Positions 1 to 64,000 of a stretch of DNA of 64,000 nucleotides are shown here, piece after piece. The notes under the pieces are model-generated. The model had not been told where the DNA came from. It saw only the letters and a list, made by a program, of their open reading frames with translations, and ran no database searches. The DNA is taken from IMG/VR virus record IMGVR_UViG_3300045988_087184, one strand, 5' to 3'. The position numbers were made by a program, and so were the translations under genes. Origin of the DNA: a virus. Position 1 is the stretch's first letter. Every line of letters begins with the position of its first letter.

Positions 1-30
1 CACCAAATACTATCAGTACTAGAGACTTAC

Positions 31-88
31 CGAGATACACGAGAGTCTTCCCAAGCCTGTGAGGCGGGTTCGACTCCCGTATCTCGCT
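31..88 (+). other. tRNA-like 3' segment; probable integration target (attL side)
   Basis: T-arm GCGGG/TTCGACT/CCCGT at 64-80. An acceptor-like strand at 81-86 pairs with 31-36. It lies directly upstream of an integrase gene. I could not fold a full cloverleaf from bases 1-63. Confidence 0.3.
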
Positions 89-261
89 CAAATACTAATA
101 ATCAGTCACTTACATCATTTTTCACCATTAAAAACATAGCAAAATCCATCATTTTCACCCATAAAATAGGTACAAAAACGTGCATAATGTACGCCAATGT
201 GAGTAGTTTTGTGAGTAATATGTGAGTAAAATTGAGTTGTGAGTAAAATCTGTGAGTAAGT

Positions 262-1440
262 ATGAATAGCATCAAGACATACGTTGAAGGAAAGTCACTG
301 AAGGTTTTCTTCATCATAAGTTACAACGGAAAGAGATTCCAGGTCTATACCGGAATCACGAGTACCGTCAAGTTCAGCGGGATGATCTTCCCGAAGAGTG
401 TTCCGAACGCAAGAGCCAAGACGGCAATGCTTGCAAGGCTGTTTGCGTCCGTGGAGGAATATATCTATATGAACGGCGAACTTCCGGCAGCAAGAATGAA
501 GGACGAAATCAAAGCCATCATAAACGGAAGGGCAGCATCTGTAGAGAAGAATATCCTCTACTACATCGATGAGTTCATCAAGACAAAGGCCAAGGACAGC
601 ACCAAGGAGATATTTCTAAGAACAAGGAAGAGAATAGAATCCTTCGATGAGCATGCCGACTTCGACAGCATCGACAGGGACTGGCTTGAGAGATTCCAGG
701 CGCATGAACTCCTGAAGGGTCGTATGAGCGGCGGAATAGCCATCGACCTCAGAAACATACGTACGGTGTTCAACTGGGCCATAGACAACGAGATTACCCC
801 CAAATATCCTTTCCGTAAGTTTTCCATCAAGACCGAGCGTCAGCAGTACCTGTATCTGAGTGCCGAGGAGATGAGGGAGTATCGTGACTTTCCGGTAGAG
901 CCTTTTATGGAGAAGTATCGTGACTTGTTCATGCTCGGGTTCTATCTGATAGGCATCAACCTCTCCGACCTGCTCGAACTTCCTGCTGACTGCATCAAGA
1001 GAGGGCGCATCCAATACAAGCGCAACAAGACCGGCAGACTCTACGACATCAAGGTTGAGCCGGAAGCGATGGCGATTATAGAGAAGTACAGAGGTACAGA
1101 CCACCTTCTCGGCATCCTGGATGACGGAACGAAGGAATCAAGCTTCCGAAGAACGCTTGGTGATTACCTGAAGAGAATCGGACCTACCGAGATGAAGAAG
1201 AACAAGCGTGGCGCATTGATCAAGAAAGAAATCAAGCCACTTCACAAGGATATAATATGGTACACTGCAAGAAGAAGCTGGGCCACCATAGCGGCGAGCA
1301 TTGATATTCCGAAGGAAGTTATCGGCAAGGCTCTGGGTCATAGCGAGTGGGATAGCGACACGACTTCGCTCTATATTCAGTTCGATAACAAAAAGATAGA
1401 CGAGGCGAACCGAAAAGTCATCGACTATCTGAACGGTTAA
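262..1440 (+). CDS. int: tyrosine recombinase / phage integrase
   Basis: 392-aa ORF. C-terminal catalytic context YTARRSWATIAA ... LGHSEWDSDTTSLYIQF (R, H-x-x-, Y). Adjacent to the tRNA-like end. Confidence 0.9.
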   Translation: MNSIKTYVEGKSLKVFFIISYNGKRFQVYTGITSTVKFSGMIFPKSVPNARAKTAMLARLFASVEEYIYMNGELPAARMKDEIKAIINGRAASVEKNILYYIDEFIKTKAKDSTKEIFLRTRKRIESFDEHADFDSIDRDWLERFQAHELLKGRMSGGIAIDLRNIRTVFNWAIDNEITPKYPFRKFSIKTERQQYLYLSAEEMREYRDFPVEPFMEKYRDLFMLGFYLIGINLSDLLELPADCIKRGRIQYKRNKTGRLYDIKVEPEAMAIIEKYRGTDHLLGILDDGTKESSFRRTLGDYLKRIGPTEMKKNKRGALIKKEIKPLHKDIIWYTARRSWATIAASIDIPKEVIGKALGHSEWDSDTTSLYIQFDNKKIDEANRKVIDYLNG

Positions 1441-1449
1441 CAAGTAAAA

Positions 1450-1479
1450 TCCCCACGCCATCGGTAAATGACGTGGGGA
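1450..1479. terminator. hairpin between convergent int and minus-strand genes
   Basis: TCCCCACG (1450-1457) pairs with CGTGGGGA (1472-1479); T-rich sequence follows. Confidence 0.5.
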
Positions 1480-1500
1480 AAGTTGTTTTATGGCAAGTAT

Positions 1501-1971
1501 CTATTTGTAGAGTTCGCTAAGTTCCTTGTCAAGTTCAACGATTTTATCGGAAATCTCATATTCCTCCTTCTCTTCATGATTCATCGCATCAACAAGTTGT
1601 CTCGATGTTATCTTGCGCTTGCAGTAATTGACCTTGGCGCGTTCGCATTTCCATCTTTCCCGCCACAGCTTCATCAGTAGTGTATAGAAGTTTACGAGCT
1701 TGCTCTTTTTGACAATCTCTAGATGGGCTGATTCCAGTTCACCCTCCGCATCCTTCAGCTTCCAGTTAGCTTCAATCAGCTCCTTCTTCAGCTTCTCGTT
1801 GCAGCGAAGGGTGTAGCAGACTTCGGTAATTAGAAAGGTCATCACAAAGCATTGCGCAAACCCCTTCCAGAATCCAATATAAGCCTCAGCTATTGTGAGG
1901 CAACACCCTAAGACAATGCACACGACTAAGATGTCGATGCGGTCGAAAATCATTTTTAATCTTTCTTTCAT
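1501..1971 (-). CDS. hypothetical membrane / coiled-coil protein
   Basis: 156-aa ORF. Two N-terminal hydrophobic helices (ILVVCIVLGCCLTIAEAYIGFW, FVMTFLITEVCY) followed by a heptad-like charged region. Confidence 0.6.
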   Translation of the reverse strand: MKERLKMIFDRIDILVVCIVLGCCLTIAEAYIGFWKGFAQCFVMTFLITEVCYTLRCNEKLKKELIEANWKLKDAEGELESAHLEIVKKSKLVNFYTLLMKLWRERWKCERAKVNYCKRKITSRQLVDAMNHEEKEEYEISDKIVELDKELSELYK

Positions 1972-1974
1972 ACG

Positions 1975-3090
1975 CTACAAATCGTTTTTATAATTATTGG
2001 TTACAATCCAGGAGCTCATTACAATATTGAATATCAGCAAGAGAACAATGATAGCCCAGTACTGCCCGTCGGTAAGCTCAATTGTGAGATAGTCAAAATC
2101 CTCGAAGTTCTTTCTATGCCATTCCTTTTCTACAATCGGACCGATATACTCTGCGTACTTTTCGAGATTTACAGGATTGCTCATAAACCAGTCTCTACTC
2201 TTAACGCCTACGACCGGGCTATCACACCATGAAAATGCGTTGCACCACTTGACATTCTTGTTTTTGTCAATACCGACGCACACGACAAGCTCATTCTTGT
2301 TGCCGCCCTGCCAGTATGAGCGCTGCTTTTCAACGATTTCTTCCGGCTTGTTCGTAAAGAACAGGACGAACACCCTAAACTGCTTCCGATCGCCATAGTA
2401 TCCGTTCAGCCATCTCATCGCCTTCTCCTGATTCTTCGGGATCTTCAGTCCGAGAACGGGATTCTGGTCGTAAAGAACGATATCCGGATACTCGAATAGT
2501 CCAAGCTTGCGTGCCTGCTGATAATCAATATCCTCAAACTTGAAAATAGAACGTGAGGCTTTGACTTTGTTCTTGTACTCGTGTTCCGAGGATAATGCGT
2601 ATGAGTTTTCGATGGAACCATCCCACGCCCATTCCTGAGCATCACCATCCTTAGTGTAGTAATCCCTGTGCATATCAATGAACACGCTAGGGGTTCCAAG
2701 AATTTTTCTGACTACATTGAACTCGTTGTCGGTCATAAAGTATTCCTCCTTGTTCCTAGCATCAAAATAAGTCCAACGTTCAGGGTGATTGTCAACATAC
2801 GAGCAATCATACGTTTCCGTACGTTGATTATTTCCGCTTCCAACGGTCCTTGTACACGTGCGGTGTATGTACTCATTCCAGGCATCGTAATGACGGATTC
2901 TTGTCACGTAGCTTCCGAGATACTCCGTGTCAGCAGCATTTGACTGTTTGAATATAAACTCCAAGAGAATTCCTATGAGAATGGATGGAATGACGAGTAC
3001 GGCGTATTCCCACCAGGTGGTCTGCCTCCTGAAGAAAATCAACAGGAAAGCAGCAACCACGAATGGGATTAGGAATATGAATATTTCCAT
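1975..3090 (-). CDS. hypothetical membrane protein
   Basis: 371-aa ORF. Two N-terminal and one C-terminal hydrophobic helices flank a ~290-aa soluble domain. It starts 4 nt after the upstream gene. Confidence 0.7.
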   Translation of the reverse strand: MEIFIFLIPFVVAAFLLIFFRRQTTWWEYAVLVIPSILIGILLEFIFKQSNAADTEYLGSYVTRIRHYDAWNEYIHRTCTRTVGSGNNQRTETYDCSYVDNHPERWTYFDARNKEEYFMTDNEFNVVRKILGTPSVFIDMHRDYYTKDGDAQEWAWDGSIENSYALSSEHEYKNKVKASRSIFKFEDIDYQQARKLGLFEYPDIVLYDQNPVLGLKIPKNQEKAMRWLNGYYGDRKQFRVFVLFFTNKPEEIVEKQRSYWQGGNKNELVVCVGIDKNKNVKWCNAFSWCDSPVVGVKSRDWFMSNPVNLEKYAEYIGPIVEKEWHRKNFEDFDYLTIELTDGQYWAIIVLLLIFNIVMSSWIVTNNYKNDL

Positions 3091-3096
3091 AAGCCG

Positions 3097-3261
3097 TTAC
3101 TTCTTGAACAGGTCTACGTCGTTATCCTCTCCAAGCTGCATGATCATCTTTGTCTTGGATGAGGAGATAACCTTGTATTCGATAGGCTTGGTGTCAGATA
3201 CGAACCACTTCGCCGGATATGTCTTCACGAGCGTCTCATGCTCACGGATGATATCGAGCAT
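3097..3261 (-). CDS. small hypothetical protein (54 aa)
   Basis: Found by manual translation (MLDIIREHETLVKTYPAKWF...DLFKK). It fills the gap between two genes. Too short for the ORF track. Confidence 0.3.
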   Translation of the reverse strand: MLDIIREHETLVKTYPAKWFVSDTKPIEYKVISSSKTKMIMQLGEDNDVDLFKK

Positions 3262-3306
3262 CCTCTCCTGTGATGTCTGAAACTCGGAGCGCTGAATCTC
3301 TATGGA

Positions 3307-3642
3307 CTACATGAGGTCCTTGTATAGCGAAACGTCGAAGTTAGGATTACTTTCCTTGATCCACTTCATAAGCGAGCCGTCTCCCTTTGAGTATCTGCCC
3401 TCGATAAGTTTCGGATAGATGGACTCGAATGCGGACTTGTACTCATCCGTAACCTGTGCCTTCTGCTGAAGAACCTTCCACATCTTGTCGTGAACACCCT
3501 CAATCTTGCCACGCTGAGCCTCTGACTGCTGGCGAAGTGAGATTTCCTGGTTGTTGTAATGGAAATAACAACCGATAACTGAACCTGCGGCGAGTACTAC
3601 TATTGCGAGTACTGATGCCAAAATAATGTTTTTTACACTCAT
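3307..3642 (-). CDS. membrane-anchored hypothetical protein
   Basis: 111 aa with an N-terminal TM helix ILASVLAIVVLAAGSVIGCYF. Confidence 0.6.
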   Translation of the reverse strand: MSVKNIILASVLAIVVLAAGSVIGCYFHYNNQEISLRQQSEAQRGKIEGVHDKMWKVLQQKAQVTDEYKSAFESIYPKLIEGRYSKGDGSLMKWIKESNPNFDVSLYKDLM

Positions 3643-3668
3643 AATGTTTAAAAATTAAAAAAATATAC

Positions 3669-3878
3669 TTAGTCTTTTATTTTAAAAATATCAATCAACA
3701 CAAAAGCACCTAGGAATAAGAACCAGAAGCTCTTCTCTCCGTATGCCCTACTGACGTCAAATCTTACAGTCGGTACTAGGTAATAAGAACCTTTCAGAAT
3801 ATCACAGCTGAAGGCTATTATCCTCTTCTTGGTTCTGATTTCCAGACGGTCAGCACTCTTGTTTAGTCTTATTTTCAT
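3669..3878 (-). CDS. small hypothetical membrane protein (69 aa)
   Basis: Internal ATG lies 5 nt after the stop of the upstream gene. C-terminal hydrophobic segment FWFLFLGAFVLIDIF. Confidence 0.35.
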   Translation of the reverse strand: MKIRLNKSADRLEIRTKKRIIAFSCDILKGSYYLVPTVRFDVSRAYGEKSFWFLFLGAFVLIDIFKIKD

Positions 3879-3882
3879 ATAC

Positions 3883-4794
3883 TTAATCTTTTTGGTTTGA
3901 CAACTTGTTATTGAGCCTGATATAGAAGTCTTCCTCAGACTCTCCGTTCTCCTTGAAGTCGAGATTGTTTTCCTCAACGAAGTCAAGGATAGCCCAGACG
4001 CTCTTCCTGCCGAGATTCCTGAGTTTCATAAGCTCTGACCTTCCCCGGAGATTACGAACCAAGTCGCCTACGGTATATACGTCGAAGCCTTTGAGTGCAT
4101 TCAGGATGCGGACAGAGAAGCCGCAGTCCTTTATATCCCTGGAAAGGATCAGCGGAGGAAGTACTGCGCTACTGACTGGCTTGTCACCTTTCGCGCGCCG
4201 GTATTCGTCGAAGCTTACCTGTAGCGACTTGATTACCTTCTTCAGGCGCTCAACCTCATACTGCAAGGTTCTGTTCGTTGAGAGCTCAGCAATTACAATA
4301 TTCTCGTTGTAGGTGAGTTTGTTGCAAGTCTTTTCTGCAATCTGCCTGATTCTCGTTGCGGACACGCCGTACTTGATTGACAGTTCGTCATAGGTCATTC
4401 CGTTAATGATGTCTTTCAGAAGACTGGACTCACGATAGGTAAGATTCGGTAATACACCAAGATGCGACATTGTGTTGATTACACCGAACAGCATGCCTAC
4501 AGCGTTTGCAGCCAGTTTGCCGTTTGCGGTAGCTCTGTCTCTCAGTTCAGTGAGCTCTACGTTGATTGCGCGCTTGCGATACTCGACTTCCTTGAGCTTC
4601 TCGTCAATCATCTTCTCGTTTGCTGCAATCATCTTGTATTTCTGAGCATATTTCTCGATATCCTCGCTGTTGACATACAGGATGCCGTGTTCGCCTACGT
4701 AGCTTCCTAGGATGCCTTCCTTGATGTAGTTGCTGATAGTCTGTCTTGATACTCCAAGTATCTCGGCAGCTTTGTTTCTTGTTATTCTTGCCAT
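3883..4794 (-). CDS. multi-domain DNA-binding regulator (HTH + sigma70-region-4-like HTH + RNAP alpha-CTD-like domain)
   Basis: Three motifs: AAEILGVSRQTISNYIKEG; MTYDELSIKYGVSATRIRQIAEKT; VRILNALKGFDVYTVGDLV..LMKLRNLGRKSVWAILDF. Confidence 0.75.
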   Translation of the reverse strand: MARITRNKAAEILGVSRQTISNYIKEGILGSYVGEHGILYVNSEDIEKYAQKYKMIAANEKMIDEKLKEVEYRKRAINVELTELRDRATANGKLAANAVGMLFGVINTMSHLGVLPNLTYRESSLLKDIINGMTYDELSIKYGVSATRIRQIAEKTCNKLTYNENIVIAELSTNRTLQYEVERLKKVIKSLQVSFDEYRRAKGDKPVSSAVLPPLILSRDIKDCGFSVRILNALKGFDVYTVGDLVRNLRGRSELMKLRNLGRKSVWAILDFVEENNLDFKENGESEEDFYIRLNNKLSNQKD

Positions 4795-4805
4795 GTTACT
4801 AATGT

Positions 4806-5465
4806 TTATCGTTTTGTCTGTAATACAGATGGTAAGTATTTCTCAGAATACTTCTTTCTCAAATACTCTATTACCTGGTCATACGAGTGAAGAAATCCAT
4901 CATTGATGAGCATAGCAACTTGGCGTTCCATACTGAACAACTCGTATTGCTTGGATTCTTCTCCGTGCTTGTTGCGCATTTCGTGCTCGTGTTCGTTAAA
5001 AACAACATAGTTTATTGCTTTTGCTATCTTGCACATAGCGGCATGCATAAATTTCTTGCTCACGATTTTGCTGATAGCAGCACCAAGCTCTTTATATGCG
5101 TCGCCGGCATCATTTCTGTATTTCAGCATCTGGTCGTATACGAACTTGATAACCTGAACCTCGAAGCGAGGATTAAGCCACATCGCAAACTTAACGAAGA
5201 GGATTGGATGCATCCAAGTTCCTCCGTTTTTTCCTCTCGCTTTTAAATACGCAGAATTTTGCGTATTAAGCTTTTCTTCTTCCATCAGAGCAGAAATAAA
5301 CTCCTTTGTGTTGTCGTTATCGAAGAATTTTGTAATCTCCTTCTTCTCTCCACTTGCTTCATTCCACTGTTTGAGCAAGTTTGTAGCATTGAACATACTA
5401 TCTTTTGTTCTTTGCTCGACCAAAAAGTTACCCATTGGTCTCTTCATTACTTGATTTGTAATCAT
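4806..5465 (-). CDS. KilA-N domain protein
   Basis: N-terminal FNATNLLKQW...GGTWMHPILFVKFAMWLNPRFEVQVIKFV pattern, typical of KilA-N. Confidence 0.75.
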   Translation of the reverse strand: MITNQVMKRPMGNFLVEQRTKDSMFNATNLLKQWNEASGEKKEITKFFDNDNTKEFISALMEEEKLNTQNSAYLKARGKNGGTWMHPILFVKFAMWLNPRFEVQVIKFVYDQMLKYRNDAGDAYKELGAAISKIVSKKFMHAAMCKIAKAINYVVFNEHEHEMRNKHGEESKQYELFSMERQVAMLINDGFLHSYDQVIEYLRKKYSEKYLPSVLQTKR

Positions 5466-5577
5466 CTTCCCTATATTTACTTATTTAAAATTAATATTTT
5501 CCTTTTTTAAAAAGGTTATATGAAACAGGCAATAGTATATAACACCTCTATACCCATAAGAAATATGGGATAGAAGA

Positions 5578-6300
5578 TTAGTGTCTGTTACTTTTCTTTA
5601 TTCCATATTTGTCGCAAATCTCGCAATACGCTCCGTACGCCATTTCGTCTGCCATCTCGTTATAATGGTCGCCGTTGTGGCCTTTTACCCAATGCAAGCG
5701 AACTCCAGCAACGTGGCGAGAATGCTTTTGGTAGAGTTCCCATAGGTCACCATTTGTGTCCGGCTTGTACGTCTTCTCCAGGGTCAGTATGCTATATTTG
5801 CTATCAGTATAAACATCAACACAAGCGCCGTCCGGGCAGGCATTGACCGCAGAAATTATGGCAAGCAGCTCCATACGATTGTTCGTAGTGTTGAGTTGGC
5901 CGTGATTCTTGACTCTAACAACTTCTCCATCCTTGATTAAGACGTAAGCAGATCCACCTGCCTTTGTGGCCGAGTTGTTATCACAGCTACCGTCAGTATA
6001 GGCGATATAGTGCATGCCGTTATCCGGGAACTCCTCTTCTTCTCCGCTTTTTTCTGATACTGATGCTCGTTTGTATGGTTTGCGACCGAATTTTGGAAGA
6101 ACGATGCCATTATAGCATATAACCAGTATCTGCCAGCTCTTTGGAGGGTCGCCGTTTTTCTTCCTCCAACCAACTTTTTGGCAGGTTTTCCACAATTCTG
6201 ATGTGAACTCTCTGTCATTATACCCAAGCTTCAGTGAGCAGAAGTCCTCAAACTCCTCGCGCGTGGGTATAATAATATTATTTTCTTTATCTTTATCCAT
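5578..6300 (-). CDS. rnhA: ribonuclease HI with ~100-aa N-terminal extension
   Basis: DEDD contexts YTDGS, NNRMELLAI, VYTDSKY, HYNEMADEMA. Confidence 0.85.
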   Translation of the reverse strand: MDKDKENNIIIPTREEFEDFCSLKLGYNDREFTSELWKTCQKVGWRKKNGDPPKSWQILVICYNGIVLPKFGRKPYKRASVSEKSGEEEEFPDNGMHYIAYTDGSCDNNSATKAGGSAYVLIKDGEVVRVKNHGQLNTTNNRMELLAIISAVNACPDGACVDVYTDSKYSILTLEKTYKPDTNGDLWELYQKHSRHVAGVRLHWVKGHNGDHYNEMADEMAYGAYCEICDKYGIKKSNRH

Positions 6301-6757
6301 GATATAATATTTTATTTAAATTTATACTTACATTATTTAAAGAATATGGAACAGGTTGCAGATAGCTGATTGAGAGAATCCCCCTTACCCACAAGAAAAA
6401 CTTGTAGGTGCGGGATTCCTCGAATGGCATGGACCCAGTATATTGACCCTTCATTCGACCTCTGCACGAACTACACGTGTTTCAGCGTCGCAGCTTTCGG
6501 ATTGTAGCATCCACCCTTCTCGTGCCTTCTGCGATTAAACCCTGCACTTTTGCCATGAGTCCCACTTGCATTTAAAGTCTTGGTGTGCGTGGTGTATTTA
6601 GCCGTCTCTTCCACCTTGACTTCGAGGAATAGGATAAAAGAAATTACCCTATCCTCTACTCAGTCGCTCTCCGAGTATTGGATAGGGTATATCATGGAGT
6701 GGCAAAAGCCACTAAGATAAAGCATATTCAATTTATCAGCTAGCGATTTCTGATAAG
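6301..6757 (-). ncRNA. structured 5' leader or independent ncRNA upstream of rnhA
   Basis: ORF-free. Perfect helices 6376-6382/6412-6418 and 6645-6654/6680-6689, plus further hairpins. It lies downstream of a consensus promoter. Confidence 0.4.
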
Positions 6758-6763
6758 CTGATG

Positions 6764-6795
6764 CAAAGATACGACGATTATTCTTACCCTCCAAA
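6764..6795 (-). promoter_or_regulatory. Bacteroidota-type promoter (minus strand)
   Basis: On the minus strand, TTTG (plus 6792-6795), a 20-nt spacer, then TATCTTTG (plus 6764-6771). Confidence 0.6.
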
Positions 6796-6995
6796 TGTCT
6801 GATTTGTGCTAAAAATTCAATCATTCAAGTAAAAAGTAAAAACAAAACTCTCGAAAGTACTGATTTAGCTAGATGTTTCGGTTGAAGTAAAAACAGGAAT
6901 TCGTGTCATTCATTAAAGTACTGAATATTTACATTAACCCTTTTTAAGGAAAAAGTGCGTTTTTTGATGTGTTTTTAGTGGTGACTTTTAATAAA

Positions 6996-7029
6996 ATAGC
7001 CGCCTATCTGTTAAGTGATGAGCGGCTAT
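6996..7029 (-). terminator. rho-independent terminator ending the leftward array
   Basis: ATAGCCGC pairs with GCGGCTAT. A T-run follows on the minus strand, directly after the 7037 stop. Confidence 0.65.
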
Positions 7030-7036
7030 TGGGTTA

Positions 7037-7384
7037 TTATTCATCCGTACTGAATCGAAGACCTTGCTTTGCTTCTTCCGGTGAGGAAACGTCCTTCTTT
7101 AGGAGGTAATGTATGCATTTATCATAGGATAATGCGGTAACGAATTGCCATCCTCTAGCTGACATATAATTGAGAATGTCAGTGAGGTTGTTAAATTCAA
7201 TCTTCTTATTGTTTTCATCACGAAGGGCTACAAGTTTCTTCTGCTCGCCCCATTCAAGTTCTAGTCTGATCTTCATCGCAAGGTTGTACGTACCGCTTAT
7301 TGTGCAGTAGTAAGGATGCTTCTCCTGCGCAATGGATGATGCTGTCGCCAAGACAAACATCAATAGAAATAGAATCTTCTTCAT
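7037..7384 (-). CDS. secreted hypothetical protein
   Basis: 115 aa with signal peptide MKKILFLLMFVLATASSIAQ. Confidence 0.7.
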   Translation of the reverse strand: MKKILFLLMFVLATASSIAQEKHPYYCTISGTYNLAMKIRLELEWGEQKKLVALRDENNKKIEFNNLTDILNYMSARGWQFVTALSYDKCIHYLLKKDVSSPEEAKQGLRFSTDE

Positions 7385-7465
7385 AACTTTGTCGCTTAAC
7401 CGTGTTGCGTAGGGCTTGGTTATTAATTGCAGGAGCCGAAGCTCCCTATTTTTGGCTAATCGGGG

Positions 7466-7786
7466 CTAAATCTTAACGATCATCTTCACGACTTTGGAAA
7501 CCGTTCTGTACTGAGGAAGCTCAATACCTAAACTTACGAGATAATCTTCTAGTGTCTTCTGGATCCACTCAAGCTTCTCGCCTCGCTGTTTACAGGTGTT
7601 AATGATGTCGCTAATCTCTGCGTTGTACTTTCTTTCCGATTCGTTACTAGCAGAGTTCAAGGCCTTTTCCAGTTCTGCTACTCTGTTCTTGAGATTTTGA
7701 TTCTCTTCAACAAGTCTGTCGTAGCTTGCAAGGATAGGCTTCATCTGCTGCTCGTAAGGTAAATCCTCATTCATTGTTTTCTTCAT
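7466..7786 (-). CDS. hypothetical coiled-coil protein
   Basis: 106-aa ORF in the co-oriented array. Confidence 0.6.
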   Translation of the reverse strand: MKKTMNEDLPYEQQMKPILASYDRLVEENQNLKNRVAELEKALNSASNESERKYNAEISDIINTCKQRGEKLEWIQKTLEDYLVSLGIELPQYRTVSKVVKMIVKI

Positions 7787-7975
7787 AATTCCAAATTTAG
7801 TTAATAATAGTCAGATTATATATCTGTTTTTGGTTGAAATCCTCTCCTACCCTCACGGGCAAGAGAGGACGAAACATTAATTGTCTAATCCGCCCGTATG
7901 GCCGATAGCTCAGCCCCATTTAATTTAATATGGAAAGTATCTTTGGCAGGGAGTATTGCTACTTCCTGGTTTTGA

Positions 7976-8407
7976 CTAGTTGTCTTGCTTGCCTCCCTTG
8001 ATGACCTCAAATACACGATGTTCTCCGTCGGCAGATAGTCTGTTTCCGTCTTCGTCACACATGTGGCCATCTTCGTTGACCCACATCTTCTGGTTGAACA
8101 TCTCTTCGCACATACCGAGAATCTTCAGATACTCCTGCGCCTCTAAGATAACGTTCTTGCCTTCACGCTCTGCTCTCTTGAAGTTCTCGATAAGACCCGG
8201 ATTCAGGTCGAGTGCGGTATCGTCGTACTCGTCCATCTCGTCGTGATAACGGATGTTGAGGCTCTCCAACTCCTCCACCATTGCAGAGTTTGTGCCAATT
8301 TCGCCAGTAAGAGCCTTCATTACGGTCTCTTTTTCGAGCTTTTCGTACTTCTTCTGGCAATCGTACGCCATGCTCTGCAACTCTTCTTCTGTAAATCCTT
8401 CTAACAT
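7976..8407 (-). CDS. hypothetical acidic protein
   Basis: 143-aa ORF with the cassette box upstream of the ATG. Confidence 0.6.
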   Translation of the reverse strand: MLEGFTEEELQSMAYDCQKKYEKLEKETVMKALTGEIGTNSAMVEELESLNIRYHDEMDEYDDTALDLNPGLIENFKRAEREGKNVILEAQEYLKILGMCEEMFNQKMWVNEDGHMCDEDGNRLSADGEHRVFEVIKGGKQDN

Positions 8408-8472
8408 AATTCTAAAAACTTTAATTGGTTAAACAATAGTAGGAGATGGCTATTGGCCACCTCCAGTTTGGC

Positions 8473-9489
8473 TTAGTCCTCATCTGACTCGTCGTCGTCC
8501 TTATCATAGACTCCGAATAGCTTGAGGGTGTTGCTGTCAATCTCCGTCTTCCCGACTATGTAGCGCATCGTCATCTGGATGTTTGGCTTACCATTGCTAG
8601 TATGGCCCATCATGACGGCAATCTGTTCCAATGGCACGCCTTTCTTGGAGAGATTTGTGGCGAACGAACGTCTGCCGGTGTGCGAAGAAATGAAGCGGTA
8701 CTTCTTTCCGGTCTCCTCCCTTCCGGCCTTAAACACCTTCGTGTTCGCATCTATTCCGCATTCACGGCAGATGTCACGAAGAGTTCGGTTGAAGGTCATC
8801 TCGCTGATTTCGCCAGGAAGAGGTTCGACACCCGTGCCGCATACCAGGAACGGACGGAGCTTCTTGTGAAGAGGAACCCTTACCTCTGTCTTGGTCTTCT
8901 GTGCTACATACACCAGGAAATGCCCGGTATCATCGATGTTCTCGGGAGTTATCCTCTGACAATCGCTGTAGCGTGCTCCACAGAGGCATTCCATGAGGAA
9001 CATGCGCTGAACATATCTCTTCGTCTGTCCTCTTGGATTGTAATTGATGATTCTGTTTATCTCCTCATCCGAGAGATAGACGGACTGCACGGGCACGGCC
9101 TTCGTTCTGAGTATCTTTCCGAATGTAGGGCTGTTAATCTCCTTCGTCGCATCGTTCTCACGTATCACCGCCTTGATGGTGGCGCATACGGTCTTTGCGG
9201 AGTTTGGAGCATAGTTCTCCTTGATTTTCTCAAAGAGGTCACGGAGGTTGTCGTCAGTGATGTCTTTCCACAATGGCTTGTGGCCCAACAGCTCATCGAA
9301 CATTCTCACGACCTTGATGAACTTCGGATACTTCCAGATATAAGCTCCGTAGAAGGTGTTGTGCCTCCACGCGTTACCGTGATAGTCGGCGAACCAACCC
9401 TGTTTGATAGCGAGCTTGTACTTCTCCTGCTGAACAGGAGTCAACAGTCGTTCCCAGTCTCTTGTCTTGATTCTTAATTCTTCTGTCAT
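8473..9489 (-). CDS. second tyrosine recombinase
   Basis: SSHTGRRSFATNL ... MMGHTSNGKPNIQMTMRYIV (R, H, Y). Acidic tail DKDDDESDED. Confidence 0.8.
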   Translation of the reverse strand: MTEELRIKTRDWERLLTPVQQEKYKLAIKQGWFADYHGNAWRHNTFYGAYIWKYPKFIKVVRMFDELLGHKPLWKDITDDNLRDLFEKIKENYAPNSAKTVCATIKAVIRENDATKEINSPTFGKILRTKAVPVQSVYLSDEEINRIINYNPRGQTKRYVQRMFLMECLCGARYSDCQRITPENIDDTGHFLVYVAQKTKTEVRVPLHKKLRPFLVCGTGVEPLPGEISEMTFNRTLRDICRECGIDANTKVFKAGREETGKKYRFISSHTGRRSFATNLSKKGVPLEQIAVMMGHTSNGKPNIQMTMRYIVGKTEIDSNTLKLFGVYDKDDDESDED

Positions 9490-9570
9490 AATTCTAACTT
9501 TTTGGTTTATAGTGCAAAGGTAACAAAGTTTATTTTATAAACCATCACCTTTGCCGTTTTTAACGCTAAT

Positions 9571-10092
9571 TTAACCTTCCGAAGAAGTCTGTTTATTGAC
9601 TGACACGAGTTCTATCGTATCTTCATTCCATTCATTCCATACTTCTGCATAGTCGTCTGCCTTATCTTTGGCATCTCTTTCTGATTCTGCAAGGAATACA
9701 TAAGGCTCATCCATGTCAGCAGTAGTACCGTCGTCATAGATGAATCTGTACTTTGCCACATAAGTGCTGACGTATCCACTCAGTTCGTTATTCAACCCTG
9801 TCGCAATATCAGCGAGTAGCTCGACCGATATGCTATCGTCCAAAGCACTTACCTTGTGAGGCTCTTTGTAGTAGCCAACACCAACATTTATGACGAAAAC
9901 CGGGATGTCTGTATCACCACTGCCTACCTCTACGATATCTACAAGACTGCTATTGTTGACAACTACAGGCCAGCCAAGTTCTTTCTTCTGCACATTGTGC
10001 TCTCTCATTATCTCGCGGATGGTGCATGCAAGCTCCATCTTTGCTGTTGAACGCAACTCGTCAATCTCGTCTTTCAATTCTTTTCTATCCAT
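9571..10092 (-). CDS. hypothetical protein
   Basis: 173-aa ORF with the cassette box upstream. Confidence 0.6.
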   Translation of the reverse strand: MDRKELKDEIDELRSTAKMELACTIREIMREHNVQKKELGWPVVVNNSSLVDIVEVGSGDTDIPVFVINVGVGYYKEPHKVSALDDSISVELLADIATGLNNELSGYVSTYVAKYRFIYDDGTTADMDEPYVFLAESERDAKDKADDYAEVWNEWNEDTIELVSVNKQTSSEG

Positions 10093-10148
10093 AATCTTAA
10101 TATTTTGGTTTAACTTGATGCCCGCCGTTTCCGACAGGCTTGTTTGGC

Positions 10149-10721
10149 TTAGTCTTTTCTTTCGATATCAAGGCCCGTAAGCACGCCTTTCATATAGGCT
10201 AATGTCTCTTCCTTGCATTCCGATAGAAACTTCTGGCAGCCATCAATGATAACGCCGTACTTACCGCTCGGATAATTCTGTATAGAGCACGAGTGGTAAT
10301 GCTTTCCGGATTTCTCCTCGATTTCTCCTGCGAGTCGCTTCCCTTCGTCGGTCTCATTTGGACGATTTTCTGGGTACTCATCGTAAAAATACTCGTGCCA
10401 TAAATCTAGTAGCATATCCTTGCAATCCTCCATATCTTGCAAAATATCCGATAATTTGTATGGCGCGCCGTTAGCACCATGTCCATCCTCGCCAATCCAT
10501 TTACTGGCTTCCTCGTCAGGATCGAAGTCGCTATAATATTGATACAACTTATCCATGAAGTCAGACTTACTGCCATTCTCGAACCAAATTGTGGCGATGA
10601 AGTCTTGGTCTTGTGGGGAATACTTCTCTAACTCGACGCAAACCTCACCTCTTTCGTTAGGTGTATCGTCAACATTATAACTCCATCCTAAATCCTCTGC
10701 TAATTTTAAAAAATCATTCAT
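10149..10721 (-). CDS. hypothetical acidic protein
   Basis: 190-aa ORF with the cassette box upstream. Confidence 0.6.
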   Translation of the reverse strand: MNDFLKLAEDLGWSYNVDDTPNERGEVCVELEKYSPQDQDFIATIWFENGSKSDFMDKLYQYYSDFDPDEEASKWIGEDGHGANGAPYKLSDILQDMEDCKDMLLDLWHEYFYDEYPENRPNETDEGKRLAGEIEEKSGKHYHSCSIQNYPSGKYGVIIDGCQKFLSECKEETLAYMKGVLTGLDIERKD

Positions 10722-10857
10722 ATTTTTAATTTTAATTGGTTAATAATAGGAGCGTGAAACAATAATGTTCCACGCCTTGTTCGGCTTTACGATATTTAGC
10801 GCGGGAATACCCACTACCTTCAGGTGTGGGATGAAAGTGCATATTTTTCTGAATTTA

Positions 10858-10889
10858 TTTGCAAAGTTGAAGAAAAAGTTGTATATTTG
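10858..10889 (+). promoter_or_regulatory. Bacteroidota-type promoter for tnpB
   Basis: TTTG (10858-10861), a 20-nt spacer, then TATATTTG (10882-10889). Confidence 0.6.
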
Positions 10890-10909
10890 TAAGCATAAAA
10901 CGTTTGCTT

Positions 10910-12049
10910 ATGATTTCATACAAATACAAACTCTATCGCACCGATAAGACGAAGCACCTGGATAAGATGCTCCGCGAGGCTGCTTTTGTGTGGAATCATG
11001 CACTCGCGCTACAGAAACGCTACTACCGCATGTACGGCAAATATATCGGCATAAACAGAATGCGTAAGCATTTCGCAAAGCGCATCAACCGAAACCTATT
11101 GCACTCGCAGACGGTGCAGGAGATTCTTGACCGTCTCGATGACGCATATCTGCGTTTCTTTAAGCATCTGGCAGCACGACCTCCAAAGTTTAGACGGGCG
11201 AAGGATTTCTCCTCTTTTGTATTCCGACAAGGAGGTTATTCCATCAACGGGAACGTGCTGACGATAAACAGAATAAAGAAGCGTTTCAAATTCTCGCTGA
11301 GCAGACCTTGCGACGGCAAGGTTAAGACCCTCACCGTCAAGCGCAGTCCACTGGGAGAGTATTTCATCATCATGGTGCTTGATAAAGCCCCTGTCAGCCT
11401 CGGAAAGACACACAATGGTGCATCCGTAGGCATTGACTTTGGCCTAAAGACCTACATGACGATGAGCGACGGAACCACGGTTGAAAACCCGCAGTTTCTA
11501 AAGAGCGGACTGCGCCAGTTGCAGCGTAAGTCGCGGAACCTCTTGAAGTGTGTGCCAGGTTCCCATAACCGGGAACGGAAACGTCAGGATCTCGACAGAC
11601 ACCACGAGAAGGTTGTCAACCAGCGCAACGCCTTCCAGTGGCGGCTCGCCCATCAGTTATGCCGGCAGTACGACCGTATCTTCATCGAGGACCTCCAGCT
11701 CACCGGCATGACAGCCTTGTGGGGCAGGAAGATGAGCGATCTTGCACACGGTGAGTTCGTCACCAAGTTGGAGTACGTGGCTTCCAAGTATGGTGTCATC
11801 GTCCATAAGATTGACCGATTCTACCCGTCATCAAAGACGTGTACATGCGGATATGTAAACAAGCAGCTTCAGCTGAAGGATAGGCAATGGACTTGCCCCG
11901 AGTGTGGCGCAGTCCATAGCCGTGACCTTCTCGCTGCCCAGAATATTCTTCGGCAGGGCATTGCCGAATTGGAGAGCACAAGTAAGACACCTTCCACAAG
12001 GATGGCGCATGTGCGCCTGCATCCAAGAATCTCATCCCTTCAGGGGTGA
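10910..12049 (+). CDS. tnpB: TnpB RNA-guided nuclease (IS605 OrfB family)
   Basis: MISYKYKLYRT N-terminus. RuvC contexts GIDFGLK, IFIEDL, RDLLAAQNI. Zinc finger CTCGY..CPECG. Confidence 0.85.
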   Translation: MISYKYKLYRTDKTKHLDKMLREAAFVWNHALALQKRYYRMYGKYIGINRMRKHFAKRINRNLLHSQTVQEILDRLDDAYLRFFKHLAARPPKFRRAKDFSSFVFRQGGYSINGNVLTINRIKKRFKFSLSRPCDGKVKTLTVKRSPLGEYFIIMVLDKAPVSLGKTHNGASVGIDFGLKTYMTMSDGTTVENPQFLKSGLRQLQRKSRNLLKCVPGSHNRERKRQDLDRHHEKVVNQRNAFQWRLAHQLCRQYDRIFIEDLQLTGMTALWGRKMSDLAHGEFVTKLEYVASKYGVIVHKIDRFYPSSKTCTCGYVNKQLQLKDRQWTCPECGAVHSRDLLAAQNILRQGIAELESTSKTPSTRMAHVRLHPRISSLQG

Positions 12050-12056
12050 GAGTATG
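11850..12056 (+). ncRNA. predicted omega-RNA (reRNA) overlapping the tnpB 3' end; 5' limit is a guess
   Basis: Inferred from the known TnpB architecture. The right-end hairpin at 12031-12050 overlaps the stop codon. Confidence 0.3.
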
Positions 12057-12491
12057 TCAAACCGGCAGAGACACGATGTATTCCTTCTTCTTCTTTCGTG
12101 TTCTGCTCTTCACAGTGAATCCACAAAAATCTCTCAGCCACCCGGCAGCATTGCCGATGAATGGCTCGTTCACCATAAGGATAGGACGAAGCATCCCGTT
12201 TTTCTTCATGCACTGATAGTCGATGAAGTCGAACTGGTCATCCGGGTCATCGCATTTCTTCTCCCACACGCTGACATCGAGATAGTCGATGAAGTCTCCC
12301 TCTGGCGGGTTATCCATCTCGATGAATCTCTTCGGCGTAAGGAGAATCGTATCCTTAGGCTCGTGGGTCATAAAGAAATTCTCTATAACCTCGTTGAACT
12401 TGTTCATGTCCATCTGTTTCTGGACAATGCCCTTTCTCTTCATGATGTCGGAAGCTTTGAGCATTCTTGTACCTCTTCTTGCTGTTGCCAT
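12057..12491 (-). CDS. hypothetical protein
   Basis: 144-aa ORF with the cassette box upstream. Confidence 0.6.
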   Translation of the reverse strand: MATARRGTRMLKASDIMKRKGIVQKQMDMNKFNEVIENFFMTHEPKDTILLTPKRFIEMDNPPEGDFIDYLDVSVWEKKCDDPDDQFDFIDYQCMKKNGMLRPILMVNEPFIGNAAGWLRDFCGFTVKSRTRKKKKEYIVSLPV

Positions 12492-12623
12492 AATTCAAAA
12501 TTTTAATTGGTTAATACTAGGGGTACAAAAACCGGCGTGTCTCACGACAGACCGGCTTGAACCATTTAAACAAAATCTAGTTATGATAAGGAGTCAGCCG
12601 CTGCTAACGACTGACCTGTTTGG

Positions 12624-13046
12624 CTAATCTTTCGGTACGTTCCAATGGAATGAAATCGTCGCTTCGTCTTCGTAGATGGAGAACGATATTAGTAGTTTTG
12701 CGTCTCCCTCACGCTCGTCATCTATGTACTGCTTGTACGCCGGAACCATGTAGGTCGTTAGGTGACATTCGTCTTCAGTCAAGTTTTTTATGACTGCATT
12801 TCCGAAATCATCTAGCTTGTCCGTGCTTCTGTAGGGCTGCGGGATGCATTTCAGCTCGACAACATTGCTCTTGACGGTGGCTATTACCGGAACACCAGCA
12901 ATGAATCCGAGGTATGTATTCCCGGAGAATGCATAGCTTTCGTCATCGAACATGTTCTCTTCCCACCAGTCAAGCATAATATTCTTGTTATCTAGAGGTG
13001 CAGGAACAAGGGAATTCACATCAATCTTCTCTTTGATCTCTTTCAT
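12624..13046 (-). CDS. hypothetical protein
   Basis: 140-aa ORF with the cassette box upstream. Confidence 0.6.
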   Translation of the reverse strand: MKEIKEKIDVNSLVPAPLDNKNIMLDWWEENMFDDESYAFSGNTYLGFIAGVPVIATVKSNVVELKCIPQPYRSTDKLDDFGNAVIKNLTEDECHLTTYMVPAYKQYIDDEREGDAKLLISFSIYEDEATISFHWNVPKD

Positions 13047-13108
13047 AATCCTTCATTTTATTGGTTAAACATAGAATCGGTTACCGAATCAGTAACCGAC
13101 TTTTGACT

Positions 13109-13245
13109 AGAATGGCTCCCGGCTGGTGCCTTACTTTAGTAGTTTGATCTGGAGAGCTTTAGCTCGAAGGATTACCTCCAGTAGTAACTGGAGGAGATCC
13201 TCTCGTTGCAGAAGCTCTTGTAAATTACTGCCGAGCCACCATTCT
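13109..13245 (-). ncRNA. small structured intergenic element (~137 nt)
   Basis: Closing helix AGAATGG-CTC / GAG-cca-CCATTCT. Inner helices AGGAT/ATCCT and CCTCCAG/CTGGAGG. An alternative pairing AGAGCTT/AAGCTCT is possible. No ORF. Confidence 0.3.
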
Positions 13246-13275
13246 TAAGGAGGCGAACCTTACATCTTGCTAAGG

Positions 13276-14328
13276 TTACTTCTTACACTTAGCTTTAAAC
13301 CACTCGTTAATCTTTCCCTGGATGTCGATGCCGGACTCCTTGATGAGCTGCTTGAGAACACCGAGCATTCTCCAGCCTTGTCCATCATAAGACTTAGCCT
13401 TAGATTCGAGTTCCTTCAAAGATGCTGCTTCTGACATCTTTCGTCCGCCCTTCAGGAATCTTGCTCCGTGGAACATGATGAGGTTACGCATGGTGTAATA
13501 AGAACCAGAGCCTTTGTATGCGTCAATGAACGCATCAGCCTGCTTGGTATTCCATTCGAGATGCTTGCGGTTCTTGTTGAACTTGTGAACTACTGAATAG
13601 AGCTGCTTGTATGTAGGAACAGCCGCCATCTCGTTCGCAATCTCTCTAAGAGGTGTGTAGACTTTCTTTTCCAAGTCGCTGACAAAGATATCCTTGTTCT
13701 GAAGACGTACGTAAGGATTACCCTTGCAGGTATGCTTGTATGTCTTCTTCTCGTTCCCATCCTTGTCTTTCTTGACATTGTAGATAAGATTGTCATCCAC
13801 GTACTTGCGGAGCTTGCTGATGTAGTCAGTAGCCATGTCGCTGGCAACGTCGCCGTTAAACCATCGGTTTCTAGCACAGACATTGTCAAGGTCTCCGTGC
13901 TCAGACATCTTTACCTGAGCATAGAGTTCGTTCTCCAACATGCGCCACTGATACTCGTAGCCCTTGCGCTGCAATACCTCATTGAACGTTAGCTTGTCTG
14001 TCTCCATCTGTCTGAGCATGTGGAACATCTGCGACATCACCCAGCGGCGGAACAGCTTCCAGTTGCTTACGTATCCACCCTCGACAATCTTCTTGCCTAC
14101 CGCATCAATGGTTGCATCGTCCATATCAACAGGGACCGCTGCACCATTCTCGATCTTGACAAGCTGGTCGTCACCGAGAGGGAAGTACTTACTTACGTCA
14201 ACGCCTGCTGCCTTAAGAGCTTCGAGACGCATCTGCGCCTTTGTCTTCTTACCGGTAGCTGCTGTAGCCTCTACGTTCTTTGTTACGATGTTCAAGTTCT
14301 CACCAGTGATTGTTACAATCTGCTTCAT
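13276..14328 (-). CDS. hypothetical protein (350 aa)
   Basis: Long ORF with the cassette box upstream. Confidence 0.7.
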   Translation of the reverse strand: MKQIVTITGENLNIVTKNVEATAATGKKTKAQMRLEALKAAGVDVSKYFPLGDDQLVKIENGAAVPVDMDDATIDAVGKKIVEGGYVSNWKLFRRWVMSQMFHMLRQMETDKLTFNEVLQRKGYEYQWRMLENELYAQVKMSEHGDLDNVCARNRWFNGDVASDMATDYISKLRKYVDDNLIYNVKKDKDGNEKKTYKHTCKGNPYVRLQNKDIFVSDLEKKVYTPLREIANEMAAVPTYKQLYSVVHKFNKNRKHLEWNTKQADAFIDAYKGSGSYYTMRNLIMFHGARFLKGGRKMSEAASLKELESKAKSYDGQGWRMLGVLKQLIKESGIDIQGKINEWFKAKCKK

Positions 14329-14385
14329 AATTCTATAAAATTTAAAATGGTTTGTAATAAATTATTTAACTCTAGTGGATGAGGC

Positions 14386-14838
14386 TTACGCCCCACCCTT
14401 GTTTGGCTCAATCCAGTCTCTGAGGATAATCAGGTCCTTATCGTTCTTGGAACACCAGAACCACGTTCCCCATGAGTTGTCCCACCAGAGGTTGCCTCTT
14501 AGAAGCTGGACCAGTACGTATAGCTCCAGCTTGCATCGAGCTACCTCTCTCCGCTCTCCGTACATCATATCTTCGTCTGAGAGCTCTTTCTCAGGCAAAT
14601 CCTTGAAGTAGTAGCGGCGATGAGATTCTGAACGCTCAGACGGCACAGAATGCTTGTACGCTGCATATCTCTGCTCGATGCCTACAAATACAACCTCTGG
14701 TGTAAGGTAAGGCGTGTCCTTCGGCTTGTCTTCCTCGGACATTACTACCTTGCCGTTCACTCTACATGTTCTCTTCTGGAAGTTGATGGTGAACTTAGCA
14801 CCATTCTCAACTGCATTAATAATCTCGTCGTATGTCAT
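14386..14838 (-). CDS. hypothetical protein
   Basis: 150-aa ORF with the cassette box upstream. Confidence 0.6.
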   Translation of the reverse strand: MTYDEIINAVENGAKFTINFQKRTCRVNGKVVMSEEDKPKDTPYLTPEVVFVGIEQRYAAYKHSVPSERSESHRRYYFKDLPEKELSDEDMMYGERREVARCKLELYVLVQLLRGNLWWDNSWGTWFWCSKNDKDLIILRDWIEPNKGGA

Positions 14839-14871
14839 AATTCTTAAAATGTTGGTTAATAGGGATAGTGC

Positions 14872-15126
14872 TTATTCTAGCACTATCAGACTGACTTTTT
14901 CGAGTTCACCGTTACTAAGTACATTATCCTCGTGCCCGAAGTGGATATAGAACTTATCTCCGTTCGCCCACTCCATCGCACGCATATACAGCCAGTGTGC
15001 CTCCTCGATAGAGAATCCGTCTGCGCTTACAGAATCAAGCATCTCGCCCATGCAAACTACGGATTCCAAGTACTCTTTCTTGATTTCATCAAGCTTCTTT
15101 AGTAATTTACTGTCCATAATTCTCAA
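14872..15126 (-). CDS. hypothetical protein
   Basis: 84-aa ORF with the cassette box upstream. Confidence 0.55.
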   Translation of the reverse strand: MRIMDSKLLKKLDEIKKEYLESVVCMGEMLDSVSADGFSIEEAHWLYMRAMEWANGDKFYIHFGHEDNVLSNGELEKVSLIVLE

Positions 15127-16302
15127 TATATTGGTTAATAGGAGTGCGCTCAGAGAATCTGTTGCGTAACTGTAAAGTCTTGATTGATACTGTATTTGAG
15201 TCCTGACTGATCCAGGTAATCACCTGGATGCTCAGGATGATTGAAACAGTATTATACAATCTATTCTCCTTGCGCACCATTCGGCTCGCAATAACCTAGA
15301 CTTATCTCATGTATTATGTTGCATGGATATATGTTCTCGATTAGACCCCGTGTTTGGATACGGTCGTCGATATCGATAGACATCGACGACGGTATTCCAC
15401 TCACGGGGTATTAAACCTCATACTCTTGATAAGTCGTGATGCAATTCACGTTGGTTGTTGTAGGTACACTCATAGGCCTATTGCTTTCCTATAATCAACT
15501 GATACGAACCAGATGGCTTACGCGGGTTAATATTTAACCTAAGGATTAACCCGCGTTATTTGCAAGCTGGTTGGTAAATTACAGCCTCCTCGTGTACCTC
15601 GTTTGGCAATAACGTTGTCTTCATCTGAGAGCGTGACACGTAGCTATAGCAGCTTGATTTGAGAGCTGTTATAATCGCCGGATGAAGCTGGGGATTCCCA
15701 GCATTAGCCGGCGAGTACAACAGGCACTCATAAATTCACTCTCCTCTGAAGACTACCCTCGTGCTTGGGTGATTCTCTGACCGATGGCTCGGCACAATAC
15801 TTTATGTTTCTGATTTGACACAGGATTCGCCAGAATTCAGGATCCAGGTCACCGCTCATATTTATGACGGTTACCAGGATCCAGAACTCTGGTTAAGAGA
15901 CCTGTTGCATAAACTTCAGCCATCCGTCAGGGATTGGTGGTGTGCGCCACCTGTAAAAGTCATACGGACTGACACATTTCTGTACTTCGTTGATGAGTTA
16001 CGCCTTGTGCGTCATACGAGGGCCCCGAGGAGTCTCAAGTTGCAAACTTGGACTACTCGGTTCCCTCAGATGATGTTATAGAGGCGTCGCCTGAATTAGT
16101 CCGTCCTTCTCCTACGTCCGTGTGCTCGGTTACAGAGTCTGCCGGTCGGAAGATACTGCGCATGGCTATATCAGATTGATAATATCCTGGTGGAGAGGAT
16201 CGCAGGACCGTCTCCATTCGGAGACAGGCCCGCGATCGTGCGAGACCGGATGTTTAAAACATTCTTCTTCATTCCGGCAGTTCCTTGCGCTAGGATGCTC
16301 AT
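15127..16302. ncRNA. 1.18-kb ORF-free, highly structured region immediately 3' of the RT gene (strand unresolved)
   Basis: Many perfect helices: 15187-15252, 15346-15408, 15521-15555 (extended by 15507-15512/15567-15572), the long-range pair 15462-15469/15592-15599, 15677-15712 and 16198-16237. No operon-strand ORF. Confidence 0.5.
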
Positions 16303-17568
16303 CTACAGTATATTCACCAAAGTGTTGTACGCTGCCCTGCTCGTTCGCAAGGCATTCTGGGCACAACCGATTGATAGATACCCCTTGATATCGCTCTCTG
16401 TCTTACTCCTGTTGGCTTTCACGTTCCTGCCACGGCCTCGGTCTATACAACCGATAGCCTGAGTCTTTACATATCCGAGACCTCCGACCTTTCTCTTGCC
16501 TGTCTTGACCGCACGGATGCAGTCCATGACAAAGGTGTTGAGCTTGTCGATGTCCTCTTTCACGTTTATGACCGGAAGAACCTGAGTAGCCCAGGAGTAA
16601 TCGCAGTACCCCTTGTAGAGATACCTGTTTACTGCATTGATGGCTTTCGTCATCGTGGTGTCACGCTTCTTTATCGTCCTCTTCTCAATCTCCTTTTGGA
16701 AGGTCTTGATACGTGTGGACGACAGGGAGATATTGTGACCCTTGATTGAATATCCCAAGAACTTGAACCAGTGATTAGCGTCAAGATACTCAACCTTCTT
16801 CGGATTGAGCGTCATCTGCATCTTCTCCAGCTCGCTCTTCAGGATATTCATGGCTTTCTCGTAGTCCTTGCCCACGAAGAGAATGTCATCAGAATAGCGG
16901 ACGTAATATCCGTCCAGATTCGACAACATCTCATCGATATGGTACAGAACCACGTCTGCCAGCCATGCAGCAACAGAGCATCCCTGCTTTAGGGACTGAT
17001 ACTTCTTGCAGAGGTTATTGTTCTCGTCAAAATACAGGTCTGTGTGATAGTAGTCACGAATGACATCTATCAGCGCAGATTTTCCGAATTTCTCCTCTAC
17101 TCTGTCAAATGCCCAATCGACGAATCGTATTGGTACATTGTCAAAGTACTTGGATAAGTCGGACTTGAATCCGATGATTTTTCCCTCTGCTGAGTATATT
17201 ACATGAGAGACATCTTGTACAACACGGCCGCAGCCAATACCCTTTTGGTATGACGTACAGCGTGGATGCACCATCTCTGGCATCAGCTCGAACAGGAGGT
17301 CGTTTGCTATACTCAGGAGGATTCTGTCCACATTTTCATTCACGTAGACCGTACGGAAATCTCCGTTGTCTTTCGGAATCTTTGCTGTGTGTGGCGGCAT
17401 TATCTTGTAATTGCCGCTCTTGATTCTCTGATACATAGCCAGACGAGCCTTCGGCGTAGTCAGCTGATACATTACTGCTTTGTTCATGTCCTTGAATAAG
17501 CCTTTCTCGATAGCATACTGCCATCTGGCTTTCTCGAAGAACATGCTTAGGATTCTGTCTTCATTCAT
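16303..17568 (-). CDS. reverse transcriptase, non-DGR (group-II/retron-like palm)
   Basis: Motifs KIPKDNGDFRTVYV, SYQKGIG, FKSDLSKYFDNV, LKQGCSVAAWLADVVL, YVRYSDDILFVG, LNPKKVEY, FKFLGYSI. Confidence 0.85.
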   Translation of the reverse strand: MNEDRILSMFFEKARWQYAIEKGLFKDMNKAVMYQLTTPKARLAMYQRIKSGNYKIMPPHTAKIPKDNGDFRTVYVNENVDRILLSIANDLLFELMPEMVHPRCTSYQKGIGCGRVVQDVSHVIYSAEGKIIGFKSDLSKYFDNVPIRFVDWAFDRVEEKFGKSALIDVIRDYYHTDLYFDENNNLCKKYQSLKQGCSVAAWLADVVLYHIDEMLSNLDGYYVRYSDDILFVGKDYEKAMNILKSELEKMQMTLNPKKVEYLDANHWFKFLGYSIKGHNISLSSTRIKTFQKEIEKRTIKKRDTTMTKAINAVNRYLYKGYCDYSWATQVLPVINVKEDIDKLNTFVMDCIRAVKTGKRKVGGLGYVKTQAIGCIDRGRGRNVKANRSKTESDIKGYLSIGCAQNALRTSRAAYNTLVNIL

Positions 17569-17619
17569 AATTCTTCTTGTTTTGGTTATAGTGAGAGGGA
17601 ACTGCCCTCTCTTTTTAGG

Positions 17620-18084
17620 CTACACGCTTACTTTCCACACATCTTTTCGTTTCTTTCCAATGCTCTCTGCGTACTCGACAGCAGAAAGCATTGTAGTTTT
17701 CATCACGTACTCTCCTTGTGGAGAAATTACAAACCAGAAGCCTTCGCTGAACTTGGATTTCTTGAAAGGCTTTGCAATTTGCATCATCTTGCGCTCTATC
17801 AGGCGATTCTGACTTTTTAAGCCAGGCTCATCAAGAACCTTCTTCGACCAATTCTTCTTTGGCTCCATCGCTCTGAATTTTGCGATAAAATTGCCCAATG
17901 CTAATTTTTTCGCCTCTTCCACTGTGTCTGCATCAATCGAGAACTCGTAATGCCGTGGACCTGTGTCATTTCTAAACAGGTAGCTGTACTTCTTGGATTT
18001 GTCTATGCGACCTCCGTGCGACAAACTGTAAACGTCTGCTTTCATAACAATGTCCGTAAGCTCTTGGATTTCTTTCTTTGTCAT
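17620..18084 (-). CDS. hypothetical basic protein upstream of RT
   Basis: 154-aa ORF with the cassette box upstream. Confidence 0.6.
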   Translation of the reverse strand: MTKKEIQELTDIVMKADVYSLSHGGRIDKSKKYSYLFRNDTGPRHYEFSIDADTVEEAKKLALGNFIAKFRAMEPKKNWSKKVLDEPGLKSQNRLIERKMMQIAKPFKKSKFSEGFWFVISPQGEYVMKTTMLSAVEYAESIGKKRKDVWKVSV

Positions 18085-18132
18085 ACTCTTAATATTTTGG
18101 TTAATAGCACGTGGGCGAACCCACGCTTTTGG

Positions 18133-18348
18133 CTAGTCGATGTGCTCGTAAGAATCATCATAGTCAGAGCAGAACTCCTGGTCTGGTTCAATCTCGATGA
18201 CGTTTCCTGTGTAATTTTCTGCATCAAGAACAATGTCGCTATTATCATAGGCATCCTGGACCTTCTGTACTGCCTCTTCCTCGCTCTCAGCATCTACGCT
18301 GACAATCTTGTTTAAAGTCTCTGTGACTGATACGTAATATCTCTTCAT
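18133..18348 (-). CDS. hypothetical acidic protein (71 aa)
   Basis: Start chosen at the ATG preceded by the cassette box. Confidence 0.5.
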   Translation of the reverse strand: MKRYYVSVTETLNKIVSVDAESEEEAVQKVQDAYDNSDIVLDAENYTGNVIEIEPDQEFCSDYDDSYEHID

Positions 18349-18394
18349 AATTCTTAAAATTTGGTTAATAGTACGGAGCCATGACGCTCCGCTT

Positions 18395-18583
18395 TTATGG
18401 CTTGTATTCTTCCTGCTTGATACTGACTGCATCACCGCACATGTAGTATGTACTACTTTCACTGAGGTCGAGTCCGTTTTCTCCGTAGATATACTCCTCA
18501 ATCTGCTCTTCTTCCCATGAATCCGGGCAGTTCTTAATCAATCTTACTTCTGATGTTGAATAATCCAAAATCGCTATATTCAT
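18395..18583 (-). CDS. hypothetical protein (62 aa)
   Basis: ORF with the cassette box upstream. Confidence 0.5.
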   Translation of the reverse strand: MNIAILDYSTSEVRLIKNCPDSWEEEQIEEYIYGENGLDLSESSTYYMCGDAVSIKQEEYKP

Positions 18584-18633
18584 AATCTCATAATTTGTTG
18601 GTTAATAATGTCAGAGGGATTGTTCCCTCCGTT

Positions 18634-18873
18634 TTAGGCATTAAGCCAGGCTTCCTCCGCTTCTTCTGTATGGAGAGTAATAACATCGTTCCATAGCTTT
18701 TCAAGATGATAAAATATTTTCTGAAAGGCAACTGGTGTAGTCGATATATCTACCCTCTTTCCGAGATAAGAACGCATTCCAAACTCATCAAAATCCCACG
18801 TACAACGTATCATTCCGTCTTCTGTAGGCGTACATCCGAGGAATGTGCCATACGTTTGTTTCTGCTCTCTCAT
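18634..18873 (-). CDS. hypothetical protein (79 aa)
   Basis: ORF in the array with a variant cassette box. Confidence 0.5.
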   Translation of the reverse strand: MREQKQTYGTFLGCTPTEDGMIRCTWDFDEFGMRSYLGKRVDISTTPVAFQKIFYHLEKLWNDVITLHTEEAEEAWLNA

Positions 18874-19009
18874 ACGCTTTGGTTACGGGAAATATATACT
18901 CCACGCATCCACATAATCACGAGATTTCTTCCTTGTGTCATGATAAAGTCTTGCTTTCATAATTCTTTGTATTTTGGTTGATAGAAGAGGAGCATGCAAG
19001 CTCCCCTTG

Positions 19010-19831
19010 TTAGGCTGTTTCTTTTAGTTTGATTCCATTCTCTTCGAGAGCGACCTTGATTAGCTCGTCAGAGTCCTCGTAGTACTCTCCCCAGCAGGAA
19101 TCAATCTGCTCCCAGTCGTAGTCGTCCTCCGGCTCACGACCTATTTCCGTGAAGACTTTCTTGTAATGGACTTTCTTCTCTAAGACGAACCACTTGACAT
19201 CTCCCCACATCCAAAGACCTATGCACTTAACCTCATACTCAAATAAGTCCAAGGCTCGCTTTCTCCAGTTTTTTGTATTAGTGTCACAATATTTGAAGAA
19301 ACGCTTCTTGTCGCAGTAGGCATATCCGCTGACATAATCTCCCTGATTGTAGCCAGTAGATGACCACTCGTAGAATGCAATATCCTTGCAGTCATGCAGA
19401 AGATACGTGAAATCGTCCTCTTCAAGGATATCGCAAAGTTCCTCTCTATAGTCGAATCTCTTCAAGTCGCTCGGACAGAACTCTTCGTGGTAGTACCACT
19501 CACCCTCGTACAGATTCTCAAGATACCACATGTGCTCGCTCTTGTCATAGCGCATACGGAAGCTATCGACATTTTCGCTATTGATGTAGTCGATAATCTT
19601 CTTTTGTGACACATATTTGCAGACAAGCTCTTTCAAAGCATCCTCTGCATTTTTAGCGTCAACTTCGCTGCTGCAACCACGAGACAGACCTCTATTGTAT
19701 CCGTAGTCGGAATAGTCCCAGAAGTAAACTCCCACCAAATCCCATTCTGTGCAAGGGCATTCGGCATCCTCATCCTGGTAAATGGTGATTCTGTAATCAC
19801 CGATTTCCTTCTTTGCAAATTCGTAACTCAT
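19010..19831 (-). CDS. hypothetical protein (273 aa)
   Basis: Long ORF with the cassette box upstream. Confidence 0.7.
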   Translation of the reverse strand: MSYEFAKKEIGDYRITIYQDEDAECPCTEWDLVGVYFWDYSDYGYNRGLSRGCSSEVDAKNAEDALKELVCKYVSQKKIIDYINSENVDSFRMRYDKSEHMWYLENLYEGEWYYHEEFCPSDLKRFDYREELCDILEEDDFTYLLHDCKDIAFYEWSSTGYNQGDYVSGYAYCDKKRFFKYCDTNTKNWRKRALDLFEYEVKCIGLWMWGDVKWFVLEKKVHYKKVFTEIGREPEDDYDWEQIDSCWGEYYEDSDELIKVALEENGIKLKETA

Positions 19832-19887
19832 AATCTAATCTCATTTAAATGGTTAAACATTGAATATCCCCATGCTAGGGGATATTG

Positions 19888-20427
19888 TTAGGCTTCCTCA
19901 TAATCTTCCTCCATCATGGAGTGAACCTCTTCAAGGTAATTGCCGAAATTGTACTTGATGTTGTACGTGCCGAACGCCTTGAAATACCATTCTTCGAGAT
20001 ATTCTCTGTCCTTGCTAGCCTGCTCGCTGCCTTCTGCGGCATCAAGTCTGGCTACCATCTGAGGGTAAAAATCGTAGTAATCGTCGCCATCGTAGTCCGT
20101 CGCCCAGAACGTACCTGTAACGTGTCTGGGATAATCGTTGTACAGATTTGCAAAATTACCATCCATGCGCTGGTCGTTAAGATGGAGATATTTCTTCATC
20201 TCTCTGTTTACCTTGTGAGTAAACTCCCATGCAAGGGACTGGATATTCTCTCTAAGCATATCTGCAATGTATTCTTCCAGATCTTCTGCGTCATCGAATT
20301 CCTCAAGACACTCACGATATAGTTCCTCGATAGTCTTGGCAAAACTTGCCACACCGATATAATCGGCTATTTTCTCGATAACTTCACCCTTGTTGTTCAT
20401 AACAACTTCTACAATATTCTTTTCCAT
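19888..20427 (-). CDS. hypothetical highly acidic protein
   Basis: 179-aa ORF with the cassette box upstream. D/E-rich. Confidence 0.6.
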   Translation of the reverse strand: MEKNIVEVVMNNKGEVIEKIADYIGVASFAKTIEELYRECLEEFDDAEDLEEYIADMLRENIQSLAWEFTHKVNREMKKYLHLNDQRMDGNFANLYNDYPRHVTGTFWATDYDGDDYYDFYPQMVARLDAAEGSEQASKDREYLEEWYFKAFGTYNIKYNFGNYLEEVHSMMEEDYEEA

Positions 20428-20475
20428 AATTCATCTGTTTAATGGTTCTTAATGGTTCCCTCCGAAGAGGGATTT

Positions 20476-20715
20476 TTAGCTGATTAAACTCTCATTGAGC
20501 GTGTACGTATCAATGTCGTACTCGTAATCGGTTTCGTCGGTACACTGGGATTGATGGCGGTAACCGCGCAAATCCTCAATCTGCTCTTTTGTTGCTCCGT
20601 CGTCCTTGGCTACCTTACAACATCTTCTGATACTACCTGCTACAACAAGTAATTCGCGGCTTCCGTATGTATTCCATTTGTCTGTGCGATAGAGCGCATA
20701 AATTTTCTTTGCCAT
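20476..20715 (-). CDS. hypothetical protein (79 aa)
   Basis: Start chosen at the ATG preceded by the cassette box. Confidence 0.5.
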   Translation of the reverse strand: MAKKIYALYRTDKWNTYGSRELLVVAGSIRRCCKVAKDDGATKEQIEDLRGYRHQSQCTDETDYEYDIDTYTLNESLIS

Positions 20716-20767
20716 AATTCTATTTTTAAATGGTTCATAATGGTTCCCCACATTATCGTGGGGAGTT

Positions 20768-21007
20768 TTAGTCAAACAAGATACTGTCGCCATAATTTCT
20801 GTAGAAATAGTTGTGCGCTTCAAGCTCGTCAGTTTCAGGAACGTCTGATATTTCAAGCTTGCCTGTATTCTTGTGTACTTCGGCAATGGAAAATGTATTG
20901 TCGTGCGTCCATTTGATGAGATCAACACGCCTTACCTCGTTCTCTGCTGAATTTACAATTTCACACTTCAGCAAATCGTCATTCAGGATTTTCTCTAATT
21001 CACTCAT
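20768..21007 (-). CDS. hypothetical protein (79 aa)
   Basis: ORF in the array. Confidence 0.5.
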   Translation of the reverse strand: MSELEKILNDDLLKCEIVNSAENEVRRVDLIKWTHDNTFSIAEVHKNTGKLEISDVPETDELEAHNYFYRNYGDSILFD

Positions 21008-21016
21008 AATTATAGA

Positions 21017-21172
21017 TTAATTATAGTTACACATTATTTCTGTCTCACTGGTAATTTCTGCACAATACTTGCAGCGATGGCACATTATATAGCCTTTTGC
21101 CAGTAATTTGCTGAACTTCGGGTATGAGCATTTCTCGCCCATGCCAGCTCTCGTAATCTCAATTTTCTTCAT
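21017..21172 (-). CDS. small Cys-rich (CxxC) protein (51 aa)
   Basis: Found by manual translation: MKKIEITRAGMGEKCSYPKF..CHRCKYC... Cassette box upstream. Confidence 0.4.
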   Translation of the reverse strand: MKKIEITRAGMGEKCSYPKFSKLLAKGYIMCHRCKYCAEITSETEIMCNYN

Positions 21173-21231
21173 ATTTCAATCTGTATTGGTTAATAGAAAT
21201 CCCCACCCGTGAGAGTGAGGATTGATTTGGC

Positions 21232-21435
21232 TTAATACAGACAAGCTCTGAAACAAAGCTTGTCGCTTATCACACCATCTTTCTGCAATCCGTCCTTCCA
21301 GTCATTGAAAGTCATGTTCAAGTCAAGGTTGAACTTTGTCTTCTTGCCAGTGTAGTCGATGCCACACTCGTCACAAAACTCCCAGAATGCCTTTCTCAGC
21401 TCATTCTGGTTCGTGTACTGAAATTTATTTGCCAT
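21232..21435 (-). CDS. hypothetical protein (67 aa)
   Basis: ORF with the cassette box upstream. Confidence 0.5.
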   Translation of the reverse strand: MANKFQYTNQNELRKAFWEFCDECGIDYTGKKTKFNLDLNMTFNDWKDGLQKDGVISDKLCFRACLY

Positions 21436-21506
21436 AATTCAAATAATTTATCTGGTTAAACAATAGAAGGCACGCTCATACATGGGCGCACCTTTTTAGG
21501 CAAATA

Positions 21507-21776
21507 CTACTCTTCTTCATCTTCATCTTCATCTTCATCCTCTTCTTCATTGTCTTCTTCGTCAAGACAATAATAGCTGTCAAGCTCATCTGTGCCGGAG
21601 TAGCTTTCATCTTTACACTGCTCGTAACTGCGTAGTCCTGTCTTGGCATAAATAATGTCTGTCATCGTTTCCTCGTTCAAGCCATTTATATACGTGACAA
21701 GTCTAACCTCGTCCTCTGTGGCGATATTGTTATCAACAATGAAATCCCACAGCATAGCCTCAATACTTTCTTCCAT
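21507..21776 (-). CDS. hypothetical protein with poly-acidic tail
   Basis: 89 aa, ending in EEDNEEEDEDEDEDEEE. Confidence 0.5.
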   Translation of the reverse strand: MEESIEAMLWDFIVDNNIATEDEVRLVTYINGLNEETMTDIIYAKTGLRSYEQCKDESYSGTDELDSYYCLDEEDNEEEDEDEDEDEEE

Positions 21777-21835
21777 ATCCTTTGAATATTTAGTTAATAA
21801 TAGCTCCTACGTGTCTCCACGCAGGATTTTTTGGT

Positions 21836-22159
21836 TTAGCGCTCCTCTACTTTCACGCTCACAGCATAAGGCAGGTTATCTCTGTCAACCTCCTCCCATT
21901 CATACTCAACGATTGTGCTCATGTATCTGTTCTCCATCTTGTGAATGGCGCCATCTATAGTTCTCTTACTGATGGTGCATCTCGTTTTCTCGACCTTGAA
22001 CTTGACGTGAGCCATGTATCCGTCATTAGTGAACTCAACGAGTCCTTCTCTTCTCGCAACTGCCACACATCCGTGGAATGCGTTAATGAATACGTACTTT
22101 TCTCCATCGAAATACACGTCAACGCGCGTATTGTTCTCTGTTCTCTTTATATACTCCAT
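21836..22159 (-). CDS. hypothetical protein (107 aa)
   Basis: ORF in the array. Confidence 0.55.
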   Translation of the reverse strand: MEYIKRTENNTRVDVYFDGEKYVFINAFHGCVAVARREGLVEFTNDGYMAHVKFKVEKTRCTISKRTIDGAIHKMENRYMSTIVEYEWEEVDRDNLPYAVSVKVEER

Positions 22160-22219
22160 ATCTATTCTATTTTTAGTTCAACATGGTTTCTGTGCAGATA
22201 GACTGCACAGAATGTTTGG

Positions 22220-22396
22220 CTAAAATCTGCGAGGGCGCATGTACGCACGCTCAATCTCCTGAGCTTTCTTGTCCACACGAGCGGCACGCCTGTAATACTC
22301 GCTCTTGTCGAGATTCTTTCTTTTACACTCTTCACTTATAACCGCCTTGTGGCTCGCTACGAGCCTTGCAAGGAACTTTTTGTCTTCTTCTGACAT
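22220..22396 (-). CDS. hypothetical protein (58 aa)
   Basis: Start chosen at the ATG preceded by the cassette box. Confidence 0.45.
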   Translation of the reverse strand: MSEEDKKFLARLVASHKAVISEECKRKNLDKSEYYRRAARVDKKAQEIERAYMRPRRF

Positions 22397-22439
22397 ATTC
22401 TGAATTTTATTGGTTGATAATTGGAGGCGTAGCAAATAA

Positions 22440-22604
22440 CTACGCCGGGTCTGGTCTAAAGCTGTACGTTAGAAGCCACTCACAATTTAAGGCACTTTGG
22501 AATTCCATTGCGGCTCTCTCTCCCCATCCTTGTGGTTTGTACGCGTCTTCTTTCAAATACTTCTCTACAAGCTTCTCTAGCTGAGTCTTTTCTTCTGCTG
22601 TCAT
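22440..22604 (-). CDS. hypothetical protein (54 aa)
   Basis: Start chosen at the ATG preceded by the cassette box. Confidence 0.45.
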   Translation of the reverse strand: MTAEEKTQLEKLVEKYLKEDAYKPQGWGERAAMEFQSALNCEWLLTYSFRPDPA

Positions 22605-22662
22605 AATATATTCTGTTTTGGTTAATAGCAGGCAGCACATTATCGTACTGCCAAGTTCTGGC

Positions 22663-22932
22663 TCAGAGATTGTACAACGGACTTTCGGAAGCATTCAGGA
22701 TAGAACTGCCGGTGAGAATGGAGAATGCACAGGGATCAAAATCATCGAAATTCTTCATCCTCTCAATTTTCTGCCGTATCGCAGCACGTATCGACGGCAT
22801 ATTCCATCTGCCGTCGATACGCATGACAGAATCCATGCCAACCATCTCTACGGTTTCTTCTTCATCCGTAAATCTCATGTTCACAAGGTCAAACTTGTTA
22901 ATCTTGTGGTAAAATTGTACCCATTTACTCAT
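22663..22932 (-). CDS. hypothetical protein (89 aa)
   Basis: ORF with the cassette box upstream. Confidence 0.5.
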   Translation of the reverse strand: MSKWVQFYHKINKFDLVNMRFTDEEETVEMVGMDSVMRIDGRWNMPSIRAAIRQKIERMKNFDDFDPCAFSILTGSSILNASESPLYNL

Positions 22933-23007
22933 AATTCTACATTTTTGGTTTGTAGGAGAGGGAGATGAAACTCCCTCATTTTTCAGGCTGTGTGATCAGC
23001 GTAAAAG

Positions 23008-23298
23008 CTATGAGGCCTGGTATAAGACGAGAAAATTCAAAAGCTTCCCGTACTCGAAATCTATATTCTCACGGCTGTCGTATACGCACAAATGTACAAA
23101 AATGTTGTCCTGCATCTCGCCACCCTTCATAATAGCGGCATACGCCGTGACGTATTCCCCATTTGGACCGACGCTTACATTTATTGTCAAATACTCGTCA
23201 CCGAACAAATCACGCTGCATCCCCTGCAATTTAGGCAGGATTACGTTACGCAGATAATTTCTCTTTTCTTCCCATTTAGTATTCTCTAGTTTCTTCAT
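23008..23298 (-). CDS. hypothetical protein (96 aa)
   Basis: ORF with the cassette box upstream. Confidence 0.5.
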   Translation of the reverse strand: MKKLENTKWEEKRNYLRNVILPKLQGMQRDLFGDEYLTINVSVGPNGEYVTAYAAIMKGGEMQDNIFVHLCVYDSRENIDFEYGKLLNFLVLYQAS

Positions 23299-23349
23299 AA
23301 TCTATAATTTTTGGTGAATAGCATGCGTGACAATATCGCCACGCACATT

Positions 23350-23526
23350 TTAGCTCATGCACAGCACCGCTATCTCAGAGAAGCTCTTGGAGATAGCCTC
23401 CTTGCTACGATAATCTCTGTAGCCCTTAGTATTGTTGTTGTGCCACTGGCGTGCAGCAATTTTAATTTTCTCCATCTCATGGAGCAACGCACGCTCAAAG
23501 TTTTTCTGTGATTTTCTGTCTTGCAT
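23350..23526 (-). CDS. hypothetical protein (58 aa)
   Basis: Start chosen at the ATG preceded by the cassette box. Confidence 0.45.
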   Translation of the reverse strand: MQDRKSQKNFERALLHEMEKIKIAARQWHNNNTKGYRDYRSKEAISKSFSEIAVLCMS

Positions 23527-23588
23527 AATTCTTCCGTTTAAATGGTTTAACATAGTATGCCCAGGAAAATGCCTGAGCACATTTTTGG

Positions 23589-23927
23589 CTAGCCCTGCTC
23601 GTATTTGTTCAGCAGGAAAATCAGAATACAGCCGTCTCCGTTCATGAGCATCTGACATTTGTCCTCATCTGTAATGATGTGGGCGCAATTCTTTGCAAAC
23701 ATAGGAAACGGCTCATCCTCCATCTCGTCATGATATACAGCCAGGTATGTTCCCGGCAGCAGAGGACGTGAATCCTCAGGATCGCCGCCGAACTCATCGC
23801 ACGCCTGTATAGGACATAGAACTCTTTGGATAGATGTGTGTGTACACATATCTTCCTCGCAGTCCATGCCCATCATGATATCAATTAACTCACACTTGCT
23901 TAATTCCTTTGTAATTGTCTTGTACAT
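23589..23927 (-). CDS. hypothetical Cys-rich acidic protein (112 aa)
   Basis: Start chosen at the ATG preceded by the cassette box. Confidence 0.5.
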   Translation of the reverse strand: MYKTITKELSKCELIDIMMGMDCEEDMCTHTSIQRVLCPIQACDEFGGDPEDSRPLLPGTYLAVYHDEMEDEPFPMFAKNCAHIITDEDKCQMLMNGDGCILIFLLNKYEQG

Positions 23928-24067
23928 ATTCTCAATATTTTTGGTTAATAGAAGAGAGGAGCGGAAACTCCTCTCAGATTTGGCATAATTCAAAAATTTT
24001 GGTTTAAGAGGGGCAATGTTTTTTCGTTCCGTATTGGGCATGTGGCGCCATCACCACGCTAGATTAA

Positions 24068-24265
24068 TTACTTCTTAAGACCTACGTACATTATCGTACT
24101 CTCGGTGCGTGGATTGTTACCAAGCTCTGAAATCTCATTAGCCTGGTTTATAACCGTCTTTCTCAGCATCACGTTTGCTCTGTGACAATTATACAGAGTA
24201 ACAGATACTACACACAATGCAACACACACTACGGCAAATAATGCCACGAAAATTCTCTGTTTCAT
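24068..24265 (-). CDS. small membrane protein (65 aa)
   Basis: TM helix IFVALFAVVCVALCVVSVTLY. Cassette box upstream. Confidence 0.5.
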   Translation of the reverse strand: MKQRIFVALFAVVCVALCVVSVTLYNCHRANVMLRKTVINQANEISELGNNPRTESTIMYVGLKK

Positions 24266-24288
24266 AATTCTGTAATTTAATTGGTTAT

Positions 24289-24654
24289 ATTATCGTACTG
24301 CCTGGATTTCTCCAAGCAGAATTTAGCTAAATGTTTCCAAGCACAATTTTCGTACTTTCTAGATTTACGAAACTCCAGGCAGTATGAAATTCTCCAAGCG
24401 GAGTGTAGATCGCCACAGCTCGCGGAAATACCACTTGCCAATTATCGTACTGCTCCAGAATATTCCAAGCACAATTCCCCAAAATATTCCAAGCAGAATT
24501 ACGATAATATTCGTACTTGCTAGCATAACAAATGCCGGCACACTCTGAATAAATCCCAGCACAATTATCGTACTTGAATAAATAATCTGTCTTGCTTTCA
24601 TATCTATATTTTATTGGTAATTGCTCCGTAGCCACGCACGACAATTATCGTACT
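24289..24654. repeat. cluster of ATTATCGTACT and CCAAGCA(C/G)AATT repeats
   Basis: Exact 11-mers at 24289, 24441, 24564 and 24644, and also at 22638 and 24090. Degenerate copies at about 24345 and 24508. Confidence 0.7.
24365..24601 (-). CDS. small hydrophobic protein with internal repeats (78 aa)
   Basis: LGIFWGIVLGIFW repeats mirror the DNA repeats. A variant cassette box is upstream. Coding status is uncertain. Confidence 0.4.
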   Translation of the reverse strand: MKARQIIYSSTIIVLGFIQSVPAFVMLASTNIIVILLGIFWGIVLGIFWSSTIIGKWYFRELWRSTLRLENFILPGVS

Positions 24655-24665
24655 GGCTACGGATT

Positions 24666-24794
24666 TTAGGCTAGGAAGAGACTGAGAATATCATTTTTCC
24701 ATGAGATAAACTCCACACGGGCGTATATGGTTTGCCTGTCGGCAATGATACGCTCCATCATTCTCTGTCCCCTGCAATCGAAATTGTATATCAT
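24666..24794 (-). CDS. small hypothetical protein (42 aa)
   Basis: Found by manual translation, with the cassette box upstream. Confidence 0.3.
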   Translation of the reverse strand: MIYNFDCRGQRMMERIIADRQTIYARVEFISWKNDILSLFLA

Positions 24795-24848
24795 AATTCT
24801 AATAATTTTGGTTATTCGTTCCCTACAAGCGTAGGGATTTTTTAGGCG

Positions 24849-25028
24849 TTAAAACCATCTGTCACGAATATACAGAATGGTATTCTTAATCACTCCCATG
24901 TAAGGCTCTCTTGCATCGAAGCACATGTTAGCAAACTCAGCACGGGTAATCCAACCCATGTTGTACTGATTAACTGCGTTGTCCAACTCTGAGCGCATAG
25001 CCCACAAATTTACATTAATTCCGTTCAT
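24849..25028 (-). CDS. small hypothetical protein (59 aa)
   Basis: Found by manual translation: MNGINVNLWAMRSELDNAVNQY... Cassette box upstream. Confidence 0.4.
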   Translation of the reverse strand: MNGINVNLWAMRSELDNAVNQYNMGWITRAEFANMCFDAREPYMGVIKNTILYIRDRWF

Positions 25029-25243
25029 AATCTAAAATATTTAAATGGTTGATAATTGTAGAGCGGTGAGTAATCACCGCCCCGTTAGCCAGGATGTGCA
25101 TCTTTGCACCACGTTTTATCATTATTGTCTTAACTACGTGGCTCACACCCTACAGATTTTATGCTTCTGCCAGCAGCTTGTTTATTTCTGAGGAGATAAA
25201 TCTCGCACGGATGACAAGCAACCGATTCCAGAAAGTGTGTTTT

Positions 25244-25283
25244 ATATTCGCCAGCCCACACTTTAAAAACTCTGGGCGAATAT
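25244..25283. other. strong inverted repeat
   Basis: ATATTCGCC pairs with GGCGAATAT (9 bp, plus 2 more after a bulge), with a ~17-nt loop. Confidence 0.5.
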
Positions 25284-25761
25284 GATGTGTAGGAAAATCC
25301 CTACAACGGAAACCACTCCACGTGCCATCCAACACGCAGCCTTTCAGGATATCTCGTATCCCTTAACCCGCAGCCAACGGGATAGAATATGAATTATGAT
25401 TTCTTTCTAAAACTCTCATCTCGCTAGATGATACAAATTCCCTAGCCGTCGTGCCGTCTCATCTCATTCGACGCTCACGCCAGGAATTTTTGCGTATCTC
25501 TCGGATGGATGTCTCTGAGTAACACGTTACTCTCTCCCATCTCGGTGTGCCTCTCGCACTCTCGATTTGCCGAGATACTTCTCTTGAATTTTGGCAATTA
25601 GTCCCCTGAGGGAGAATAAATTCTCTCTCTAAGGTTAAGCCCACACACCACGACAAGGTTTCCAAAATCGTGTGGGAAAAATAAGGATACAGTGACCCGC
25701 TCCAAGTTGAAAAACCTGGAGTAAAATTTCCCACTGGCTACCGGTCAGATAGTCAGCGGGA

Positions 25762-25799
25762 AAATAGATAGCTAGACCTTTTTTCTAGCTACCTATTTT
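25762..25799. terminator. bidirectional-type terminator after the 25807 gene
   Basis: AAATAGATAGCTAGA pairs with TCTAGCTACCTATTT. The single mismatch is a G-U pair on the minus strand. The arms carry A and T runs. Confidence 0.55.
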
Positions 25800-25806
25800 G
25801 TGTTAC

Positions 25807-26334
25807 TTACTTTTGCGCTGCTGCTAACTTTGCTTGCAACTCTGCAATTTGTTTCTGCAAATCAGAGATAGACTCCGTCTTCTTCTTTGCTACCTTTGCG
25901 CCGTCCGTAAATTTGTGGTGCAAATCTGATAACTTACTACCTAAACGCTGCAAACTATCAATAATGCTAGTTTGCTTGTCTTTGCCGTTGTCATCAAACC
26001 ACGAAAAGAAATTCGGTAAATTGTGGTTTCGTGAAAACTCGCTAACCGCAGTGCGTACGCACTCAGTTTGCAAATTGCAGTACGAACTATCAGATAGCAC
26101 ATAATTTGTTGCTAACTTGTTGTACTTTGCACGTGCATTCTCAAGTTCTTTCTTTGCATTTACTAGCTCATTGTCTGTAGCTTCTGCAAGTAATTTCTTG
26201 CGATAGCTATTTAATACGTCTAGACTCTGTGCTAAAACCGCACTTTTCTTGCACTCGTTAACATACGTTGCAACCTTTGTGCTCGTGTGGTCGTAGCCCT
26301 GTGCACCTTTGGTTTCTAAATCTTCTTTCTTCAT
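25807..26334 (-). CDS. hypothetical coiled-coil protein (175 aa)
   Basis: ORF downstream of the predicted leftward promoter. Confidence 0.65.
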   Translation of the reverse strand: MKKEDLETKGAQGYDHTSTKVATYVNECKKSAVLAQSLDVLNSYRKKLLAEATDNELVNAKKELENARAKYNKLATNYVLSDSSYCNLQTECVRTAVSEFSRNHNLPNFFSWFDDNGKDKQTSIIDSLQRLGSKLSDLHHKFTDGAKVAKKKTESISDLQKQIAELQAKLAAAQK

Positions 26335-26373
26335 AACGTAATTCTGTTTAAATGTTACTTAATCTAAAAATAC

Positions 26374-26404
26374 TTTGTGGTGTGCTAGAAAAGCACTACC
26401 TTTG
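26374..26404 (+). promoter_or_regulatory. rightward Bacteroidota-type promoter
   Basis: TTTG (26374-26377), a 19-nt spacer, then TACCTTTG (26397-26404). Confidence 0.55.
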
Positions 26405-26496
26405 CAAAGTCCTATCTTCATAACATAGGACTCTGTTTAAAAATTAGATAGTTATTGCTTGCGATAAGTAGTAACTATCTTTCTTTTTATCTACTG

Positions 26497-26528
26497 CAAA
26501 GGTACGAAATTTTTCCGATATAGCCAAA
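26497..26528 (-). promoter_or_regulatory. leftward Bacteroidota-type promoter
   Basis: On the minus strand, TTTG (plus 26525-26528), a 20-nt spacer, then TACCTTTG (plus 26497-26504). Confidence 0.55.
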
Positions 26529-26658
26529 TTTATTATGTTAAATCTTAGCTTTCTAAAGTGCTATAAAGTATTGATAATCAGTATTTTGTAACTTTAACAT
26601 ATCGTATTAAAGTAAAATATATGTAGCTTTTAGCTTTATATATGTAATTATAGCTATA

Positions 26659-26684
26659 TTATATGTTAAATTTTTAACATATAA
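26659..26684. repeat. perfect 12-bp-arm palindrome TTATATGTTAAA-tt-TTTAACATATAA
   Basis: Read directly. Further TTTAACAT half-sites lie at 26533 (inverted), 26593 and 27073. Confidence 0.7.
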
Positions 26685-27213
26685 CCAGTTAGAAAATATG
26701 TAAGTTTTTATTGAGTCAAGTAATATGTAATAATCTTTTGTGTTCCACGACGTATATTTATGCAAAAAGAATGAATTAAAATACGTTGTAAGTGGTTGAT
26801 ATTCAAATGGTTATAATAATTTAGTTTATAACATAAACCAACATTCTTAAAAAGTGTTAAAATTGATGTTTCACGTTCGTTTATACTATATAAACCAACG
26901 GATAATGTAATATATTTTGAACGTACACCCCCACACCCCCTTTGCAGCCCCAAATCAGCGTGGTAGTCACCTCTTCTAAAAATTTTTTCTTCCGATTTTT
27001 CAGCATTCTTGTAAAGTAAACTTACTTCGTCTTCAGAAAATATATTTATGCATATTCATACAATGATGTATTTTTAACATTTGGCAACATTAACTCCCAT
27101 ATTGGTGAGCAAAACCATAAATGTATATCTATTATTCATCAAATGTACTCCTATAATGTATATTTATATCCTTTATTTACTATGGTTATGGGATATATTC
27201 ATGATATTTTTCG

Positions 27214-27221
27214 TATCTTTG
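27214..27221 (+). promoter_or_regulatory. candidate -7 box TATCTTTG upstream of the primase gene
   Basis: Exact TAnnTTTG match 130 nt upstream of the ATG, but no clear -33 TTTG. Confidence 0.35.
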
Positions 27222-27351
27222 TATTGTCGTATTATTATAGAGTCGACTTGTTGTAAGGGTTATCAGAGACGTGTATATCTTTCTGAAAGCCCCTGTTTAT
27301 CGGGGTTAACCCTACACAATGACGGAAAATTAATGTTATTATTGTGCATAA

Positions 27352-28911
27352 ATGGAAAATGGTATAGCTATAGATACGTTACACGCCCAGCTTCTGGAGC
27401 TTTCGAGGCGTGAAGAGTACGGCTTCGACATGCTGAGGTGCCAGGACTGGGGCAAGGCGAATTCGGAGAAGTACAACAAGATGAAGTCTTTCTTCATTAG
27501 GTCGATGAGGATGCTTGCGAAGAAGGCTCCGGTGAAGTACTACAACGGTGCTTACTATATGTTCAACGGAAAGATATACGAGGCGGTTCCGAAGATAGTC
27601 CTGGAGCAGGCTTACCAGCTGCTGCTTCTCGACCTGGCCATGGCTCCTATGCTCGGCATCAGCACGGTGATGAACAAGTCTTTCATTGACGTGATAGAGT
27701 GCTACAACATACTGAGGCCTACATTCGACATCGTTGCATTCGCCAACGGAGTGGTTGACTTCGGAAGCGGATTGCAGTATCCGAGGGTAATGCCATTCTC
27801 TCCCGAGTACCACGTCACGTACTACCATCCCTACGACTACAATCCGAAGGCAAGGTGCGACAGGTGGCTGAACTTCATTCACGAGGTTCTTCCTGACAGT
27901 ACGTCAAGGATGGTTCTTCAGATGTTCCTCGGCCTTGGACTGACACAGAGAGGTACGGCGTACAACCCCTACGAGGGAAGGAAGTCATCGAAGATCGAGC
28001 TGTGCCTCCTTCTGGTGGGAACGGGAGCAAACGGAAAGAGCGTCATCTTCGACGTTGCCTGCAATATATTCGGTAAGGACAGGATAAGCAAGATGGACTA
28101 CGCAGACCTCACTGCCGACGGAGACGAGGGAATGAGGGGAAGGTATCCTATCAGGAACGCCATCTTCAACTGGTCTTCCGATTCAGATCCGAAGAAGTTC
28201 GGAAAGAAGAATACGGGTATGTTCAAGAGGCTCGTGAGCGGTGAGCCTGTACCGATGAGAAAGCTGGGCAGGGATATTCTTGAAGGAAACTCAATCCCCT
28301 ACCTCATCTTCAGTCTCAACGAATCCCCGAACGCTGAAGACGCATCACTCGGTTTCGTCAGGCGCCTCCAGTACATCAACTTCGACGTGACCATCTCCAA
28401 GGACAGGCAGGATCCGGAGCTTGCGAGCAAGATTATCCGTGAGGAGCTGAGCGGAGTGTTCAACTGGATATTCCGTGGCGCGATGGAGCTGAGGAAGAGA
28501 AAGTACCGCTTCCCTGATACCAGCGGAGGCCTCAGGCAGAAGATCATCTCGCTTCTCGACAAGCATCCTATCGGTGCGTGGATAATGGCCTACAGCATGA
28601 GGAGCAGCCCAGAGGCGAAAAACGAGATTTCATCGTGGATGCTCTCGAAGGACCTGTATGAGAGATTCGCCGAGTTCTGTAGGCTTAACGATATCGACGA
28701 AAGGGACATCCCTAGCATACAGAAGTTCGGAAGGGACATGTGGGACCAGTACGGATTCTTCAAGAAGAGAACTCAGGAAGGCAATATGTATCAGGTGTAC
28801 GGCGCCCTGATGGATGACCTGAAGGAGAAGGTGCTCATCAACGACATCAAGTCTCCTGTCGGTGAGGAGGACGCCAAGCAGCCGGAGAGCTTCATTCAGC
28901 CTGATGATTAA
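27352..28911 (+). CDS. P4/D5-family primase-helicase (NTPase)
   Basis: 519 aa. Walker A LLVGTGANGKSV. Layout matches phage/plasmid primase C-terminal domain proteins. Confidence 0.7.
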   Translation: MENGIAIDTLHAQLLELSRREEYGFDMLRCQDWGKANSEKYNKMKSFFIRSMRMLAKKAPVKYYNGAYYMFNGKIYEAVPKIVLEQAYQLLLLDLAMAPMLGISTVMNKSFIDVIECYNILRPTFDIVAFANGVVDFGSGLQYPRVMPFSPEYHVTYYHPYDYNPKARCDRWLNFIHEVLPDSTSRMVLQMFLGLGLTQRGTAYNPYEGRKSSKIELCLLLVGTGANGKSVIFDVACNIFGKDRISKMDYADLTADGDEGMRGRYPIRNAIFNWSSDSDPKKFGKKNTGMFKRLVSGEPVPMRKLGRDILEGNSIPYLIFSLNESPNAEDASLGFVRRLQYINFDVTISKDRQDPELASKIIREELSGVFNWIFRGAMELRKRKYRFPDTSGGLRQKIISLLDKHPIGAWIMAYSMRSSPEAKNEISSWMLSKDLYERFAEFCRLNDIDERDIPSIQKFGRDMWDQYGFFKKRTQEGNMYQVYGALMDDLKEKVLINDIKSPVGEEDAKQPESFIQPDD

Positions 28912-28918
28912 CGATACC

Positions 28919-29004
28919 GGTGGCCGTAGGGCGGTGGGACATGCCTTCGGGCATAAGTCCGGGCAGACGGGAGGTTCGAGTCCCTCCCACGGTCGGCGGC
29001 CACC
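28919..29004 (+). other. GC-rich tRNA-like structured element
   Basis: 8-bp terminal helix GGTGGCCG/CGGCCACC. UUCG-capped hairpin ATGCC-ttcg-GGCAT. T-arm-like GGGAGGTTCGAGTCCCTCC. Not a canonical cloverleaf. Confidence 0.35.
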
Positions 29005-29020
29005 ATTAAAACAGATTTCT

Positions 29021-29227
29021 ATGATAGACAAGGAATATATCAAGGAGATTATCTCCTGTATCACGAAGAAGAAGGCTGACGGGAATATTGTTCCGGCCAC
29101 CGCTTCGATGAGCGAGATTATGACTGCTGTCCGCGAGGATGCCCTGGAATGCATGAGGACCATGTGCAACGAGAGTGAGATTGCGGTGAACAGAACGTTG
29201 AACAGTGTTTCATTCAAGTGCCTATGA
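29021..29227 (+). CDS. hypothetical protein (68 aa)
   Basis: Internal ATG (MIDKEYIKEI...) lies just after the structured element. Confidence 0.5.
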   Translation: MIDKEYIKEIISCITKKKADGNIVPATASMSEIMTAVREDALECMRTMCNESEIAVNRTLNSVSFKCL

Positions 29228-29442
29228 GAAGACATCACAATCCTAATAAAGTACCTCCGTTTAAGCCGGACCCTGAGCATTGGACTAAGAAGGTTCATTC
29301 CTGGAAGGCGAAGGTCGCATACGAGACTGAGGATGATGCTTGGGAGTTCCTGAATCAGAATCCGAAGTTAAAGGCACTTGGTTGGCATCCTTACTTATGC
29401 AAGGTTTGTTCAAAGTGGCATATTAGTAGATTACATAATTAA
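29224..29442 (+). CDS. small hypothetical protein (72 aa) with a CxxC pair
   Basis: ATGA start/stop overlap with the upstream ORF. Contains CKVCSKWH. Confidence 0.5.
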   Translation: MRRHHNPNKVPPFKPDPEHWTKKVHSWKAKVAYETEDDAWEFLNQNPKLKALGWHPYLCKVCSKWHISRLHN

Positions 29443-29834
29443 TGATTATGAAAAAAGAAGATAGACTTAAAATATATCGCAAATACGATGGGCATTGTGC
29501 TTATTGCGGCAAGAGCATAGAGTATAAGGATATGCAGGTTGACCATCTTGTTCCGAAGAATCGAGGTTGTTACTCTCGGTGGAGCAACAAGGAGGGAAAG
29601 TTTGTCGTATCCCATGGCGATGATTGCATGGAGAACTATATGCCATCTTGCAGGTCTTGCAATCTTCGTAAGCGTGATATGAGTTTGGAACAATTTCGCT
29701 CAGAGATTACAAGACAGGCGAAAGGTCTGCTTAATGGCAAAGCTTCTTTTCAGGTAAAGATGTCGCTAGCTTATGGTTTAATTGAAGAGCACTTTGATAG
29801 ACCTATTGAGTTCTATTTCGAGAAATTTAAATAG
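29442..29834 (+). CDS. HNH endonuclease
   Basis: CAYCG ... VDHLVPKNRG ... CRSCNLRKRD. Confidence 0.8.
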   Translation: MIMKKEDRLKIYRKYDGHCAYCGKSIEYKDMQVDHLVPKNRGCYSRWSNKEGKFVVSHGDDCMENYMPSCRSCNLRKRDMSLEQFRSEITRQAKGLLNGKASFQVKMSLAYGLIEEHFDRPIEFYFEKFK

Positions 29835-29842
29835 TTGAGAAT

Positions 29843-30235
29843 ATGAAGAAGAAAGGATATTACGAATACGAAAACGGAATCTACCCTTTGAAACTTTGGG
29901 TACACATCGGTAAAGACTTGAAAGAACTGATAGATTCCTGCTTTGACGGGTGTGAGGCTCCAGATAGGGACTACGGCGGCGTTACGTATGATAATGCCGT
30001 AAGAAAGAAAGATAAGCGTCGAGGTGTTCTCGTCTCTTATATGTGCTCGAAGGATATGTCGATGGATTATTGCTGCCATGAAGCTTCTCACGCCTGCGAT
30101 GCCATCGAGGATGCTATTGGTATGGAACACGGAGGCGAGCCTTCTGCTTACTTGATAGGTTGGATTGCGTCTTGCATCAACAAGGCTCGTTTGGGCATTG
30201 GAGATTTCGTTGAACTAAAAGATAAGGAGGAATAG
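29843..30235 (+). CDS. hypothetical protein with HExxH motif (possible small Zn-metallopeptidase)
   Basis: CCHEASHACDAIEDAIG. Confidence 0.4.
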   Translation: MKKKGYYEYENGIYPLKLWVHIGKDLKELIDSCFDGCEAPDRDYGGVTYDNAVRKKDKRRGVLVSYMCSKDMSMDYCCHEASHACDAIEDAIGMEHGGEPSAYLIGWIASCINKARLGIGDFVELKDKEE

Positions 30236-30238
30236 CTT

Positions 30239-30751
30239 ATGATTAAGAAAGAAGATATTAAGGTTGGGCTGCGATTTTACATCACACGAAAGGATTGCTT
30301 AAAATGCAATTTTGACCCGATAGGTATTCAAGGCGGCAGCACCCCTATTCTGTTCAATGCTGAGAAAAAGGATGCTGATGTTTATATATGTACATCTGTT
30401 AGCACAGATTACAAGTATTTCGCTCGTTTTCGCGAGGAAGATATTATGATGTTTGGTACAAAGTTCGATATAGTAACGAAAGGTGAAGGAGAAGCCGCAA
30501 ACGGAAAGGCAGAGCAAGTATCTCACCCATCCCATTACGCGTGGTTGAAAGATTTGTGCGGTGTTGAACCCTTGGATATTTGCAGACACCTTGACTTCAA
30601 TACAGGGAACGCTATCAAGTATCTCTTGCGCAAGGATAAGGTGGATGGCAACAAGACCAAGACTGAGAAGCGCATCGAGGACTTGCGTAAGGCAATTTTT
30701 TATATTAATGACGAAATAAATAAATTAAATGGAAGAAATATGGAAAAATAG
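30239..30751 (+). CDS. DUF3310-like phage protein
   Basis: C-terminal HPSHY..GVEPLDICRHLDFNTGNAIKYLLR pattern. Confidence 0.6.
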   Translation: MIKKEDIKVGLRFYITRKDCLKCNFDPIGIQGGSTPILFNAEKKDADVYICTSVSTDYKYFARFREEDIMMFGTKFDIVTKGEGEAANGKAEQVSHPSHYAWLKDLCGVEPLDICRHLDFNTGNAIKYLLRKDKVDGNKTKTEKRIEDLRKAIFYINDEINKLNGRNMEK

Positions 30752-31337
30752 AATAGATGACACTCTTCCATACGAACAATGGAAGTTGATAAATGGATGC
30801 AGTAACTATTACGTTTCTTCTCTAGGAAGAGTAAGAACATCGGATAGATATTCTTCGCGTAAGAGAAAAAATAGAAAGGATGATGTCGTGTTTGTGAAGG
30901 GAAAAATCCTAAAGCAATCGGAAAATAAAAACGGATATTTAAGATGCTGCATCATTTATGATAACGGTGAAAAGAAGAGCGTATATGTCCATCGTCTTGT
31001 GATTAAGACGTTCTTAGGGGATAGCACATTACCCCAAATAAACCATATTGACGAAAATAAGCACAATAATAGTGTTGAAAATCTCGAATGGTGCGATGTT
31101 AAATATAACGCAAACTATGGTAACAGAAATACAAAAATATCTGATTACCAACATCGTCACCCCAAAAAAGGGAAATGTGTGAAAATGTTTTCTCTTGATG
31201 GTAAAGAAATAGAAACGTTCTGTAGCGTGCATGATGCGGCTAGAAGAACAGGTTTCAGTATGGGAAACATTAGCGGAATGTGTAATGGCTCTAATAAGTA
31301 TTCTCATGTAGGTGGTTATATATTTAAGTTTGGATAA
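30729..31337 (+). CDS. NUMOD4/HNH homing-type endonuclease
   Basis: WKLINGCSNYYVSSLGRVRT; NGYLRCCI..VHRLVIKTF..INHIDENKHNNSVENLEW. Confidence 0.75.
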   Translation: MEEIWKNRIDDTLPYEQWKLINGCSNYYVSSLGRVRTSDRYSSRKRKNRKDDVVFVKGKILKQSENKNGYLRCCIIYDNGEKKSVYVHRLVIKTFLGDSTLPQINHIDENKHNNSVENLEWCDVKYNANYGNRNTKISDYQHRHPKKGKCVKMFSLDGKEIETFCSVHDAARRTGFSMGNISGMCNGSNKYSHVGGYIFKFG

Positions 31338-31350
31338 AAACGTAAGGAAC

Positions 31351-31494
31351 ATGGAGCAGACTGATTACACTTGCAAGGATTGTTTCTTCTTTGATAACGG
31401 GACGTGTAAAGAAGAACGCTTCTGGAGAGACGTTTCGGGAGATGATTATGCTTGCACAGATTTCGAGTATAAGGAAATAAAAGTTGAACTTTAA
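31351..31494 (+). CDS. small Cys-rich protein (47 aa)
   Basis: MEQTDYTCKDCFFFDNGTCKEE... Confidence 0.4.
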   Translation: MEQTDYTCKDCFFFDNGTCKEERFWRDVSGDDYACTDFEYKEIKVEL

Positions 31495-31506
31495 AATATT
31501 GTTATC

Positions 31507-32061
31507 ATGGCATTACCATTTGGAAAGACTATCAAGACAAGACACTTCACCGTGCTGAAGTTCAGCAAGAGCTTGTCTAAGAAAGAAGTTGCTTCACTCA
31601 GAGAGGGTATCCCTGCTGAGATCAAGAAGCATTTACAGAGAGGATCGTTGCCTTTCATCAAGATTGCGAACATTGCCGGCACATGGGGAATCGAGTACTC
31701 TATCGGTACATCAATGTACGCTGCGCTCGATGAATGTGTTCCTGTGGCTGTAGGAGACCATTATGAGTTCTCCAAGGATGATGGAAACATCATCGAGGCA
31801 TTCGCTCAGCTTATGTACGCGGATACGTCATTGCCTGGCGATGCAGAATACACGGCAGGTAAGTTGAAGCTTCGTGACGAATACCTTGCCCGTGAGTCTG
31901 CGAGACTGAATGCTGCTGCTGACAAGGGCAAGACTGAAGAGCAGCTTCGCAAGGAGAGCGATGAGGCCGTACAGGAAGTCATCGACCGCGATAAGCACGC
32001 CGAGACTATTCTTGAGATGGCAGAACAGATTAAGAAGGAAGGAGGTAAGAATGAGCGATAA
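31507..32061 (+). CDS. hypothetical protein (184 aa)
   Basis: ORF in the rightward operon. Confidence 0.6.
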   Translation: MALPFGKTIKTRHFTVLKFSKSLSKKEVASLREGIPAEIKKHLQRGSLPFIKIANIAGTWGIEYSIGTSMYAALDECVPVAVGDHYEFSKDDGNIIEAFAQLMYADTSLPGDAEYTAGKLKLRDEYLARESARLNAAADKGKTEEQLRKESDEAVQEVIDRDKHAETILEMAEQIKKEGGKNER

Positions 32062-32242
32062 ATTGCTTGAGGTCGTTCAAGACCATACTTCCCTAGTACA
32101 TGCGCTCCAGTTCATTTTGGAGGCCGCAGAGACGAAGAAACTGCCATCATACGGCGTTCTTCCTACGTTTAACGACGATATGCTTGAAGAACAGGTGCGA
32201 ATTGCGCTTGAACTCATCACCGGAGAGAAGTATCCTGATTGA
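32051..32242 (+). CDS. hypothetical protein (63 aa)
   Basis: The ATG overlaps the upstream gene end. Confidence 0.45.
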   Translation: MSDKLLEVVQDHTSLVHALQFILEAAETKKLPSYGVLPTFNDDMLEEQVRIALELITGEKYPD

Positions 32243-32278
32243 ATTTATATTTTTCTTCTACTTTATATATATAAAAAT

Positions 32279-32310
32279 GAGGGGTGATATCTGTGAAGAC
32301 ACCACCCCTC
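32279..32310. terminator. hairpin between convergent operons
   Basis: GAGGGGTG pairs with CACCCCTC. Confidence 0.5.
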
Positions 32311-32430
32311 TAACCAAAAAATTTTTGAATTATGATTCGCAGAAAGAATCTGTGAACATTTATTCGCCTGCAAAGGTACTTGGTTTTGCTGAAATTCTAG
32401 TAAAACAAAGTTACTTTAACACGAATTTAA

Positions 32431-32976
32431 CTATTTCTTCTTCTTTTGAAAGGTCGCCTGACCATTTTTGAAGATAATGCAGTCATCGCAGCATCGAGGC
32501 ATTGATAGAGGAATGTAGTAGTGGACCACATTATTTTCCGTATCAATCTCATCCTGCTTAATCTTAGAATAGTCTGCTATCATGGCTGTCGTCTTTTGCC
32601 ACTCTGGAGAGCCGAATTTCTGCTTTCGCTGAGCGATAACGAGGTTTCTCAGAATCTCTTCCTTTGATGTAGCCTTAATAAGTTCCTCCTGGGTGAGTTC
32701 ATCGCTATTCTCGTTCTTCGCTTTCTTGCCCTGCACCTCTGCGATTCTCTTCTGAACGGACTCCTGGGCTTCTAGCTTATTCATCTCTCCTTCAAGGAAG
32801 GATTTCTCCCAGTTGAGACCTTCTCCCTGAAAGGCGATGGCCCAACAGTCCCTCGTTGGCATACCTGAGCCACGGAGACTAGCATAGATGTAATAGCGAG
32901 GGTCCTTCATTTTGAGAGCCTTCGCCTTCTTGTACGTATCGACGGATAACGTGTATCCTTTTGTTTCTTCAATCAT
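32431..32976 (-). CDS. hypothetical protein, possible small terminase subunit
   Basis: 181 aa counted from the ATG 10 nt after the upstream stop. Last gene of the packaging operon. The function is a guess. Confidence 0.5.
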   Translation of the reverse strand: MIEETKGYTLSVDTYKKAKALKMKDPRYYIYASLRGSGMPTRDCWAIAFQGEGLNWEKSFLEGEMNKLEAQESVQKRIAEVQGKKAKNENSDELTQEELIKATSKEEILRNLVIAQRKQKFGSPEWQKTTAMIADYSKIKQDEIDTENNVVHYYIPLSMPRCCDDCIIFKNGQATFQKKKK

Positions 32977-32987
32977 AATCTTGATAT

Positions 32988-33896
32988 TTAAAAGTTCAAC
33001 GTTTGCTGCCTGCGGTGTTCCCTCCATACATTGATAGACTTGCCGTATATCCAATAGTCGAACACCTCTTCTGGCGACAATCCTTCGTCTATCATCCTTC
33101 CGCTAGCCTGGATATCCTTGATGGCCTTAATCCAACTATTATAGATATGCGGATATCGTTTGCAGTCGGCGAGTTTCTGCTTATAGTTGTGCATAGGGCA
33201 GCACAGGCAGCCAATCCTATAGTAGCCCTCGTCGTACAGCTTGCAATGCTTAATACCGAGTGTATTCAAGAATAGCCATACATCATCATCTGTCCACTCT
33301 ATGATTGGAGAGATGAGAAGCGATTCGTAGCCTCGGATACAGCCGATGGTACGTTCGTCACTGGCATTGGTGATGTTAATCTCGTGAATGCCCCACCGGG
33401 TTGGACGGCCACGCTTCTGACTGTTCCTCTTATCACGGAACTCGTCAAGACCTTCTAGGGAGCCTCTATACTTATGGTTGGTAATCTCAACCTCACTTCT
33501 ACCCGAACGCTGTCTGCTTTCTGCGTGGCGGATGCCTATGAGAACCACGTTACCTGCGCCAATACCTTCTTTATAGACTCGACAGCACCATCGTATCAGT
33601 CTTGTCGGAAGCACGCCTTCCTTACGGGCCTGGTTATAGATGCTGATTTTAGGCTTTATCATATCTACGTCCGGATACTGCTCACGGCCAAACTTGATTA
33701 CCTCGGGAGGGTCAACAGACGTAAGACCCATGTGAGCCTTGAACTTCACACCTGCAATCTTGGCAATATGATACAGGCACTGGCTATCCTTGCCTAAACT
33801 GAACGATAGATAAAAGCCTTCGTTCGGTGAGTATGCCAGTGCAAGCTTTTCAGCCTTTCTCAGCAGCTCTACAGAGTGCTTTATCTTCTTCTGGAA
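32988..33896 (-). CDS. PAPS-reductase-like (PP-loop ATPase family) protein, 5' end disrupted or non-canonical
   Basis: A degenerate PP-loop SFSLGKDS lies upstream of the first canonical start. An in-frame TGA lies at 33897-33899. A 19-codon ORF precedes it, starting at 33956. Confidence 0.6.
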   Translation of the reverse strand, partial: FQKKIKHSVELLRKAEKLALAYSPNEGFYLSFSLGKDSQCLYHIAKIAGVKFKAHMGLTSVDPPEVIKFGREQYPDVDMIKPKISIYNQARKEGVLPTRLIRWCCRVYKEGIGAGNVVLIGIRHAESRQRSGRSEVEITNHKYRGSLEGLDEFRDKRNSQKRGRPTRWGIHEINITNASDERTIGCIRGYESLLISPIIEWTDDDVWLFLNTLGIKHCKLYDEGYYRIGCLCCPMHNYKQKLADCKRYPHIYNSWIKAIKDIQASGRMIDEGLSPEEVFDYWIYGKSINVWREHRRQQTLNF

Positions 33897-33957
33897 TCAT
33901 TTAGGGAATTTCGGAAGAATTTCTTCTAAAGTGAAATTTAATTCAGAATTTATCATA

Positions 33958-34734
33958 TCATTTCTTTTTATTATCCTTGAATACAAATAAAGTGTAACAA
34001 CAACACGAAACGTGAAATGGTGGATATGGATCTCTGAAAGAATGAATACCGGCATCAGCTTCGCTTTGACAAATCTCGCACGGATAACTGCTTCCTCTCT
34101 TGACGTAGAATCCGATAGCTTTGTTATCCTGCCCGTACTCCTGCTCCGCCCGTCCCCATGCCAAAGCAATCACCTGAGAAGCGTTTCTTACGATGTTCTG
34201 ATAGGCGTTCTTGTAGTAGCCCTTTCCGTAAGAAGGAACATCGATGTTGATATCCTTTCTCTTCGCCTTGGTGATGACTGATGTGTGATATGGGTCTTTA
34301 TAGCCTGTGCGGATGGAAGACAGGAGCTGCTGGTCTGAATATCCCATCAAGGTTCCTGCCTTGACCATCCTTACAATATCTTCAGCAAAGTTTCCGAGAT
34401 AGACGGCGTTTCTTTCGGATGTCGTCTTTCCGTAGATGTCGCTGACGAGAAACGATTCGATGTTCTCGCTGTCAATCCCGAGAATCTTGCATGAAGCCTT
34501 TGAGTAGGCAGAGATATAGCTGTTGATACTCTCCTCTGCCTCCCCGGCGATACTCTTGGCCTCTCTGAGCAGGGAAGCCTCATTTCTGAGATTCTTCCCT
34601 GTTCTGTATTTCTTTGACCTTGAGATTATTTTATTCGCAGCCGACCAGAGGGTGCTTGCAATGTGGGACTCGCAGTTTCGGATTGCCTGCAAGCGCTTCC
34701 TGCTGTAATCGACTGAGCGTTTTAACTCATCCAT
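33958..34734 (-). CDS. MuF/SPP1 gp7-like head morphogenesis protein
   Basis: C-terminal PCEICQSEADAGIH..PPFHVSCCCY motif. Follows the portal gene. Confidence 0.7.
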   Translation of the reverse strand: MDELKRSVDYSRKRLQAIRNCESHIASTLWSAANKIISRSKKYRTGKNLRNEASLLREAKSIAGEAEESINSYISAYSKASCKILGIDSENIESFLVSDIYGKTTSERNAVYLGNFAEDIVRMVKAGTLMGYSDQQLLSSIRTGYKDPYHTSVITKAKRKDINIDVPSYGKGYYKNAYQNIVRNASQVIALAWGRAEQEYGQDNKAIGFYVKRGSSYPCEICQSEADAGIHSFRDPYPPFHVSCCCYTLFVFKDNKKK

Positions 34735-34740
34735 AAGCTA

Positions 34741-36459
34741 TTAATGGGTTTTATTGTACTTTGTCCAATTATTTTCATTTGGTTGGTTACCCCATTTATC
34801 GGTATTCTTACCCTCGCTAGGTCTTCCAGCCTTTCTGCCATTACCCGTACGAACGTTACCGCCATTACCGCCGTTAATCTGAGCCGCCGCCTTTTGCTCC
34901 TCAATAGCATTCTCGGTTTCATTGTCCGCACGCTGCATATCCATAAGGAGGTCCTGCTGGTCCTCTTCCTTCTTCTCGCGCATGATACGCTCGTACTCGG
35001 CAGTCTTCGGGAAGTCGGGACAACGTTCAGAAGCCGTCTGCTTAGAGAGGAATCCGTTCTGAACTGCGGTGGCGAGGTTGGTCAGCACCTCAGATTTGTT
35101 CTGGTGAATATATGGATCTATCCACGCATTAATCGGAAGTCCAGACATCGTAGCGACACAGTTTTCATCAGTACCGATACCGAACTGGCAGATTCGGAGA
35201 ATCTTATCCAGGAACGGCTGTAACTCCTGTGCATCGTTCATTGCAACCTCCAGTGCAGGAGAATAGAGAAGCTTGATGGCTACACCTGGGAGGTCACCGG
35301 ACTTCAACTCAGGCGGCTTCACGGTGAACGACAGCTCATAGATGAGGTCATACGACTTGTTGAGCTGTGTTGCGAAGGCATCAGAGGCATCCGTGCCATT
35401 CAAGAATTCAGCCTTGCCATTAGTGTCGGTAATCATGATGGTCTTCGCAGAGCCGGTCATATCGTCTCCAGTTATAGAAATATCCTCGCCATCACCTGTG
35501 AGTGTAAGAATAGGGAAAGCGTACGCCTTATTATTCTCGCAGAGATATGAGAATGCCTCCTCGTAGTCCTCGATGTTCTTCTGGACCATAAACCAGCAAG
35601 GTCCGTTGTCGTTACGTGCGTAGGCTACCGGCACGAACTGGAAGCCGTGGTCCTTCTCTTCAATGAGTGTGTAGTCATCAATTCCGAAAATCCTTGCAAT
35701 CTTCGTCATTACCTCTTTCACCTTTCCAGACTTGACAGCCTTCTTGAAGCGGTAGAACTTCCGGTTATCCCAAGCCTCGACATATTCGGTCTTCTCGTTG
35801 CCCTCATCGTCGTAGTCGTAGTACTTCCTGGCAAAGCACAGGAGATCGCCAGTGAGCGAATCGACGTGAGGGTACAGGATATCTCCTCGATCATAAGAGA
35901 GTGTTCGTGTGCAGAATTTCTTCTTTTCATCGAAGAAACCGACGATTGCACATTCTGCAACCTTCAGATACGCACTTACAGCTTCAAAGAAGCGAATTTC
36001 CATATCGTGCATAAGCCAGCCCTTCTTGAATACATCGAGGGTCTTCTGATTCTCCTCTACCTTCTTCTCGTTCTCGTAGTCATCACCATCAGCAAGCTCG
36101 AACTGAACATCGTTGCCAGTCAAGTGCAGCAGATGCTTTGTGTGGATGAGCTGCTGGAACGCAAAGGCTGTGCGCTGAATCTTCTGGCAGTACCACCTGT
36201 TATTCTCAGGGTTCAACTTCCAGATGTCCGGGTATTCCTTCTCGTCCATTATTCTGTGTGCAGATGGATAGTACTCACGCAAGAAGTCTGCCTGCGTCTT
36301 GATGCGGCGATACATGGTGTCGTCTGGCATCGTTCCGTCATAATAGTCAGGAACAACGTCGCTTACAGCCGAGTGCTTCATGTATCCCGTAGGAGTAAGC
36401 TCGTAGAATGGCTTCCTTACGAGCAGCTCCCTTACATTATTTACCTTGATAGCATCCAT
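34741..36459 (-). CDS. portal protein
   Basis: 572 aa, lying between TerL and the MuF-like gene. Acidic/basic C-terminal tail. Confidence 0.7.
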   Translation of the reverse strand: MDAIKVNNVRELLVRKPFYELTPTGYMKHSAVSDVVPDYYDGTMPDDTMYRRIKTQADFLREYYPSAHRIMDEKEYPDIWKLNPENNRWYCQKIQRTAFAFQQLIHTKHLLHLTGNDVQFELADGDDYENEKKVEENQKTLDVFKKGWLMHDMEIRFFEAVSAYLKVAECAIVGFFDEKKKFCTRTLSYDRGDILYPHVDSLTGDLLCFARKYYDYDDEGNEKTEYVEAWDNRKFYRFKKAVKSGKVKEVMTKIARIFGIDDYTLIEEKDHGFQFVPVAYARNDNGPCWFMVQKNIEDYEEAFSYLCENNKAYAFPILTLTGDGEDISITGDDMTGSAKTIMITDTNGKAEFLNGTDASDAFATQLNKSYDLIYELSFTVKPPELKSGDLPGVAIKLLYSPALEVAMNDAQELQPFLDKILRICQFGIGTDENCVATMSGLPINAWIDPYIHQNKSEVLTNLATAVQNGFLSKQTASERCPDFPKTAEYERIMREKKEEDQQDLLMDMQRADNETENAIEEQKAAAQINGGNGGNVRTGNGRKAGRPSEGKNTDKWGNQPNENNWTKYNKTH

Positions 36460-38735
36460 AATCCTTTTACCTTTTTATTTTTCTTTTTTGTTAAACTGAA
36501 TATCATTACATAGAACCAAGATTCAAAGAAGTCAGGCGAGTGCCCGACATATTTCTTGGCAATCTTCTTAGGTAACAGCTTGAATCCCCTATCATCGCTA
36601 TTCTCGTCACGTCTGAGCATCTTACGCTCCTTCTGAAGAATCTGTCTGAGAGGAACCTTGTCAAATCCGTTTCCTGAATACTTTCTTTCAAGCAGGGCCG
36701 AGTCGATGGAAATCTGCTTCTCTTTTATCATCTTATAGAATAACCATGCGCACTGAGACTTCAAATCCTTATATAGGTATTTGATTCCTTCTTCTTCCTG
36801 ATGATTCCTCGCGATAGGTGCTGCCTGGTTGTTGAATGGGACGGCATCCTTGAAGAATCCCTTAAAGTACTGCCCTATACCCTGCATATCGTAAGTGAAG
36901 TTACATTCCTCAACGCCCCACTCTCTCAGCTTGGCCTCAACTACAGAAACGAGCGTCTTAGGGTCCAGCCTCAGAACAACCAAGTCTTTGCAGTGCCATC
37001 CTTCCCAGAGCCACATCACGAAGTTATCGCCGCCGGTGAAAGCAATATCGGCAGAAGCTCTGCGTTTTCCATCTCCTATCTGTTCTGCATTGTCGTAGAT
37101 TTCATCAAGGTCTTCCATCTTGATCATGTCATCGCCGGCAGCTTTCCAGTTCCAGTTAGCCTCCAGGTCTCGCATACGCTGTTCCTCATCCTGCTGGGCA
37201 AGGTTGGCGATATATGATGCATCGGTGGAGATAAGCTTAATGTTCTCTGATACGTCTGCACGGATGAACGTTGCTGACTTAATGAACATTTCGAGCTTCG
37301 TGTATCCAAGCTCCTCGTAGCTGTCCTTCCAAAGACTATCGATGATACCCTTGCACTGCTCGTACACCTCTTCCCTTGTGTCACCCCAGTAGATTGAGTC
37401 CGGTGTATCTCCATCCATGAAGCAGTATCGAATAACTCCGTCTCGCTCCGGTATGATGTATCCGTTCTCGTCAACCCACCAGTCGATGAACTTTCGTACC
37501 CAAGATTCCGGGTCAGGGTTACATGTAATCCAGAAGCGGTTTCGGATATGTGCTGCGTTTCGGTTGTTGGTCAAGAGGTACTTGAACTTCTTGTATGGAC
37601 ACTGAGTACCCTCATCGATGCAGACATAGGCATACTGGCGACCCTGGAATCGTGTCTTGAAGTCCTGATAGGCTCCAGCATAGTACGAGAATTTGAGCCA
37701 TCCTCCGTTATTGAAGTTCCAGGTCATATCATTTTGAGACTTATTGTAAGTTCCAAATTGGGAGAAAAGTTTATAAGAGTCGGTTACAAGCGACTGCAAG
37801 TCATCTTTCTCGTTTCGCAGGATGGTCGCATGAAAGTCCGGGTTCTTGATATCCTTCAGAACTTCCATTAGGGAAGAGAAGGACTTGGAGTTGTGGGTGA
37901 CGATAAAGTCCTCGACAACGAATAGTGAGTCCGGATTCTCAACGGCGATGCAACAGCAGTTTCGCTTGCCGACCGGTTTACAGCTGACAATCCTCCTCTT
38001 TAATTCCTTCTTTCTGTAATCGAATCTAACCTCCCATTTCTTGTTTGACTTCCTCTTTACGTAGCAAACAGAACCGAGACTGTCAACCAGATACTTGAAA
38101 TCGAATGCTTTCTTCCTTGTCTTGAAAGTCTTCTTCCAGTATTTTCCAGAAAACCTACCAGATGTTTCGATGATATGTCTTAAAGATTCCGTTCTCTCAG
38201 CGACAGAGGCTAAGCCGAACCTTTCATCAAACTCAACAGGCTTTACGCAAGGGATAGCGATATGGTAGCCTTCATTGATATAACTGGCTATCTCACAGGC
38301 AAGATGCGGCATAAGCCTCCTGTCGCCATCGATATACACATTCCATATATGGTCATCCGAGCATACTACACTTGATCCGTCAGATAGTTCGATTTCATAG
38401 CAATCTCTATCCGGATAATCAATTCGGCCTAATACCCTGTGCCCCTTACCGTCATCTCCTATTACGGTGTCACCATATTTAAGATTCTTGATTTTAATGA
38501 ACCCTCTAGTAGTCAACACTCTAGTGTCTTCATCAAGCGGACCACCTCGCGAGCCGCCAACTATCTTAATATCAGCGTCTATAGACAGCATACGCTCCTG
38601 TCCGCCACGCTGAGCTATAATCTTCAGCTTGTCGGGATGCTTCTTGTCGGTGTCTCGTAGAGACTGAATATACTCTTGCGTATATACAGGTTCTCCGTTA
38701 TCCAATTTTAATCCTGAATAAATATCTTTCTGCAT
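36441..38735 (-). CDS. terL: terminase large subunit, intein-containing
   Basis: Walker A is split as GGSRGG|intein|SKS. Walker B AYVCIDE. Start taken at the second ATG because a -7 box overlaps the first. Confidence 0.8.
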   Translation of the reverse strand: MQKDIYSGLKLDNGEPVYTQEYIQSLRDTDKKHPDKLKIIAQRGGQERMLSIDADIKIVGGSRGGPLDEDTRVLTTRGFIKIKNLKYGDTVIGDDGKGHRVLGRIDYPDRDCYEIELSDGSSVVCSDDHIWNVYIDGDRRLMPHLACEIASYINEGYHIAIPCVKPVEFDERFGLASVAERTESLRHIIETSGRFSGKYWKKTFKTRKKAFDFKYLVDSLGSVCYVKRKSNKKWEVRFDYRKKELKRRIVSCKPVGKRNCCCIAVENPDSLFVVEDFIVTHNSKSFSSLMEVLKDIKNPDFHATILRNEKDDLQSLVTDSYKLFSQFGTYNKSQNDMTWNFNNGGWLKFSYYAGAYQDFKTRFQGRQYAYVCIDEGTQCPYKKFKYLLTNNRNAAHIRNRFWITCNPDPESWVRKFIDWWVDENGYIIPERDGVIRYCFMDGDTPDSIYWGDTREEVYEQCKGIIDSLWKDSYEELGYTKLEMFIKSATFIRADVSENIKLISTDASYIANLAQQDEEQRMRDLEANWNWKAAGDDMIKMEDLDEIYDNAEQIGDGKRRASADIAFTGGDNFVMWLWEGWHCKDLVVLRLDPKTLVSVVEAKLREWGVEECNFTYDMQGIGQYFKGFFKDAVPFNNQAAPIARNHQEEEGIKYLYKDLKSQCAWLFYKMIKEKQISIDSALLERKYSGNGFDKVPLRQILQKERKMLRRDENSDDRGFKLLPKKIAKKYVGHSPDFFESWFYVMIFSLTKKKNKKVKGLWMLSR
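37890..38540 (-). mobile_element. 217-aa intein in the TerL P-loop
   Basis: Block A PLDEDTRVLT, block B CSDDHIW, block F NCCCIAVENPDSLFVV, block G FIVTHN followed by S. Confidence 0.75.
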
Positions 38736-38770
38736 AAAAATACATTTTATACGCAAAAATACACAATATT

Positions 38771-38802
38771 TTTGTATAATTGCATAATTATTTGTATATT
38801 TG
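38771..38802 (+). promoter_or_regulatory. promoter of the structural operon
   Basis: TTTG (38771-38774), a 20-nt spacer, then TATATTTG (38795-38802). Confidence 0.6.
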
Positions 38803-38880
38803 CGGTATTAAAACGTATATTTATACATTTTCGAAGTGGAAGAACTACTTCAAGGATAACATTTTTAATAAAACAACAAC

Positions 38881-39582
38881 ATGACAAGAGAAGAACTCTT
38901 AGCATTAGTGAACAAGGAGGCTGATACCACCAAGTTCAAATCACTTAGCCAGAAGACCATCAATGAAGAACTTGATGATGTTTTGGAAGATTTCGGTGAC
39001 GATGAGGCTGCAAATGCCAAGTTGGTTACCAAGTTAGCAAACCGCCTTAAGCGCATGGACGGAAACCTGCACAAGAATGTCTCTGACGAGATTAAGAAGA
39101 GCAAGGAGGAAGCTGAGCGCAAGAAGAAGGAAGAGGAAGAGGAGCGCAAGCGCAAGGAGGAAGAGGAGGGTAAAACCGGTTCTGACGACAAGTACAATGA
39201 GCTTCTCAAAGAAATCAAAGCCCTCAAGGAAGCTAACGCAGAACGAGACAAGAAGGCTGCAAGGAAGGCAACCATCGAGTCAGTAAAGGCAGGTTTGAAG
39301 GATAAGTTCGACAAGGCAAACCTTGAAATGAAGAACTACTTCCTCAATGCTGCAATCGCAAAGCTGGAGATTCCGGACGAAGATGCCGACATCGACGACC
39401 TGGTTTCTAAGGCTGAGAAGATCTACACCGCAGAGTACAAGGAGGCTACCGGTGAAAACGGTATTCCTGCAAAGGGACAGCGATCATCTGGTGGCGGAAG
39501 CACTACTGACGACGACAAGTTCATGGATGAGGTTGCCGAGCGTCGCAAGAAGAGATACGGCGGCGGTGAAGACAAGAAGTAA
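38881..39582 (+). CDS. scaffolding protein (putative)
   Basis: 233 aa, K/E-rich coiled coil, first gene before the capsid genes. Confidence 0.55.
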   Translation: MTREELLALVNKEADTTKFKSLSQKTINEELDDVLEDFGDDEAANAKLVTKLANRLKRMDGNLHKNVSDEIKKSKEEAERKKKEEEEERKRKEEEEGKTGSDDKYNELLKEIKALKEANAERDKKAARKATIESVKAGLKDKFDKANLEMKNYFLNAAIAKLEIPDEDADIDDLVSKAEKIYTAEYKEATGENGIPAKGQRSSGGGSTTDDDKFMDEVAERRKKRYGGGEDKK

Positions 39583-39617
39583 TTTCAGGATAACAATTTA
39601 AAAAAGGTAAAAAGATT

Positions 39618-40391
39618 ATGGACAACACTTCTATTTCCTACATGGAACAGATGGGTACTCGTGGTATGCTGAACCACGGTGCAACCATTGTTCAGACAGA
39701 AGGTAAGGTCGGTGGAACCCGATACGTGTTTGCAGGCCTTGAGGCACTCATCAAGAATGCCTTCGTTCACCCACCTATTGGTGGTAAGCTTGTCAACCCA
39801 TTCAAGGGGCAGGCTAAGATTTATGCCGGTGACTTGATCGAGCACGACCTTGGCTTTACAGCAGGCAACGAAGGTCCTGGTGCTACCATTAAGATTCTGA
39901 AGGCATACGGTGTAGCAAAGGCTACTACTGCGGCTACAGACACAGACATCTATATCGTTCGTAACGGATTCGTTCACATTCCGTTCCCTGGCGATACCAT
40001 CATGATCGGTCAGAAGGACTTTAAGACAAAAGCAAAGGGTGTGACTGTTTCTGCCGTTGAGGCTACGACTGACGACACCGCAGGTGATGTTTGGAAGGTT
40101 ACTCTTTCTGCCGCTCTCGGCACATTGAAGGTAGGTGACGTATTGGTTGAGGCTGCAAGTGCAGGCGAATCCGTATTGCCTATGGTGACCAACCCTAACT
40201 GCTTTGCTCCGAACGACAATGACTTCCCTTATTTCGATGCCGGCGGCGACAAGTACCACAAGCCTCGTACAAACATCAACTTCTGTATGTTGAATCCAGA
40301 CTGCGTTATGTGGCTTGACCGTATGGGTCCTGTTCCTCCTGCTGTCAAGGCGATGAACAAGTCACTCTACCCAGAGTTCTGGCATATTTAA
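39618..40391 (+). CDS. head protein (decoration or auxiliary capsid protein?)
   Basis: 257-aa ORF between the scaffold and major capsid genes. Confidence 0.5.
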   Translation: MDNTSISYMEQMGTRGMLNHGATIVQTEGKVGGTRYVFAGLEALIKNAFVHPPIGGKLVNPFKGQAKIYAGDLIEHDLGFTAGNEGPGATIKILKAYGVAKATTAATDTDIYIVRNGFVHIPFPGDTIMIGQKDFKTKAKGVTVSAVEATTDDTAGDVWKVTLSAALGTLKVGDVLVEAASAGESVLPMVTNPNCFAPNDNDFPYFDAGGDKYHKPRTNINFCMLNPDCVMWLDRMGPVPPAVKAMNKSLYPEFWHI

Positions 40392-40426
40392 CCTATTGTA
40401 TAACGTAAAAAGATTGATTCAGGATT

Positions 40427-41608
40427 ATGGCAAAAATTGATATTGGTGTCGAGCAGCTTGCGAAGTTCTTCACTGGTAAGGGCAACAACACTTACCTTCA
40501 GAAGTTCATCAATCGCGACGGCGTACTTCGCTGTAACAACGGCTGGTATCTGACACAGGGTGACATCGATCCAAACCTCACCCCTACATCTAATAATGGC
40601 GACGCAACCTTCAAGGTTCGTCTTCGCAAATTGAACCCTGCAACCTTGATGAGCCTCCGTGCTCCTCTCGGCGAGGGCTATCAGAACGACCACGAGGGTA
40701 TTGAGTGGTATACCGCTTCAATCCCAGACTTCGCTGCTGACGGCTTCCGTGAGACTGCGACAGAGCGTTACCACAAGATGCAGCTTCTCCGGGATGAGTT
40801 CGGCAACGATGCAGACCTGGTTGATGCTTATCTCGACAAGGTTCAGATATTGTATGACTCTCTTGACATGACTATGAACTACATGTCAGCCCAGTTGAGT
40901 TCTAAGGGTATCATCGACTACGACAAGATTGGTCGCGGTATCCAGGAGTCTCTGTATGACGCAAAGGTTCCTGCAAAGAACTTCAAGAAGGCAGGCAAGC
41001 TTGCCTGGAGCGACGCAAACTGCGACTTGCTTGAACAGATGCGTAAGTTTGAGGAGGATTGGCGCAATGAGAATATCGAGTACCGCAGTGTACCTCTCGT
41101 ATGGCAGATGACCAAGAACGACTACAACAACGTATTCTTGAAGAACAAGCAGATTGCCGAGCTGTACAAGAGCTGGGCGAACGCTAACTTTGTGGCAGTA
41201 TTGCAGAACTACGGTCCGAACAACGCAATGTTCCTGAAGTCTGTTGTTGACCTCAATGGTCTTTCTCCTATCGAGATTGTCGATGAGGTTGAGCACAACA
41301 AGCGCTTCGATGGAACCGTTACCGAGATTCGTGGTTGGGCAGACGGAACAGTCGTTCTTCGCCCTGCTGGCAAGCCATTGCGTTTCATGCGCAAGGAGAT
41401 TCTCGACAAGCGAATCTTCGATGCCCTCGGCAACAAGCTCGTAGATGTAGCATGGGCACAGACCAACAACGGTCTCGGTCTTCTCCGTAACATGGTTACC
41501 GCTAACGGTATGTTCCAGGAGTTCAAGACAGACTTGTTCCTTGCTTCCGTTCCTGCTATGCTCGATTCTCCTTACCGTTGGATTATCGACATCACCCAGA
41601 AGGGTTAA
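40427..41608 (+). CDS. major capsid protein (putative, gpE-like position)
   Basis: 393 aa. Assigned from position and size. Confidence 0.55.
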   Translation: MAKIDIGVEQLAKFFTGKGNNTYLQKFINRDGVLRCNNGWYLTQGDIDPNLTPTSNNGDATFKVRLRKLNPATLMSLRAPLGEGYQNDHEGIEWYTASIPDFAADGFRETATERYHKMQLLRDEFGNDADLVDAYLDKVQILYDSLDMTMNYMSAQLSSKGIIDYDKIGRGIQESLYDAKVPAKNFKKAGKLAWSDANCDLLEQMRKFEEDWRNENIEYRSVPLVWQMTKNDYNNVFLKNKQIAELYKSWANANFVAVLQNYGPNNAMFLKSVVDLNGLSPIEIVDEVEHNKRFDGTVTEIRGWADGTVVLRPAGKPLRFMRKEILDKRIFDALGNKLVDVAWAQTNNGLGLLRNMVTANGMFQEFKTDLFLASVPAMLDSPYRWIIDITQKG

Positions 41609-41630
41609 TTCTTTAACGTAACTAGATTGT

Positions 41631-42065
41631 ATGACTATGGATTCGGAGATGAACATTTACACTGTGAACGACTACCTTATTAATAAGGTGAAGTTCGAGA
41701 TGCCGATGAAGGCACTGCTGGGCATCATGCACGACAGGGAGCTTGAAAATGGCATCGACCTCGAAGCCTGCGACAAGGACAAGGTAAGACTTGCCTATGC
41801 CGACATGCTGAAATGGTTTGTTCTTGGTCCGAGCAAGGTGAACAACACCTCCGATTCCGATAACGGATGGACTCATTCGGGAGGTGGCTACGATATGTCG
41901 GACAACGACAGGAGCGAGATGAAGGCAGAGGCTAACGCTATCTATGCAGAGCTGGAGCCTGATTCGATGCTCAAGAAGAAGTCCACCTTCCGGTTGACCT
42001 CCCACGGAGTAAAGAGGGCGAATTATTCTCCTTGGGGAGAACCTCTCCCTCACATCATCAAATAA
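41631..42065 (+). CDS. head-tail connector protein (putative)
   Basis: 144-aa ORF. Assigned by position. Confidence 0.45.
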   Translation: MTMDSEMNIYTVNDYLINKVKFEMPMKALLGIMHDRELENGIDLEACDKDKVRLAYADMLKWFVLGPSKVNNTSDSDNGWTHSGGGYDMSDNDRSEMKAEANAIYAELEPDSMLKKKSTFRLTSHGVKRANYSPWGEPLPHIIK

Positions 42066-42070
42066 GGCGT

Positions 42071-42448
42071 ATGGAAAAGGAAAACATCAGAAACCCAAGA
42101 TACCCTCACATCATCAAGATCGTGAGGAAGGTCGTCGGAAAAGCCGACCCTGATGACCCGTTTGCCGATGATGATGCTCCAGTTGGTGAGGACAAGGAAA
42201 TCATTCTCTACTATGGCGAAGGCCGCAGCTACACCGATACCACAACAGAGGGAGACAAAAATGTCGACCAGAACAAGAGGAAGGCATCGATTCCGGTCAG
42301 ATATGACGAATGGGATGCTGAAAGATGTCCTCTTGACGGCGACACCATCTACTCCACTGTCGGCAACAATACCGAGGTAGGTATGGTCAAGGACTGCGAG
42401 CCGGATAATAACAGGACTGTCGTTTACTGGAATCTCACTAGGGTTTAG
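42071..42448 (+). CDS. head-tail adaptor (putative)
   Basis: 125-aa ORF. Assigned by position. Confidence 0.45.
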   Translation: MEKENIRNPRYPHIIKIVRKVVGKADPDDPFADDDAPVGEDKEIILYYGEGRSYTDTTTEGDKNVDQNKRKASIPVRYDEWDAERCPLDGDTIYSTVGNNTEVGMVKDCEPDNNRTVVYWNLTRV

Positions 42449-42451
42449 GTT

Positions 42452-43024
42452 ATGGTAAAATACTTTAGCGGAAAGCGTCTGTCTCTTGGAGCGCAGTTCG
42501 AGCATCAGATTAAGCCAAGGGTCGAAAAGCTGGCGTATGACAAGATGCTTGCGATTATGCAGGAACTTGCTCACAGAACCGTCAACTATTTCAAAGAGAA
42601 CAGGACGTTCTACAATATCACCGGTAACGCATATACTTCGTTCTATGCAGCAGTGTATTACAAAGGAAAGCTCATTTACATGGTGCGTGCCTCGAAGGGT
42701 GAAAAAGCACCAACGCGAGTAACCCTGGCAGAAGGAGAGAAATACAATCTCCCATTCTACTACGACGGAGGAGAAAACAAAGGCTACACCGGTTCAGTCG
42801 GTGGCGGTCACCAGTGGGGTCCAAACCTTCTATACGGACGTATCGGAAAGGTGAAATCTACCGGGAAAGACTGGGCACTCGTTGCGATATGTCCTGTTGA
42901 ATATGCAGTATTCGATAAGGAGAACCGCATTTTCGAGACAGTTTACAACACATACGAGTCTCTTCCGGATATGTTCGATGCCTGCGTAGTGTACGCCAAT
43001 AGTTCAACTTTTAACAAACTGTAA
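42452..43024 (+). CDS. head closure / tail completion protein (putative)
   Basis: 190-aa ORF. Assigned by position. Confidence 0.45.
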   Translation: MVKYFSGKRLSLGAQFEHQIKPRVEKLAYDKMLAIMQELAHRTVNYFKENRTFYNITGNAYTSFYAAVYYKGKLIYMVRASKGEKAPTRVTLAEGEKYNLPFYYDGGENKGYTGSVGGGHQWGPNLLYGRIGKVKSTGKDWALVAICPVEYAVFDKENRIFETVYNTYESLPDMFDACVVYANSSTFNKL

Positions 43025-43027
43025 GCT

Positions 43028-43435
43028 ATGGTAGATATCAAGCAGATATATTTCGACTTAGGAAACGCCGTAAAGGGTATATGCGACAAGGTGTACCCTA
43101 GGAATCGTCCTAAGGCCGTGGATACCAAAATAGGTAGCTACATCGTCGTAAGTGCTCCGTACACAATCAGGAACAACGAGATGAACTATGATGGCTCCTA
43201 CAACGACTATACTACCACTATCCAGATAGAGGTGTATGTAAGAGATAAGGCCTCCTCGGCGAATCCTAATGGTTTCAGTCCTGCGGAAATGGATAAGAAA
43301 GTCAAGGCGGTCCTCGAAAGATTCCCGATTTCTACAGACAACATCATCGTTACTAGACCGAACGTTGCTATCCAGGCTGACGACGGCGCAGGTTTTTCCG
43401 TGACAATCATACAGGGAAGGTTACGTACTAGATAA
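43028..43435 (+). CDS. tail terminator-like protein (putative)
   Basis: 135-aa ORF. Assigned by position. Confidence 0.45.
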   Translation: MVDIKQIYFDLGNAVKGICDKVYPRNRPKAVDTKIGSYIVVSAPYTIRNNEMNYDGSYNDYTTTIQIEVYVRDKASSANPNGFSPAEMDKKVKAVLERFPISTDNIIVTRPNVAIQADDGAGFSVTIIQGRLRTR

Positions 43436-43470
43436 GTATTCAGGTATAACAATTTAAAATATTTTAGATT

Positions 43471-44073
43471 ATGGCTATGACAACTATTGACAAGATGAAG
43501 GACATTTTCAATGGTCCTAAAACTCTGCTCTACTCAAAGGCTATTACCGATTTGAGCAAGGCTACAGTTGACATCACCCCAGAGGTCGAGCTTCCGGTTA
43601 CCGTTGACTCGCTGAAGGCGACTATGGATGACCCAACCATCAACCACTACAAGGTTATCGGTCTTGCTGGTGACTGGGCAACTACCGCAGAGCTCGGCGA
43701 CTTCAACGTAGAGTTCGTTGTTCCTTCAAAGGCAAAGGACTTGCTGACAATTATGTTCGGCGAGGATGCTATCACCGAGCTGACAAAAGTTACTCTGAAG
43801 GGTACAGGTGATGCTACTCTCGACGCTACTACCGGCTTTACAGGTATCGCTGTTGAGCCTAAGAAGTTCAAGATCAAGGGCACTATCGTTATCGTTGACG
43901 ACGAGAAGGAGAACCTCATGGTTATTACCAACATCGCTCTCTACGCTACATTGCAGTGGGATAACTCCGGTACTGAGCCTGTTGCGTTTAAGTTCTCAGG
44001 TTCTATCGAGGGTGCAGGTAAGCGCAGCATCGCTTGGCTTACTAAGGCTCCAGCTCCCGGTATTGGCGGTTAA
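43471..44073 (+). CDS. major tail protein (putative)
   Basis: 200 aa. Followed by a strong terminator and then the chaperone and tape-measure genes. Confidence 0.55.
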   Translation: MAMTTIDKMKDIFNGPKTLLYSKAITDLSKATVDITPEVELPVTVDSLKATMDDPTINHYKVIGLAGDWATTAELGDFNVEFVVPSKAKDLLTIMFGEDAITELTKVTLKGTGDATLDATTGFTGIAVEPKKFKIKGTIVIVDDEKENLMVITNIALYATLQWDNSGTEPVAFKFSGSIEGAGKRSIAWLTKAPAPGIGG

Positions 44074-44118
44074 TCAAGTAAGGCTTCTTTAGGTAATTAG
44101 ATTCAGGATAACAAACCG

Positions 44119-44166
44119 TAGGGCGGCAGGCTAGTCGACAGCCGTGCCGCCCTATCTCATTTTTTA
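44119..44166 (+). terminator. rho-independent terminator/attenuator
   Basis: TAGGGCGGCA pairs with TGCCGCCCTA (10 bp), followed by TCTCATTTTTT. Confidence 0.75.
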
Positions 44167-44179
44167 ATAGCATACAATC

Positions 44180-44638
44180 ATGGCAGAAGAAAAGAAAATT
44201 GAGCAGCCTTCGGTGGACTTGCAGAAGTTGCTCGACAGCGTACTGCACGACGAGCCTACCGAGTTCGTGTTCCGTGGAAAGAAGCACAAGCTCGGCTGGC
44301 TTCGCAAGGGAACCATGAGCAGGTGTTCTCATATCAGGGCTAAGGAGAAGAACGAATGGAAGCGCAACGTCAAGATTTGCGTCTGCATCCTTCTCAACAA
44401 CATCTGGAAGATTCGGTTCCTGTATTGGATCTACTGGCGTTGGCTCTACTACATCAAGGATGTGGATGTGGCCGAGGTTCTGAGAGTTCTCGATGTTTCT
44501 AAAAAAAAAATTCCATCGAACGCATTCTCACTGGCTACCATATTAGCGACCGGGATGACGGACGTGATGATGACGATGACGAGGAGCGAAGCAAAAGCTA
44601 TCCAAGCAGAACAAGCTGGGGAGCAGCCTTCTCACTAG
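44180..44638 (+). CDS. tail assembly chaperone, short form (gpG analogue)
   Basis: 152-aa ORF immediately upstream of the tape-measure gene. Confidence 0.65.
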   Translation: MAEEKKIEQPSVDLQKLLDSVLHDEPTEFVFRGKKHKLGWLRKGTMSRCSHIRAKEKNEWKRNVKICVCILLNNIWKIRFLYWIYWRWLYYIKDVDVAEVLRVLDVSKKKIPSNAFSLATILATGMTDVMMTMTRSEAKAIQAEQAGEQPSH

Positions 44639-44907
44639 CGGAGAAGTTCGGCTTCCTCTTTCAGCGCAAGTACTTCATCGCAGCATACGACTACTGGTGG
44701 GGCTATTCATCGGCGCAGATTGACCTCATGGTTGCAGACCAGCCTCTTGTCGTCTATCCAAAGACCAAGAAGGAAGGCGGTCCGAAGAAGCACACCAAGA
44801 AGGAGATGGATGACCTCTACGACAGGTGGATGGAGAAAAAGAAGAATGAGGGAAGCCTCATCGGCAAGAAGATTAGTCTTGCTGATTACTTAAACAATAA
44901 ACTCTAA
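44180..44907 (+). CDS. tail assembly chaperone, -1 frameshift product (gpGT analogue)
   Basis: The -1 frame is open from the A10 run to TAA at 44905-44907, 18 nt before the tape-measure ATG. Confidence 0.55.
44501..44510 (+). promoter_or_regulatory. slippery A10 run (programmed -1 frameshift site)
   Basis: AAA AAA AAA A in the zero frame. Confidence 0.55.
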
Positions 44908-44925
44908 TTTTAAAATATTCAGGAT

Positions 44926-47900
44926 ATGGCAGGTGGAAATTTAGGTGACTTGTGGTTTGACTTAAACATTAAAGACAGCAATGTGAGGTCAAAACTGAAA
45001 GAAATTTCAGAAGGACTTTCGGAGTTGGATCTAAAAACTGAGTCTGGAAGAAAGTCTGCTGAGAAGTTATTTAAGAACTTTAACAGAGAGAATAGCAAAG
45101 AAATCGCTGAGGATTTTAAAAATATAGCGGCCCAAATGGGCATTCAGGCTCAGGAAACTGCAAATCTCAGCAAAAGACTGAAGGAGTTATCGGAACTAAA
45201 AACAGACATTCTTCGTAGAGACAAGGAACAATCCGAGCACGGTAACTTTGTTGCGATGAAAAATGAAGCGCAGGCTGCACTTGATTTAACAAATAGATAC
45301 AAAGAACTTGCCAAGTTAAAAGAAGATATCTTAAGACGCGACAAGGAAATGGATGCTCAAGGGGCTTTCGTGACGCTTGTTAACGAATCGAAACAGGCGC
45401 AGGAACTTAATGAGCGTTACAGGGAAATGCAGCAACTGAAATCCGCGATTTTGGAGCGAGACAGACAGTCAACCGAGCACGGCAACTTTGTTGCGATGAA
45501 AAATGAAGCGCAGGCTGCACAGGAGTTAGCTGTCAGGGAAAGAGAACTCGCTGAGTTGCGAAATGCTATCGTACGCCGTAATGAAGAAATGATTGCTGCC
45601 GAAAATAGGCTAAGAGAAGCGACGGAGCGAACTAACCAGGCTAGAAGAGAAGCAATTTCTGTATCTAGGAAACAGGCAGAATCCCTTGTACGTGATAGAG
45701 CTAAGGAACTTGAAGCACAAAGACAACAGATTCAAGGTTTATTTGGAAGTGGAAAGAATGTATTAAGTACGCAAGAGTTAATGCAACTTCAACAGGCATT
45801 CTCGCAAATTACGAAAGAGCTTAATACATCGCGCAGTGCGATGAATAATCTTGGTAGTTATTCTATCAAAGATTTATTCTCTATAGGCAGAGGAACAAGC
45901 GAATATACTCCACTGATAAACAGTATGCGAACTGTAATTGATCAAAAACAGGAAGCGATAAACCTTGAGCGAAAACATCAAGAAGAGATAACGAGAACGG
46001 CTGCAAAGGCACGAAACGACCTTGCAGCAGCATTCGCCGGAGCAAACGCTGAAGCGAAGAAGATGCAATCCATAGTCGGAGACATCAAGTCTCTCTTCTT
46101 ACAGGGAGGTATTGTCTTTGGCGCGCAGCAATTCTTTAATTCAATCGTACAGACCGGTGGTGAGATTGTTCAGCAGCATGTTGCGTTACGCTCCATCCTT
46201 GGTGATGTACAGAAGGCTGACGAGCTGTTCGCTCAGACTCAGCAGCTTGCGTTGCAGTCTCCATTCAAGTTTGGAGAGCTGAACCGAGATGTAAAGCAGC
46301 TGGCTGCATTCGGAGTTGAGGCGAATGACTTGTATGATACCACAAAGCGACTTGCTGATATCGCATCAGGTCTTGGCGTGTCTTTCGAACGACTTGGCTT
46401 GGCTTATGGTCAGGTTAAGGCCCGTTCTTGGCTTGACGGTAAGGAATTACGCCAGTTTGCTTACGCTGGACTTCCACTCTTACAGAGAATTACGGAGCTT
46501 TACAATTCAGAAGGAAAGAACGGAAGGAACAATTATACACAGGCAGATGTCAAGAAGATGATTACTGCTAGACAAGTAAGCTTTGAGGATGTCCAGAAAG
46601 TGCTTTGGAAGATGACGGATGAAGGCGGTCAGTTCTACAATATGCAGTTCGTCTTATCAGAGACATTACTTGGTCGCTGGAACAAGCTCATTGATGCCTG
46701 GGATATTATGCTAGGAAAGTTCGCAGAAGGCAAGAATATCGTCGGAGGTACTTTCTCGTTCATCATAAATAGAGTAACCGACCTTGTGTTAGCTTTGGAC
46801 AAGCTGTCTCCTGCCCTTCTTTCATTCGGAGCGGTGTTTGCTGCAAGGAAGCTCGGCGGTATGGCTTATTCTAAGATGGGTATTGGATCACTTGCTAAGA
46901 GTTATACTCAGCAGATGAATGCCCAGTTAAAGTCTTATGCTATCGAACAGCAGCAACTTGTTGTGGAAGGAGAGATTACGCAGAAGATTGCCCAGCAGAA
47001 TGTATTCAAGAAAGCTGCTATTCTGTCGGAAAAGCAATCGCTTGTCGCGAGTTACAATAGGGCTGCACTCGAAGGAAGAATGTCCGTATTGCAGATGCAA
47101 CGAGCAGTCAAGGAAGGCTTGGTTTCTAAGGAGATAATTAGTCAGCTCGCATTGATGGGACAAATAACCGCCAAACAAGAGCAAATCATCTTGAATGGAG
47201 GCAGAATGTCTGCCGTATGGAGCATGACAACTTCAAAGATTGGAGGATTTGTCAACGCCATCGGTGGCTGGTGGGGAATCGGCATTACGACTATCACTTC
47301 ATTGTTGATGGGGTACAATCAATGGTCAAGTCGAGTAAAGGAAGAAGAAAAGACGTTGATTGATGGAGCTAAGCAGAAATCCAAAAGTTACGGAGATTTT
47401 CTGTCTGGATTAGGTCCAAAAGATGCGTCCAACCTTTCTTCGCAAGTTGACTCGATGAAGGAGATTCTGAAAAGTTCAGATGACTACACGGATTCTATCA
47501 AGCAGCAGGTTGAAAGCGCAGGAAGCCTGTCAAAACAATACGACATACTCAAAGAAAAAATTGAGGATGCGAAAAAAGCGAATGATGGCTTAGCTGATAA
47601 ATATGGAGTTATAACGAATAACGCAACTTCAGCAACAGGTCTTGTTAGCGACAACCTATTCGATATGATCGGAGCTGATACTCCACAATGGTTACAGTGG
47701 TTGAATGGACTCACGAACGATGATATTGCAAAGAATGTGGAGCAAGCACAAGAATCTCTATCTAAGTTCCAGGTGATGTTCGACGAGCTCGACTCTAGTA
47801 CAAAGGCCAAAATGGAGGATTTTATCCGGTCTTTGATGGAAAGCAACGAAGAGCTAGCAAACCAAATCAAGGGTCTGCCCCTTACTGAGCAGATTAGAAT

Positions 47901-50900
47901 GCTTGCGGCTATTGGCGGAGATGATTGGGAAAAATTTGTCGACAAGTTTGCAAATGGAAGCAAGGAGACAGAAAACTGGTTAAAGGAACTTGCGGAAAGA
48001 GCGAAGGATTCTAGCGATGATGTGTCCGAAATAATGTATGACGACGTGCCGAGAGGACTTGAGTCCGTCAGAAAACAGCTCGGATTGTCTCAAGATCAAT
48101 TCCGAACGTGGGCAAAACGAAACCCTGAGATTTTCGCCAGTATGATGGATAAGATGGCACAGAAGGCAAATATTACAAGTAAAACCATCTTGTATTATTT
48201 TCATTCGGCTATCAGTAAGCTCATGGATATGAACTTTTGGCCAGGCGACAGTGGTAACGGAAAGAAAGGAAAGCCTTCTTACAACTCTGGCGTGAACACT
48301 CCTTTCTCTGAGATTATAAGGCAAAGACTTCATAAGAACGGAACTTTCACTGGAAACAAAAAGAAAGGTAAGTTTTGGACGAGAGAGGTTGATAATGCGT
48401 TAAGACAAGTGCAAGACCAGTCTTTCGAGACCACAGGTGAGAATATTCGTAAGGAGCTCAAGGCTGCGAGAAACGAACTTGACACGATAGTCAATGGAAA
48501 AGTAAGCAAGAATTCTTCTGAGTACAAGAATGCTAAACACAAGTACGATTTGTGGAAAGCTATCGCTGACGCAGGTTACATATCTGACGATCTTGGAAAG
48601 AACAAGGTTACGGGTAACTTTGGGAAAGGCAAAAACAAGAATGGTCGCGAAGAAGACGCTGAGCTCAAGCGTTTACAGGAGCGTCTAAGCAGTCTTAAGT
48701 CTGCAAGACAGATGTACCAGAAGTACAAGAGCATCATGCCGAACGAAGAGGCAAAGAAGAAGACTTACAATCTCTTCCCAGAGGTTACCGGTCTTAATCT
48801 TGACGACTATCAGAAGGCTGTTCATTCTCTCCTTGAAGGATTCAGCATAAATACCACAGAGAGAAAGAAGTTCCAGACATCCATCTATCGCGAGGTCGCA
48901 GAGTGGCTCTTCGATGAGAAGGATAAAAAGGAGTATGAAAAGAAGGCGGCTGATTTCAGCGAGTCTATGAACAAACTGTCTGAGCGATGGGATTTGTATA
49001 AGAGTCTTCTTGAAAAAACTGGTAGCAAATTCTTTGCTGAGTCGGCATGGGTTGACGCATTCCAGATGGATGACAAGGTACAATCTCTTATGGACGAGTA
49101 TTACGCTCACTACCATGAGATATTCAATCTTCAGGATTCTCTAAGCATGACTGACGGAGAAGCTAAGGAAAAGCTTAAGCTACCAAATCAGTACGAAGAG
49201 TGGAAAAAGATTACACAACTCCTCCGTGGTAATTATGTTAAGTCTTTGCAAGATGCCGCCGATATCATCGAGAAGACAGAAGATTACGAGGACAAGATTC
49301 TTAAGATTCGACAGGATTACGATAAACTTATCAAGAAGACGAATGATCCTGGTATCAAGGCGAGATATGAGATTCAGAGAGACAAGGAGATTGGTCAGGT
49401 TAAACTCGACAAGTTCAAGAACTCTTCTGATTATCTCAATTTCTACGGAGCCATCGTCTCTCTCGGCATGGATAAGGCTCAGACTATCGGGGCTAGAATC
49501 AGGCAGAATATCAACGAGGCTCTGCAAAACGGAGCTATCGATGCGAGAGAGTACGCCAAGGAAATCAAGCAGCTTGATGAGCAGTTATCGAAGCTGACGA
49601 GTCCAAAGAAGACTTTCCTCAATGGAGGTCTGAAGGGAATGGCTGAGCAGAAGATTTCTGATGCCAGCGAGCAGATGACCATCGCAGCAAGTAAAATTGC
49701 TGAAGGCAAGAAGGTTCGCGAACTTGGCCTCAAAATGGGAGACGAAAACTTCATCAAGCGTGGGGGCAGCATGATTGCCAGCGGAAAGGCTATGATGAAG
49801 GCTGCTGAGATTCTGTTTAAGGACGGAACAAAAGCAAAAGAGTCTCTTGATAAGTTTGCTAACGTAGTAAGCATTATCGACCAGAATGTCCAGGGAATGA
49901 GTGAAGCATTCAATGACATCAAAGAGACTGCTTCCCTTCTCGGAGCTGACACTGAGTCTGATGGATGGCAGGACGCTTCTGCGTTCTTCGAGACATTCTC
50001 CGGCATGTCAAGTTCACTGTCAAAGGTGGTAACAAGCGCGGAGTCCGGCAACGTTGGTGGAATCCTTGCCGGTGTAACTGGTATATTTACCTCACCTATA
50101 AAGGCGTTTGCAAAGGCTCATGATGCCAAGCTCGACCGACAGATAAAGCTTGCAGAGAGACAGCTGAATGAGTTAAAGAACTTATCTAGTAATATTAGTT
50201 CTGTCATCGAGAAGACCCTTGGAGGAATCTATTCTTACGAAAGGTCTTCTGATACAACTAAAAAGCTCAACGATGTAAAGAATGACTATAAGGCTTGGGA
50301 GGCTTATTCCAAGACCGATACGGGCAAGGCTTTCTTCGGTGGCAAGAACTTAAGCCGCTACAGCAAGGAGACCTATGATACTGTGATGAAGACAGAGACG
50401 AATCCTTCCGCATACGCAGACCAGCTCGCCCTACTCCACGCTCAGGAAGACGAGTTGAGAAAGCAGAGGCAAGCCGAGGAGGACAAGAAAAAGACGGATA
50501 AGGATAAACTCGCCGACTACGACCAGCAATTCAAGGAGATGCAGTTGCAGATTAAGACGTTCGCACAGGACTTTCTGAAAGACGTTTACTCCATCGATAT
50601 GAAGAGCTGGGCAAGTACTCTTACAGATACTATCGTAAGCGCATGGGCTAAAGGCGAGGATGCGGTAGATGCCTACAGGGAGAAGGTGAAGGATATGGTT
50701 CGCGATGTTACGAAGAATATCGTAACTCAGAAAATCATGGAAAAGGCGCTCGAAAAACCTCTAGAATGGCTTACGTCCGTTCTTGACAAGAAGGGTCAGC
50801 TCGATGAGACCGACATGGATAAGTTTGCAAAGCTCCTTAATGAAGTTGGAGAAAAGGTAGCTCCTCAAATAACCGGACTCTTTGATGCAATGAAGAATAA

Positions 50901-51216
50901 TGGATTTGATATGAGAGAGGACGGAAGTTCATCTGCTACCAACTCTGTTAAGAGTATCACAGAGGAAACTGCTGATCTCCTAGTCAGTTATGTAAACAGC
51001 ATACGTCTTGATTTGTCTGTTGTTCGTGAGATTCAAGGGAAATTCTTACCTGAGATGAGTGAGATTGCAAAGTCCCAGTTGACTCAGCTTAACCTGATTG
51101 CTCAAAACACCTTGCGCAATGCTGATGCAGCAGAGAGAATCGACAAGACTGTATCGGAGTTGAACGATAACTTCAACAGAGTTATCAATGGTACGAAATC
51201 TTTAAAAATGAAATAA
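44926..51216 (+). CDS. tape measure protein
   Basis: 2096 aa, largely helical/coiled-coil, following the frameshifted chaperone. Confidence 0.85.
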   Translation: MAGGNLGDLWFDLNIKDSNVRSKLKEISEGLSELDLKTESGRKSAEKLFKNFNRENSKEIAEDFKNIAAQMGIQAQETANLSKRLKELSELKTDILRRDKEQSEHGNFVAMKNEAQAALDLTNRYKELAKLKEDILRRDKEMDAQGAFVTLVNESKQAQELNERYREMQQLKSAILERDRQSTEHGNFVAMKNEAQAAQELAVRERELAELRNAIVRRNEEMIAAENRLREATERTNQARREAISVSRKQAESLVRDRAKELEAQRQQIQGLFGSGKNVLSTQELMQLQQAFSQITKELNTSRSAMNNLGSYSIKDLFSIGRGTSEYTPLINSMRTVIDQKQEAINLERKHQEEITRTAAKARNDLAAAFAGANAEAKKMQSIVGDIKSLFLQGGIVFGAQQFFNSIVQTGGEIVQQHVALRSILGDVQKADELFAQTQQLALQSPFKFGELNRDVKQLAAFGVEANDLYDTTKRLADIASGLGVSFERLGLAYGQVKARSWLDGKELRQFAYAGLPLLQRITELYNSEGKNGRNNYTQADVKKMITARQVSFEDVQKVLWKMTDEGGQFYNMQFVLSETLLGRWNKLIDAWDIMLGKFAEGKNIVGGTFSFIINRVTDLVLALDKLSPALLSFGAVFAARKLGGMAYSKMGIGSLAKSYTQQMNAQLKSYAIEQQQLVVEGEITQKIAQQNVFKKAAILSEKQSLVASYNRAALEGRMSVLQMQRAVKEGLVSKEIISQLALMGQITAKQEQIILNGGRMSAVWSMTTSKIGGFVNAIGGWWGIGITTITSLLMGYNQWSSRVKEEEKTLIDGAKQKSKSYGDFLSGLGPKDASNLSSQVDSMKEILKSSDDYTDSIKQQVESAGSLSKQYDILKEKIEDAKKANDGLADKYGVITNNATSATGLVSDNLFDMIGADTPQWLQWLNGLTNDDIAKNVEQAQESLSKFQVMFDELDSSTKAKMEDFIRSLMESNEELANQIKGLPLTEQIRMLAAIGGDDWEKFVDKFANGSKETENWLKELAERAKDSSDDVSEIMYDDVPRGLESVRKQLGLSQDQFRTWAKRNPEIFASMMDKMAQKANITSKTILYYFHSAISKLMDMNFWPGDSGNGKKGKPSYNSGVNTPFSEIIRQRLHKNGTFTGNKKKGKFWTREVDNALRQVQDQSFETTGENIRKELKAARNELDTIVNGKVSKNSSEYKNAKHKYDLWKAIADAGYISDDLGKNKVTGNFGKGKNKNGREEDAELKRLQERLSSLKSARQMYQKYKSIMPNEEAKKKTYNLFPEVTGLNLDDYQKAVHSLLEGFSINTTERKKFQTSIYREVAEWLFDEKDKKEYEKKAADFSESMNKLSERWDLYKSLLEKTGSKFFAESAWVDAFQMDDKVQSLMDEYYAHYHEIFNLQDSLSMTDGEAKEKLKLPNQYEEWKKITQLLRGNYVKSLQDAADIIEKTEDYEDKILKIRQDYDKLIKKTNDPGIKARYEIQRDKEIGQVKLDKFKNSSDYLNFYGAIVSLGMDKAQTIGARIRQNINEALQNGAIDAREYAKEIKQLDEQLSKLTSPKKTFLNGGLKGMAEQKISDASEQMTIAASKIAEGKKVRELGLKMGDENFIKRGGSMIASGKAMMKAAEILFKDGTKAKESLDKFANVVSIIDQNVQGMSEAFNDIKETASLLGADTESDGWQDASAFFETFSGMSSSLSKVVTSAESGNVGGILAGVTGIFTSPIKAFAKAHDAKLDRQIKLAERQLNELKNLSSNISSVIEKTLGGIYSYERSSDTTKKLNDVKNDYKAWEAYSKTDTGKAFFGGKNLSRYSKETYDTVMKTETNPSAYADQLALLHAQEDELRKQRQAEEDKKKTDKDKLADYDQQFKEMQLQIKTFAQDFLKDVYSIDMKSWASTLTDTIVSAWAKGEDAVDAYREKVKDMVRDVTKNIVTQKIMEKALEKPLEWLTSVLDKKGQLDETDMDKFAKLLNEVGEKVAPQITGLFDAMKNNGFDMREDGSSSATNSVKSITEETADLLVSYVNSIRLDLSVVREIQGKFLPEMSEIAKSQLTQLNLIAQNTLRNADAAERIDKTVSELNDNFNRVINGTKSLKMK
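45184..45560 (+). repeat. in-frame ~120-nt (40-aa) tandem repeats in the tape measure N-terminus
   Basis: 3.5 copies. 45233-45280 and 45473-45520 are identical except for 1 nt. Confidence 0.8.
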
Positions 51217-51218
51217 TT

Positions 51219-51734
51219 ATGTTTGAAAAAAGAACTTTATCAGACAGAATGAAGAACGAGGCGGTTTCACTGGGTCTTTGCGCTCAGTGGACCGCCGAGT
51301 GGCACGACAACTCATCCAAGCATGAGATGGTCGAGAAGTTTGTTAAGGGTATTGACTTCTGTATCGGAAAGAACTGGCCTTCGACCAAGGATATGAAGAA
51401 GTACTTTGGTGATGTCATTCACGATCATGGTGTGTATGTTGACGAGAACGTTGACCTGCAAAACCCAAAGATTGTCATCCTCAATGGAGAGTGTGTAGCA
51501 AATATCAGCTATGACTGGATGGACAGTGGAGAGATATACGTAAGGCACAACTCTTCACTTTACCTGAAGGTTAAGGGATTCTCCAGGGTGTTTGTTAATC
51601 TGTTAGATGGTGCAGAGCTTCATGTTGAATGTGAAGATACCGCAAAATGCTTCGTCTACCAATATGGAGGAACTGTCGTGAAAACTACCGGATCAGTTAA
51701 TATCAGGGATAGACACGACTTTAAATTCAATTAA
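51219..51734 (+). CDS. hypothetical tail-module protein
   Basis: 171-aa ORF after the tape-measure gene. Confidence 0.6.
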   Translation: MFEKRTLSDRMKNEAVSLGLCAQWTAEWHDNSSKHEMVEKFVKGIDFCIGKNWPSTKDMKKYFGDVIHDHGVYVDENVDLQNPKIVILNGECVANISYDWMDSGEIYVRHNSSLYLKVKGFSRVFVNLLDGAELHVECEDTAKCFVYQYGGTVVKTTGSVNIRDRHDFKFN

Positions 51735-51749
51735 CGCATATTTATGCGT
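51734..51749 (+). terminator. short hairpin after the 51219 gene
   Basis: ACGCATA pairs with TATGCGT, followed by T-rich sequence. Confidence 0.35.
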
Positions 51750-51779
51750 ATATTTCTTGCATAATTATGTATTATTTTG

Positions 51780-51787
51780 TATATTTG
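51780..51787 (+). promoter_or_regulatory. internal -7 box TATATTTG
   Basis: Shares two 12-mers with the 38.8-kb promoter. Confidence 0.45.
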
Positions 51788-51812
51788 CAGATATAAAAAG
51801 TTGAATTAAGGT

Positions 51813-52301
51813 ATGAAAGATTATTTCAGGATATACATGCAGAAGGAAGGCGATGGGAACGAGGTGAAGGACTCCATCGCCGACTTCGGCATGTATGTTT
51901 CCGAGAACCCGTTCAAGCCTTGCGATGCCGTCAAGGAGCCTGCGAAAAGGGAATGGCACGACGAGCATGGTGACGACGAGTATATCGGAAAGGATGGTCT
52001 CTATATGGCGGCCTACGAGAATAAGGTTAAGTTTATGTTCCACGGCGAGGCTTTCGGCGCTAACGAGAAATGTAAGGCTTTTATTGATTACATCCGCAAG
52101 TCAGGCATGATGAAGATGTATTGCGGCTTCAATAGAATCGGAAGACAGCATGTAAGACTTAAGGATATTGATCCAAACCTATATAGAGATCCAGATAACG
52201 AGGACTTGCTAGTTCTCTCTATCACTTTCAAGTTTAACGACCCTGTTACTGATATAAAGCCAATCATGGACGCACAGGGCAGTATTTCAAATTTAGGATA
52301 A
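51813..52301 (+). CDS. distal tail / baseplate protein (putative)
   Basis: 162-aa ORF. Assigned by position. Confidence 0.5.
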   Translation: MKDYFRIYMQKEGDGNEVKDSIADFGMYVSENPFKPCDAVKEPAKREWHDEHGDDEYIGKDGLYMAAYENKVKFMFHGEAFGANEKCKAFIDYIRKSGMMKMYCGFNRIGRQHVRLKDIDPNLYRDPDNEDLLVLSITFKFNDPVTDIKPIMDAQGSISNLG

Positions 52302-52307
52302 AGACAC

Positions 52308-55300
52308 ATGAGTACTTGGAATATTTGTCATAAGGATGGCTCGAAGCTGACAGGCGTTAACGGAGAGCAAATAACCGTTCATGGATTGGAATACTCCGAT
52401 TCTTGGATGGGCGAGTGCTTCGTGACTATCAATTTCAAGCATGAAGTGCCTATCAACTTTCAGATAGGCGACTATATTGTCTATCGTGGCGAGCGATTCG
52501 AGCTCAACTACGAGCCGGGTAAGGATAAGCAGGCCAGGCCCGACACATACGGAGAGGGCTTCGTGTATGACAGCGTAAAGTTCAATGCATTGCAGGATGA
52601 GCTAGCTAGGGCTGAGTTCCTTGATGTGGTTTTGAACGACAACGAACTCCACTACACTGCCCTGCCGAAATTTCCGTTCTACGTACAGACCTTGGATGAT
52701 TTACTCGACAGAATTCAGGCGAACCTCGACGAGCAGATTGGTGCAGGTCTCTGGAAGATTTACTCACGAAACAAGGAGCGTTCCGTGCAGCGTGGATGCC
52801 TTGTGAGCGAATGGTTGTCAATGTACGGCGAAGGGACAAGCGATAACGTCATCGAATCAATGTCCATCACTATTGACTCGAAGACATGCTGGGAGGCTCT
52901 TGCGCTCGTGAATGAGAAGTGGAACGTAAACTTCATAGTCAGAGGAAGAAACATCTATGTCGGTACTACCGGAATAGAAGCCGGACACATCTTCTCCTAT
53001 GGTCTCGGCAAGGGGCTCTACGAGATTGTGCAGAACGCAGATTCTGATCAGAGTGTCATTACGAGACTGAGAGCTTATGGTTCGGAGAAGAATCTTCCTT
53101 CTCATTACTATGCGGACCTCGGTGTCAAGTACGTGGCGAATATCACGAAAGTGGTTACAGCTAGCACAAATGTCGAGCTTGAACTGGATGTCGACTATAT
53201 CGAGACATATTTCAAGAATAAGAGAAAGTACGTCGTTTCCGGAGAGTCTCAGGAACAGTCTTTCGGATGGGTCCTTCAGGTAACGTTCGATTTTCAGACT
53301 ACAATTACCGGTTATGTAACACAGTCTGGCAGCTCTGGCAAATGCAGGTTCTACTCCGAGTTAAAGGGAACACAGACTGACACCGGAGATGAGGAATCAA
53401 AGGAGAAGCTTGATACATTCATTTCGCAGGTTAAGGCAGGGAACACCAAGATGTACATTATGTCCGGTCTCAATAAGAAGGTCGTTCCTTCGTCCATGAA
53501 GGAGTACGCAAAGAATCTTCCGAATAATATGTCCATCAACAGGCTTATGCTGCCAGGATTTCCTCACGTATCTCTGAGTGATTTCTACGACTCGCTTACT
53601 GAACAGGAAAAGAAGTATGTGAATCCAACCGGGAAACTGCATAAATTCTCTACTGATCCATATAGACCATACATCGATTCTCTCAATATAGAGGAGATTG
53701 GACTCCGTTCGGCATCGCAGTTCTTTGATACTGATGATAAGACGAATGGAGTTATTGAAATCTACCCTACTATCGAGGAAATGGAAATCGGTGGCGTGCG
53801 TGTGGATGAGATTGATGAGGGTGTTGCTCCTGATGACGACGGAAGGTTTGGCGACAACGAAACAGTAAAGAATGTTGATATATACCTCAATAAGGCTATC
53901 GACTTCGATATCAACGACCTTAAGGATGATGACTTCTCTATCTCTATGAAGGATGGTATGTGCGGCGGACGAACATTCAAAGTGGCATCCTCAACCAAGG
54001 TTGATGGTAGATGGAGACTTACTATTGAGAGGAGCAAGGATGATGCTCTTGAGCTGTGGTTCCCATACAAAGACTACCCTATCAAGAATGGCGACCATTT
54101 CGTTCTTTCCGGAATCACTCTTCCTGATTCGTATGTGAAAGCCGCATCATTGAAGCTCCTTAAGTATGCTATTGCGCTCCTTGACAAGAATGACTACACA
54201 AGGTATGTCTATCAGCCTAAGGTTGACGAGCTTTTTATGGCGAGACAGCACGATAAAGCGCAGGCAGACGAAACCGGAACTATCAAGAGTCTGCACGATA
54301 CACTGAAGGCCGGCGACCTGATGAACTTCAATGATACAGACCTCAATATCGAAGGAATCATCTCTATCGACCAGCTCACGATCAAGGAAGAAGATGGCAA
54401 GATTCCGACATACGACATAACACTTCGCGAGGACAAGGAGGTTGGAACCATTCAGAAGATTCAGCAGCAGATCTCGTCTCTTCAAAACGGAAATGGTGGA
54501 ACAGGTGCAGGATTAACAACTACACAGGTTAAGAATCAGGTCGCAACAGAGGGAAGCAAGCACTTCATCTCAAAGATAAACGATAACACCGCCAAGGGCA
54601 CCATCACTTTTGAGAAGGTACAGAAGTTCATCAAAGGATTGTTCCTTGGCAACGGAAACAACTATAGCATAGACGGCAACGGCAACGCTATCCTCTCTAG
54701 TGTGTTGGTGAATCTCTTGAAGTCTCTCGATTTCAATGAATCTGAGCAGAGTGGATTTGCAATCAAGCAGAGAAGCGATGGAAAGTATCAGATGTTGCTC
54801 ACGGATTTAATCGTGTGGGGTAAGGCAGTATTCAACACGCTATCCATTCGGGAACTCAGCTACGTTGGAGGTAACATCGTCCTCTCCCCTGCTGCTGGCA
54901 AGATAAGCTACATCAAGGATGTATATAGCGAGACAACGAATGAGCTGATTGGTTGGAAATGCTATCTCTTAGCTGATGATGGAACAACCGCCACAATCAA
55001 TTCATTCAAGGTGGACGACCAAGTGCGCTGCAAGACGTTCAACATCAAGGCTGGTGTCTATGAGAACGTTTCCAATAAAGACTACTGGAGACTTGTCACA
55101 AAGGTATCAACTGAGAATGAGGTAATCACAGATGCCGAAGGTCACGAACTCTATGACGGCAAGAAATTCGCTTGGATTCAGATAGCAAAGGACAACTGCA
55201 TGGAAGGCTCGGACAACCCTGCCGCAGGTGATACCATCGTCCTCATGGGTAACAGAAGCGACAGAAGCCGACAGCACCTTCTGATGATGGAGACCGAAGG

Positions 55301-55949
55301 AGATTCTGCACCTAGGTTCACTATGTATAGGGGTATCAATACATACTCGCTGAAGGACAAGTCTATCTTTGACGTTTCCTTCGATGGCATCAACATCGTG
55401 TCGAAATACTACCACTTGACCACCGTTGACGGAGAGAAGATTTGGACACCTATCTATCGTGGCGATTGGAAGGAAGGTACGGAATACGACTACTACGATG
55501 AGGTTACATGGATGGGAACACGCTGGCTCTGCATCGTCTCAGAAGGACAGACTACAACTGCTGAACCTAGCGAGGACTCGCCTTATTGGAAGGCAACGAC
55601 CGCAATACAACGGAATAAGCTACTGATTGATTTGCGTGGGCAAGACACACTTGATTGGGGAGAAACGATTGATGTCGTATGCTCTGTTGTCCGTGGTGAT
55701 TCTATCGTTGACACATCGAGCGGTTGGGATTGGAGCGTGGAAAGAGATAGCGGCAACAAGCAGGAAGATTCGGCATGGAACGCCACATCTAAGGCTCAGA
55801 ACTTTAGAGGTGTAATCAATATCGCATTTACCGAGAAAGAAAATGACCTTGGAGCTGAGAATAAGAACACTTTCGGTGTCGTGTTTACATTCAAGGCTTG
55901 GCAAATCGGCAACAAAACCAATGAAGTTTCTGCAACACTGAGTGTATGA
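52308..55949 (+). CDS. large tail tip / baseplate hub protein (putative)
   Basis: 1213-aa ORF. Assigned by position. Confidence 0.6.
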   Translation: MSTWNICHKDGSKLTGVNGEQITVHGLEYSDSWMGECFVTINFKHEVPINFQIGDYIVYRGERFELNYEPGKDKQARPDTYGEGFVYDSVKFNALQDELARAEFLDVVLNDNELHYTALPKFPFYVQTLDDLLDRIQANLDEQIGAGLWKIYSRNKERSVQRGCLVSEWLSMYGEGTSDNVIESMSITIDSKTCWEALALVNEKWNVNFIVRGRNIYVGTTGIEAGHIFSYGLGKGLYEIVQNADSDQSVITRLRAYGSEKNLPSHYYADLGVKYVANITKVVTASTNVELELDVDYIETYFKNKRKYVVSGESQEQSFGWVLQVTFDFQTTITGYVTQSGSSGKCRFYSELKGTQTDTGDEESKEKLDTFISQVKAGNTKMYIMSGLNKKVVPSSMKEYAKNLPNNMSINRLMLPGFPHVSLSDFYDSLTEQEKKYVNPTGKLHKFSTDPYRPYIDSLNIEEIGLRSASQFFDTDDKTNGVIEIYPTIEEMEIGGVRVDEIDEGVAPDDDGRFGDNETVKNVDIYLNKAIDFDINDLKDDDFSISMKDGMCGGRTFKVASSTKVDGRWRLTIERSKDDALELWFPYKDYPIKNGDHFVLSGITLPDSYVKAASLKLLKYAIALLDKNDYTRYVYQPKVDELFMARQHDKAQADETGTIKSLHDTLKAGDLMNFNDTDLNIEGIISIDQLTIKEEDGKIPTYDITLREDKEVGTIQKIQQQISSLQNGNGGTGAGLTTTQVKNQVATEGSKHFISKINDNTAKGTITFEKVQKFIKGLFLGNGNNYSIDGNGNAILSSVLVNLLKSLDFNESEQSGFAIKQRSDGKYQMLLTDLIVWGKAVFNTLSIRELSYVGGNIVLSPAAGKISYIKDVYSETTNELIGWKCYLLADDGTTATINSFKVDDQVRCKTFNIKAGVYENVSNKDYWRLVTKVSTENEVITDAEGHELYDGKKFAWIQIAKDNCMEGSDNPAAGDTIVLMGNRSDRSRQHLLMMETEGDSAPRFTMYRGINTYSLKDKSIFDVSFDGINIVSKYYHLTTVDGEKIWTPIYRGDWKEGTEYDYYDEVTWMGTRWLCIVSEGQTTTAEPSEDSPYWKATTAIQRNKLLIDLRGQDTLDWGETIDVVCSVVRGDSIVDTSSGWDWSVERDSGNKQEDSAWNATSKAQNFRGVINIAFTEKENDLGAENKNTFGVVFTFKAWQIGNKTNEVSATLSV

Positions 55950-55985
55950 TAAAATGATTTACGAATTTTAAAATAATTGGAAGTT

Positions 55986-57296
55986 ATGAATAAGAATTTA
56001 GGAACGGCAGATGTTGCATCATCCGTACAGCAGACGGATAGTGTACTTGCAGAAATTGGTGGTGCTATGAGAAGAGTAAAGGTGAAGGATTTATCAAGAA
56101 GCCTTAACCTTTCCATTACATCACCAGAGGTATACGCATACGGCATTGAGTTCGATGTAACCGTAAGCTCTACGGCTGCAACGAGAATCGGCAACATGAG
56201 CATGCACAGAACCTTACCAGTACAGACTTTGATGAAGGGATGCTTGCTCGATGATGATGGTAACGTGGTTGACTATCTCGACCCACAGGACTGGACTAAG
56301 GCTACACGTGATGGAAGCCGAGGTCAGGTTATGGTTGAGCTGCCAGAGTATTACGAGAAGTTTGAGACGGATGGTAACAAGCGTAGGGCATGGATGAGCC
56401 TTGAACCTTTGGCAGGTTTCCGTAAAGTTCCGAAGCGTTACGTGAGTGCCTATCAAGCCTACGTAAAGAATAACAAGCTCTGCTCTATCGCTAGCGTGTT
56501 GGCATCAGCCAATATCAGCCGTACAGGATTCCGCAATGCGGCAAGAGCGAGAAAGACGGGTAGCGCAGAATGGAACTGCCATGTATATGACATTCAGAGA
56601 GAACTCTATTGGCTCTTTGCTATTGAATATGCCCAGTTGTCTTGTCAGACTAATTACAATGCCGCTCTGACTACCGAAGGTTATCATCAGGGCGGTCTTG
56701 GTAGTGGTGTTATTTGTGATGGAAATAAGTGGAATACCTATAACGGATATTACCCATTTGTTCCTTGCGGCATGACTGATAGCCTTGGCAACCGAAGCGG
56801 TGTTGTTACCTACGACACTGGTACGAAGAATGGTGTTACTCTCGGTAAGGTAAGCGTTAACAGATACCGTGGTATCGAGTGCCCATTTGCTCATGTATGG
56901 CAGTGGACTGATGGAATCAATGTAGAGGTGCAGCCAGGCGATAGTGGCGTTAGCAAGGTATATGTATGCCGTGACCCTAAGAAATTCTCTGATACAGGAT
57001 ATAACGGATATACCTATGTCGGCAACGAAGCAAGAACGGAAGGTTTTGTTACACAGATTACCTTTGGCGAATATGGTGACATCACGGCGAAGGCTGTTGG
57101 CGGTAGCGATAGTAGCTATCATGGTGACTATCATTACACTAACATACCTACAGCTACTACTCTACGTGGCGTTCGCTTTGGCGGTCCTGCGAATTTCGGT
57201 TCGATCTGCGGCTTCGTTTTCTCGACTTCGACTTACGTTCCCTCGGCTACGTCTGCGGCTATCGCCTCTCGCCTTTGCTTCCTTCCTGCTGCATAG
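55986..57296 (+). CDS. DGR target protein (variable C-terminus, probable receptor-binding protein)
   Basis: VR occupies the last ~45 codons. Confidence 0.8.
   Translation: MNKNLGTADVASSVQQTDSVLAEIGGAMRRVKVKDLSRSLNLSITSPEVYAYGIEFDVTVSSTAATRIGNMSMHRTLPVQTLMKGCLLDDDGNVVDYLDPQDWTKATRDGSRGQVMVELPEYYEKFETDGNKRRAWMSLEPLAGFRKVPKRYVSAYQAYVKNNKLCSIASVLASANISRTGFRNAARARKTGSAEWNCHVYDIQRELYWLFAIEYAQLSCQTNYNAALTTEGYHQGGLGSGVICDGNKWNTYNGYYPFVPCGMTDSLGNRSGVVTYDTGTKNGVTLGKVSVNRYRGIECPFAHVWQWTDGINVEVQPGDSGVSKVYVCRDPKKFSDTGYNGYTYVGNEARTEGFVTQITFGEYGDITAKAVGGSDSSYHGDYHYTNIPTATTLRGVRFGGPANFGSICGFVFSTSTYVPSATSAAIASRLCFLPAA
57164..57281 (+). repeat. DGR variable repeat (VR)
   Basis: 118 nt aligned to TR. 19 differences fall at TR adenines and only 1 falls at a non-adenine. 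Confidence 0.9.
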
Positions 57297-57321
57297 TCGA
57301 AGCGACACGGCTCGTCTCACG

Positions 57322-57356
57322 CCCTATGCCGCCCGCCATTTATTGGCGGCATAGGG
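57322..57356 (+). other. 12-bp hairpin downstream of VR
   Basis: CCCTATGCCGCC pairs with GGCGGCATAGGG. Confidence 0.7.
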
Positions 57357-57395
57357 TGGATTAAAAATTAGGTTTAACATTAAAATAATAGAAAT

Positions 57396-57752
57396 ATGGC
57401 AGACAATACAAAACAAGACGACGGAAGTCTTGCATTCTTGAACATTCCTCGCAATGAGAACAGCCGTTCATTCAACTGCAAGGAAGTAAGTCAGAGCAAA
57501 TTGGTGAATACATCATTTTGGCTGATTGATTTCATGGAGGATATTCCGACAAGATTCTCTAAGCAGAAAGGCACGAAAGGTCAGACCTTGGTGCTTGTGA
57601 AGCGAAATCTTGAAGACCCAGAGAGTGAAGCAATGAAGTTCTTCACTGGCTCACAGGATATTCTCTACATCTTGCAGGAGATAAAGAAACGGAATGCCTT
57701 TCCTCGCAAGGTGACAATGCGAGGTAACGGAAACCGATATTTCGTAGAATAA
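57396..57752 (+). CDS. DGR accessory-position protein (not obviously Avd-like)
   Basis: 118-aa ORF between VR and TR. Confidence 0.6.
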   Translation: MADNTKQDDGSLAFLNIPRNENSRSFNCKEVSQSKLVNTSFWLIDFMEDIPTRFSKQKGTKGQTLVLVKRNLEDPESEAMKFFTGSQDILYILQEIKKRNAFPRKVTMRGNGNRYFVE

Positions 57753-57777
57753 AAGATATTAAGGTTGATGATTCCTA

Positions 57778-57895
57778 ACGTGGCGTTCACTTTGGCGGTA
57801 ATGCGAATAACGATTCGAACTGCGGCTTCGTTTACTCGAATTCGAATAACGTTCCCTCGGACACGAATGCGAATATCGCCTCTCACCTATACTTC
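57778..57895 (+). repeat. DGR template repeat (TR)
   Basis: Noncoding copy of VR carrying 28 adenines, many of them in AAC/AAT units. Confidence 0.9.
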
Positions 57896-58032
57896 TAAGG
57901 TTAAAAATTATGTATGGGAATCATAACCGCACCTCTTGGTGAAAAATTTAGGAACTCAGAAACGTGTTGGTAGGTATCAGAAATATCGCTGATAGTCGAA
58001 GACTCGGAGTAAGGAAGCAAAATAGCAAAAAG

Positions 58033-59073
58033 ATGAAAAGGATTGGTTATCTCTACGAGAAAATCATATCAATGGATAATCTCAGATTAGCTGACGAAAA
58101 GGCTAGGAAGGGAAAGAGAAATACCTATGGTGTGCGAGTGTTCGATAAGAATAGAGAGGAAAATCTGTTGAAGCTGCATGAGATGCTGAAAAATAAGACG
58201 TTCAGAACATCAAAGTATGACGTATTCACCATCTATGAACCGAAGGAGAGAGTGATATACAGATTACCATACTTTCCCGACAGAATCGTTCACCATGCGA
58301 TACTGAATATCCTTGAACCTATATGGCGCAGCGTATTTACGTACAACACATATAGCTGCATCAAGGGCAGAGGAATAGAAGGATGCGCAAGAAGGGTTGG
58401 TGAGATTATAAGAAGGCATCCTATTGACAGACCTCTGTATTGCTTGAAGATAGACATCGTAAAGTACTACCCTAGCATCGACCATGAGGTTATGAAGAGA
58501 ATTATCAGACGGAAGATAAAGGACGCTGATGTGCTGAATCTTCTTGACGAGATTATAGATTCTACAGATGGATTGCCGATAGGTAACTATTCAAGTCAGT
58601 ATTTGGCTAATCTTTATCTTGCTTACTTCATGCACTGGGTGAACGAAGTGCTGAAAGTCGAGAGTACAGAATATGCAGATGATATAACATTCTTTGCGGA
58701 AAATAAAGAAGTATTGCATAAAGTTCGCAAAGCTATCAAATGCAAGCTCGAAGGAGAATTGAAGCTAAAGATTAAAGAAAATTGGCAGATATTCAAAATC
58801 GGTATAAACAGATACGATAAGAGCGGTCGTGCATTGGACTATGTAGGCTATCAGTTCTTCCGCAAGCAGAAACTTATGCGTAAGAGGACGAAGCAGAACC
58901 TATGTAGGGAAATGAAAGCCGCAAGAAAGAAAGGAATCAAGGAGGATGCACTGAAGATGAGGATAAGCCCTTGGCTAGGGTGGACGGCTCACAGCGATAG
59001 CAGACATCTGTTGGAGAAGATAGGTGCGTTCCACGATATACATAATTATAATTTTAAAAAGATTGCGATATGA
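58033..59073 (+). CDS. DGR reverse transcriptase
   Basis: MKRIGYLYEKIISMDNLRLA N-terminus. Hallmark LPIGNYSSQYLANLYL. EYADDITFF. Confidence 0.9.
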   Translation: MKRIGYLYEKIISMDNLRLADEKARKGKRNTYGVRVFDKNREENLLKLHEMLKNKTFRTSKYDVFTIYEPKERVIYRLPYFPDRIVHHAILNILEPIWRSVFTYNTYSCIKGRGIEGCARRVGEIIRRHPIDRPLYCLKIDIVKYYPSIDHEVMKRIIRRKIKDADVLNLLDEIIDSTDGLPIGNYSSQYLANLYLAYFMHWVNEVLKVESTEYADDITFFAENKEVLHKVRKAIKCKLEGELKLKIKENWQIFKIGINRYDKSGRALDYVGYQFFRKQKLMRKRTKQNLCREMKAARKKGIKEDALKMRISPWLGWTAHSDSRHLLEKIGAFHDIHNYNFKKIAI

Positions 59074-59456
59074 AAGTAATTTACGACAATGAGCCTTCTG
59101 TATTGGAGGCAGTAGGAAACGGAAGTCACCGTTATCACTACGACATCAAGGCGGTGAAGGCAGAATCAACAGAGAAGTCTTCGGGTGCGGAATCAAGAAC
59201 TCAGTACGAGTGCCAGGAAGTGATTGTATGGGAACCCATCACGTCTAATAAGATTACCGAAGCGGTCATTGCTGATAAGTGGGATGGTAATCAGGAACAG
59301 AAGCTCATCAACGAGTATAATGCTATTCAGCTTGGCATCACTACTGATAAGGCAGAGATAGCCATCAAGACTGCTGCTTATAAGGAGTTCCTTTCAGAGC
59401 GAGTAAGATTGAAGGCTATCGTTGATGACGACTGCAAGACACTCGGAATCGAGTAA
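59070..59456 (+). CDS. hypothetical protein
   Basis: 128-aa ORF overlapping the RT stop. Confidence 0.6.
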   Translation: MKVIYDNEPSVLEAVGNGSHRYHYDIKAVKAESTEKSSGAESRTQYECQEVIVWEPITSNKITEAVIADKWDGNQEQKLINEYNAIQLGITTDKAEIAIKTAAYKEFLSERVRLKAIVDDDCKTLGIE

Positions 59457-59489
59457 CGTGATTGTTCTACACTTATAAACAGATAAGAT

Positions 59490-60695
59490 ATGAGAACGGA
59501 AAAGAAATTCATGCGACGCAGATATGCGCCATTGGTTACTGGATGCTCGCTGACATGCACCACCCCAGAATCGCCACTTACGCAGCTCTATAGCGGTGGT
59601 GAATGGCAGCCTAACCGAGAGGGTACGGCAGCAGTTCCTTGCGGTATCTGCCCTGTCGTCAGCGCATCAGCAAGGGATGGCAGTTGGCAGGGCAATACCC
59701 GAAGTAACGCCCATCTGTCACAGATGCAATGGTATGTGGACGGACAGAGGATTGAGAGCGTAACAAGCTGGAATGGGAAGTACTCTATCATTACGAGTGG
59801 AGACAATAAGGGAATGCTTATTATCAAGCGCAATATCGGTCTGAACGAGCGTGTAAAGTTGCGTTTTGAGGGGCAGTTGCTCGACTTCCGTAATAATGAG
59901 CTTGTGCCAGTAAAGAGTGACGAGAAAACGCTATATACGGTTCAAGCCGCACAGGATTCATGGAGTGTGGAAACGGATTATCCGCTTAACCTCATGTATT
60001 CCTGCATTGATGATAATATGCTATTACATGACTATCAGGTAAGTCACGGAATTGCATCATTACTCTCTGAGCAGCAGATTAATGACGGAGAGCAGTATCT
60101 TCGCACGGCAGCAATACGAGTTCGCAAGGGAAAAGATATTCAGACAAGCGGCTATACATTGGAACTCTACCGCACAGATAGCGGAACTGAGGTGAAGATG
60201 AGCGTCGGTTATGAGGTACAAGCATTATCCCTTACAAGTATGACCCTTGATTTGCGTCTTGTACCTAATGCAGCCACTTATCTCCTTAAAGTGCTTGTTG
60301 GCGGTAAGGTGGTTTGCTTGAAGACTATCTGCACAGTCAACAGATTGCATAAGGCAATATCAGTAAAGCCGAGCGTTGAGAGCGATATTTATCCAGATAC
60401 AGATATTATGTATCAGGAAGCTATCGTAAAATGTAAAGACCATGATGTACCTTGCGCTGAGAACGTGATTAAGATGGTGCTGCTTGGTACAACTGCTTAT
60501 GAATCTGATGTGAATCTCGGAGAAGGAAGAGGGGTATTTTTTCGTTTGTCTGACCTTACCATGGGCGACACGCAGAAGGATAACTATGTTGAAACCTGCT
60601 TCGACTACGACTACAAGGAGGAGTATAAGGTTGCTACTGATGCAAGCGGCAACGTATACACAGATGAGAACGGCAATCCGTTTATCTTTAACTAA
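59490..60695 (+). CDS. hypothetical tail-fibre-module protein
   Basis: 401-aa ORF. Confidence 0.6.
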   Translation: MRTEKKFMRRRYAPLVTGCSLTCTTPESPLTQLYSGGEWQPNREGTAAVPCGICPVVSASARDGSWQGNTRSNAHLSQMQWYVDGQRIESVTSWNGKYSIITSGDNKGMLIIKRNIGLNERVKLRFEGQLLDFRNNELVPVKSDEKTLYTVQAAQDSWSVETDYPLNLMYSCIDDNMLLHDYQVSHGIASLLSEQQINDGEQYLRTAAIRVRKGKDIQTSGYTLELYRTDSGTEVKMSVGYEVQALSLTSMTLDLRLVPNAATYLLKVLVGGKVVCLKTICTVNRLHKAISVKPSVESDIYPDTDIMYQEAIVKCKDHDVPCAENVIKMVLLGTTAYESDVNLGEGRGVFFRLSDLTMGDTQKDNYVETCFDYDYKEEYKVATDASGNVYTDENGNPFIFN

Positions 60696-60703
60696 GATTT
60701 GAT

Positions 60704-60934
60704 ATGAGATACGTGTTAGCAGATAAGGAAAAAGCTATCTTGGCTGGATTTGATGTGATAACGCACAACGTCATTGATATCGAAGGAGAAAGTAAGATGG
60801 TTATCACGGAGAAGGGAATGATGGACACATCGTTGCTTGTCGGTGATGAGAGTGAGAGATTAAAGCAACTCAAAGGCACTATGTTCGATAGTGCAAGAGG
60901 GTTGGAAGAGTATTTAATGAACTTTAAAGATTAA
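60704..60934 (+). CDS. hypothetical protein
   Basis: 76-aa ORF. Confidence 0.5.
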   Translation: MRYVLADKEKAILAGFDVITHNVIDIEGESKMVITEKGMMDTSLLVGDESERLKQLKGTMFDSARGLEEYLMNFKD

Positions 60935-60939
60935 ATTAT

Positions 60940-61971
60940 ATGGAAGGAACATTATCAGGAAGTATCACACTTAAGCGATTAAAAAAGGGTGTGAACGTAA
61001 TATTGAGCATTGAGACTGAGAATGCGGCTCTCTATCAAGGTTGGAACGATAAGACTTCAACCCCAGCCCCTAACTTTCAGACACCAGCAAATCAGCCTAT
61101 CCTCGTTCCAAAGGCTGTCGCTACAAACGGACAGACTGCAAGCATTACAAACGGAACATGGTATTACAATAACACCATGTTGGTAGTTACAACTACGGCT
61201 ACATCAGAAGGATTCTATAAGTGCAGCGATACTAGATTTGCTATCAATCCGTCTAACTACAAGCTGAGAATCATTGATAATATTGCATCGGCTAGCAATA
61301 CTAGCAACGATATGTTTACTTTTAAGTGTTCGGGCGAAGCCGCTAGCACAAGTTACGAATCAGAGGCTACCGCAGAGCTTCACTTGCAGATAGTTGGTAG
61401 TAGTGCGGCAGCTCTGTATATTGAGGGCGGTTGTACTCTCTCCAAGGCAAATCCTTCGACTAAGCTTAAAGCTCGTTTCTTCATTGATGGCGGAGAGATT
61501 ACAAGTGGATATTCATACCTCTTCTTTGACGAGAAGGGAACCTCATTACAAGATAGTACATCAAAGGAGTTTACTGCAACACGTGACATGGTTGATGGCA
61601 TCGGTGGTATCTACTGTTCTGCATACAAGACTGGAGATAGTAAAAAGACCGCTCTTGCGACAGACTTTCACAAGATTACCGATATTGGCGATGAATATGA
61701 ACTTACACCATCAGTTGACAAAGACTGGGACGGAACGAACAATCAGACTGTAACGGCTAAGGTATACCGACTTGTGGCAGGAAAAGCAGGAGATGATATT
61801 ACAAAAGAATGGGCGGCTAAAGGTACTTTCACTCATACCTTCGTCAGTTCTCTCAACAAGACACCGCTCGGAACTCTGAAAGGAGTATCAGTAGAAGTTG
61901 GTACGGATATTTGGGGCAAGATAGCAAACGATAACGAGGACGTGATAGACTTTGTTAGTTATCAGGTATAA
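60940..61971 (+). CDS. hypothetical tail-fibre-module protein
   Basis: 343-aa ORF. Confidence 0.6.
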   Translation: MEGTLSGSITLKRLKKGVNVILSIETENAALYQGWNDKTSTPAPNFQTPANQPILVPKAVATNGQTASITNGTWYYNNTMLVVTTTATSEGFYKCSDTRFAINPSNYKLRIIDNIASASNTSNDMFTFKCSGEAASTSYESEATAELHLQIVGSSAAALYIEGGCTLSKANPSTKLKARFFIDGGEITSGYSYLFFDEKGTSLQDSTSKEFTATRDMVDGIGGIYCSAYKTGDSKKTALATDFHKITDIGDEYELTPSVDKDWDGTNNQTVTAKVYRLVAGKAGDDITKEWAAKGTFTHTFVSSLNKTPLGTLKGVSVEVGTDIWGKIANDNEDVIDFVSYQV

Positions 61972-61988
61972 CTTAAAACTATGTGCTT

Positions 61989-64000
61989 ATGTTGACAGCA
62001 TCAATAACATTACATAGGAAACCAAAAGACGGCACTGATGGTGTAGGCATCACCAGTGCCGACGTGGTGTTTGCTATTGGCGAAAGTAAAACGACCGCAC
62101 CAACTACAGGTTGGATTACCAACTTCAGTGGGCTGACGCTTGAAAGTGGCAAGTATGTATGGACTTGCACGAAGACTACTCTGACTAAAGGCACATCATA
62201 CTATACAGGCGCATACTGCCTTGGCGAGTGCTATGACTTTGCGCAGGTTGTGGAATTGTACGCACTGGGTGACAGCTCTACCAATCCGCCAAAAGATACA
62301 AATTTCAACTCGTCCTATACGGCTGTCAAAGGCAAGTATCTTTGGAGTTGCGTAAAGGTGACTTATAATGATACTAACATCAGTTTTCTCAACAAAAAAT
62401 GCGTGAGCTACTTCCCTAACGATGGAACGAACGGAACAAAGTTCACACCGAAGGGTACTGCCTACGCTCATTACTCTAAGGCAAGTGAGCTGCCAAGCCC
62501 ATCGGTAGCAACAGTCAACCGCAAGTATCTTGTCGATATAGATGATAAGTCAACACCGCCAAGGAATACCCCTTGCGTATGCTACTACAAGAACACGACA
62601 ACGTTCGTTTCTGACGTTGCAGCAGAGGGAGATGCCTACAATATCGGTGGCACACTCTGGGTGCATGATGGGAAGATGTGGCATGACTTCGGAAGCGTGC
62701 AGGGACCGAAAGGTGATGATGGTGAGGATGCTTTGAATATCGAGTTATCAGTTGAGAAGATTCTTTTCAGCTACTATGAAGGTAATTTTGAACAAAAGAA
62801 TAAAACTATCACACTCATTGTTAGACAAGGTGGAAACGTTATCAAATCATCAGATTATAACGTAAAAATAGTAGCTGCTCAGAACTTTGACATTAGTACA
62901 GGCGACAAGCTTACGATAACAAAACAAGATAATTATTGTACGCTGAACTGCTTTTCAAGTGGCGTTATTATGTATGACTATACTTACGATAATAAAGTAT
63001 CTTATGTAAGATATCCTGCAAGTAGTTGCTCTATTAAAATTGCCGTAGAATACAATGGAATCACTTATTTCAAGGAGCTATCAATAGAGGTGTCTTTCGT
63101 CAGGATGTACGGAGGATTGGCTTATGACCTAGAATCACTATCATCTACATACGGAGAACTTGTTGGTGACAATGGTCGATTGAAGCAAATGGAGACTCAA
63201 ATCTATCAGAATGCAAGAAATATAACATTGACTGCAAAAAGAACCGATGGGTTAGAGAATCAGTACTCTGAAATAAAGGTTCAATATGATAGCATAAATA
63301 TCAGCGTAGGAAAAATCAATGATGGATTGGCACGTACGGGAATCAATATCACCGATGGTAGTATTACCATGACTGCCAACAAATTCAAACTCTATAATAA
63401 TAACGGAGACAAAACCTTTAGCACAGACGCTGATGGCAATGGAATATTCAAGGGAACTATCACGGCAACAGGTGGAAGTTTTGGATCTTTTCAAATCACA
63501 TCATATACTGATGGTACAGACTTTAAATTCTACGGAATGTCTGCACATACAGATGGCACAACCGCGATAGCATCGTCAACATTCACCGTTGATTATTATG
63601 GTCTGTATATAGGCTCTGGCTCGCAAGATAATGGTGGTTCTGTCTGGATAGGAAATAATGGCAGGAAGACTGGTAACGATTTTAGCTGGGATGATGGTGT
63701 AATCAAAGTAGATGCAGACAATTCCGCAGTTAACAACGCTGATATTAGCGGTATCGGTGTTAACGTAGTTGGCAATTCTAGTCATAGTGCAATCGGCATG
63801 AAGGTATCTGCTACAGGCGGCAAGAATAACTATGCGGTTTATGCTAAGAATGGTGACTTTAGAGCTGAGAATGGTGCGTTTATCGGTGCTTTCTGTGGCA
63901 ACGTAAATAAAGGCAACAATAGCAATAATGTTACAGATAGCTATACATTGCAACCTACTGATAGCATCATCGTATGCAATAATACCAAGGAAATCTCGAT
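61989..64000 (+). CDS. tail fibre-like protein, 3'-truncated by the window end
   Basis: Manual translation is open from the ATG at 61989 to the end of the window (>670 codons). Missing from the ORF track because no stop is reached. Confidence 0.7.
   Translation, partial: MLTASITLHRKPKDGTDGVGITSADVVFAIGESKTTAPTTGWITNFSGLTLESGKYVWTCTKTTLTKGTSYYTGAYCLGECYDFAQVVELYALGDSSTNPPKDTNFNSSYTAVKGKYLWSCVKVTYNDTNISFLNKKCVSYFPNDGTNGTKFTPKGTAYAHYSKASELPSPSVATVNRKYLVDIDDKSTPPRNTPCVCYYKNTTTFVSDVAAEGDAYNIGGTLWVHDGKMWHDFGSVQGPKGDDGEDALNIELSVEKILFSYYEGNFEQKNKTITLIVRQGGNVIKSSDYNVKIVAAQNFDISTGDKLTITKQDNYCTLNCFSSGVIMYDYTYDNKVSYVRYPASSCSIKIAVEYNGITYFKELSIEVSFVRMYGGLAYDLESLSSTYGELVGDNGRLKQMETQIYQNARNITLTAKRTDGLENQYSEIKVQYDSINISVGKINDGLARTGINITDGSITMTANKFKLYNNNGDKTFSTDADGNGIFKGTITATGGSFGSFQITSYTDGTDFKFYGMSAHTDGTTAIASSTFTVDYYGLYIGSGSQDNGGSVWIGNNGRKTGNDFSWDDGVIKVDADNSAVNNADISGIGVNVVGNSSHSAIGMKVSATGGKNNYAVYAKNGDFRAENGAFIGAFCGNVNKGNNSNNVTDSYTLQPTDSIIVCNNTKEIS

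Follow-up and report, generated by a model that had tools for sequence, protein, structure and literature searches.

A phage locus that very probably carries a complete UG27 system: a reverse transcriptase, eight predicted hairpin-template units and two accessory proteins

Introduction

What is a phage reverse transcriptase (RT) doing next to more than a kilobase of ORF-free sequence that folds into one hairpin after another? This question is raised by a 64,000-nt stretch of viral DNA (IMG/VR record IMGVR_UViG_3300045988_087184, hereafter the window), in which the original prediction saw an orphan RT forming a new module with one large RNA of ~1.18 kb. The group to which we assign the RT, UG27, was placed by Mestre et al. 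2022 (NAR, PMC9226505) in class 2 of the UG/Abi RTs; that study associated two proteins with it, as well as a putative ncRNA in the interval that separates the RT from an accessory gene. According to a later preprint ("Coevolutionary mining...", bioRxiv, September 2026, 10.64898/2026.09.22.753630), the UG27 ncRNA array templates cDNA hairpins of 50-100 nt, and their synthesis requires the RT and the two proteins sORF and bORF. That study, which used a YSDD-to-YSAA mutant, showed cDNAs for five systems, with the A. putredinis and P. coprophilus species among those cloned, and gives RT lengths of 380-450 aa and unit-length modes of 149 and 167 nt.

Results

The reverse transcriptase is a member of UG27

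The RT gene (16303-17568, minus strand) encodes 421 aa with a YSDD box at residues 225-228, as predicted, and matches Pfam RVT_1 (E = 1.2e-20). Among the PADLOC profiles, RT_UG27 is the top match (E = 3.4e-224, 742 bits, profile positions 2-419 of 420), followed at a distance by UG26 (115 bits), UG17 (92 bits) and Drt9 (89 bits); the Drt2 models reach 42-49 bits and the retron RT models at most 50 bits. The length and active site are those of a canonical UG27 RT, and YSDD and all invariant residues of the family alignment are retained. The UG27 loci of P. coprophilus DSM 18228 and Alistipes putredinis DSM 17216 encode RTs with 66-68% identity to this one. The RT thus belongs to a group described in 2022, so the locus is not a new module.

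The region behind the RT is a non-coding array on the RT strand

The RT and the next gene are separated by a gap of 1,176 bp (15127-16302, minus strand), occupied by a UG27 ncRNA array of seven tandem units that begins 9 nt past the RT stop codon. The gap holds 12 small ORFs on both strands, which are intact in just 0-5 of 15 collinear relatives; for the adjoining gene of 84 aa the figure is 14 of 15. None of the 12 is thus conserved among these relatives, in line with the view that the region has no credible ORF. The higher GC content ascribed to part of it is also found (0.50-0.535 at 15.9-16.4 kb vs 0.39-0.46 at 15.0-15.6 kb). A scan of both strands of the RT and array region for the promoter motif TAnnTTTG returned nothing, in agreement with the original prediction. 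A search of Rfam, proposed there as a check, brought no family over threshold in this region: at the gathering threshold the whole 64-kb window yields only RT-17, at 57.9 kb, and at E ≤ 10 the 14.8-17.9 kb segment gives only weak miRNA-like chance matches on hairpins, with no group II and no retron msr/msd.

The strand, which had been left open, is the minus strand, that of the RT, because the motif AUC-N7-UANAG and all covariance-model matches (both described below) lie there alone. Folding energy is uninformative in this respect, the sums for the two strands being -409.6 and -414.5 kcal/mol.

Each unit combines a scaffold with a central hairpin

The gap consists of seven repeated units of ~152-174 nt, and an eighth unit follows the accessory genes. 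In the array, AUC-N7-UANAG occurs six times exactly and once with one mismatch, at a spacing of 155-186 nt, and one more exact copy lies after bORF; the motif is hence exact in seven of the eight units, the exception being unit 6. The units share one plan, in which a basal hairpin, a pseudoknot and a pair of outer stems accompany a long central hairpin that has UUYA on its 5' side and AUC-N7-UANAG on its 3' side. UUYA stands immediately 5' of the central hairpin in all units except unit 7. In 8/8 units, the loop of a 3-5-bp basal hairpin upstream of the first outer stem (P1) is complementary over 4-6 bp to bases 3 nt past UANAG, while the loop sequence itself varies (GCGCA, GCACA, GCACG, ATTGC, TTGCA, TTGCG, GCCT). 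The same complementarity is present in 119 of 122 units elsewhere in the family, compared with 76.6 ± 3.7 after permutation. Units measure 152-156 or 174 nt, with central hairpins of 66-74 or 94-96 nt; the structured units expected of a UG27 array are ~135-167 nt long. In folding, all eight outperform their dinucleotide-shuffled controls (z = -2.8 to -6.9; 0-2 of 200 shuffles equally good).

The ~155-185-nt periodicity had been overlooked, as had the two downstream accessory genes and the eighth unit at 13109-13262. The single ~1.18-kb RNA that was proposed is in fact this array of seven tandem units, with one more elsewhere. Every helix on which the proposal was built is real, and each falls inside a unit: the central hairpins of units 7, 6 and 5 correspond to 15187-15252, 15346-15408 and 15507-15572, the pair 15462-15469/15592-15599 forms P1 of unit 5, and 15677-15712 and 16198-16237 are the tips of the hairpins of units 4 and 1.

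Covariance models were built for the units. MAFFT, applied to the eight units, misaligned everything 5' of the motif and so left no usable seed; a rule-based parser was used instead, and nine units of identical geometry were chosen. This parser coped with 161 of 258 units, and its role was limited to seeding and length statistics. Model R1 comprises those nine units, all from distant loci, and R2 comprises 150 matches outside the window, from distant loci that include A. putredinis DSM 17216. Run over the 64-kb window, R2 finds exactly the seven array units (E = 6e-11 to 9e-4) and nothing else, and adds unit 8 with filters off.

All units lie on the minus strand. Unit 1 (16139-16294) has a basal-loop GCGCA that pairs with TGCGC after UANAG, and a central hairpin at 16181-16254 within a predicted cDNA template of 81 nt (16178-16258); it scores 31.4 bits with R2 (E = 1.7e-6, filters off; fold z = -3.0). 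The next two units are the long ones: unit 2 (15956-16129; pseudoknot GCACA/TGTGT, central hairpin 15996-16091) has a predicted template of 104 nt (15992-16095) and scores 44.9 bits (E = 6.6e-9; z = -3.9), and unit 3 (15778-15951; GCACA/TGTGC, hairpin 15816-15909) has one of 102 nt (15812-15913) and scores 28-33 bits (z = -4.9). Unit 4 (15617-15770; GCACG/CGTGT, hairpin 15660-15731) follows with a predicted template of 80 nt (15656-15735) and 36.2 bits (E = 9.6e-7; z = -6.6), and unit 5 (15462-15614; ATTGC/GCAAT, hairpin 15504-15575) with one of 79 nt (15501-15579) and 30.4 bits (E = 2.8e-5; z = -2.8).

Unit 6 (15299-15450; pseudoknot TTGCA/TGCAA, central hairpin 15342-15412) is the one whose motif ends in U rather than G (AUCGAGAACAUAUAU); its predicted template spans 78 nt (15339-15416), and it scores 34.9 bits (E = 2e-6; z = -6.9). 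Unit 7, the last of the array (15143-15296; TTGCG/CGCAA, hairpin 15187-15252), carries UUGUAUA in place of UUYA, has a predicted template of 75 nt (15182-15256) and scores 53 bits (E = 6e-11; z = -6.0). Alignment to the terminal array units of 14 distant loci shows a near-invariant stem base, UACAGU/ACUGUA. The solitary unit 8, downstream of bORF (13109-13262; GCCT/AGGC, hairpin 13151-13220), has an exact AUC-N7-UANAG at 13148-13134 and a predicted template of 79 nt (13146-13224); it folds well (z = -5.2) and reaches just 18.9 bits with R2 (E = 0.002, filters off, over 7 kb). Most related loci have the motif at the position of unit 8, for example locus L158 at 12344.

Pairing is maintained while hairpin sequences drift

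Regularly spaced arrays of the same kind occur in 80 close and ~60 distant loci. In a set of 128 distinct units, the paired fraction of cells is 89.9%, as against 55% when shuffled and 28-40% with partners slid, and double changes occur at 20 of 20 pairs. The central hairpins of orthologous units keep 86-96% of their pairing, and as many as 13 pairs in one unit have changed on both sides; in unit 3, double compensatory changes affect 13 of 35 pairs. Part of this covariation was counted on a model-fitted alignment or on a structure obtained from the window's own sequence, and each of these favours the structure.

Central-hairpin diversity is 0.236, within the range of 4-fold synonymous sites (0.17-0.30), whereas the scaffold parts of the units, at 0.091, lie below it. 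Diversity at the synonymous level fits relaxed constraint on hairpin sequence and is no proof of function. The inner units drift at about the synonymous rate, with compensatory changes keeping the pairing. Strict blastn-short had suggested that the inner hairpins are absent from most close relatives, as if they were hypervariable cassettes; this claim of faster-than-neutral change was dropped because the full-length arrays are collinear (80-94% identity) and match 4-fold synonymous sites in diversity. Among 85 close loci, 78 also have the hairpin of the solitary unit, and most loci have a unit after bORF. The last-unit type is recognizable across genera, including loci whose RTs are ~65% identical to this RT. 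A search for targets of the hairpins in the rest of the window returned chance matches of 14-16 nt only.

Two accessory genes follow the array

The RT is not an orphan, as two proteins that we label sORF and bORF, on the basis of homology, size and position, are encoded downstream of it. The small accessory protein sORF (14386-14838, minus strand; 150 aa) is 52% and 46% identical to proteins of A. putredinis DSM 17216 and P. coprophilus DSM 18228, respectively, and in a diverse set of 80 loci its gene adjoins the RT gene 68 times. It has 944 homologues, with a Pfam domain in none of the 120 listed. The large accessory protein bORF (13276-14328, minus strand; 350 aa) is present in 64 of 80 UG27 loci and is 39-40% identical to proteins of the same two strains, with 993 homologues in a profile search. 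It lacks the N-terminal CPxCG that most family members carry; the CxxC motif, absent here, is found in 67 of 68 aligned sequences. Foldseek comparisons of the AlphaFold2 models with the PDB gave best E values of 4.6 for sORF (pLDDT 78) and 1.1 for bORF (pLDDT 86.7).

The 84-aa gene (14872-15126, minus strand) that separates the array from sORF lies outside the UG27 core: tblastn detects it in just 14 of the 80 diverse loci, in some cases on the upstream side of the RT, and it has no match in Pfam or PHROG. A terminator-like hairpin with a 12-bp stem (13075-13101, minus strand), found by consensus scan only, probably marks the end of the module transcript.

Discussion

A canonical UG27 locus of gut phages

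We consider it very probable that this locus is a complete UG27 system of a gut Bacteroidota phage or prophage, probably of Segatella/Prevotella, and an already known, canonical member of its group. It resembles other UG27 systems in RT clade, RT length, YSDD, sORF, bORF and unit architecture, in having an RT-strand array between the RT and the accessory genes plus a further unit in an intergenic region nearby, and in its two classes of unit length, the lengths matching the published modes and cDNA sizes. The setting is shared as well, a Bacteroidota phage or prophage whose genome also encodes a DGR RT. The layout in A. putredinis DSM 17216 is identical (RT, seven units, sORF, bORF, one unit). 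What differs here is the 84-aa gene, the absence of CPxCG from bORF, the UANAU of unit 6 and the lack of a canonical UUYA in unit 7.

UG27 systems belong to phages or prophages of gut Bacteroidota or Bacillota. IMG/VR contains 404 relatives, of which the best 80 have RTs of 92-96% identity, and a scan of genome contigs with a 17-sequence RT alignment placed a 92% relative in the chromosome of Segatella copri HDD04. The same layout recurs in hundreds of near-identical phage contigs; megablast of 13.0-17.6 kb against GenBank phages gave no match.

Proposed mechanism

In minus-strand order, the module would comprise the RT, the seven ncRNA units, the 84-aa gene, sORF, bORF, the eighth unit and the terminator-like hairpin. 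By analogy with homologous systems, it would be transcribed within a long leftward operon. The earlier pairing of the RT with a structured non-coding RNA region downstream is right, and co-transcription of the two is probable. Each unit of ~150-175 nt would act as a scaffold, with a basal hairpin whose loop is pseudoknotted to the 4-5 nt lying 3 nt past UANAG, and two outer stems. A complex of RT, sORF and bORF would initiate DNA at the AUC of AUC-N7-UANAG, copy the central hairpin and halt after UUYA. With these start and stop points, eight plus-sense ssDNA hairpins of ~75-104 nt are expected from the window; transcription, cDNA synthesis and product ends are all extrapolated from the five other systems, expressed in E. 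coli.

Comparison with other RT systems and alternative readings

Prophages frequently carry defence genes, and UG27 shares class 2 of UG/Abi with UG2/DRT2, UG28/DRT9 and UG17/DRT10. A host-type anti-phage DRT residing on a prophage, making concatemeric, homopolymeric or tandem-repeat cDNA from one ncRNA, would fit these two facts; we nevertheless regard it as very unlikely, since the Drt2, Drt9 and UG17 models score 5-15 times below UG27 on this RT and the RNA lies 3' of the RT as an array of hairpin templates. In addition, UG27 is not enriched in defence islands (PMC9226505), and homologous systems made short hairpin cDNAs and no long repeats (10.64898/2026.09.22.753630). DRT9 and DRT10 do share with UG27 a class 2 RT and a structured ncRNA made of scaffold and template, but these host defence genes use a single ncRNA, produce kilobase poly-dA or tandem repeats, and are primed by a C-terminal Tyr or Ser (PMC12483538; 10.1101/2025.10.16.682844). 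UG27, in contrast, has many different hairpin templates, short products and two extra proteins, with no priming mode reported. DRT2 likewise has a class 2 RT and a structured ncRNA template beside the gene, but its ncRNA is 5' of the RT, priming is reported to be from the ncRNA 3' end and the cDNA to assemble a de novo gene. The short UG27 cDNAs may still serve defence or superinfection exclusion. Priming by protein, as in DRT9 and DRT10, could also apply to UG27. A search of the RT alignment for an invariant priming Tyr found Tyr397 and Tyr414 to be common and neither to be invariant; the C-terminal Tyr397, conserved in 42 of 47 RTs, is at best a weak candidate.

That the RT and the array are relics of a decayed, inactive copy is still less probable. 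The deviations of units 6 and 7 from the consensus motifs, the extra gene parting the array from sORF and the absence from bORF of CPxCG, which is common in the family, could be read as signs of decay. Against this, three ORFs are intact, the RT keeps every invariant residue, scaffold diversity is below synonymous diversity, hairpins are preserved by compensatory changes, and the layout is repeated across the near-identical contigs.

We give hardly any credence to the proposal of a new RNA class akin to GOLLD or ROOL, in which an orphan RT would partner a single structured molecule of ~1.2 kb. The region is indeed long, ORF-free, well folding and below threshold for every Rfam family, but its seven units share architecture, short motifs and regular spacing, the sole long-range pair proposed is the outer stem of one unit, two conserved partner proteins follow the RT, and the system has already been described.

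Lastly, an origin from a retron, from part of a group II intron or from the DGR of the window can practically be dismissed. In its favour, group II intron RTs are the solved structures closest in sequence (91 bits), the NCBIfam group II RT model TIGR04416 matches (E = 7e-30) and the window contains another RT, with an RT-17 RNA beside it, at 57.9-59.1 kb. Yet the TIGR04416 score of 104 bits is far under the cut-off of 300, only 51 nt are available upstream of the RT, neither group II, msr/msd nor any other credible Rfam match occurs in 14.8-17.9 kb at E = 10, the other RT lies on the opposite strand at a distance of 40 kb, and the UG27 profile match and unit architecture contradict such an origin. 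The exclusion of group II intron and retron by the original prediction was correct, and that of a DGR probably so, given the assignment of the RT to UG27 by profile. Retrons nonetheless offer a parallel to the UG27 system: their RT turns a hairpin-forming segment of the neighbouring ncRNA into short ssDNA hairpins in abundance, and accessory proteins are encoded alongside. A retron has one msr-msd per RT, located 5' of the RT and primed from the 2'-OH of a branching G, whereas this locus has eight templates for one RT, low retron-model scores and no msr match in Rfam.

Significance

The locus is categorically nothing new, being one of more than 14,000 catalogued UG27 loci with near-identical copies in public viral catalogues; its worth lies in the exact coordinates of the eight units, the predicted cDNAs, the accessory genes and the likely transcript end. 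Several features may help in designing experiments, namely hairpins that evolve near-neutrally under a pairing constraint, a terminal unit shared across genera, a solitary unit kept in close relatives, and accessory folds unlike solved ones.

Why many gut phages devote 1.2 kb to templates for short DNA hairpins is a good biological question. Since the hairpins drift at about the synonymous rate with their pairing kept, and match nothing else in the window, we think it most likely that the cDNAs would affect proteins through their shape, perhaps serving as decoys or sponges when phage and host are in conflict, and would not base-pair with targets. There might be two functional classes of unit, a conserved "core" pair formed by the last and solitary units and a freely evolving inner set, although we find this division rather doubtful; if it is real, the cDNAs would work by shape, for example as protein decoys or sponges, and not as base-pairing guides.

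Identity of the reverse transcriptase

The reverse transcriptase (RT) gene at 16303-17568 (minus strand) encodes, as predicted, a 421-aa protein (Pfam RVT_1, E = 1.2e-20) with YSDD at residues 225-228. Searched against PADLOC, this RT has its best match in RT_UG27, along the entire profile (742 bits, E = 3.4e-224), followed by UG26 (115 bits), UG17 (92 bits), and Drt9 (89 bits). The UG27 group was introduced in 2022 within class 2 of the UG/Abi RTs (Mestre et al., PMC9226505). According to that study, it is frequent among predicted phages of gut Bacteroidetes and Firmicutes, occurs together with two protein clusters without known domains and, in the intergenic region beside the RT, with a putative structured ncRNA, and shows no enrichment in defence islands. 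The locus, which the original prediction proposed as a candidate new module of an RT and a large RNA, is therefore a canonical, already described UG27 system. The family comprises 4,590 clusters matching at E ≤ 1e-20, and 152 representatives at 50% identity matching at E ≤ 1e-30.

A DRT-type defence RT is very improbable; the Drt2 and Drt3a models of NCBIfam give at most 49 bits. We give equally little credit to a group II intron, retron, or DGR: no UG27 has a solved structure, and in sequence the closest solved chains belong to group II intron RTs, but the NCBIfam group II intron RT model scores 104 bits for a cut-off of 300, and the retron models do not exceed 49 bits. A second RT gene (57964-59073, plus strand, 369 aa, Pfam RVT_1 E = 5e-14) is presumably the RT of the DGR that the original prediction placed in the window. 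The Rfam RT-17 RNA (57925-58032, plus strand, 55.1 bits, above the gathering score) overlaps the start of this gene. DGR RTs are also present in some UG27-bearing genomes, according to a bioRxiv preprint dated 24 September 2026 that extends the UG27 work (10.64898/2026.09.22.753630, hereafter the preprint).

The C-terminal Tyr397 is common among UG27 RTs (42 of 47), not invariant. In DRT9 and DRT10, characterised relatives within class 2, synthesis is protein-primed, from a C-terminal Tyr or Ser (PMC12483538; bioRxiv 10.1101/2025.10.16.682844), and by analogy Tyr397 is only a weak lead to a priming residue. An RT 92% identical to that of the window, with the same module layout, is found in the complete chromosome of Segatella copri HDD04 (913-931 kb), suggesting Segatella as the host and a prophage or integrated form.

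An array of repeated ncRNA units

The 1,176-bp gap between the RT gene and the next gene (15127-16302) contains, as originally proposed, no credible ORF: in a set of 15 collinear relatives, its short ORFs remain intact in 0-5, and the neighbouring 84-aa gene in 14. The GC-richer part (0.50-0.535 at 15.9-16.4 kb) and all of the predicted helices are real, and the eight segments of ~130-150 nt containing these helices fold better than their own shuffles (z = -2.8 to -6.9). One large new RNA is nevertheless most unlikely, because the gap is an array of seven repeated units on the minus strand. Six exact copies of ATC-N7-TANAG, all on this strand, and a seventh with one mismatch occur in 15127-16302, with successive copies spaced by 155-186 nt; the whole 64-kb window has 20 matches on both strands, for 10.7 expected.

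The order of parts is identical in every unit read. Upstream of the long central hairpin (P3, 66-96 nt) lie, from 5' to 3', a small hairpin (P0), an outer stem (P1) separated from a second stem (P2) by a short internal loop, and a purine-rich junction ending in UUYA. Downstream of P3 come AUC-N7-UANAG, a spacer of three bases, a segment of 4-5 nt, and the 3' strands of P2 and then P1. From P0 to the end of P1, units 1 to 7 of the array and a solitary unit 8 (13109-13262, minus strand) measure 156, 174, 174, 154, 153, 152, 154, and 154 nt, respectively. The segment after UANAG is complementary to the P0 loop in all eight units, and its sequence differs between units (loop/segment GCGCA/TGCGC, GCACA/TGTGT, GCACA/TGTGC, GCACG/CGTGT, ATTGC/GCAAT, TTGCA/TGCAA, TTGCG/CGCAA, and GCCT/AGGC in units 1 to 8). 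Judged from sequence, this pairing is the published UG27 pseudoknot, supported by covariation among the paralogous units. The preprint describes the UG27 intergenic region as an array of ~150-nt units (with lengths peaking at 149 and 167 nt, besides a class of 135 nt without pseudoknot), in which a basal hairpin and a pseudoknot accompany a main hairpin broken by an asymmetric internal loop, and reports extra units in neighbouring intergenic regions of some loci.

Covariance models in other UG27 loci

We compared close loci (the best 80 of 404 IMG/VR relatives, RT identity 92-96%) and 80 diverse loci from genomes (RT identity 51-95%), including Alistipes putredinis DSM 17216 and Phocaeicola coprophilus DSM 18228, species whose UG27 systems were tested in the preprint. 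Motif arrays are found on the RT strand in nearly all loci of both sets. A covariance model (R1), built on nine geometrically identical units from distant loci, matches 190 units in 75 loci, every one on the RT strand. In the R1 alignment of 128 distinct units, which is fitted to the model and thus favours structure, 89.9% of cells are paired, compared to 55% after shuffling and 28-40% with slid partners, and double changes occur at all 20 pairs.

A second model (R2), built from 150 R1 hits without any window sequence, gives exactly seven hits over the whole window, all on the minus strand (15146-16270, E = 6e-11 to 9e-4). Together with the six exact motifs, these hits settle the strand, which had been left open. 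With filters off, R2 also detects unit 8 in the 12-19 kb region (13111-13243, 18.9 bits, E = 0.002), a segment carrying the exact motif, UUYA, and the pseudoknot; a unit at this position, downstream of the large accessory gene bORF (see below), is present in most loci. Elsewhere, pseudoknot complementarity is observed in 119 of 122 distinct units, compared to 76.6 +/- 3.7 after permutation, the partner peaking 11-17 nt upstream of P1.

We also observe two near-invariant pairs at the foot of the central hairpin in these 128 otherwise diverse units (loci L086-L160), C-G in 122 and G-C in 119 (alignment columns 45/234 and 49/231). The passages of the preprint consulted here do not list the resulting CAG...CUG pattern as a motif.

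Accessory and neighbouring genes

The RT is not an orphan. By tblastn of window proteins against the 80 diverse loci, sORF, the small accessory gene (14386-14838, minus strand, 150 aa), matches in 68 loci and bORF, the large one (13276-14328, minus strand, 350 aa), in 64, compared to 14 for the 84-aa gene (14872-15126, minus strand) and at most 8 for the other tested neighbours. In A. putredinis, the RT is followed by seven units, a 156-aa gene, a 347-aa gene, and one unit; the window has the same layout except for the 84-aa insertion. In Leyella stercorea, both accessory genes precede the RT. The 84-aa gene, located between array and sORF, is kept in close relatives, lies upstream of the RT in some of its 14 diverse loci, and has no family match.

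Profile searches returned 993 bORF and 944 sORF homologues, and of the 120 listed in each case, almost none carries a Pfam domain or a name. Both proteins are modelled with confidence by AlphaFold2 (pLDDT 86.7 for bORF, 78.1 for sORF), and Foldseek of both against the PDB gave nothing below E = 1. An N-terminal CPxCG occurs in 67 of the 68 bORF sequences of the profile-search alignment, and the window bORF lacks it. This motif is also absent from bORF in a few other clades (L086, L087, L088, L119, L142, and L147), and a conserved Cys (alignment position 289) is Ala in the window. In two distant UG27 loci (L141:7998-9650 and L089:2432-4021), the sORF-matching ORF spans 550 or 529 aa and starts with the RT N-terminus; such an apparent RT-sORF fusion would be consistent with physical association of the two proteins in a complex.

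Extent of the module and evolution of the units

As noted in the original prediction, TAnnTTTG is absent from the gap; it is also absent from the RT gene, and no promoter consensus was found inside the module. The closest full Bacteroidetes-type promoter on the minus strand lies at ~26.5 kb, and a terminator-like hairpin with a 12-bp stem (13101-13075) directly follows unit 8. The module therefore probably extends from 17568 to 13075 and is transcribed within a long leftward operon. Just past it, on the opposite strand, lies a TnpB/IS605-family gene (10904-12049, plus strand) with OrfB_IS605, Cas12f1-like TNB, and HTH domains, which is probably a recent insertion, since it occurs in only 1 of the 80 diverse loci.

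Among 16 collinear relatives, nucleotide diversity averages 0.236 in the central hairpins (0.12 in that of unit 7), similar to 4-fold synonymous sites of the RT, the 84-aa gene, and sORF (0.17-0.30), and falls to 0.091 in the remainder of the array. Sequence drift in the templated hairpins is therefore close to the neutral rate, whereas the scaffolds are constrained; a decayed UG27 copy seems to us highly implausible. Orthologous hairpins are 86-96% paired, compared to 29-47% in slid controls, with up to 13 doubly changed pairs per unit, a comparison biased towards the structure, as this was derived from the window's own sequence. The last unit belongs to a type conserved across genera, with a near-invariant stem base (UACAGU/ACUGUA), and 78 of 85 close loci contain the hairpin of solitary unit 8.

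Proposed mechanism

UG27 membership, anatomy, and strand of the locus are established by the present analysis. According to the preprint, reverse transcription initiates at the AUC within AUC-N7-UANAG and terminates past UUYA; five UG27 systems in E. coli produced YSDD-dependent ssDNA hairpins of 50-100 nt, which were also abolished by sORF or bORF deletion in two systems. By analogy with these homologues, the RT-sORF-bORF complex would use the central hairpin of every unit, between AUC and UUYA, as template for a short ssDNA, giving eight predicted plus-sense DNAs of 75-104 nt in the window. The original prediction noted an RNase HI in the same phage, and the window has an RNase HI-like ORF (5629-6000, minus strand) with 35% identity to E. 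coli RnhA across 138 aa (E = 4e-13); speculatively, this protein could help strip the RNA template from the cDNAs.

The hairpins show no match beyond chance to the rest of the window, in agreement with the preprint, whose authors state that they found no cDNA complementarity to phage or host genomes. Our preferred reading is that the UG27 cDNAs may act as shaped ligands in phage-host conflict.

Follow-up and report, generated by a model that had tools for sequence, protein, structure and literature searches.

The window, the whole 64,000-nt stretch of viral DNA that was analysed (IMG/VR record IMGVR_UViG_3300045988_087184), carries a tail protein gene, a small basic ORF, a non-coding repeat and a reverse transcriptase (RT) gene on the plus strand between positions 55986 and 59073. 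An earlier note, made from the letters alone, had read this arrangement as a complete diversity-generating retroelement (DGR) in the tail module, with the order target, 118-aa ORF, TR, RT. The order is correct, and every component named there was found. The features of the locus are:

55986–57296, plus strand: target gene, 436-aa tail protein with a C-terminal VR (phrog_5302 'tail protein', 5.8e-115)
57164–57261, plus strand: diversified part of VR, 15 codons with TR adenines, within codons 397–426
57262–57281, plus strand: IMH-like invariant 3′ end of VR, TCGCCTCTCGCCTTTGCTTC, encoding ..ASRLCF
57322–57356, no strand assigned: GC-rich inverted repeat, 12-bp perfect stem (9 G:C pairs) and 11-nt loop
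57396–57752, plus strand: accessory gene, 118-aa basic protein, pI 9.3 (phrog_19665, 2e-34)
57762–57777, plus strand: conserved AGGTTG motif (57762–57767) and 5′ arm of a helix (57768–57777, ATGATTCCTA), the arm pairing with 57915–57924
57778–57895, plus strand: TR, its last 20 nt (57876–57895) being an IMH*-like end
57915–57924, plus strand: 3′ arm of the TR-flanking helix (TGGGAATCAT), with covariation
57925–58032, plus strand: structured spacer RNA, Rfam RT-17 (RF03020), 55.1 bits against a gathering score of 40.4
58033–59073, plus strand: DGR reverse transcriptase, 346 aa (PF00078, 4.9e-14; phrog_1423, 4.5e-113)

The target gene lies downstream of the tape-measure gene (44926–51216) and a 1213-aa tail gene, and its product has 2458 homologues. 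By analogy with the Bordetella phage BPP-1 DGR, it is a putative receptor-binding protein. No Pfam match was found for the target. A Foldseek search of PDB gave TaqVP (5vf4), a DGR variable protein, as the only meaningful match (E 1.5e-3, probability 0.94), but the TM scores were 0.26–0.29 and the VR residues were modelled with pLDDT below 50. SRLC(F), described as a motif of CLec3 VRs (PMC7290462), closes the VR. Support for a C-type-lectin fold of the VR-bearing domain is weak.

The RT ORF is intact and carries both motifs named in the earlier note, LPIGNYSSQ (58573–58599) and YADD (58672–58683), which fit the (I/L)GxxxSQ pattern of motif 4 and the catalytic YxDD of DGR RTs. In the database it best matches DGR RTs of crAss-like, Bacteroides and Faecalibacterium phages; it is 40–48% identical to DGR RTs of crAss-like phages (42% for LMMB) and to Bacteroides phage RTs, and Bordetella phage records are included in the 160 records that match it. 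A second, unrelated RT of the UG27 type is encoded elsewhere in the window (16303–17568).

Variation within and between the repeats

VR (57164–57281) and TR (57778–57895) align without gaps over 118 nt with 20 mismatches. Nineteen of the 28 TR adenines are mismatched, against one of the 90 other bases (Fisher exact test, p = 3e-14), a recount that agrees with the figures given in the earlier note. The adenine mismatches, read from TR to VR, are A>C in seven cases, A>T in seven and A>G in five, while the sole non-adenine mismatch (TR C57862 against VR T57248) is synonymous in context. The adenine bias is upheld on re-alignment, and also when the 20-nt 3′ end is left out (16/25 adenines against 1/73 other bases, p = 3e-11). 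A search of both strands of the window found no second TR-like copy.

VR corresponds to the last 39 codons (394–432) ahead of a 5-codon tail of the 436-aa ORF, and TR is intergenic and non-coding. The adenines of TR are placed where they change the protein: 26 of the 28 fall at the first or second position of a codon in the VR frame, nine codons are of the form AAY, and no adenine substitution in TR can produce a stop codon. At least roughly 10^13 protein variants are therefore reachable without truncation.

The 3′ ends of the two repeats behave differently from the rest. All family VRs compared end in TCTCGCCT(T/C)TGCTT(Y), with T at the variable position except in one lineage (L015). Nearly all TRs carry adenines in this end, which are absent from every VR compared, and three VR codons of the invariant end have zero entropy among the cluster proteins. 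Since the VR base opposite TR 57885, 57889 and 57891 is identical in every relative, these three mismatches are fixed differences between an IMH-like and an IMH*-like end and not products of diversification. They mark the boundary of information transfer, which is placed between 57261, the last diversified site, and 57271, the first fixed TR/VR difference; the two ends would act there as IMH and IMH*. One further mismatch is a change in TR and not in VR. Beyond the window, an adenine at TR 57813 occurs only in a few of the relatives closest to it (L001, L190, L192 and L193), the position being G in most other close TRs and G or C, never A, in every VR compared; the corresponding VR codon, Gly405, is kept in 16 of 16 cluster proteins. 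The proposal that the 19 adenine mismatches are the signature of mutagenic retrohoming thus stands for most of them, and fails for the three fixed 3′-end differences and the one TR change.

Among related phages, TR is stable and VR variable. About 60 of 80 related viral loci carry a VR/TR pair with nearly all mismatches at TR adenines. TR identity to the window across close relatives is 110–118 of 118 positions overall; in seven of them it is 110–117/118, with adenine-site differences in every VR. At least 155 blocks of the collection encode an identical accessory protein. In ten metagenome contigs with this identical protein, TR differs from that of the window at 0–4 positions, and in nine of the ten the VR is unlike that of the window, with 16–22 mismatches to its own TR, all at adenines and none elsewhere. 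Diversification therefore continued after near-identical phages split. In one contig from another assembly (L192), VR, TR and 1 kb of flanking sequence match the window exactly.

The same holds at the protein level. Cluster P0121 groups 2108 target proteins at ≥90% identity, and 16 of its sequences gave 16 distinct VR peptides. Hypervariability is confined to the TR-adenine codons, where entropy is 2.06 bits in these 16 proteins, against 0.08 at other VR codons. The suggestion that the element is active now or was so recently is borne out at the family level, between samples and contigs. The locus is a well-resolved example of a signature common to a whole family (hundreds of public contigs).

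Two other explanations of the whole locus were weighed. One is that the repeats are a plain duplication, shaped by diversifying selection or gene conversion, beside an RT that has nothing to do with it. Nothing specific favours this, the UG27-type RT showing that an RT gene may occur in the window for a different reason, and it can be given almost no credence. The adenine bias (p = 3e-14) recurs in more than 60 independent loci, no other base class varies, and TR is non-coding, conserved and always adjoining this RT and its RT-17 RNA; the adenine-only variation of VR in relatives, together with the bias, refutes such a duplication. The second explanation grants that the family once diversified, and holds that the copy in the window is a frozen relic that no longer retrohomes. 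An RT ORF intact with both catalytic motifs, 28 adenines kept in TR, an intact RT-17 and TR-flanking helix, and an accessory protein shared without change by at least 155 blocks, yet accompanied by other VRs in nine of the ten contigs examined, make a relic unlikely, even with the points that fit one: the single non-adenine mismatch, the lineage-specific G-to-A change in TR at 57813 where all 16 cluster proteins keep Gly, the identical VR in L192, and RT genes that are split or truncated in three relatives (L195, L009 and L039). The region is, with high confidence, a DGR of a temperate gut Bacteroidales phage that diversifies 15 C-terminal variable codons of the 436-aa tail protein. The host of the phage is probably Prevotella.

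Structured elements around TR and downstream of the target

TR is enclosed by a helix whose arms are separated from each other by the repeat. Of 38 non-redundant relatives, 37 have it, with differing sequences, and 93% of cells are paired, compared with 42–60% when the partner is slid. Changes on both sides occur at all nine pairs, and the covariation score is 0.695 as against 0.36 in shuffles, none of 500 shuffles scoring as high. The RT-17 motif follows, with covariation in its helices P1 and P2; 14 of 16 relatives have it at the equivalent position. Hankyphage and BS-TP4 carry another Rfam motif, RT-3, at the corresponding site. Covariation defines the RNA around TR as a closing helix plus RT-17, which ties the orphan Rfam 'RT-n' motifs to DGR spacer RNAs and suggests that an Avd-less lineage has retained the RNA architecture of the BPP-1 ribonucleoprotein.

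The earlier note had placed the GC-rich hairpin behind the target gene where DGR target-recognition hairpins are described. It is present, starting 26 nt past the target stop codon, but it does not match the described DGR target hairpin, which has a stem of 7–10 bp and a 4-nt GRNA loop, the latter critical in BPP-1, and lies 4–34 bp from VR (PMC3240598); the loop in the window is 11 nt and the hairpin starts 40 nt past the end of the VR/TR homology. It is conserved in L001–L009, where L008 has replaced a G:C pair by A:T in a compensatory change. Among 49 non-redundant relatives, about 20 form a strong hairpin at a similar site but of another sequence; the others have none, and many of those without it still show adenine-only VR variation. 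In L006, one microhomology deletion has removed the accessory gene, TR and RT together, and both the target and the hairpin are retained.

The hairpin may be a transcript 3′-end or stability element, or a terminator, of the target gene and have no part in DGR target recognition. Its place just past the stop codon, a loop unlike the GRNA of BPP-1 (PMC3240598), the lack of a comparable hairpin in about half of the related lineages with adenine-only VR variation, and its survival in the DGR-deleted L006 all agree with this. It was not called in an intrinsic-terminator scan, however, because it has no T-run, and GC-rich hairpins of other sequences recur 24–41 nt after VR in many lineages, and L008 has the compensatory change. 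Inverted repeats downstream of VR, 4–34 bp away, are also reported for most DGRs (PMC3240598), and any DGR role of the hairpin in the window, as a functional equivalent of the described one, would be argued by analogy with BPP-1.

The accessory protein

The 118-aa basic protein has 604 close homologues with 36 invariant residues, and no match in Pfam, NCBIfam, PADLOC or PDB sequences. Avd is a four-helix-bundle pentamer found in about 74% of DGRs, and is not universal. The predicted structure of the 118-aa protein is beta-rich and not a four-helix bundle, which, with the lack of Pfam, NCBIfam and PDB matches, marks it as something other than an Avd homologue. Membership among DGRs still stands, since lineage-3 DGRs are generally without Avd (PMC5758913).

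Several observations connect this protein with RTs. In a Foldseek search of viral models, its top matches are RT proteins (E 4e-6, TM 0.63). In Hankyphage and BS-TP4, the RT ends in an in-frame fusion to a member of the same family, and the domain forms the extreme C-terminus of at least 13 long proteins among the top 150 matches of a library-wide profile search; all nine long matches tested have an N-terminal RVT_1 domain, i.e., are RTs. The link from the protein in the window to the fused domain is transitive (window to L027-type protein, BLASTP 7e-12; L027-type protein to Hankyphage RT, tblastn 2e-8), a direct profile comparison of the two being weak (E 8e-4, probability 24%). L027-type loci have the gene behind the RT and not behind the target. 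The family co-occurs with the same target family and with an RT in 72 of 72 informative loci. No homologue could be detected in crAss-like DGRs whose RTs are related, so the protein is not required by all RTs of the clade. Because the family recurs as a C-terminal RT domain, including in the Hankyphage DGR RT, the 118-aa protein is most likely a free-standing version of that domain and a partner of the RT.

Fibre chaperones are classically encoded by a small ORF immediately behind a tail-fibre gene, and this is where the accessory ORF lies. That it is a tail-fibre assembly chaperone, or some other tail-module protein without a DGR function, is nevertheless improbable. The 72/72 co-occurrence involves both target and RT and cannot separate the two readings, and the lack of the protein in crAss-like DGRs with related RTs would suit a chaperone. 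A chaperone would not be expected as an RT fusion, as in Hankyphage, whose target is unrelated and about 2200 aa long (PMC6199706), nor at the C-terminus of at least 13 long profile matches of which the nine tested carry RVT_1, nor with viral RT proteins as its best structural matches. The position behind the RT in L027-type loci, and the joint loss with TR and RT in L006 where the target is kept, likewise speak against a chaperone.

The 118-aa protein stands as a tentative candidate for an unrecognised class of DGR accessory factor, a detachable RT C-terminal domain that would replace Avd in Avd-less Bacteroidales-phage DGRs. Three arrangements are seen: an RT fusion (Hankyphage, BS-TP4), a free gene upstream of TR (window) and a free gene downstream of the RT (L027-type loci, LoVEphage). 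As part of this tentative reading, the protein would probably tether the RT, either to the TR-flanking helix and the spacer RNA (RT-17 or RT-3) or to the target DNA; binding to RT or RNA is proposed by analogy with BPP-1. In a non-exhaustive search, no description of the class was found in PMC5758913, PMC6199706, PMC7290462, PMC8143477, PMC12135933 or bioRxiv 10.1101/2024.11.15.621889.

Relation to known DGRs and proposed mechanism

Compared with the prototype BPP-1 element (mtd-avd-TR-brt), the window shows the same order of target, small basic accessory gene, TR, structured spacer RNA and RT, a VR at the 3′ end of a tail receptor-binding gene (putative in the window), adenine-specific mutagenesis, an invariant 3′ end of VR that is unlike that of TR (IMH and IMH*), and an inverted repeat downstream of VR. 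It differs in that the accessory protein is not Avd and is predicted to be beta-rich instead of a four-helix bundle, the hairpin has a 12-bp stem and 11-nt loop where BPP-1 has a stem of 8 bp and a GRNA tetraloop, the IMH-like element has no (GC)14 tract, and the RTs are only distantly related. The lineage 3/CLec3 DGRs (Wu et al. 2018, PMC5758913), such as that of crAssphage LMMB (PMC7290462), share several features with the window: they lack avd and have a tail-protein target, Bacteroidales hosts, a VR ending in ..SRLC(F) (PMC7290462) and the nearest RTs (LMMB, 42%). However, LMMB-type cassettes are target-TR-RT with nothing in between, whereas the window has the conserved 118-aa gene between target and TR. 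With no avd, a VR ending in SRLC and lineage-3 members such as LMMB as the source of its nearest RTs, the element resembles an Avd-less, lineage-3-like gut-phage DGR, although a gene between target and TR does not belong to the architecture described for that lineage.

Hankyphage (Bacteroides phage p00, BK010646.1) is likewise a Bacteroidales temperate phage with a DGR, in which TR, a structured spacer and RT follow in the same order. It has the accessory-protein family and a homologous RT core, residues 1–322 aligning with the RT of the window (29% identity, E 2e-32), but its accessory domain forms RT residues 328–434 instead of a separate gene, its spacer RNA is RT-3 where the window has RT-17, and its target is about 2200 aa long (PMC6199706) compared with 436 aa. 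Bacteroides phage LoVEphage (OY725593.1) encodes a 439-aa 'tail protein', then an RT, then an ORF of the accessory family. It differs from the window in having the accessory gene after the RT, and a short RT of 271 aa is annotated, with overlapping ORFs behind it; no Rfam RT motif scored above threshold at this locus. LoVEphage and other phrog_5302 loci probably share the target family and cassette type of the L027-type relatives.

The element would work as follows. A transcript would span the TR-flanking helix (57768–57777 paired with 57915–57924), TR and the RT-17 spacer RNA, and would be bound by the 346-aa RT, most likely together with the 118-aa basic protein. The RT would then copy TR into cDNA, placing random nucleotides opposite template adenines, and the cDNA would replace VR up to, but excluding, the invariant 20-nt IMH-like end (57262–57281). 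Cis-primed cDNA synthesis and cDNA integration are inferred here from the BPP-1 DGR.

DGRs are already known to be common in gut Bacteroidales phages, and the presence of one here is in itself no surprise. The accessory protein offers a concrete, testable candidate for the missing cofactor of cDNA synthesis in Avd-less DGRs.

Repeat pair and its diversification

[quoted passage not shown] Coordinates of the element and its neighbours are as follows.

Features of the diversity-generating retroelement (DGR) and flanking sequence
55986–57296: target ORF, 436 aa
57164–57281: VR, in the C-terminal part of the target
57322–57356: GC-rich inverted repeat, perfect 12-bp stem, 11-nt loop
57396–57752: accessory ORF, 118 aa, between VR and TR
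57768–57777 and 57915–57924: arms of the TR-closing helix, 10 nt each, just 5′ of TR and just 5′ of RT-17
57778–57895: TR, intergenic
57925–58032: RT-17 spacer RNA (Rfam, 55.1 bits; gathering score 40.4)
58033–59073: reverse transcriptase (RT), 346 aa, PF00078 at 4.9e-14, with LPIGNYSSQ and YADD
59070–59456: ORF of 128 aa, overlapping the RT stop codon, phrog_11557 at 3.4e-42

VR and TR form a direct repeat of 118 nt that aligns without gaps. They differ at 20 positions, 19 of them among the 28 TR adenines and one at a cytosine (adenine versus non-adenine sites, Fisher's exact test, p = 3e-14). The recount agrees with the figures of the earlier note, made from the sequence alone; its gene order (target, small ORF, TR, RT) and both RT motifs were likewise found as described, and by every defining feature tested the element is a DGR. 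A search of both strands of the window found no further repeat copy and no second VR. The one non-adenine mismatch, C/T at a third codon position, adjoins a mutated adenine and leaves the meaning of the codon the same. Codon positions 1 and 2 hold 26 of the 28 TR adenines, nine TR codons are AAY, and no adenine substitution can create a stop codon.

The last three adenine mismatches (TR 57885, 57889 and 57891) are fixed differences between the repeat ends, because they are the same in every relative and fall in codons of zero entropy. Across the family, VR ends in TCTCGCCT(T/C)TGCTT(Y), with T except in one lineage (L015), and the 3′ end of TR is TCTCACCTATGCTT or TCTCGCCAATGATT in nearly all relatives. 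These differences are the equivalent of those between IMH and IMH*, the 3′ ends of VR and TR that bound information transfer in the Bordetella phage element. Diversified sites end at 57261 and the fixed differences begin at 57271, so transfer stops between these positions. A fourth adenine mismatch, A57813, is a change in TR: only L001, L190, L192 and L193, all among the closest relatives, have this adenine as well, most other close TRs have G, and every VR compared has G or C. The corresponding residue, Gly405, is kept in 16 of 16 cluster proteins. Two loci, L047 and L063, have lost several adenines from the 3′ region of TR, which looks VR-like (e.g., GGCTGCG instead of the GAATACG of others), and L047 has only two VR/TR mismatches; VR-to-TR conversion or decay of TR may account for this.

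Searching viral contigs with the target protein gave 145 relatives, from which 80 loci were kept. A VR/TR pair was found automatically in about 60 of the 80, with mismatches nearly all at adenines of the downstream copy. Seven close relatives have TRs identical to that of the window at 110–117 of 118 positions, and every VR is different, at TR-adenine positions. The strongest test came from ten metagenome contigs encoding a 118-aa protein identical to that of the window, with TRs differing from the window TR at 0–4 positions. Nine of these have a VR unlike that of the window, each departing from its own TR at 16–22 adenines and at no other base; the tenth, L192 (ERZ1311037 NODE_67), shows no difference from the window. 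At 90% identity the target belongs to a cluster of 2108 members, and the 16 sequences compared gave 16 distinct VR peptides, with a mean entropy of 2.06 bits at the 15 TR-adenine codons, 0.08 at the remaining codons of VR and 0.12 over the protein outside VR. The VR heterogeneity at TR adenines that the earlier note proposed to look for is thus present, as seen between samples rather than within one. In three loci (L195 at 4174–5175, L009 and L039) the RT gene is split or only partly matching and VR still differs from TR by 10–16 adenine-only mismatches, reflecting either recent RT inactivation or assembly frameshifts.

One related locus, L006, is a natural deletion variant without the accessory gene, TR, RT-17, and RT save its last 24 codons. 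These parts were lost in one deletion bounded by GCAGACA microhomologies, at the start codon of the accessory gene and close to the end of RT (L006 5265–5500, corresponding to window 57396 and about 58990), and the target and downstream genes are retained. Its VR-like end has drifted to 78 of 118 positions identical to the window TR, with non-adenine changes among the differences.

RNA elements around TR and the downstream hairpin

The 137 nt from TR to the RT start codon contain the RT-17 match, which recurs in this position in 14 of 16 relatives, being missing in L006 and below threshold in L029. Across 36 aligned spacers the first hairpin has compensatory changes (UA/CG 29:7, GC/AU 20:16), and one pair of the outer helix occurs in four Watson-Crick types. 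Hankyphage and BS-TP4 carry another Rfam motif, RT-3, at the equivalent position, so these orphan 'RT-n' motifs have the look of spacer RNAs of DGRs. In BS-TP4 (L163 3750–3913; PQ571277.1), RT-3 extends 74 nt into the RT CDS as annotated (496 aa, 3840–5330), so that the deposited RT start is probably too far upstream.

The 5′ arm of the TR-closing helix is preceded by a conserved AGGTTG. Of 38 non-redundant relatives, 37 have the helix, in many different sequences, and each of its nine pairs is changed on both sides. In the register-fixed alignment 93% of cells are paired, against 42–60% when the partner is slid by 1–3 columns, a fairer comparison than shuffling because the register was chosen after the duplex had been seen; the covariation score of 0.695 is equalled by none of 500 shuffles, which give 0.36. 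The helix occurs here in an element devoid of Avd, the usual DGR accessory protein.

The earlier note had also pointed to the inverted repeat after the target, as lying where DGR target-recognition hairpins are described. The 12-bp GC stem is as it described and may serve in retrohoming, but the fit to the known structure is poor: the experimentally defined hairpin has a stem of 7–10 bp and a 4-nt GRNA loop, the size and sequence of which are critical (PMC3240598), whereas the window loop has 11 nt. The hairpin is kept in the nine closest relatives, with a compensatory G:C to A:T change in L008, and no T-run follows it. About 20 of 49 non-redundant relatives have GC-rich hairpins of unrelated sequence 24–41 nt after VR; the remaining lineages have no such hairpin, yet show adenine-only variation. 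L006 keeps the hairpin (about 5303–5340), but there the window loop, CGCCATTTATT, is present as its exact reverse complement, AATAAATGGCG. The segment between the inverted repeats has been flipped, as would be expected with cruciform formation or arm recombination.

Accessory protein and reverse transcriptases

The accessory protein is basic (pI 9.3) and has 604 close homologues, with 36 invariant residues. It gave no match in Pfam, NCBIfam, PADLOC or PDB sequences, and the structure predicted for it (mean pLDDT 68) is rich in beta strands, has two helices and forms no four-helix bundle. The lack of database matches and the beta-rich predicted fold rule out Avd. Foldseek against PDB returned no significant match, only a weak scatter of OB-folds at E above 0.4. 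Relatives with a VR-TR spacing of only about 223 nt have a divergent homologue 3′ of RT (L027-type loci), 106 aa long and 29% identical to the window protein (BLASTP 7e-12). The link to known phages runs solely through this divergent form: tblastn of the window protein against the phage collection found no match even at E up to 1, while the L027-type homologue found 30 Bacteroides and Phocaeicola phage records. The Hankyphage (BK010646.1) and BS-TP4 matches are in-frame parts of the annotated RT gene and make up its last 107–109 residues; the window RT aligns only with residues 1–322 of the Hankyphage RT.

A profile search run exhaustively over 1.84 billion representative proteins gave 390 members of the accessory family. 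At least 13 of the top 150 matches are proteins of 430–583 aa with the domain at the extreme C-terminus, and nine of nine long matches tested have an N-terminal RVT_1 domain. These fusions surfaced only in the exhaustive search, the word-indexed search with the L027-type protein giving only free-standing close relatives. Among viral protein models, the best structural matches of the accessory model are RT proteins (E 4e-6, TM 0.63). Direct profile comparison of the window protein with the fused domains is weak (E 8e-4, probability 24%), and the homology between the two is transitive. No copy is detectable in the crAss-like DGRs, whose RTs are the nearest. That the accessory protein is instead a tail-fibre chaperone is unlikely, because of its position in L027-type loci, the RT fusions, the structural matches to RTs and its loss together with the rest of the cassette in L006.

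An exact-sequence look-up of the RT matched no record. The ORF at 59070–59456 lies 3′ of RT in every relative, and in L027-type loci is lengthened to 272 aa and weakly matches CBM_5_12. It is excluded from the element because L006 retains it without a DGR, and it is probably a tail component. A relationship to the DUF4376 protein 3′ of the Hankyphage RT was considered and rejected, there being no detectable similarity. A second, unrelated RT system lies at 13276–17568 on the minus strand, near the integrase/transposase end of the window, and is a candidate UG27-type defence RT cluster.

Features of the second RT system
13276–14328, minus strand: ORF, DRT-associated model RTas337 (1.6e-113)
14386–14838, minus strand: ORF, DRT-associated model RTas346 (7.9e-59)
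16303–17568, minus strand: RT, 421 aa, PADLOC RT_UG27 at 3.4e-224

Phage setting and relation to known DGRs

The window derives from a tailed temperate phage or prophage, and encodes integrases, primase, large terminase, portal, major head protein and tape-measure protein (2096 aa). Its first 12 kb hold two ORFs resembling tyrosine integrases and one IS-type transposase (phrog_506 at 9e-95), at 262–1440, 8473–9489 and 10904–12049, and it may take in a prophage end or mobile-element mosaic. Megablast of the cassette against the GenBank phage collection gave no match, and there is no close DNA relative there. A 16-nt AT-rich motif, AAYWTTAAAAWRATWG, occurs three times (55964–55979, 57376–57391 and 59050–59065), each time directly 5′ of a start codon (target, accessory gene, ORF 59070–59456), and is probably a shared translation-initiation or leader sequence; a sigma-70 promoter scan was uninformative for Bacteroidales.

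Tail genes precede the target, itself a match to phrog_5302 'tail protein' (5.8e-115). Its nearest named protein (93% identity) is from a Prevotella sp. MAG, and distant relatives (53–57% identity) occur in genomes of Alistipes, Phocaeicola, Prevotella and Mediterranea. Pfam and PDB profile searches gave nothing useful. The AlphaFold model (pTM 0.78) is of low confidence across the VR residues, and the one solved structure that it matches meaningfully is TaqVP, a DGR variable protein from Thermus (E 1.5e-3, probability 0.94, TM below 0.3). The VR terminus is an SRLC motif, as described for CLec3-class VRs (PMC7290462). These two features hint at, rather than demonstrate, a C-type-lectin fold.

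In its mode of working the element resembles the BPP-1 DGR, and it is related to that of Hankyphage. Judged by its features, it would fit best among the 'lineage 3' DGRs, which lack Avd and occur in Bacteroidales and their phages (PMC5758913, PMC7290462), although that architecture is described without an extra gene, whereas the window has one between target and TR. DGRs of this kind are common in gut phages. The interest of the present one rests on what accompanies it: a mutagenesis boundary mapped comparatively, an RNA architecture around TR defined via covariation, and an accessory protein that is a candidate non-Avd cofactor and elsewhere takes the form of an RT domain.
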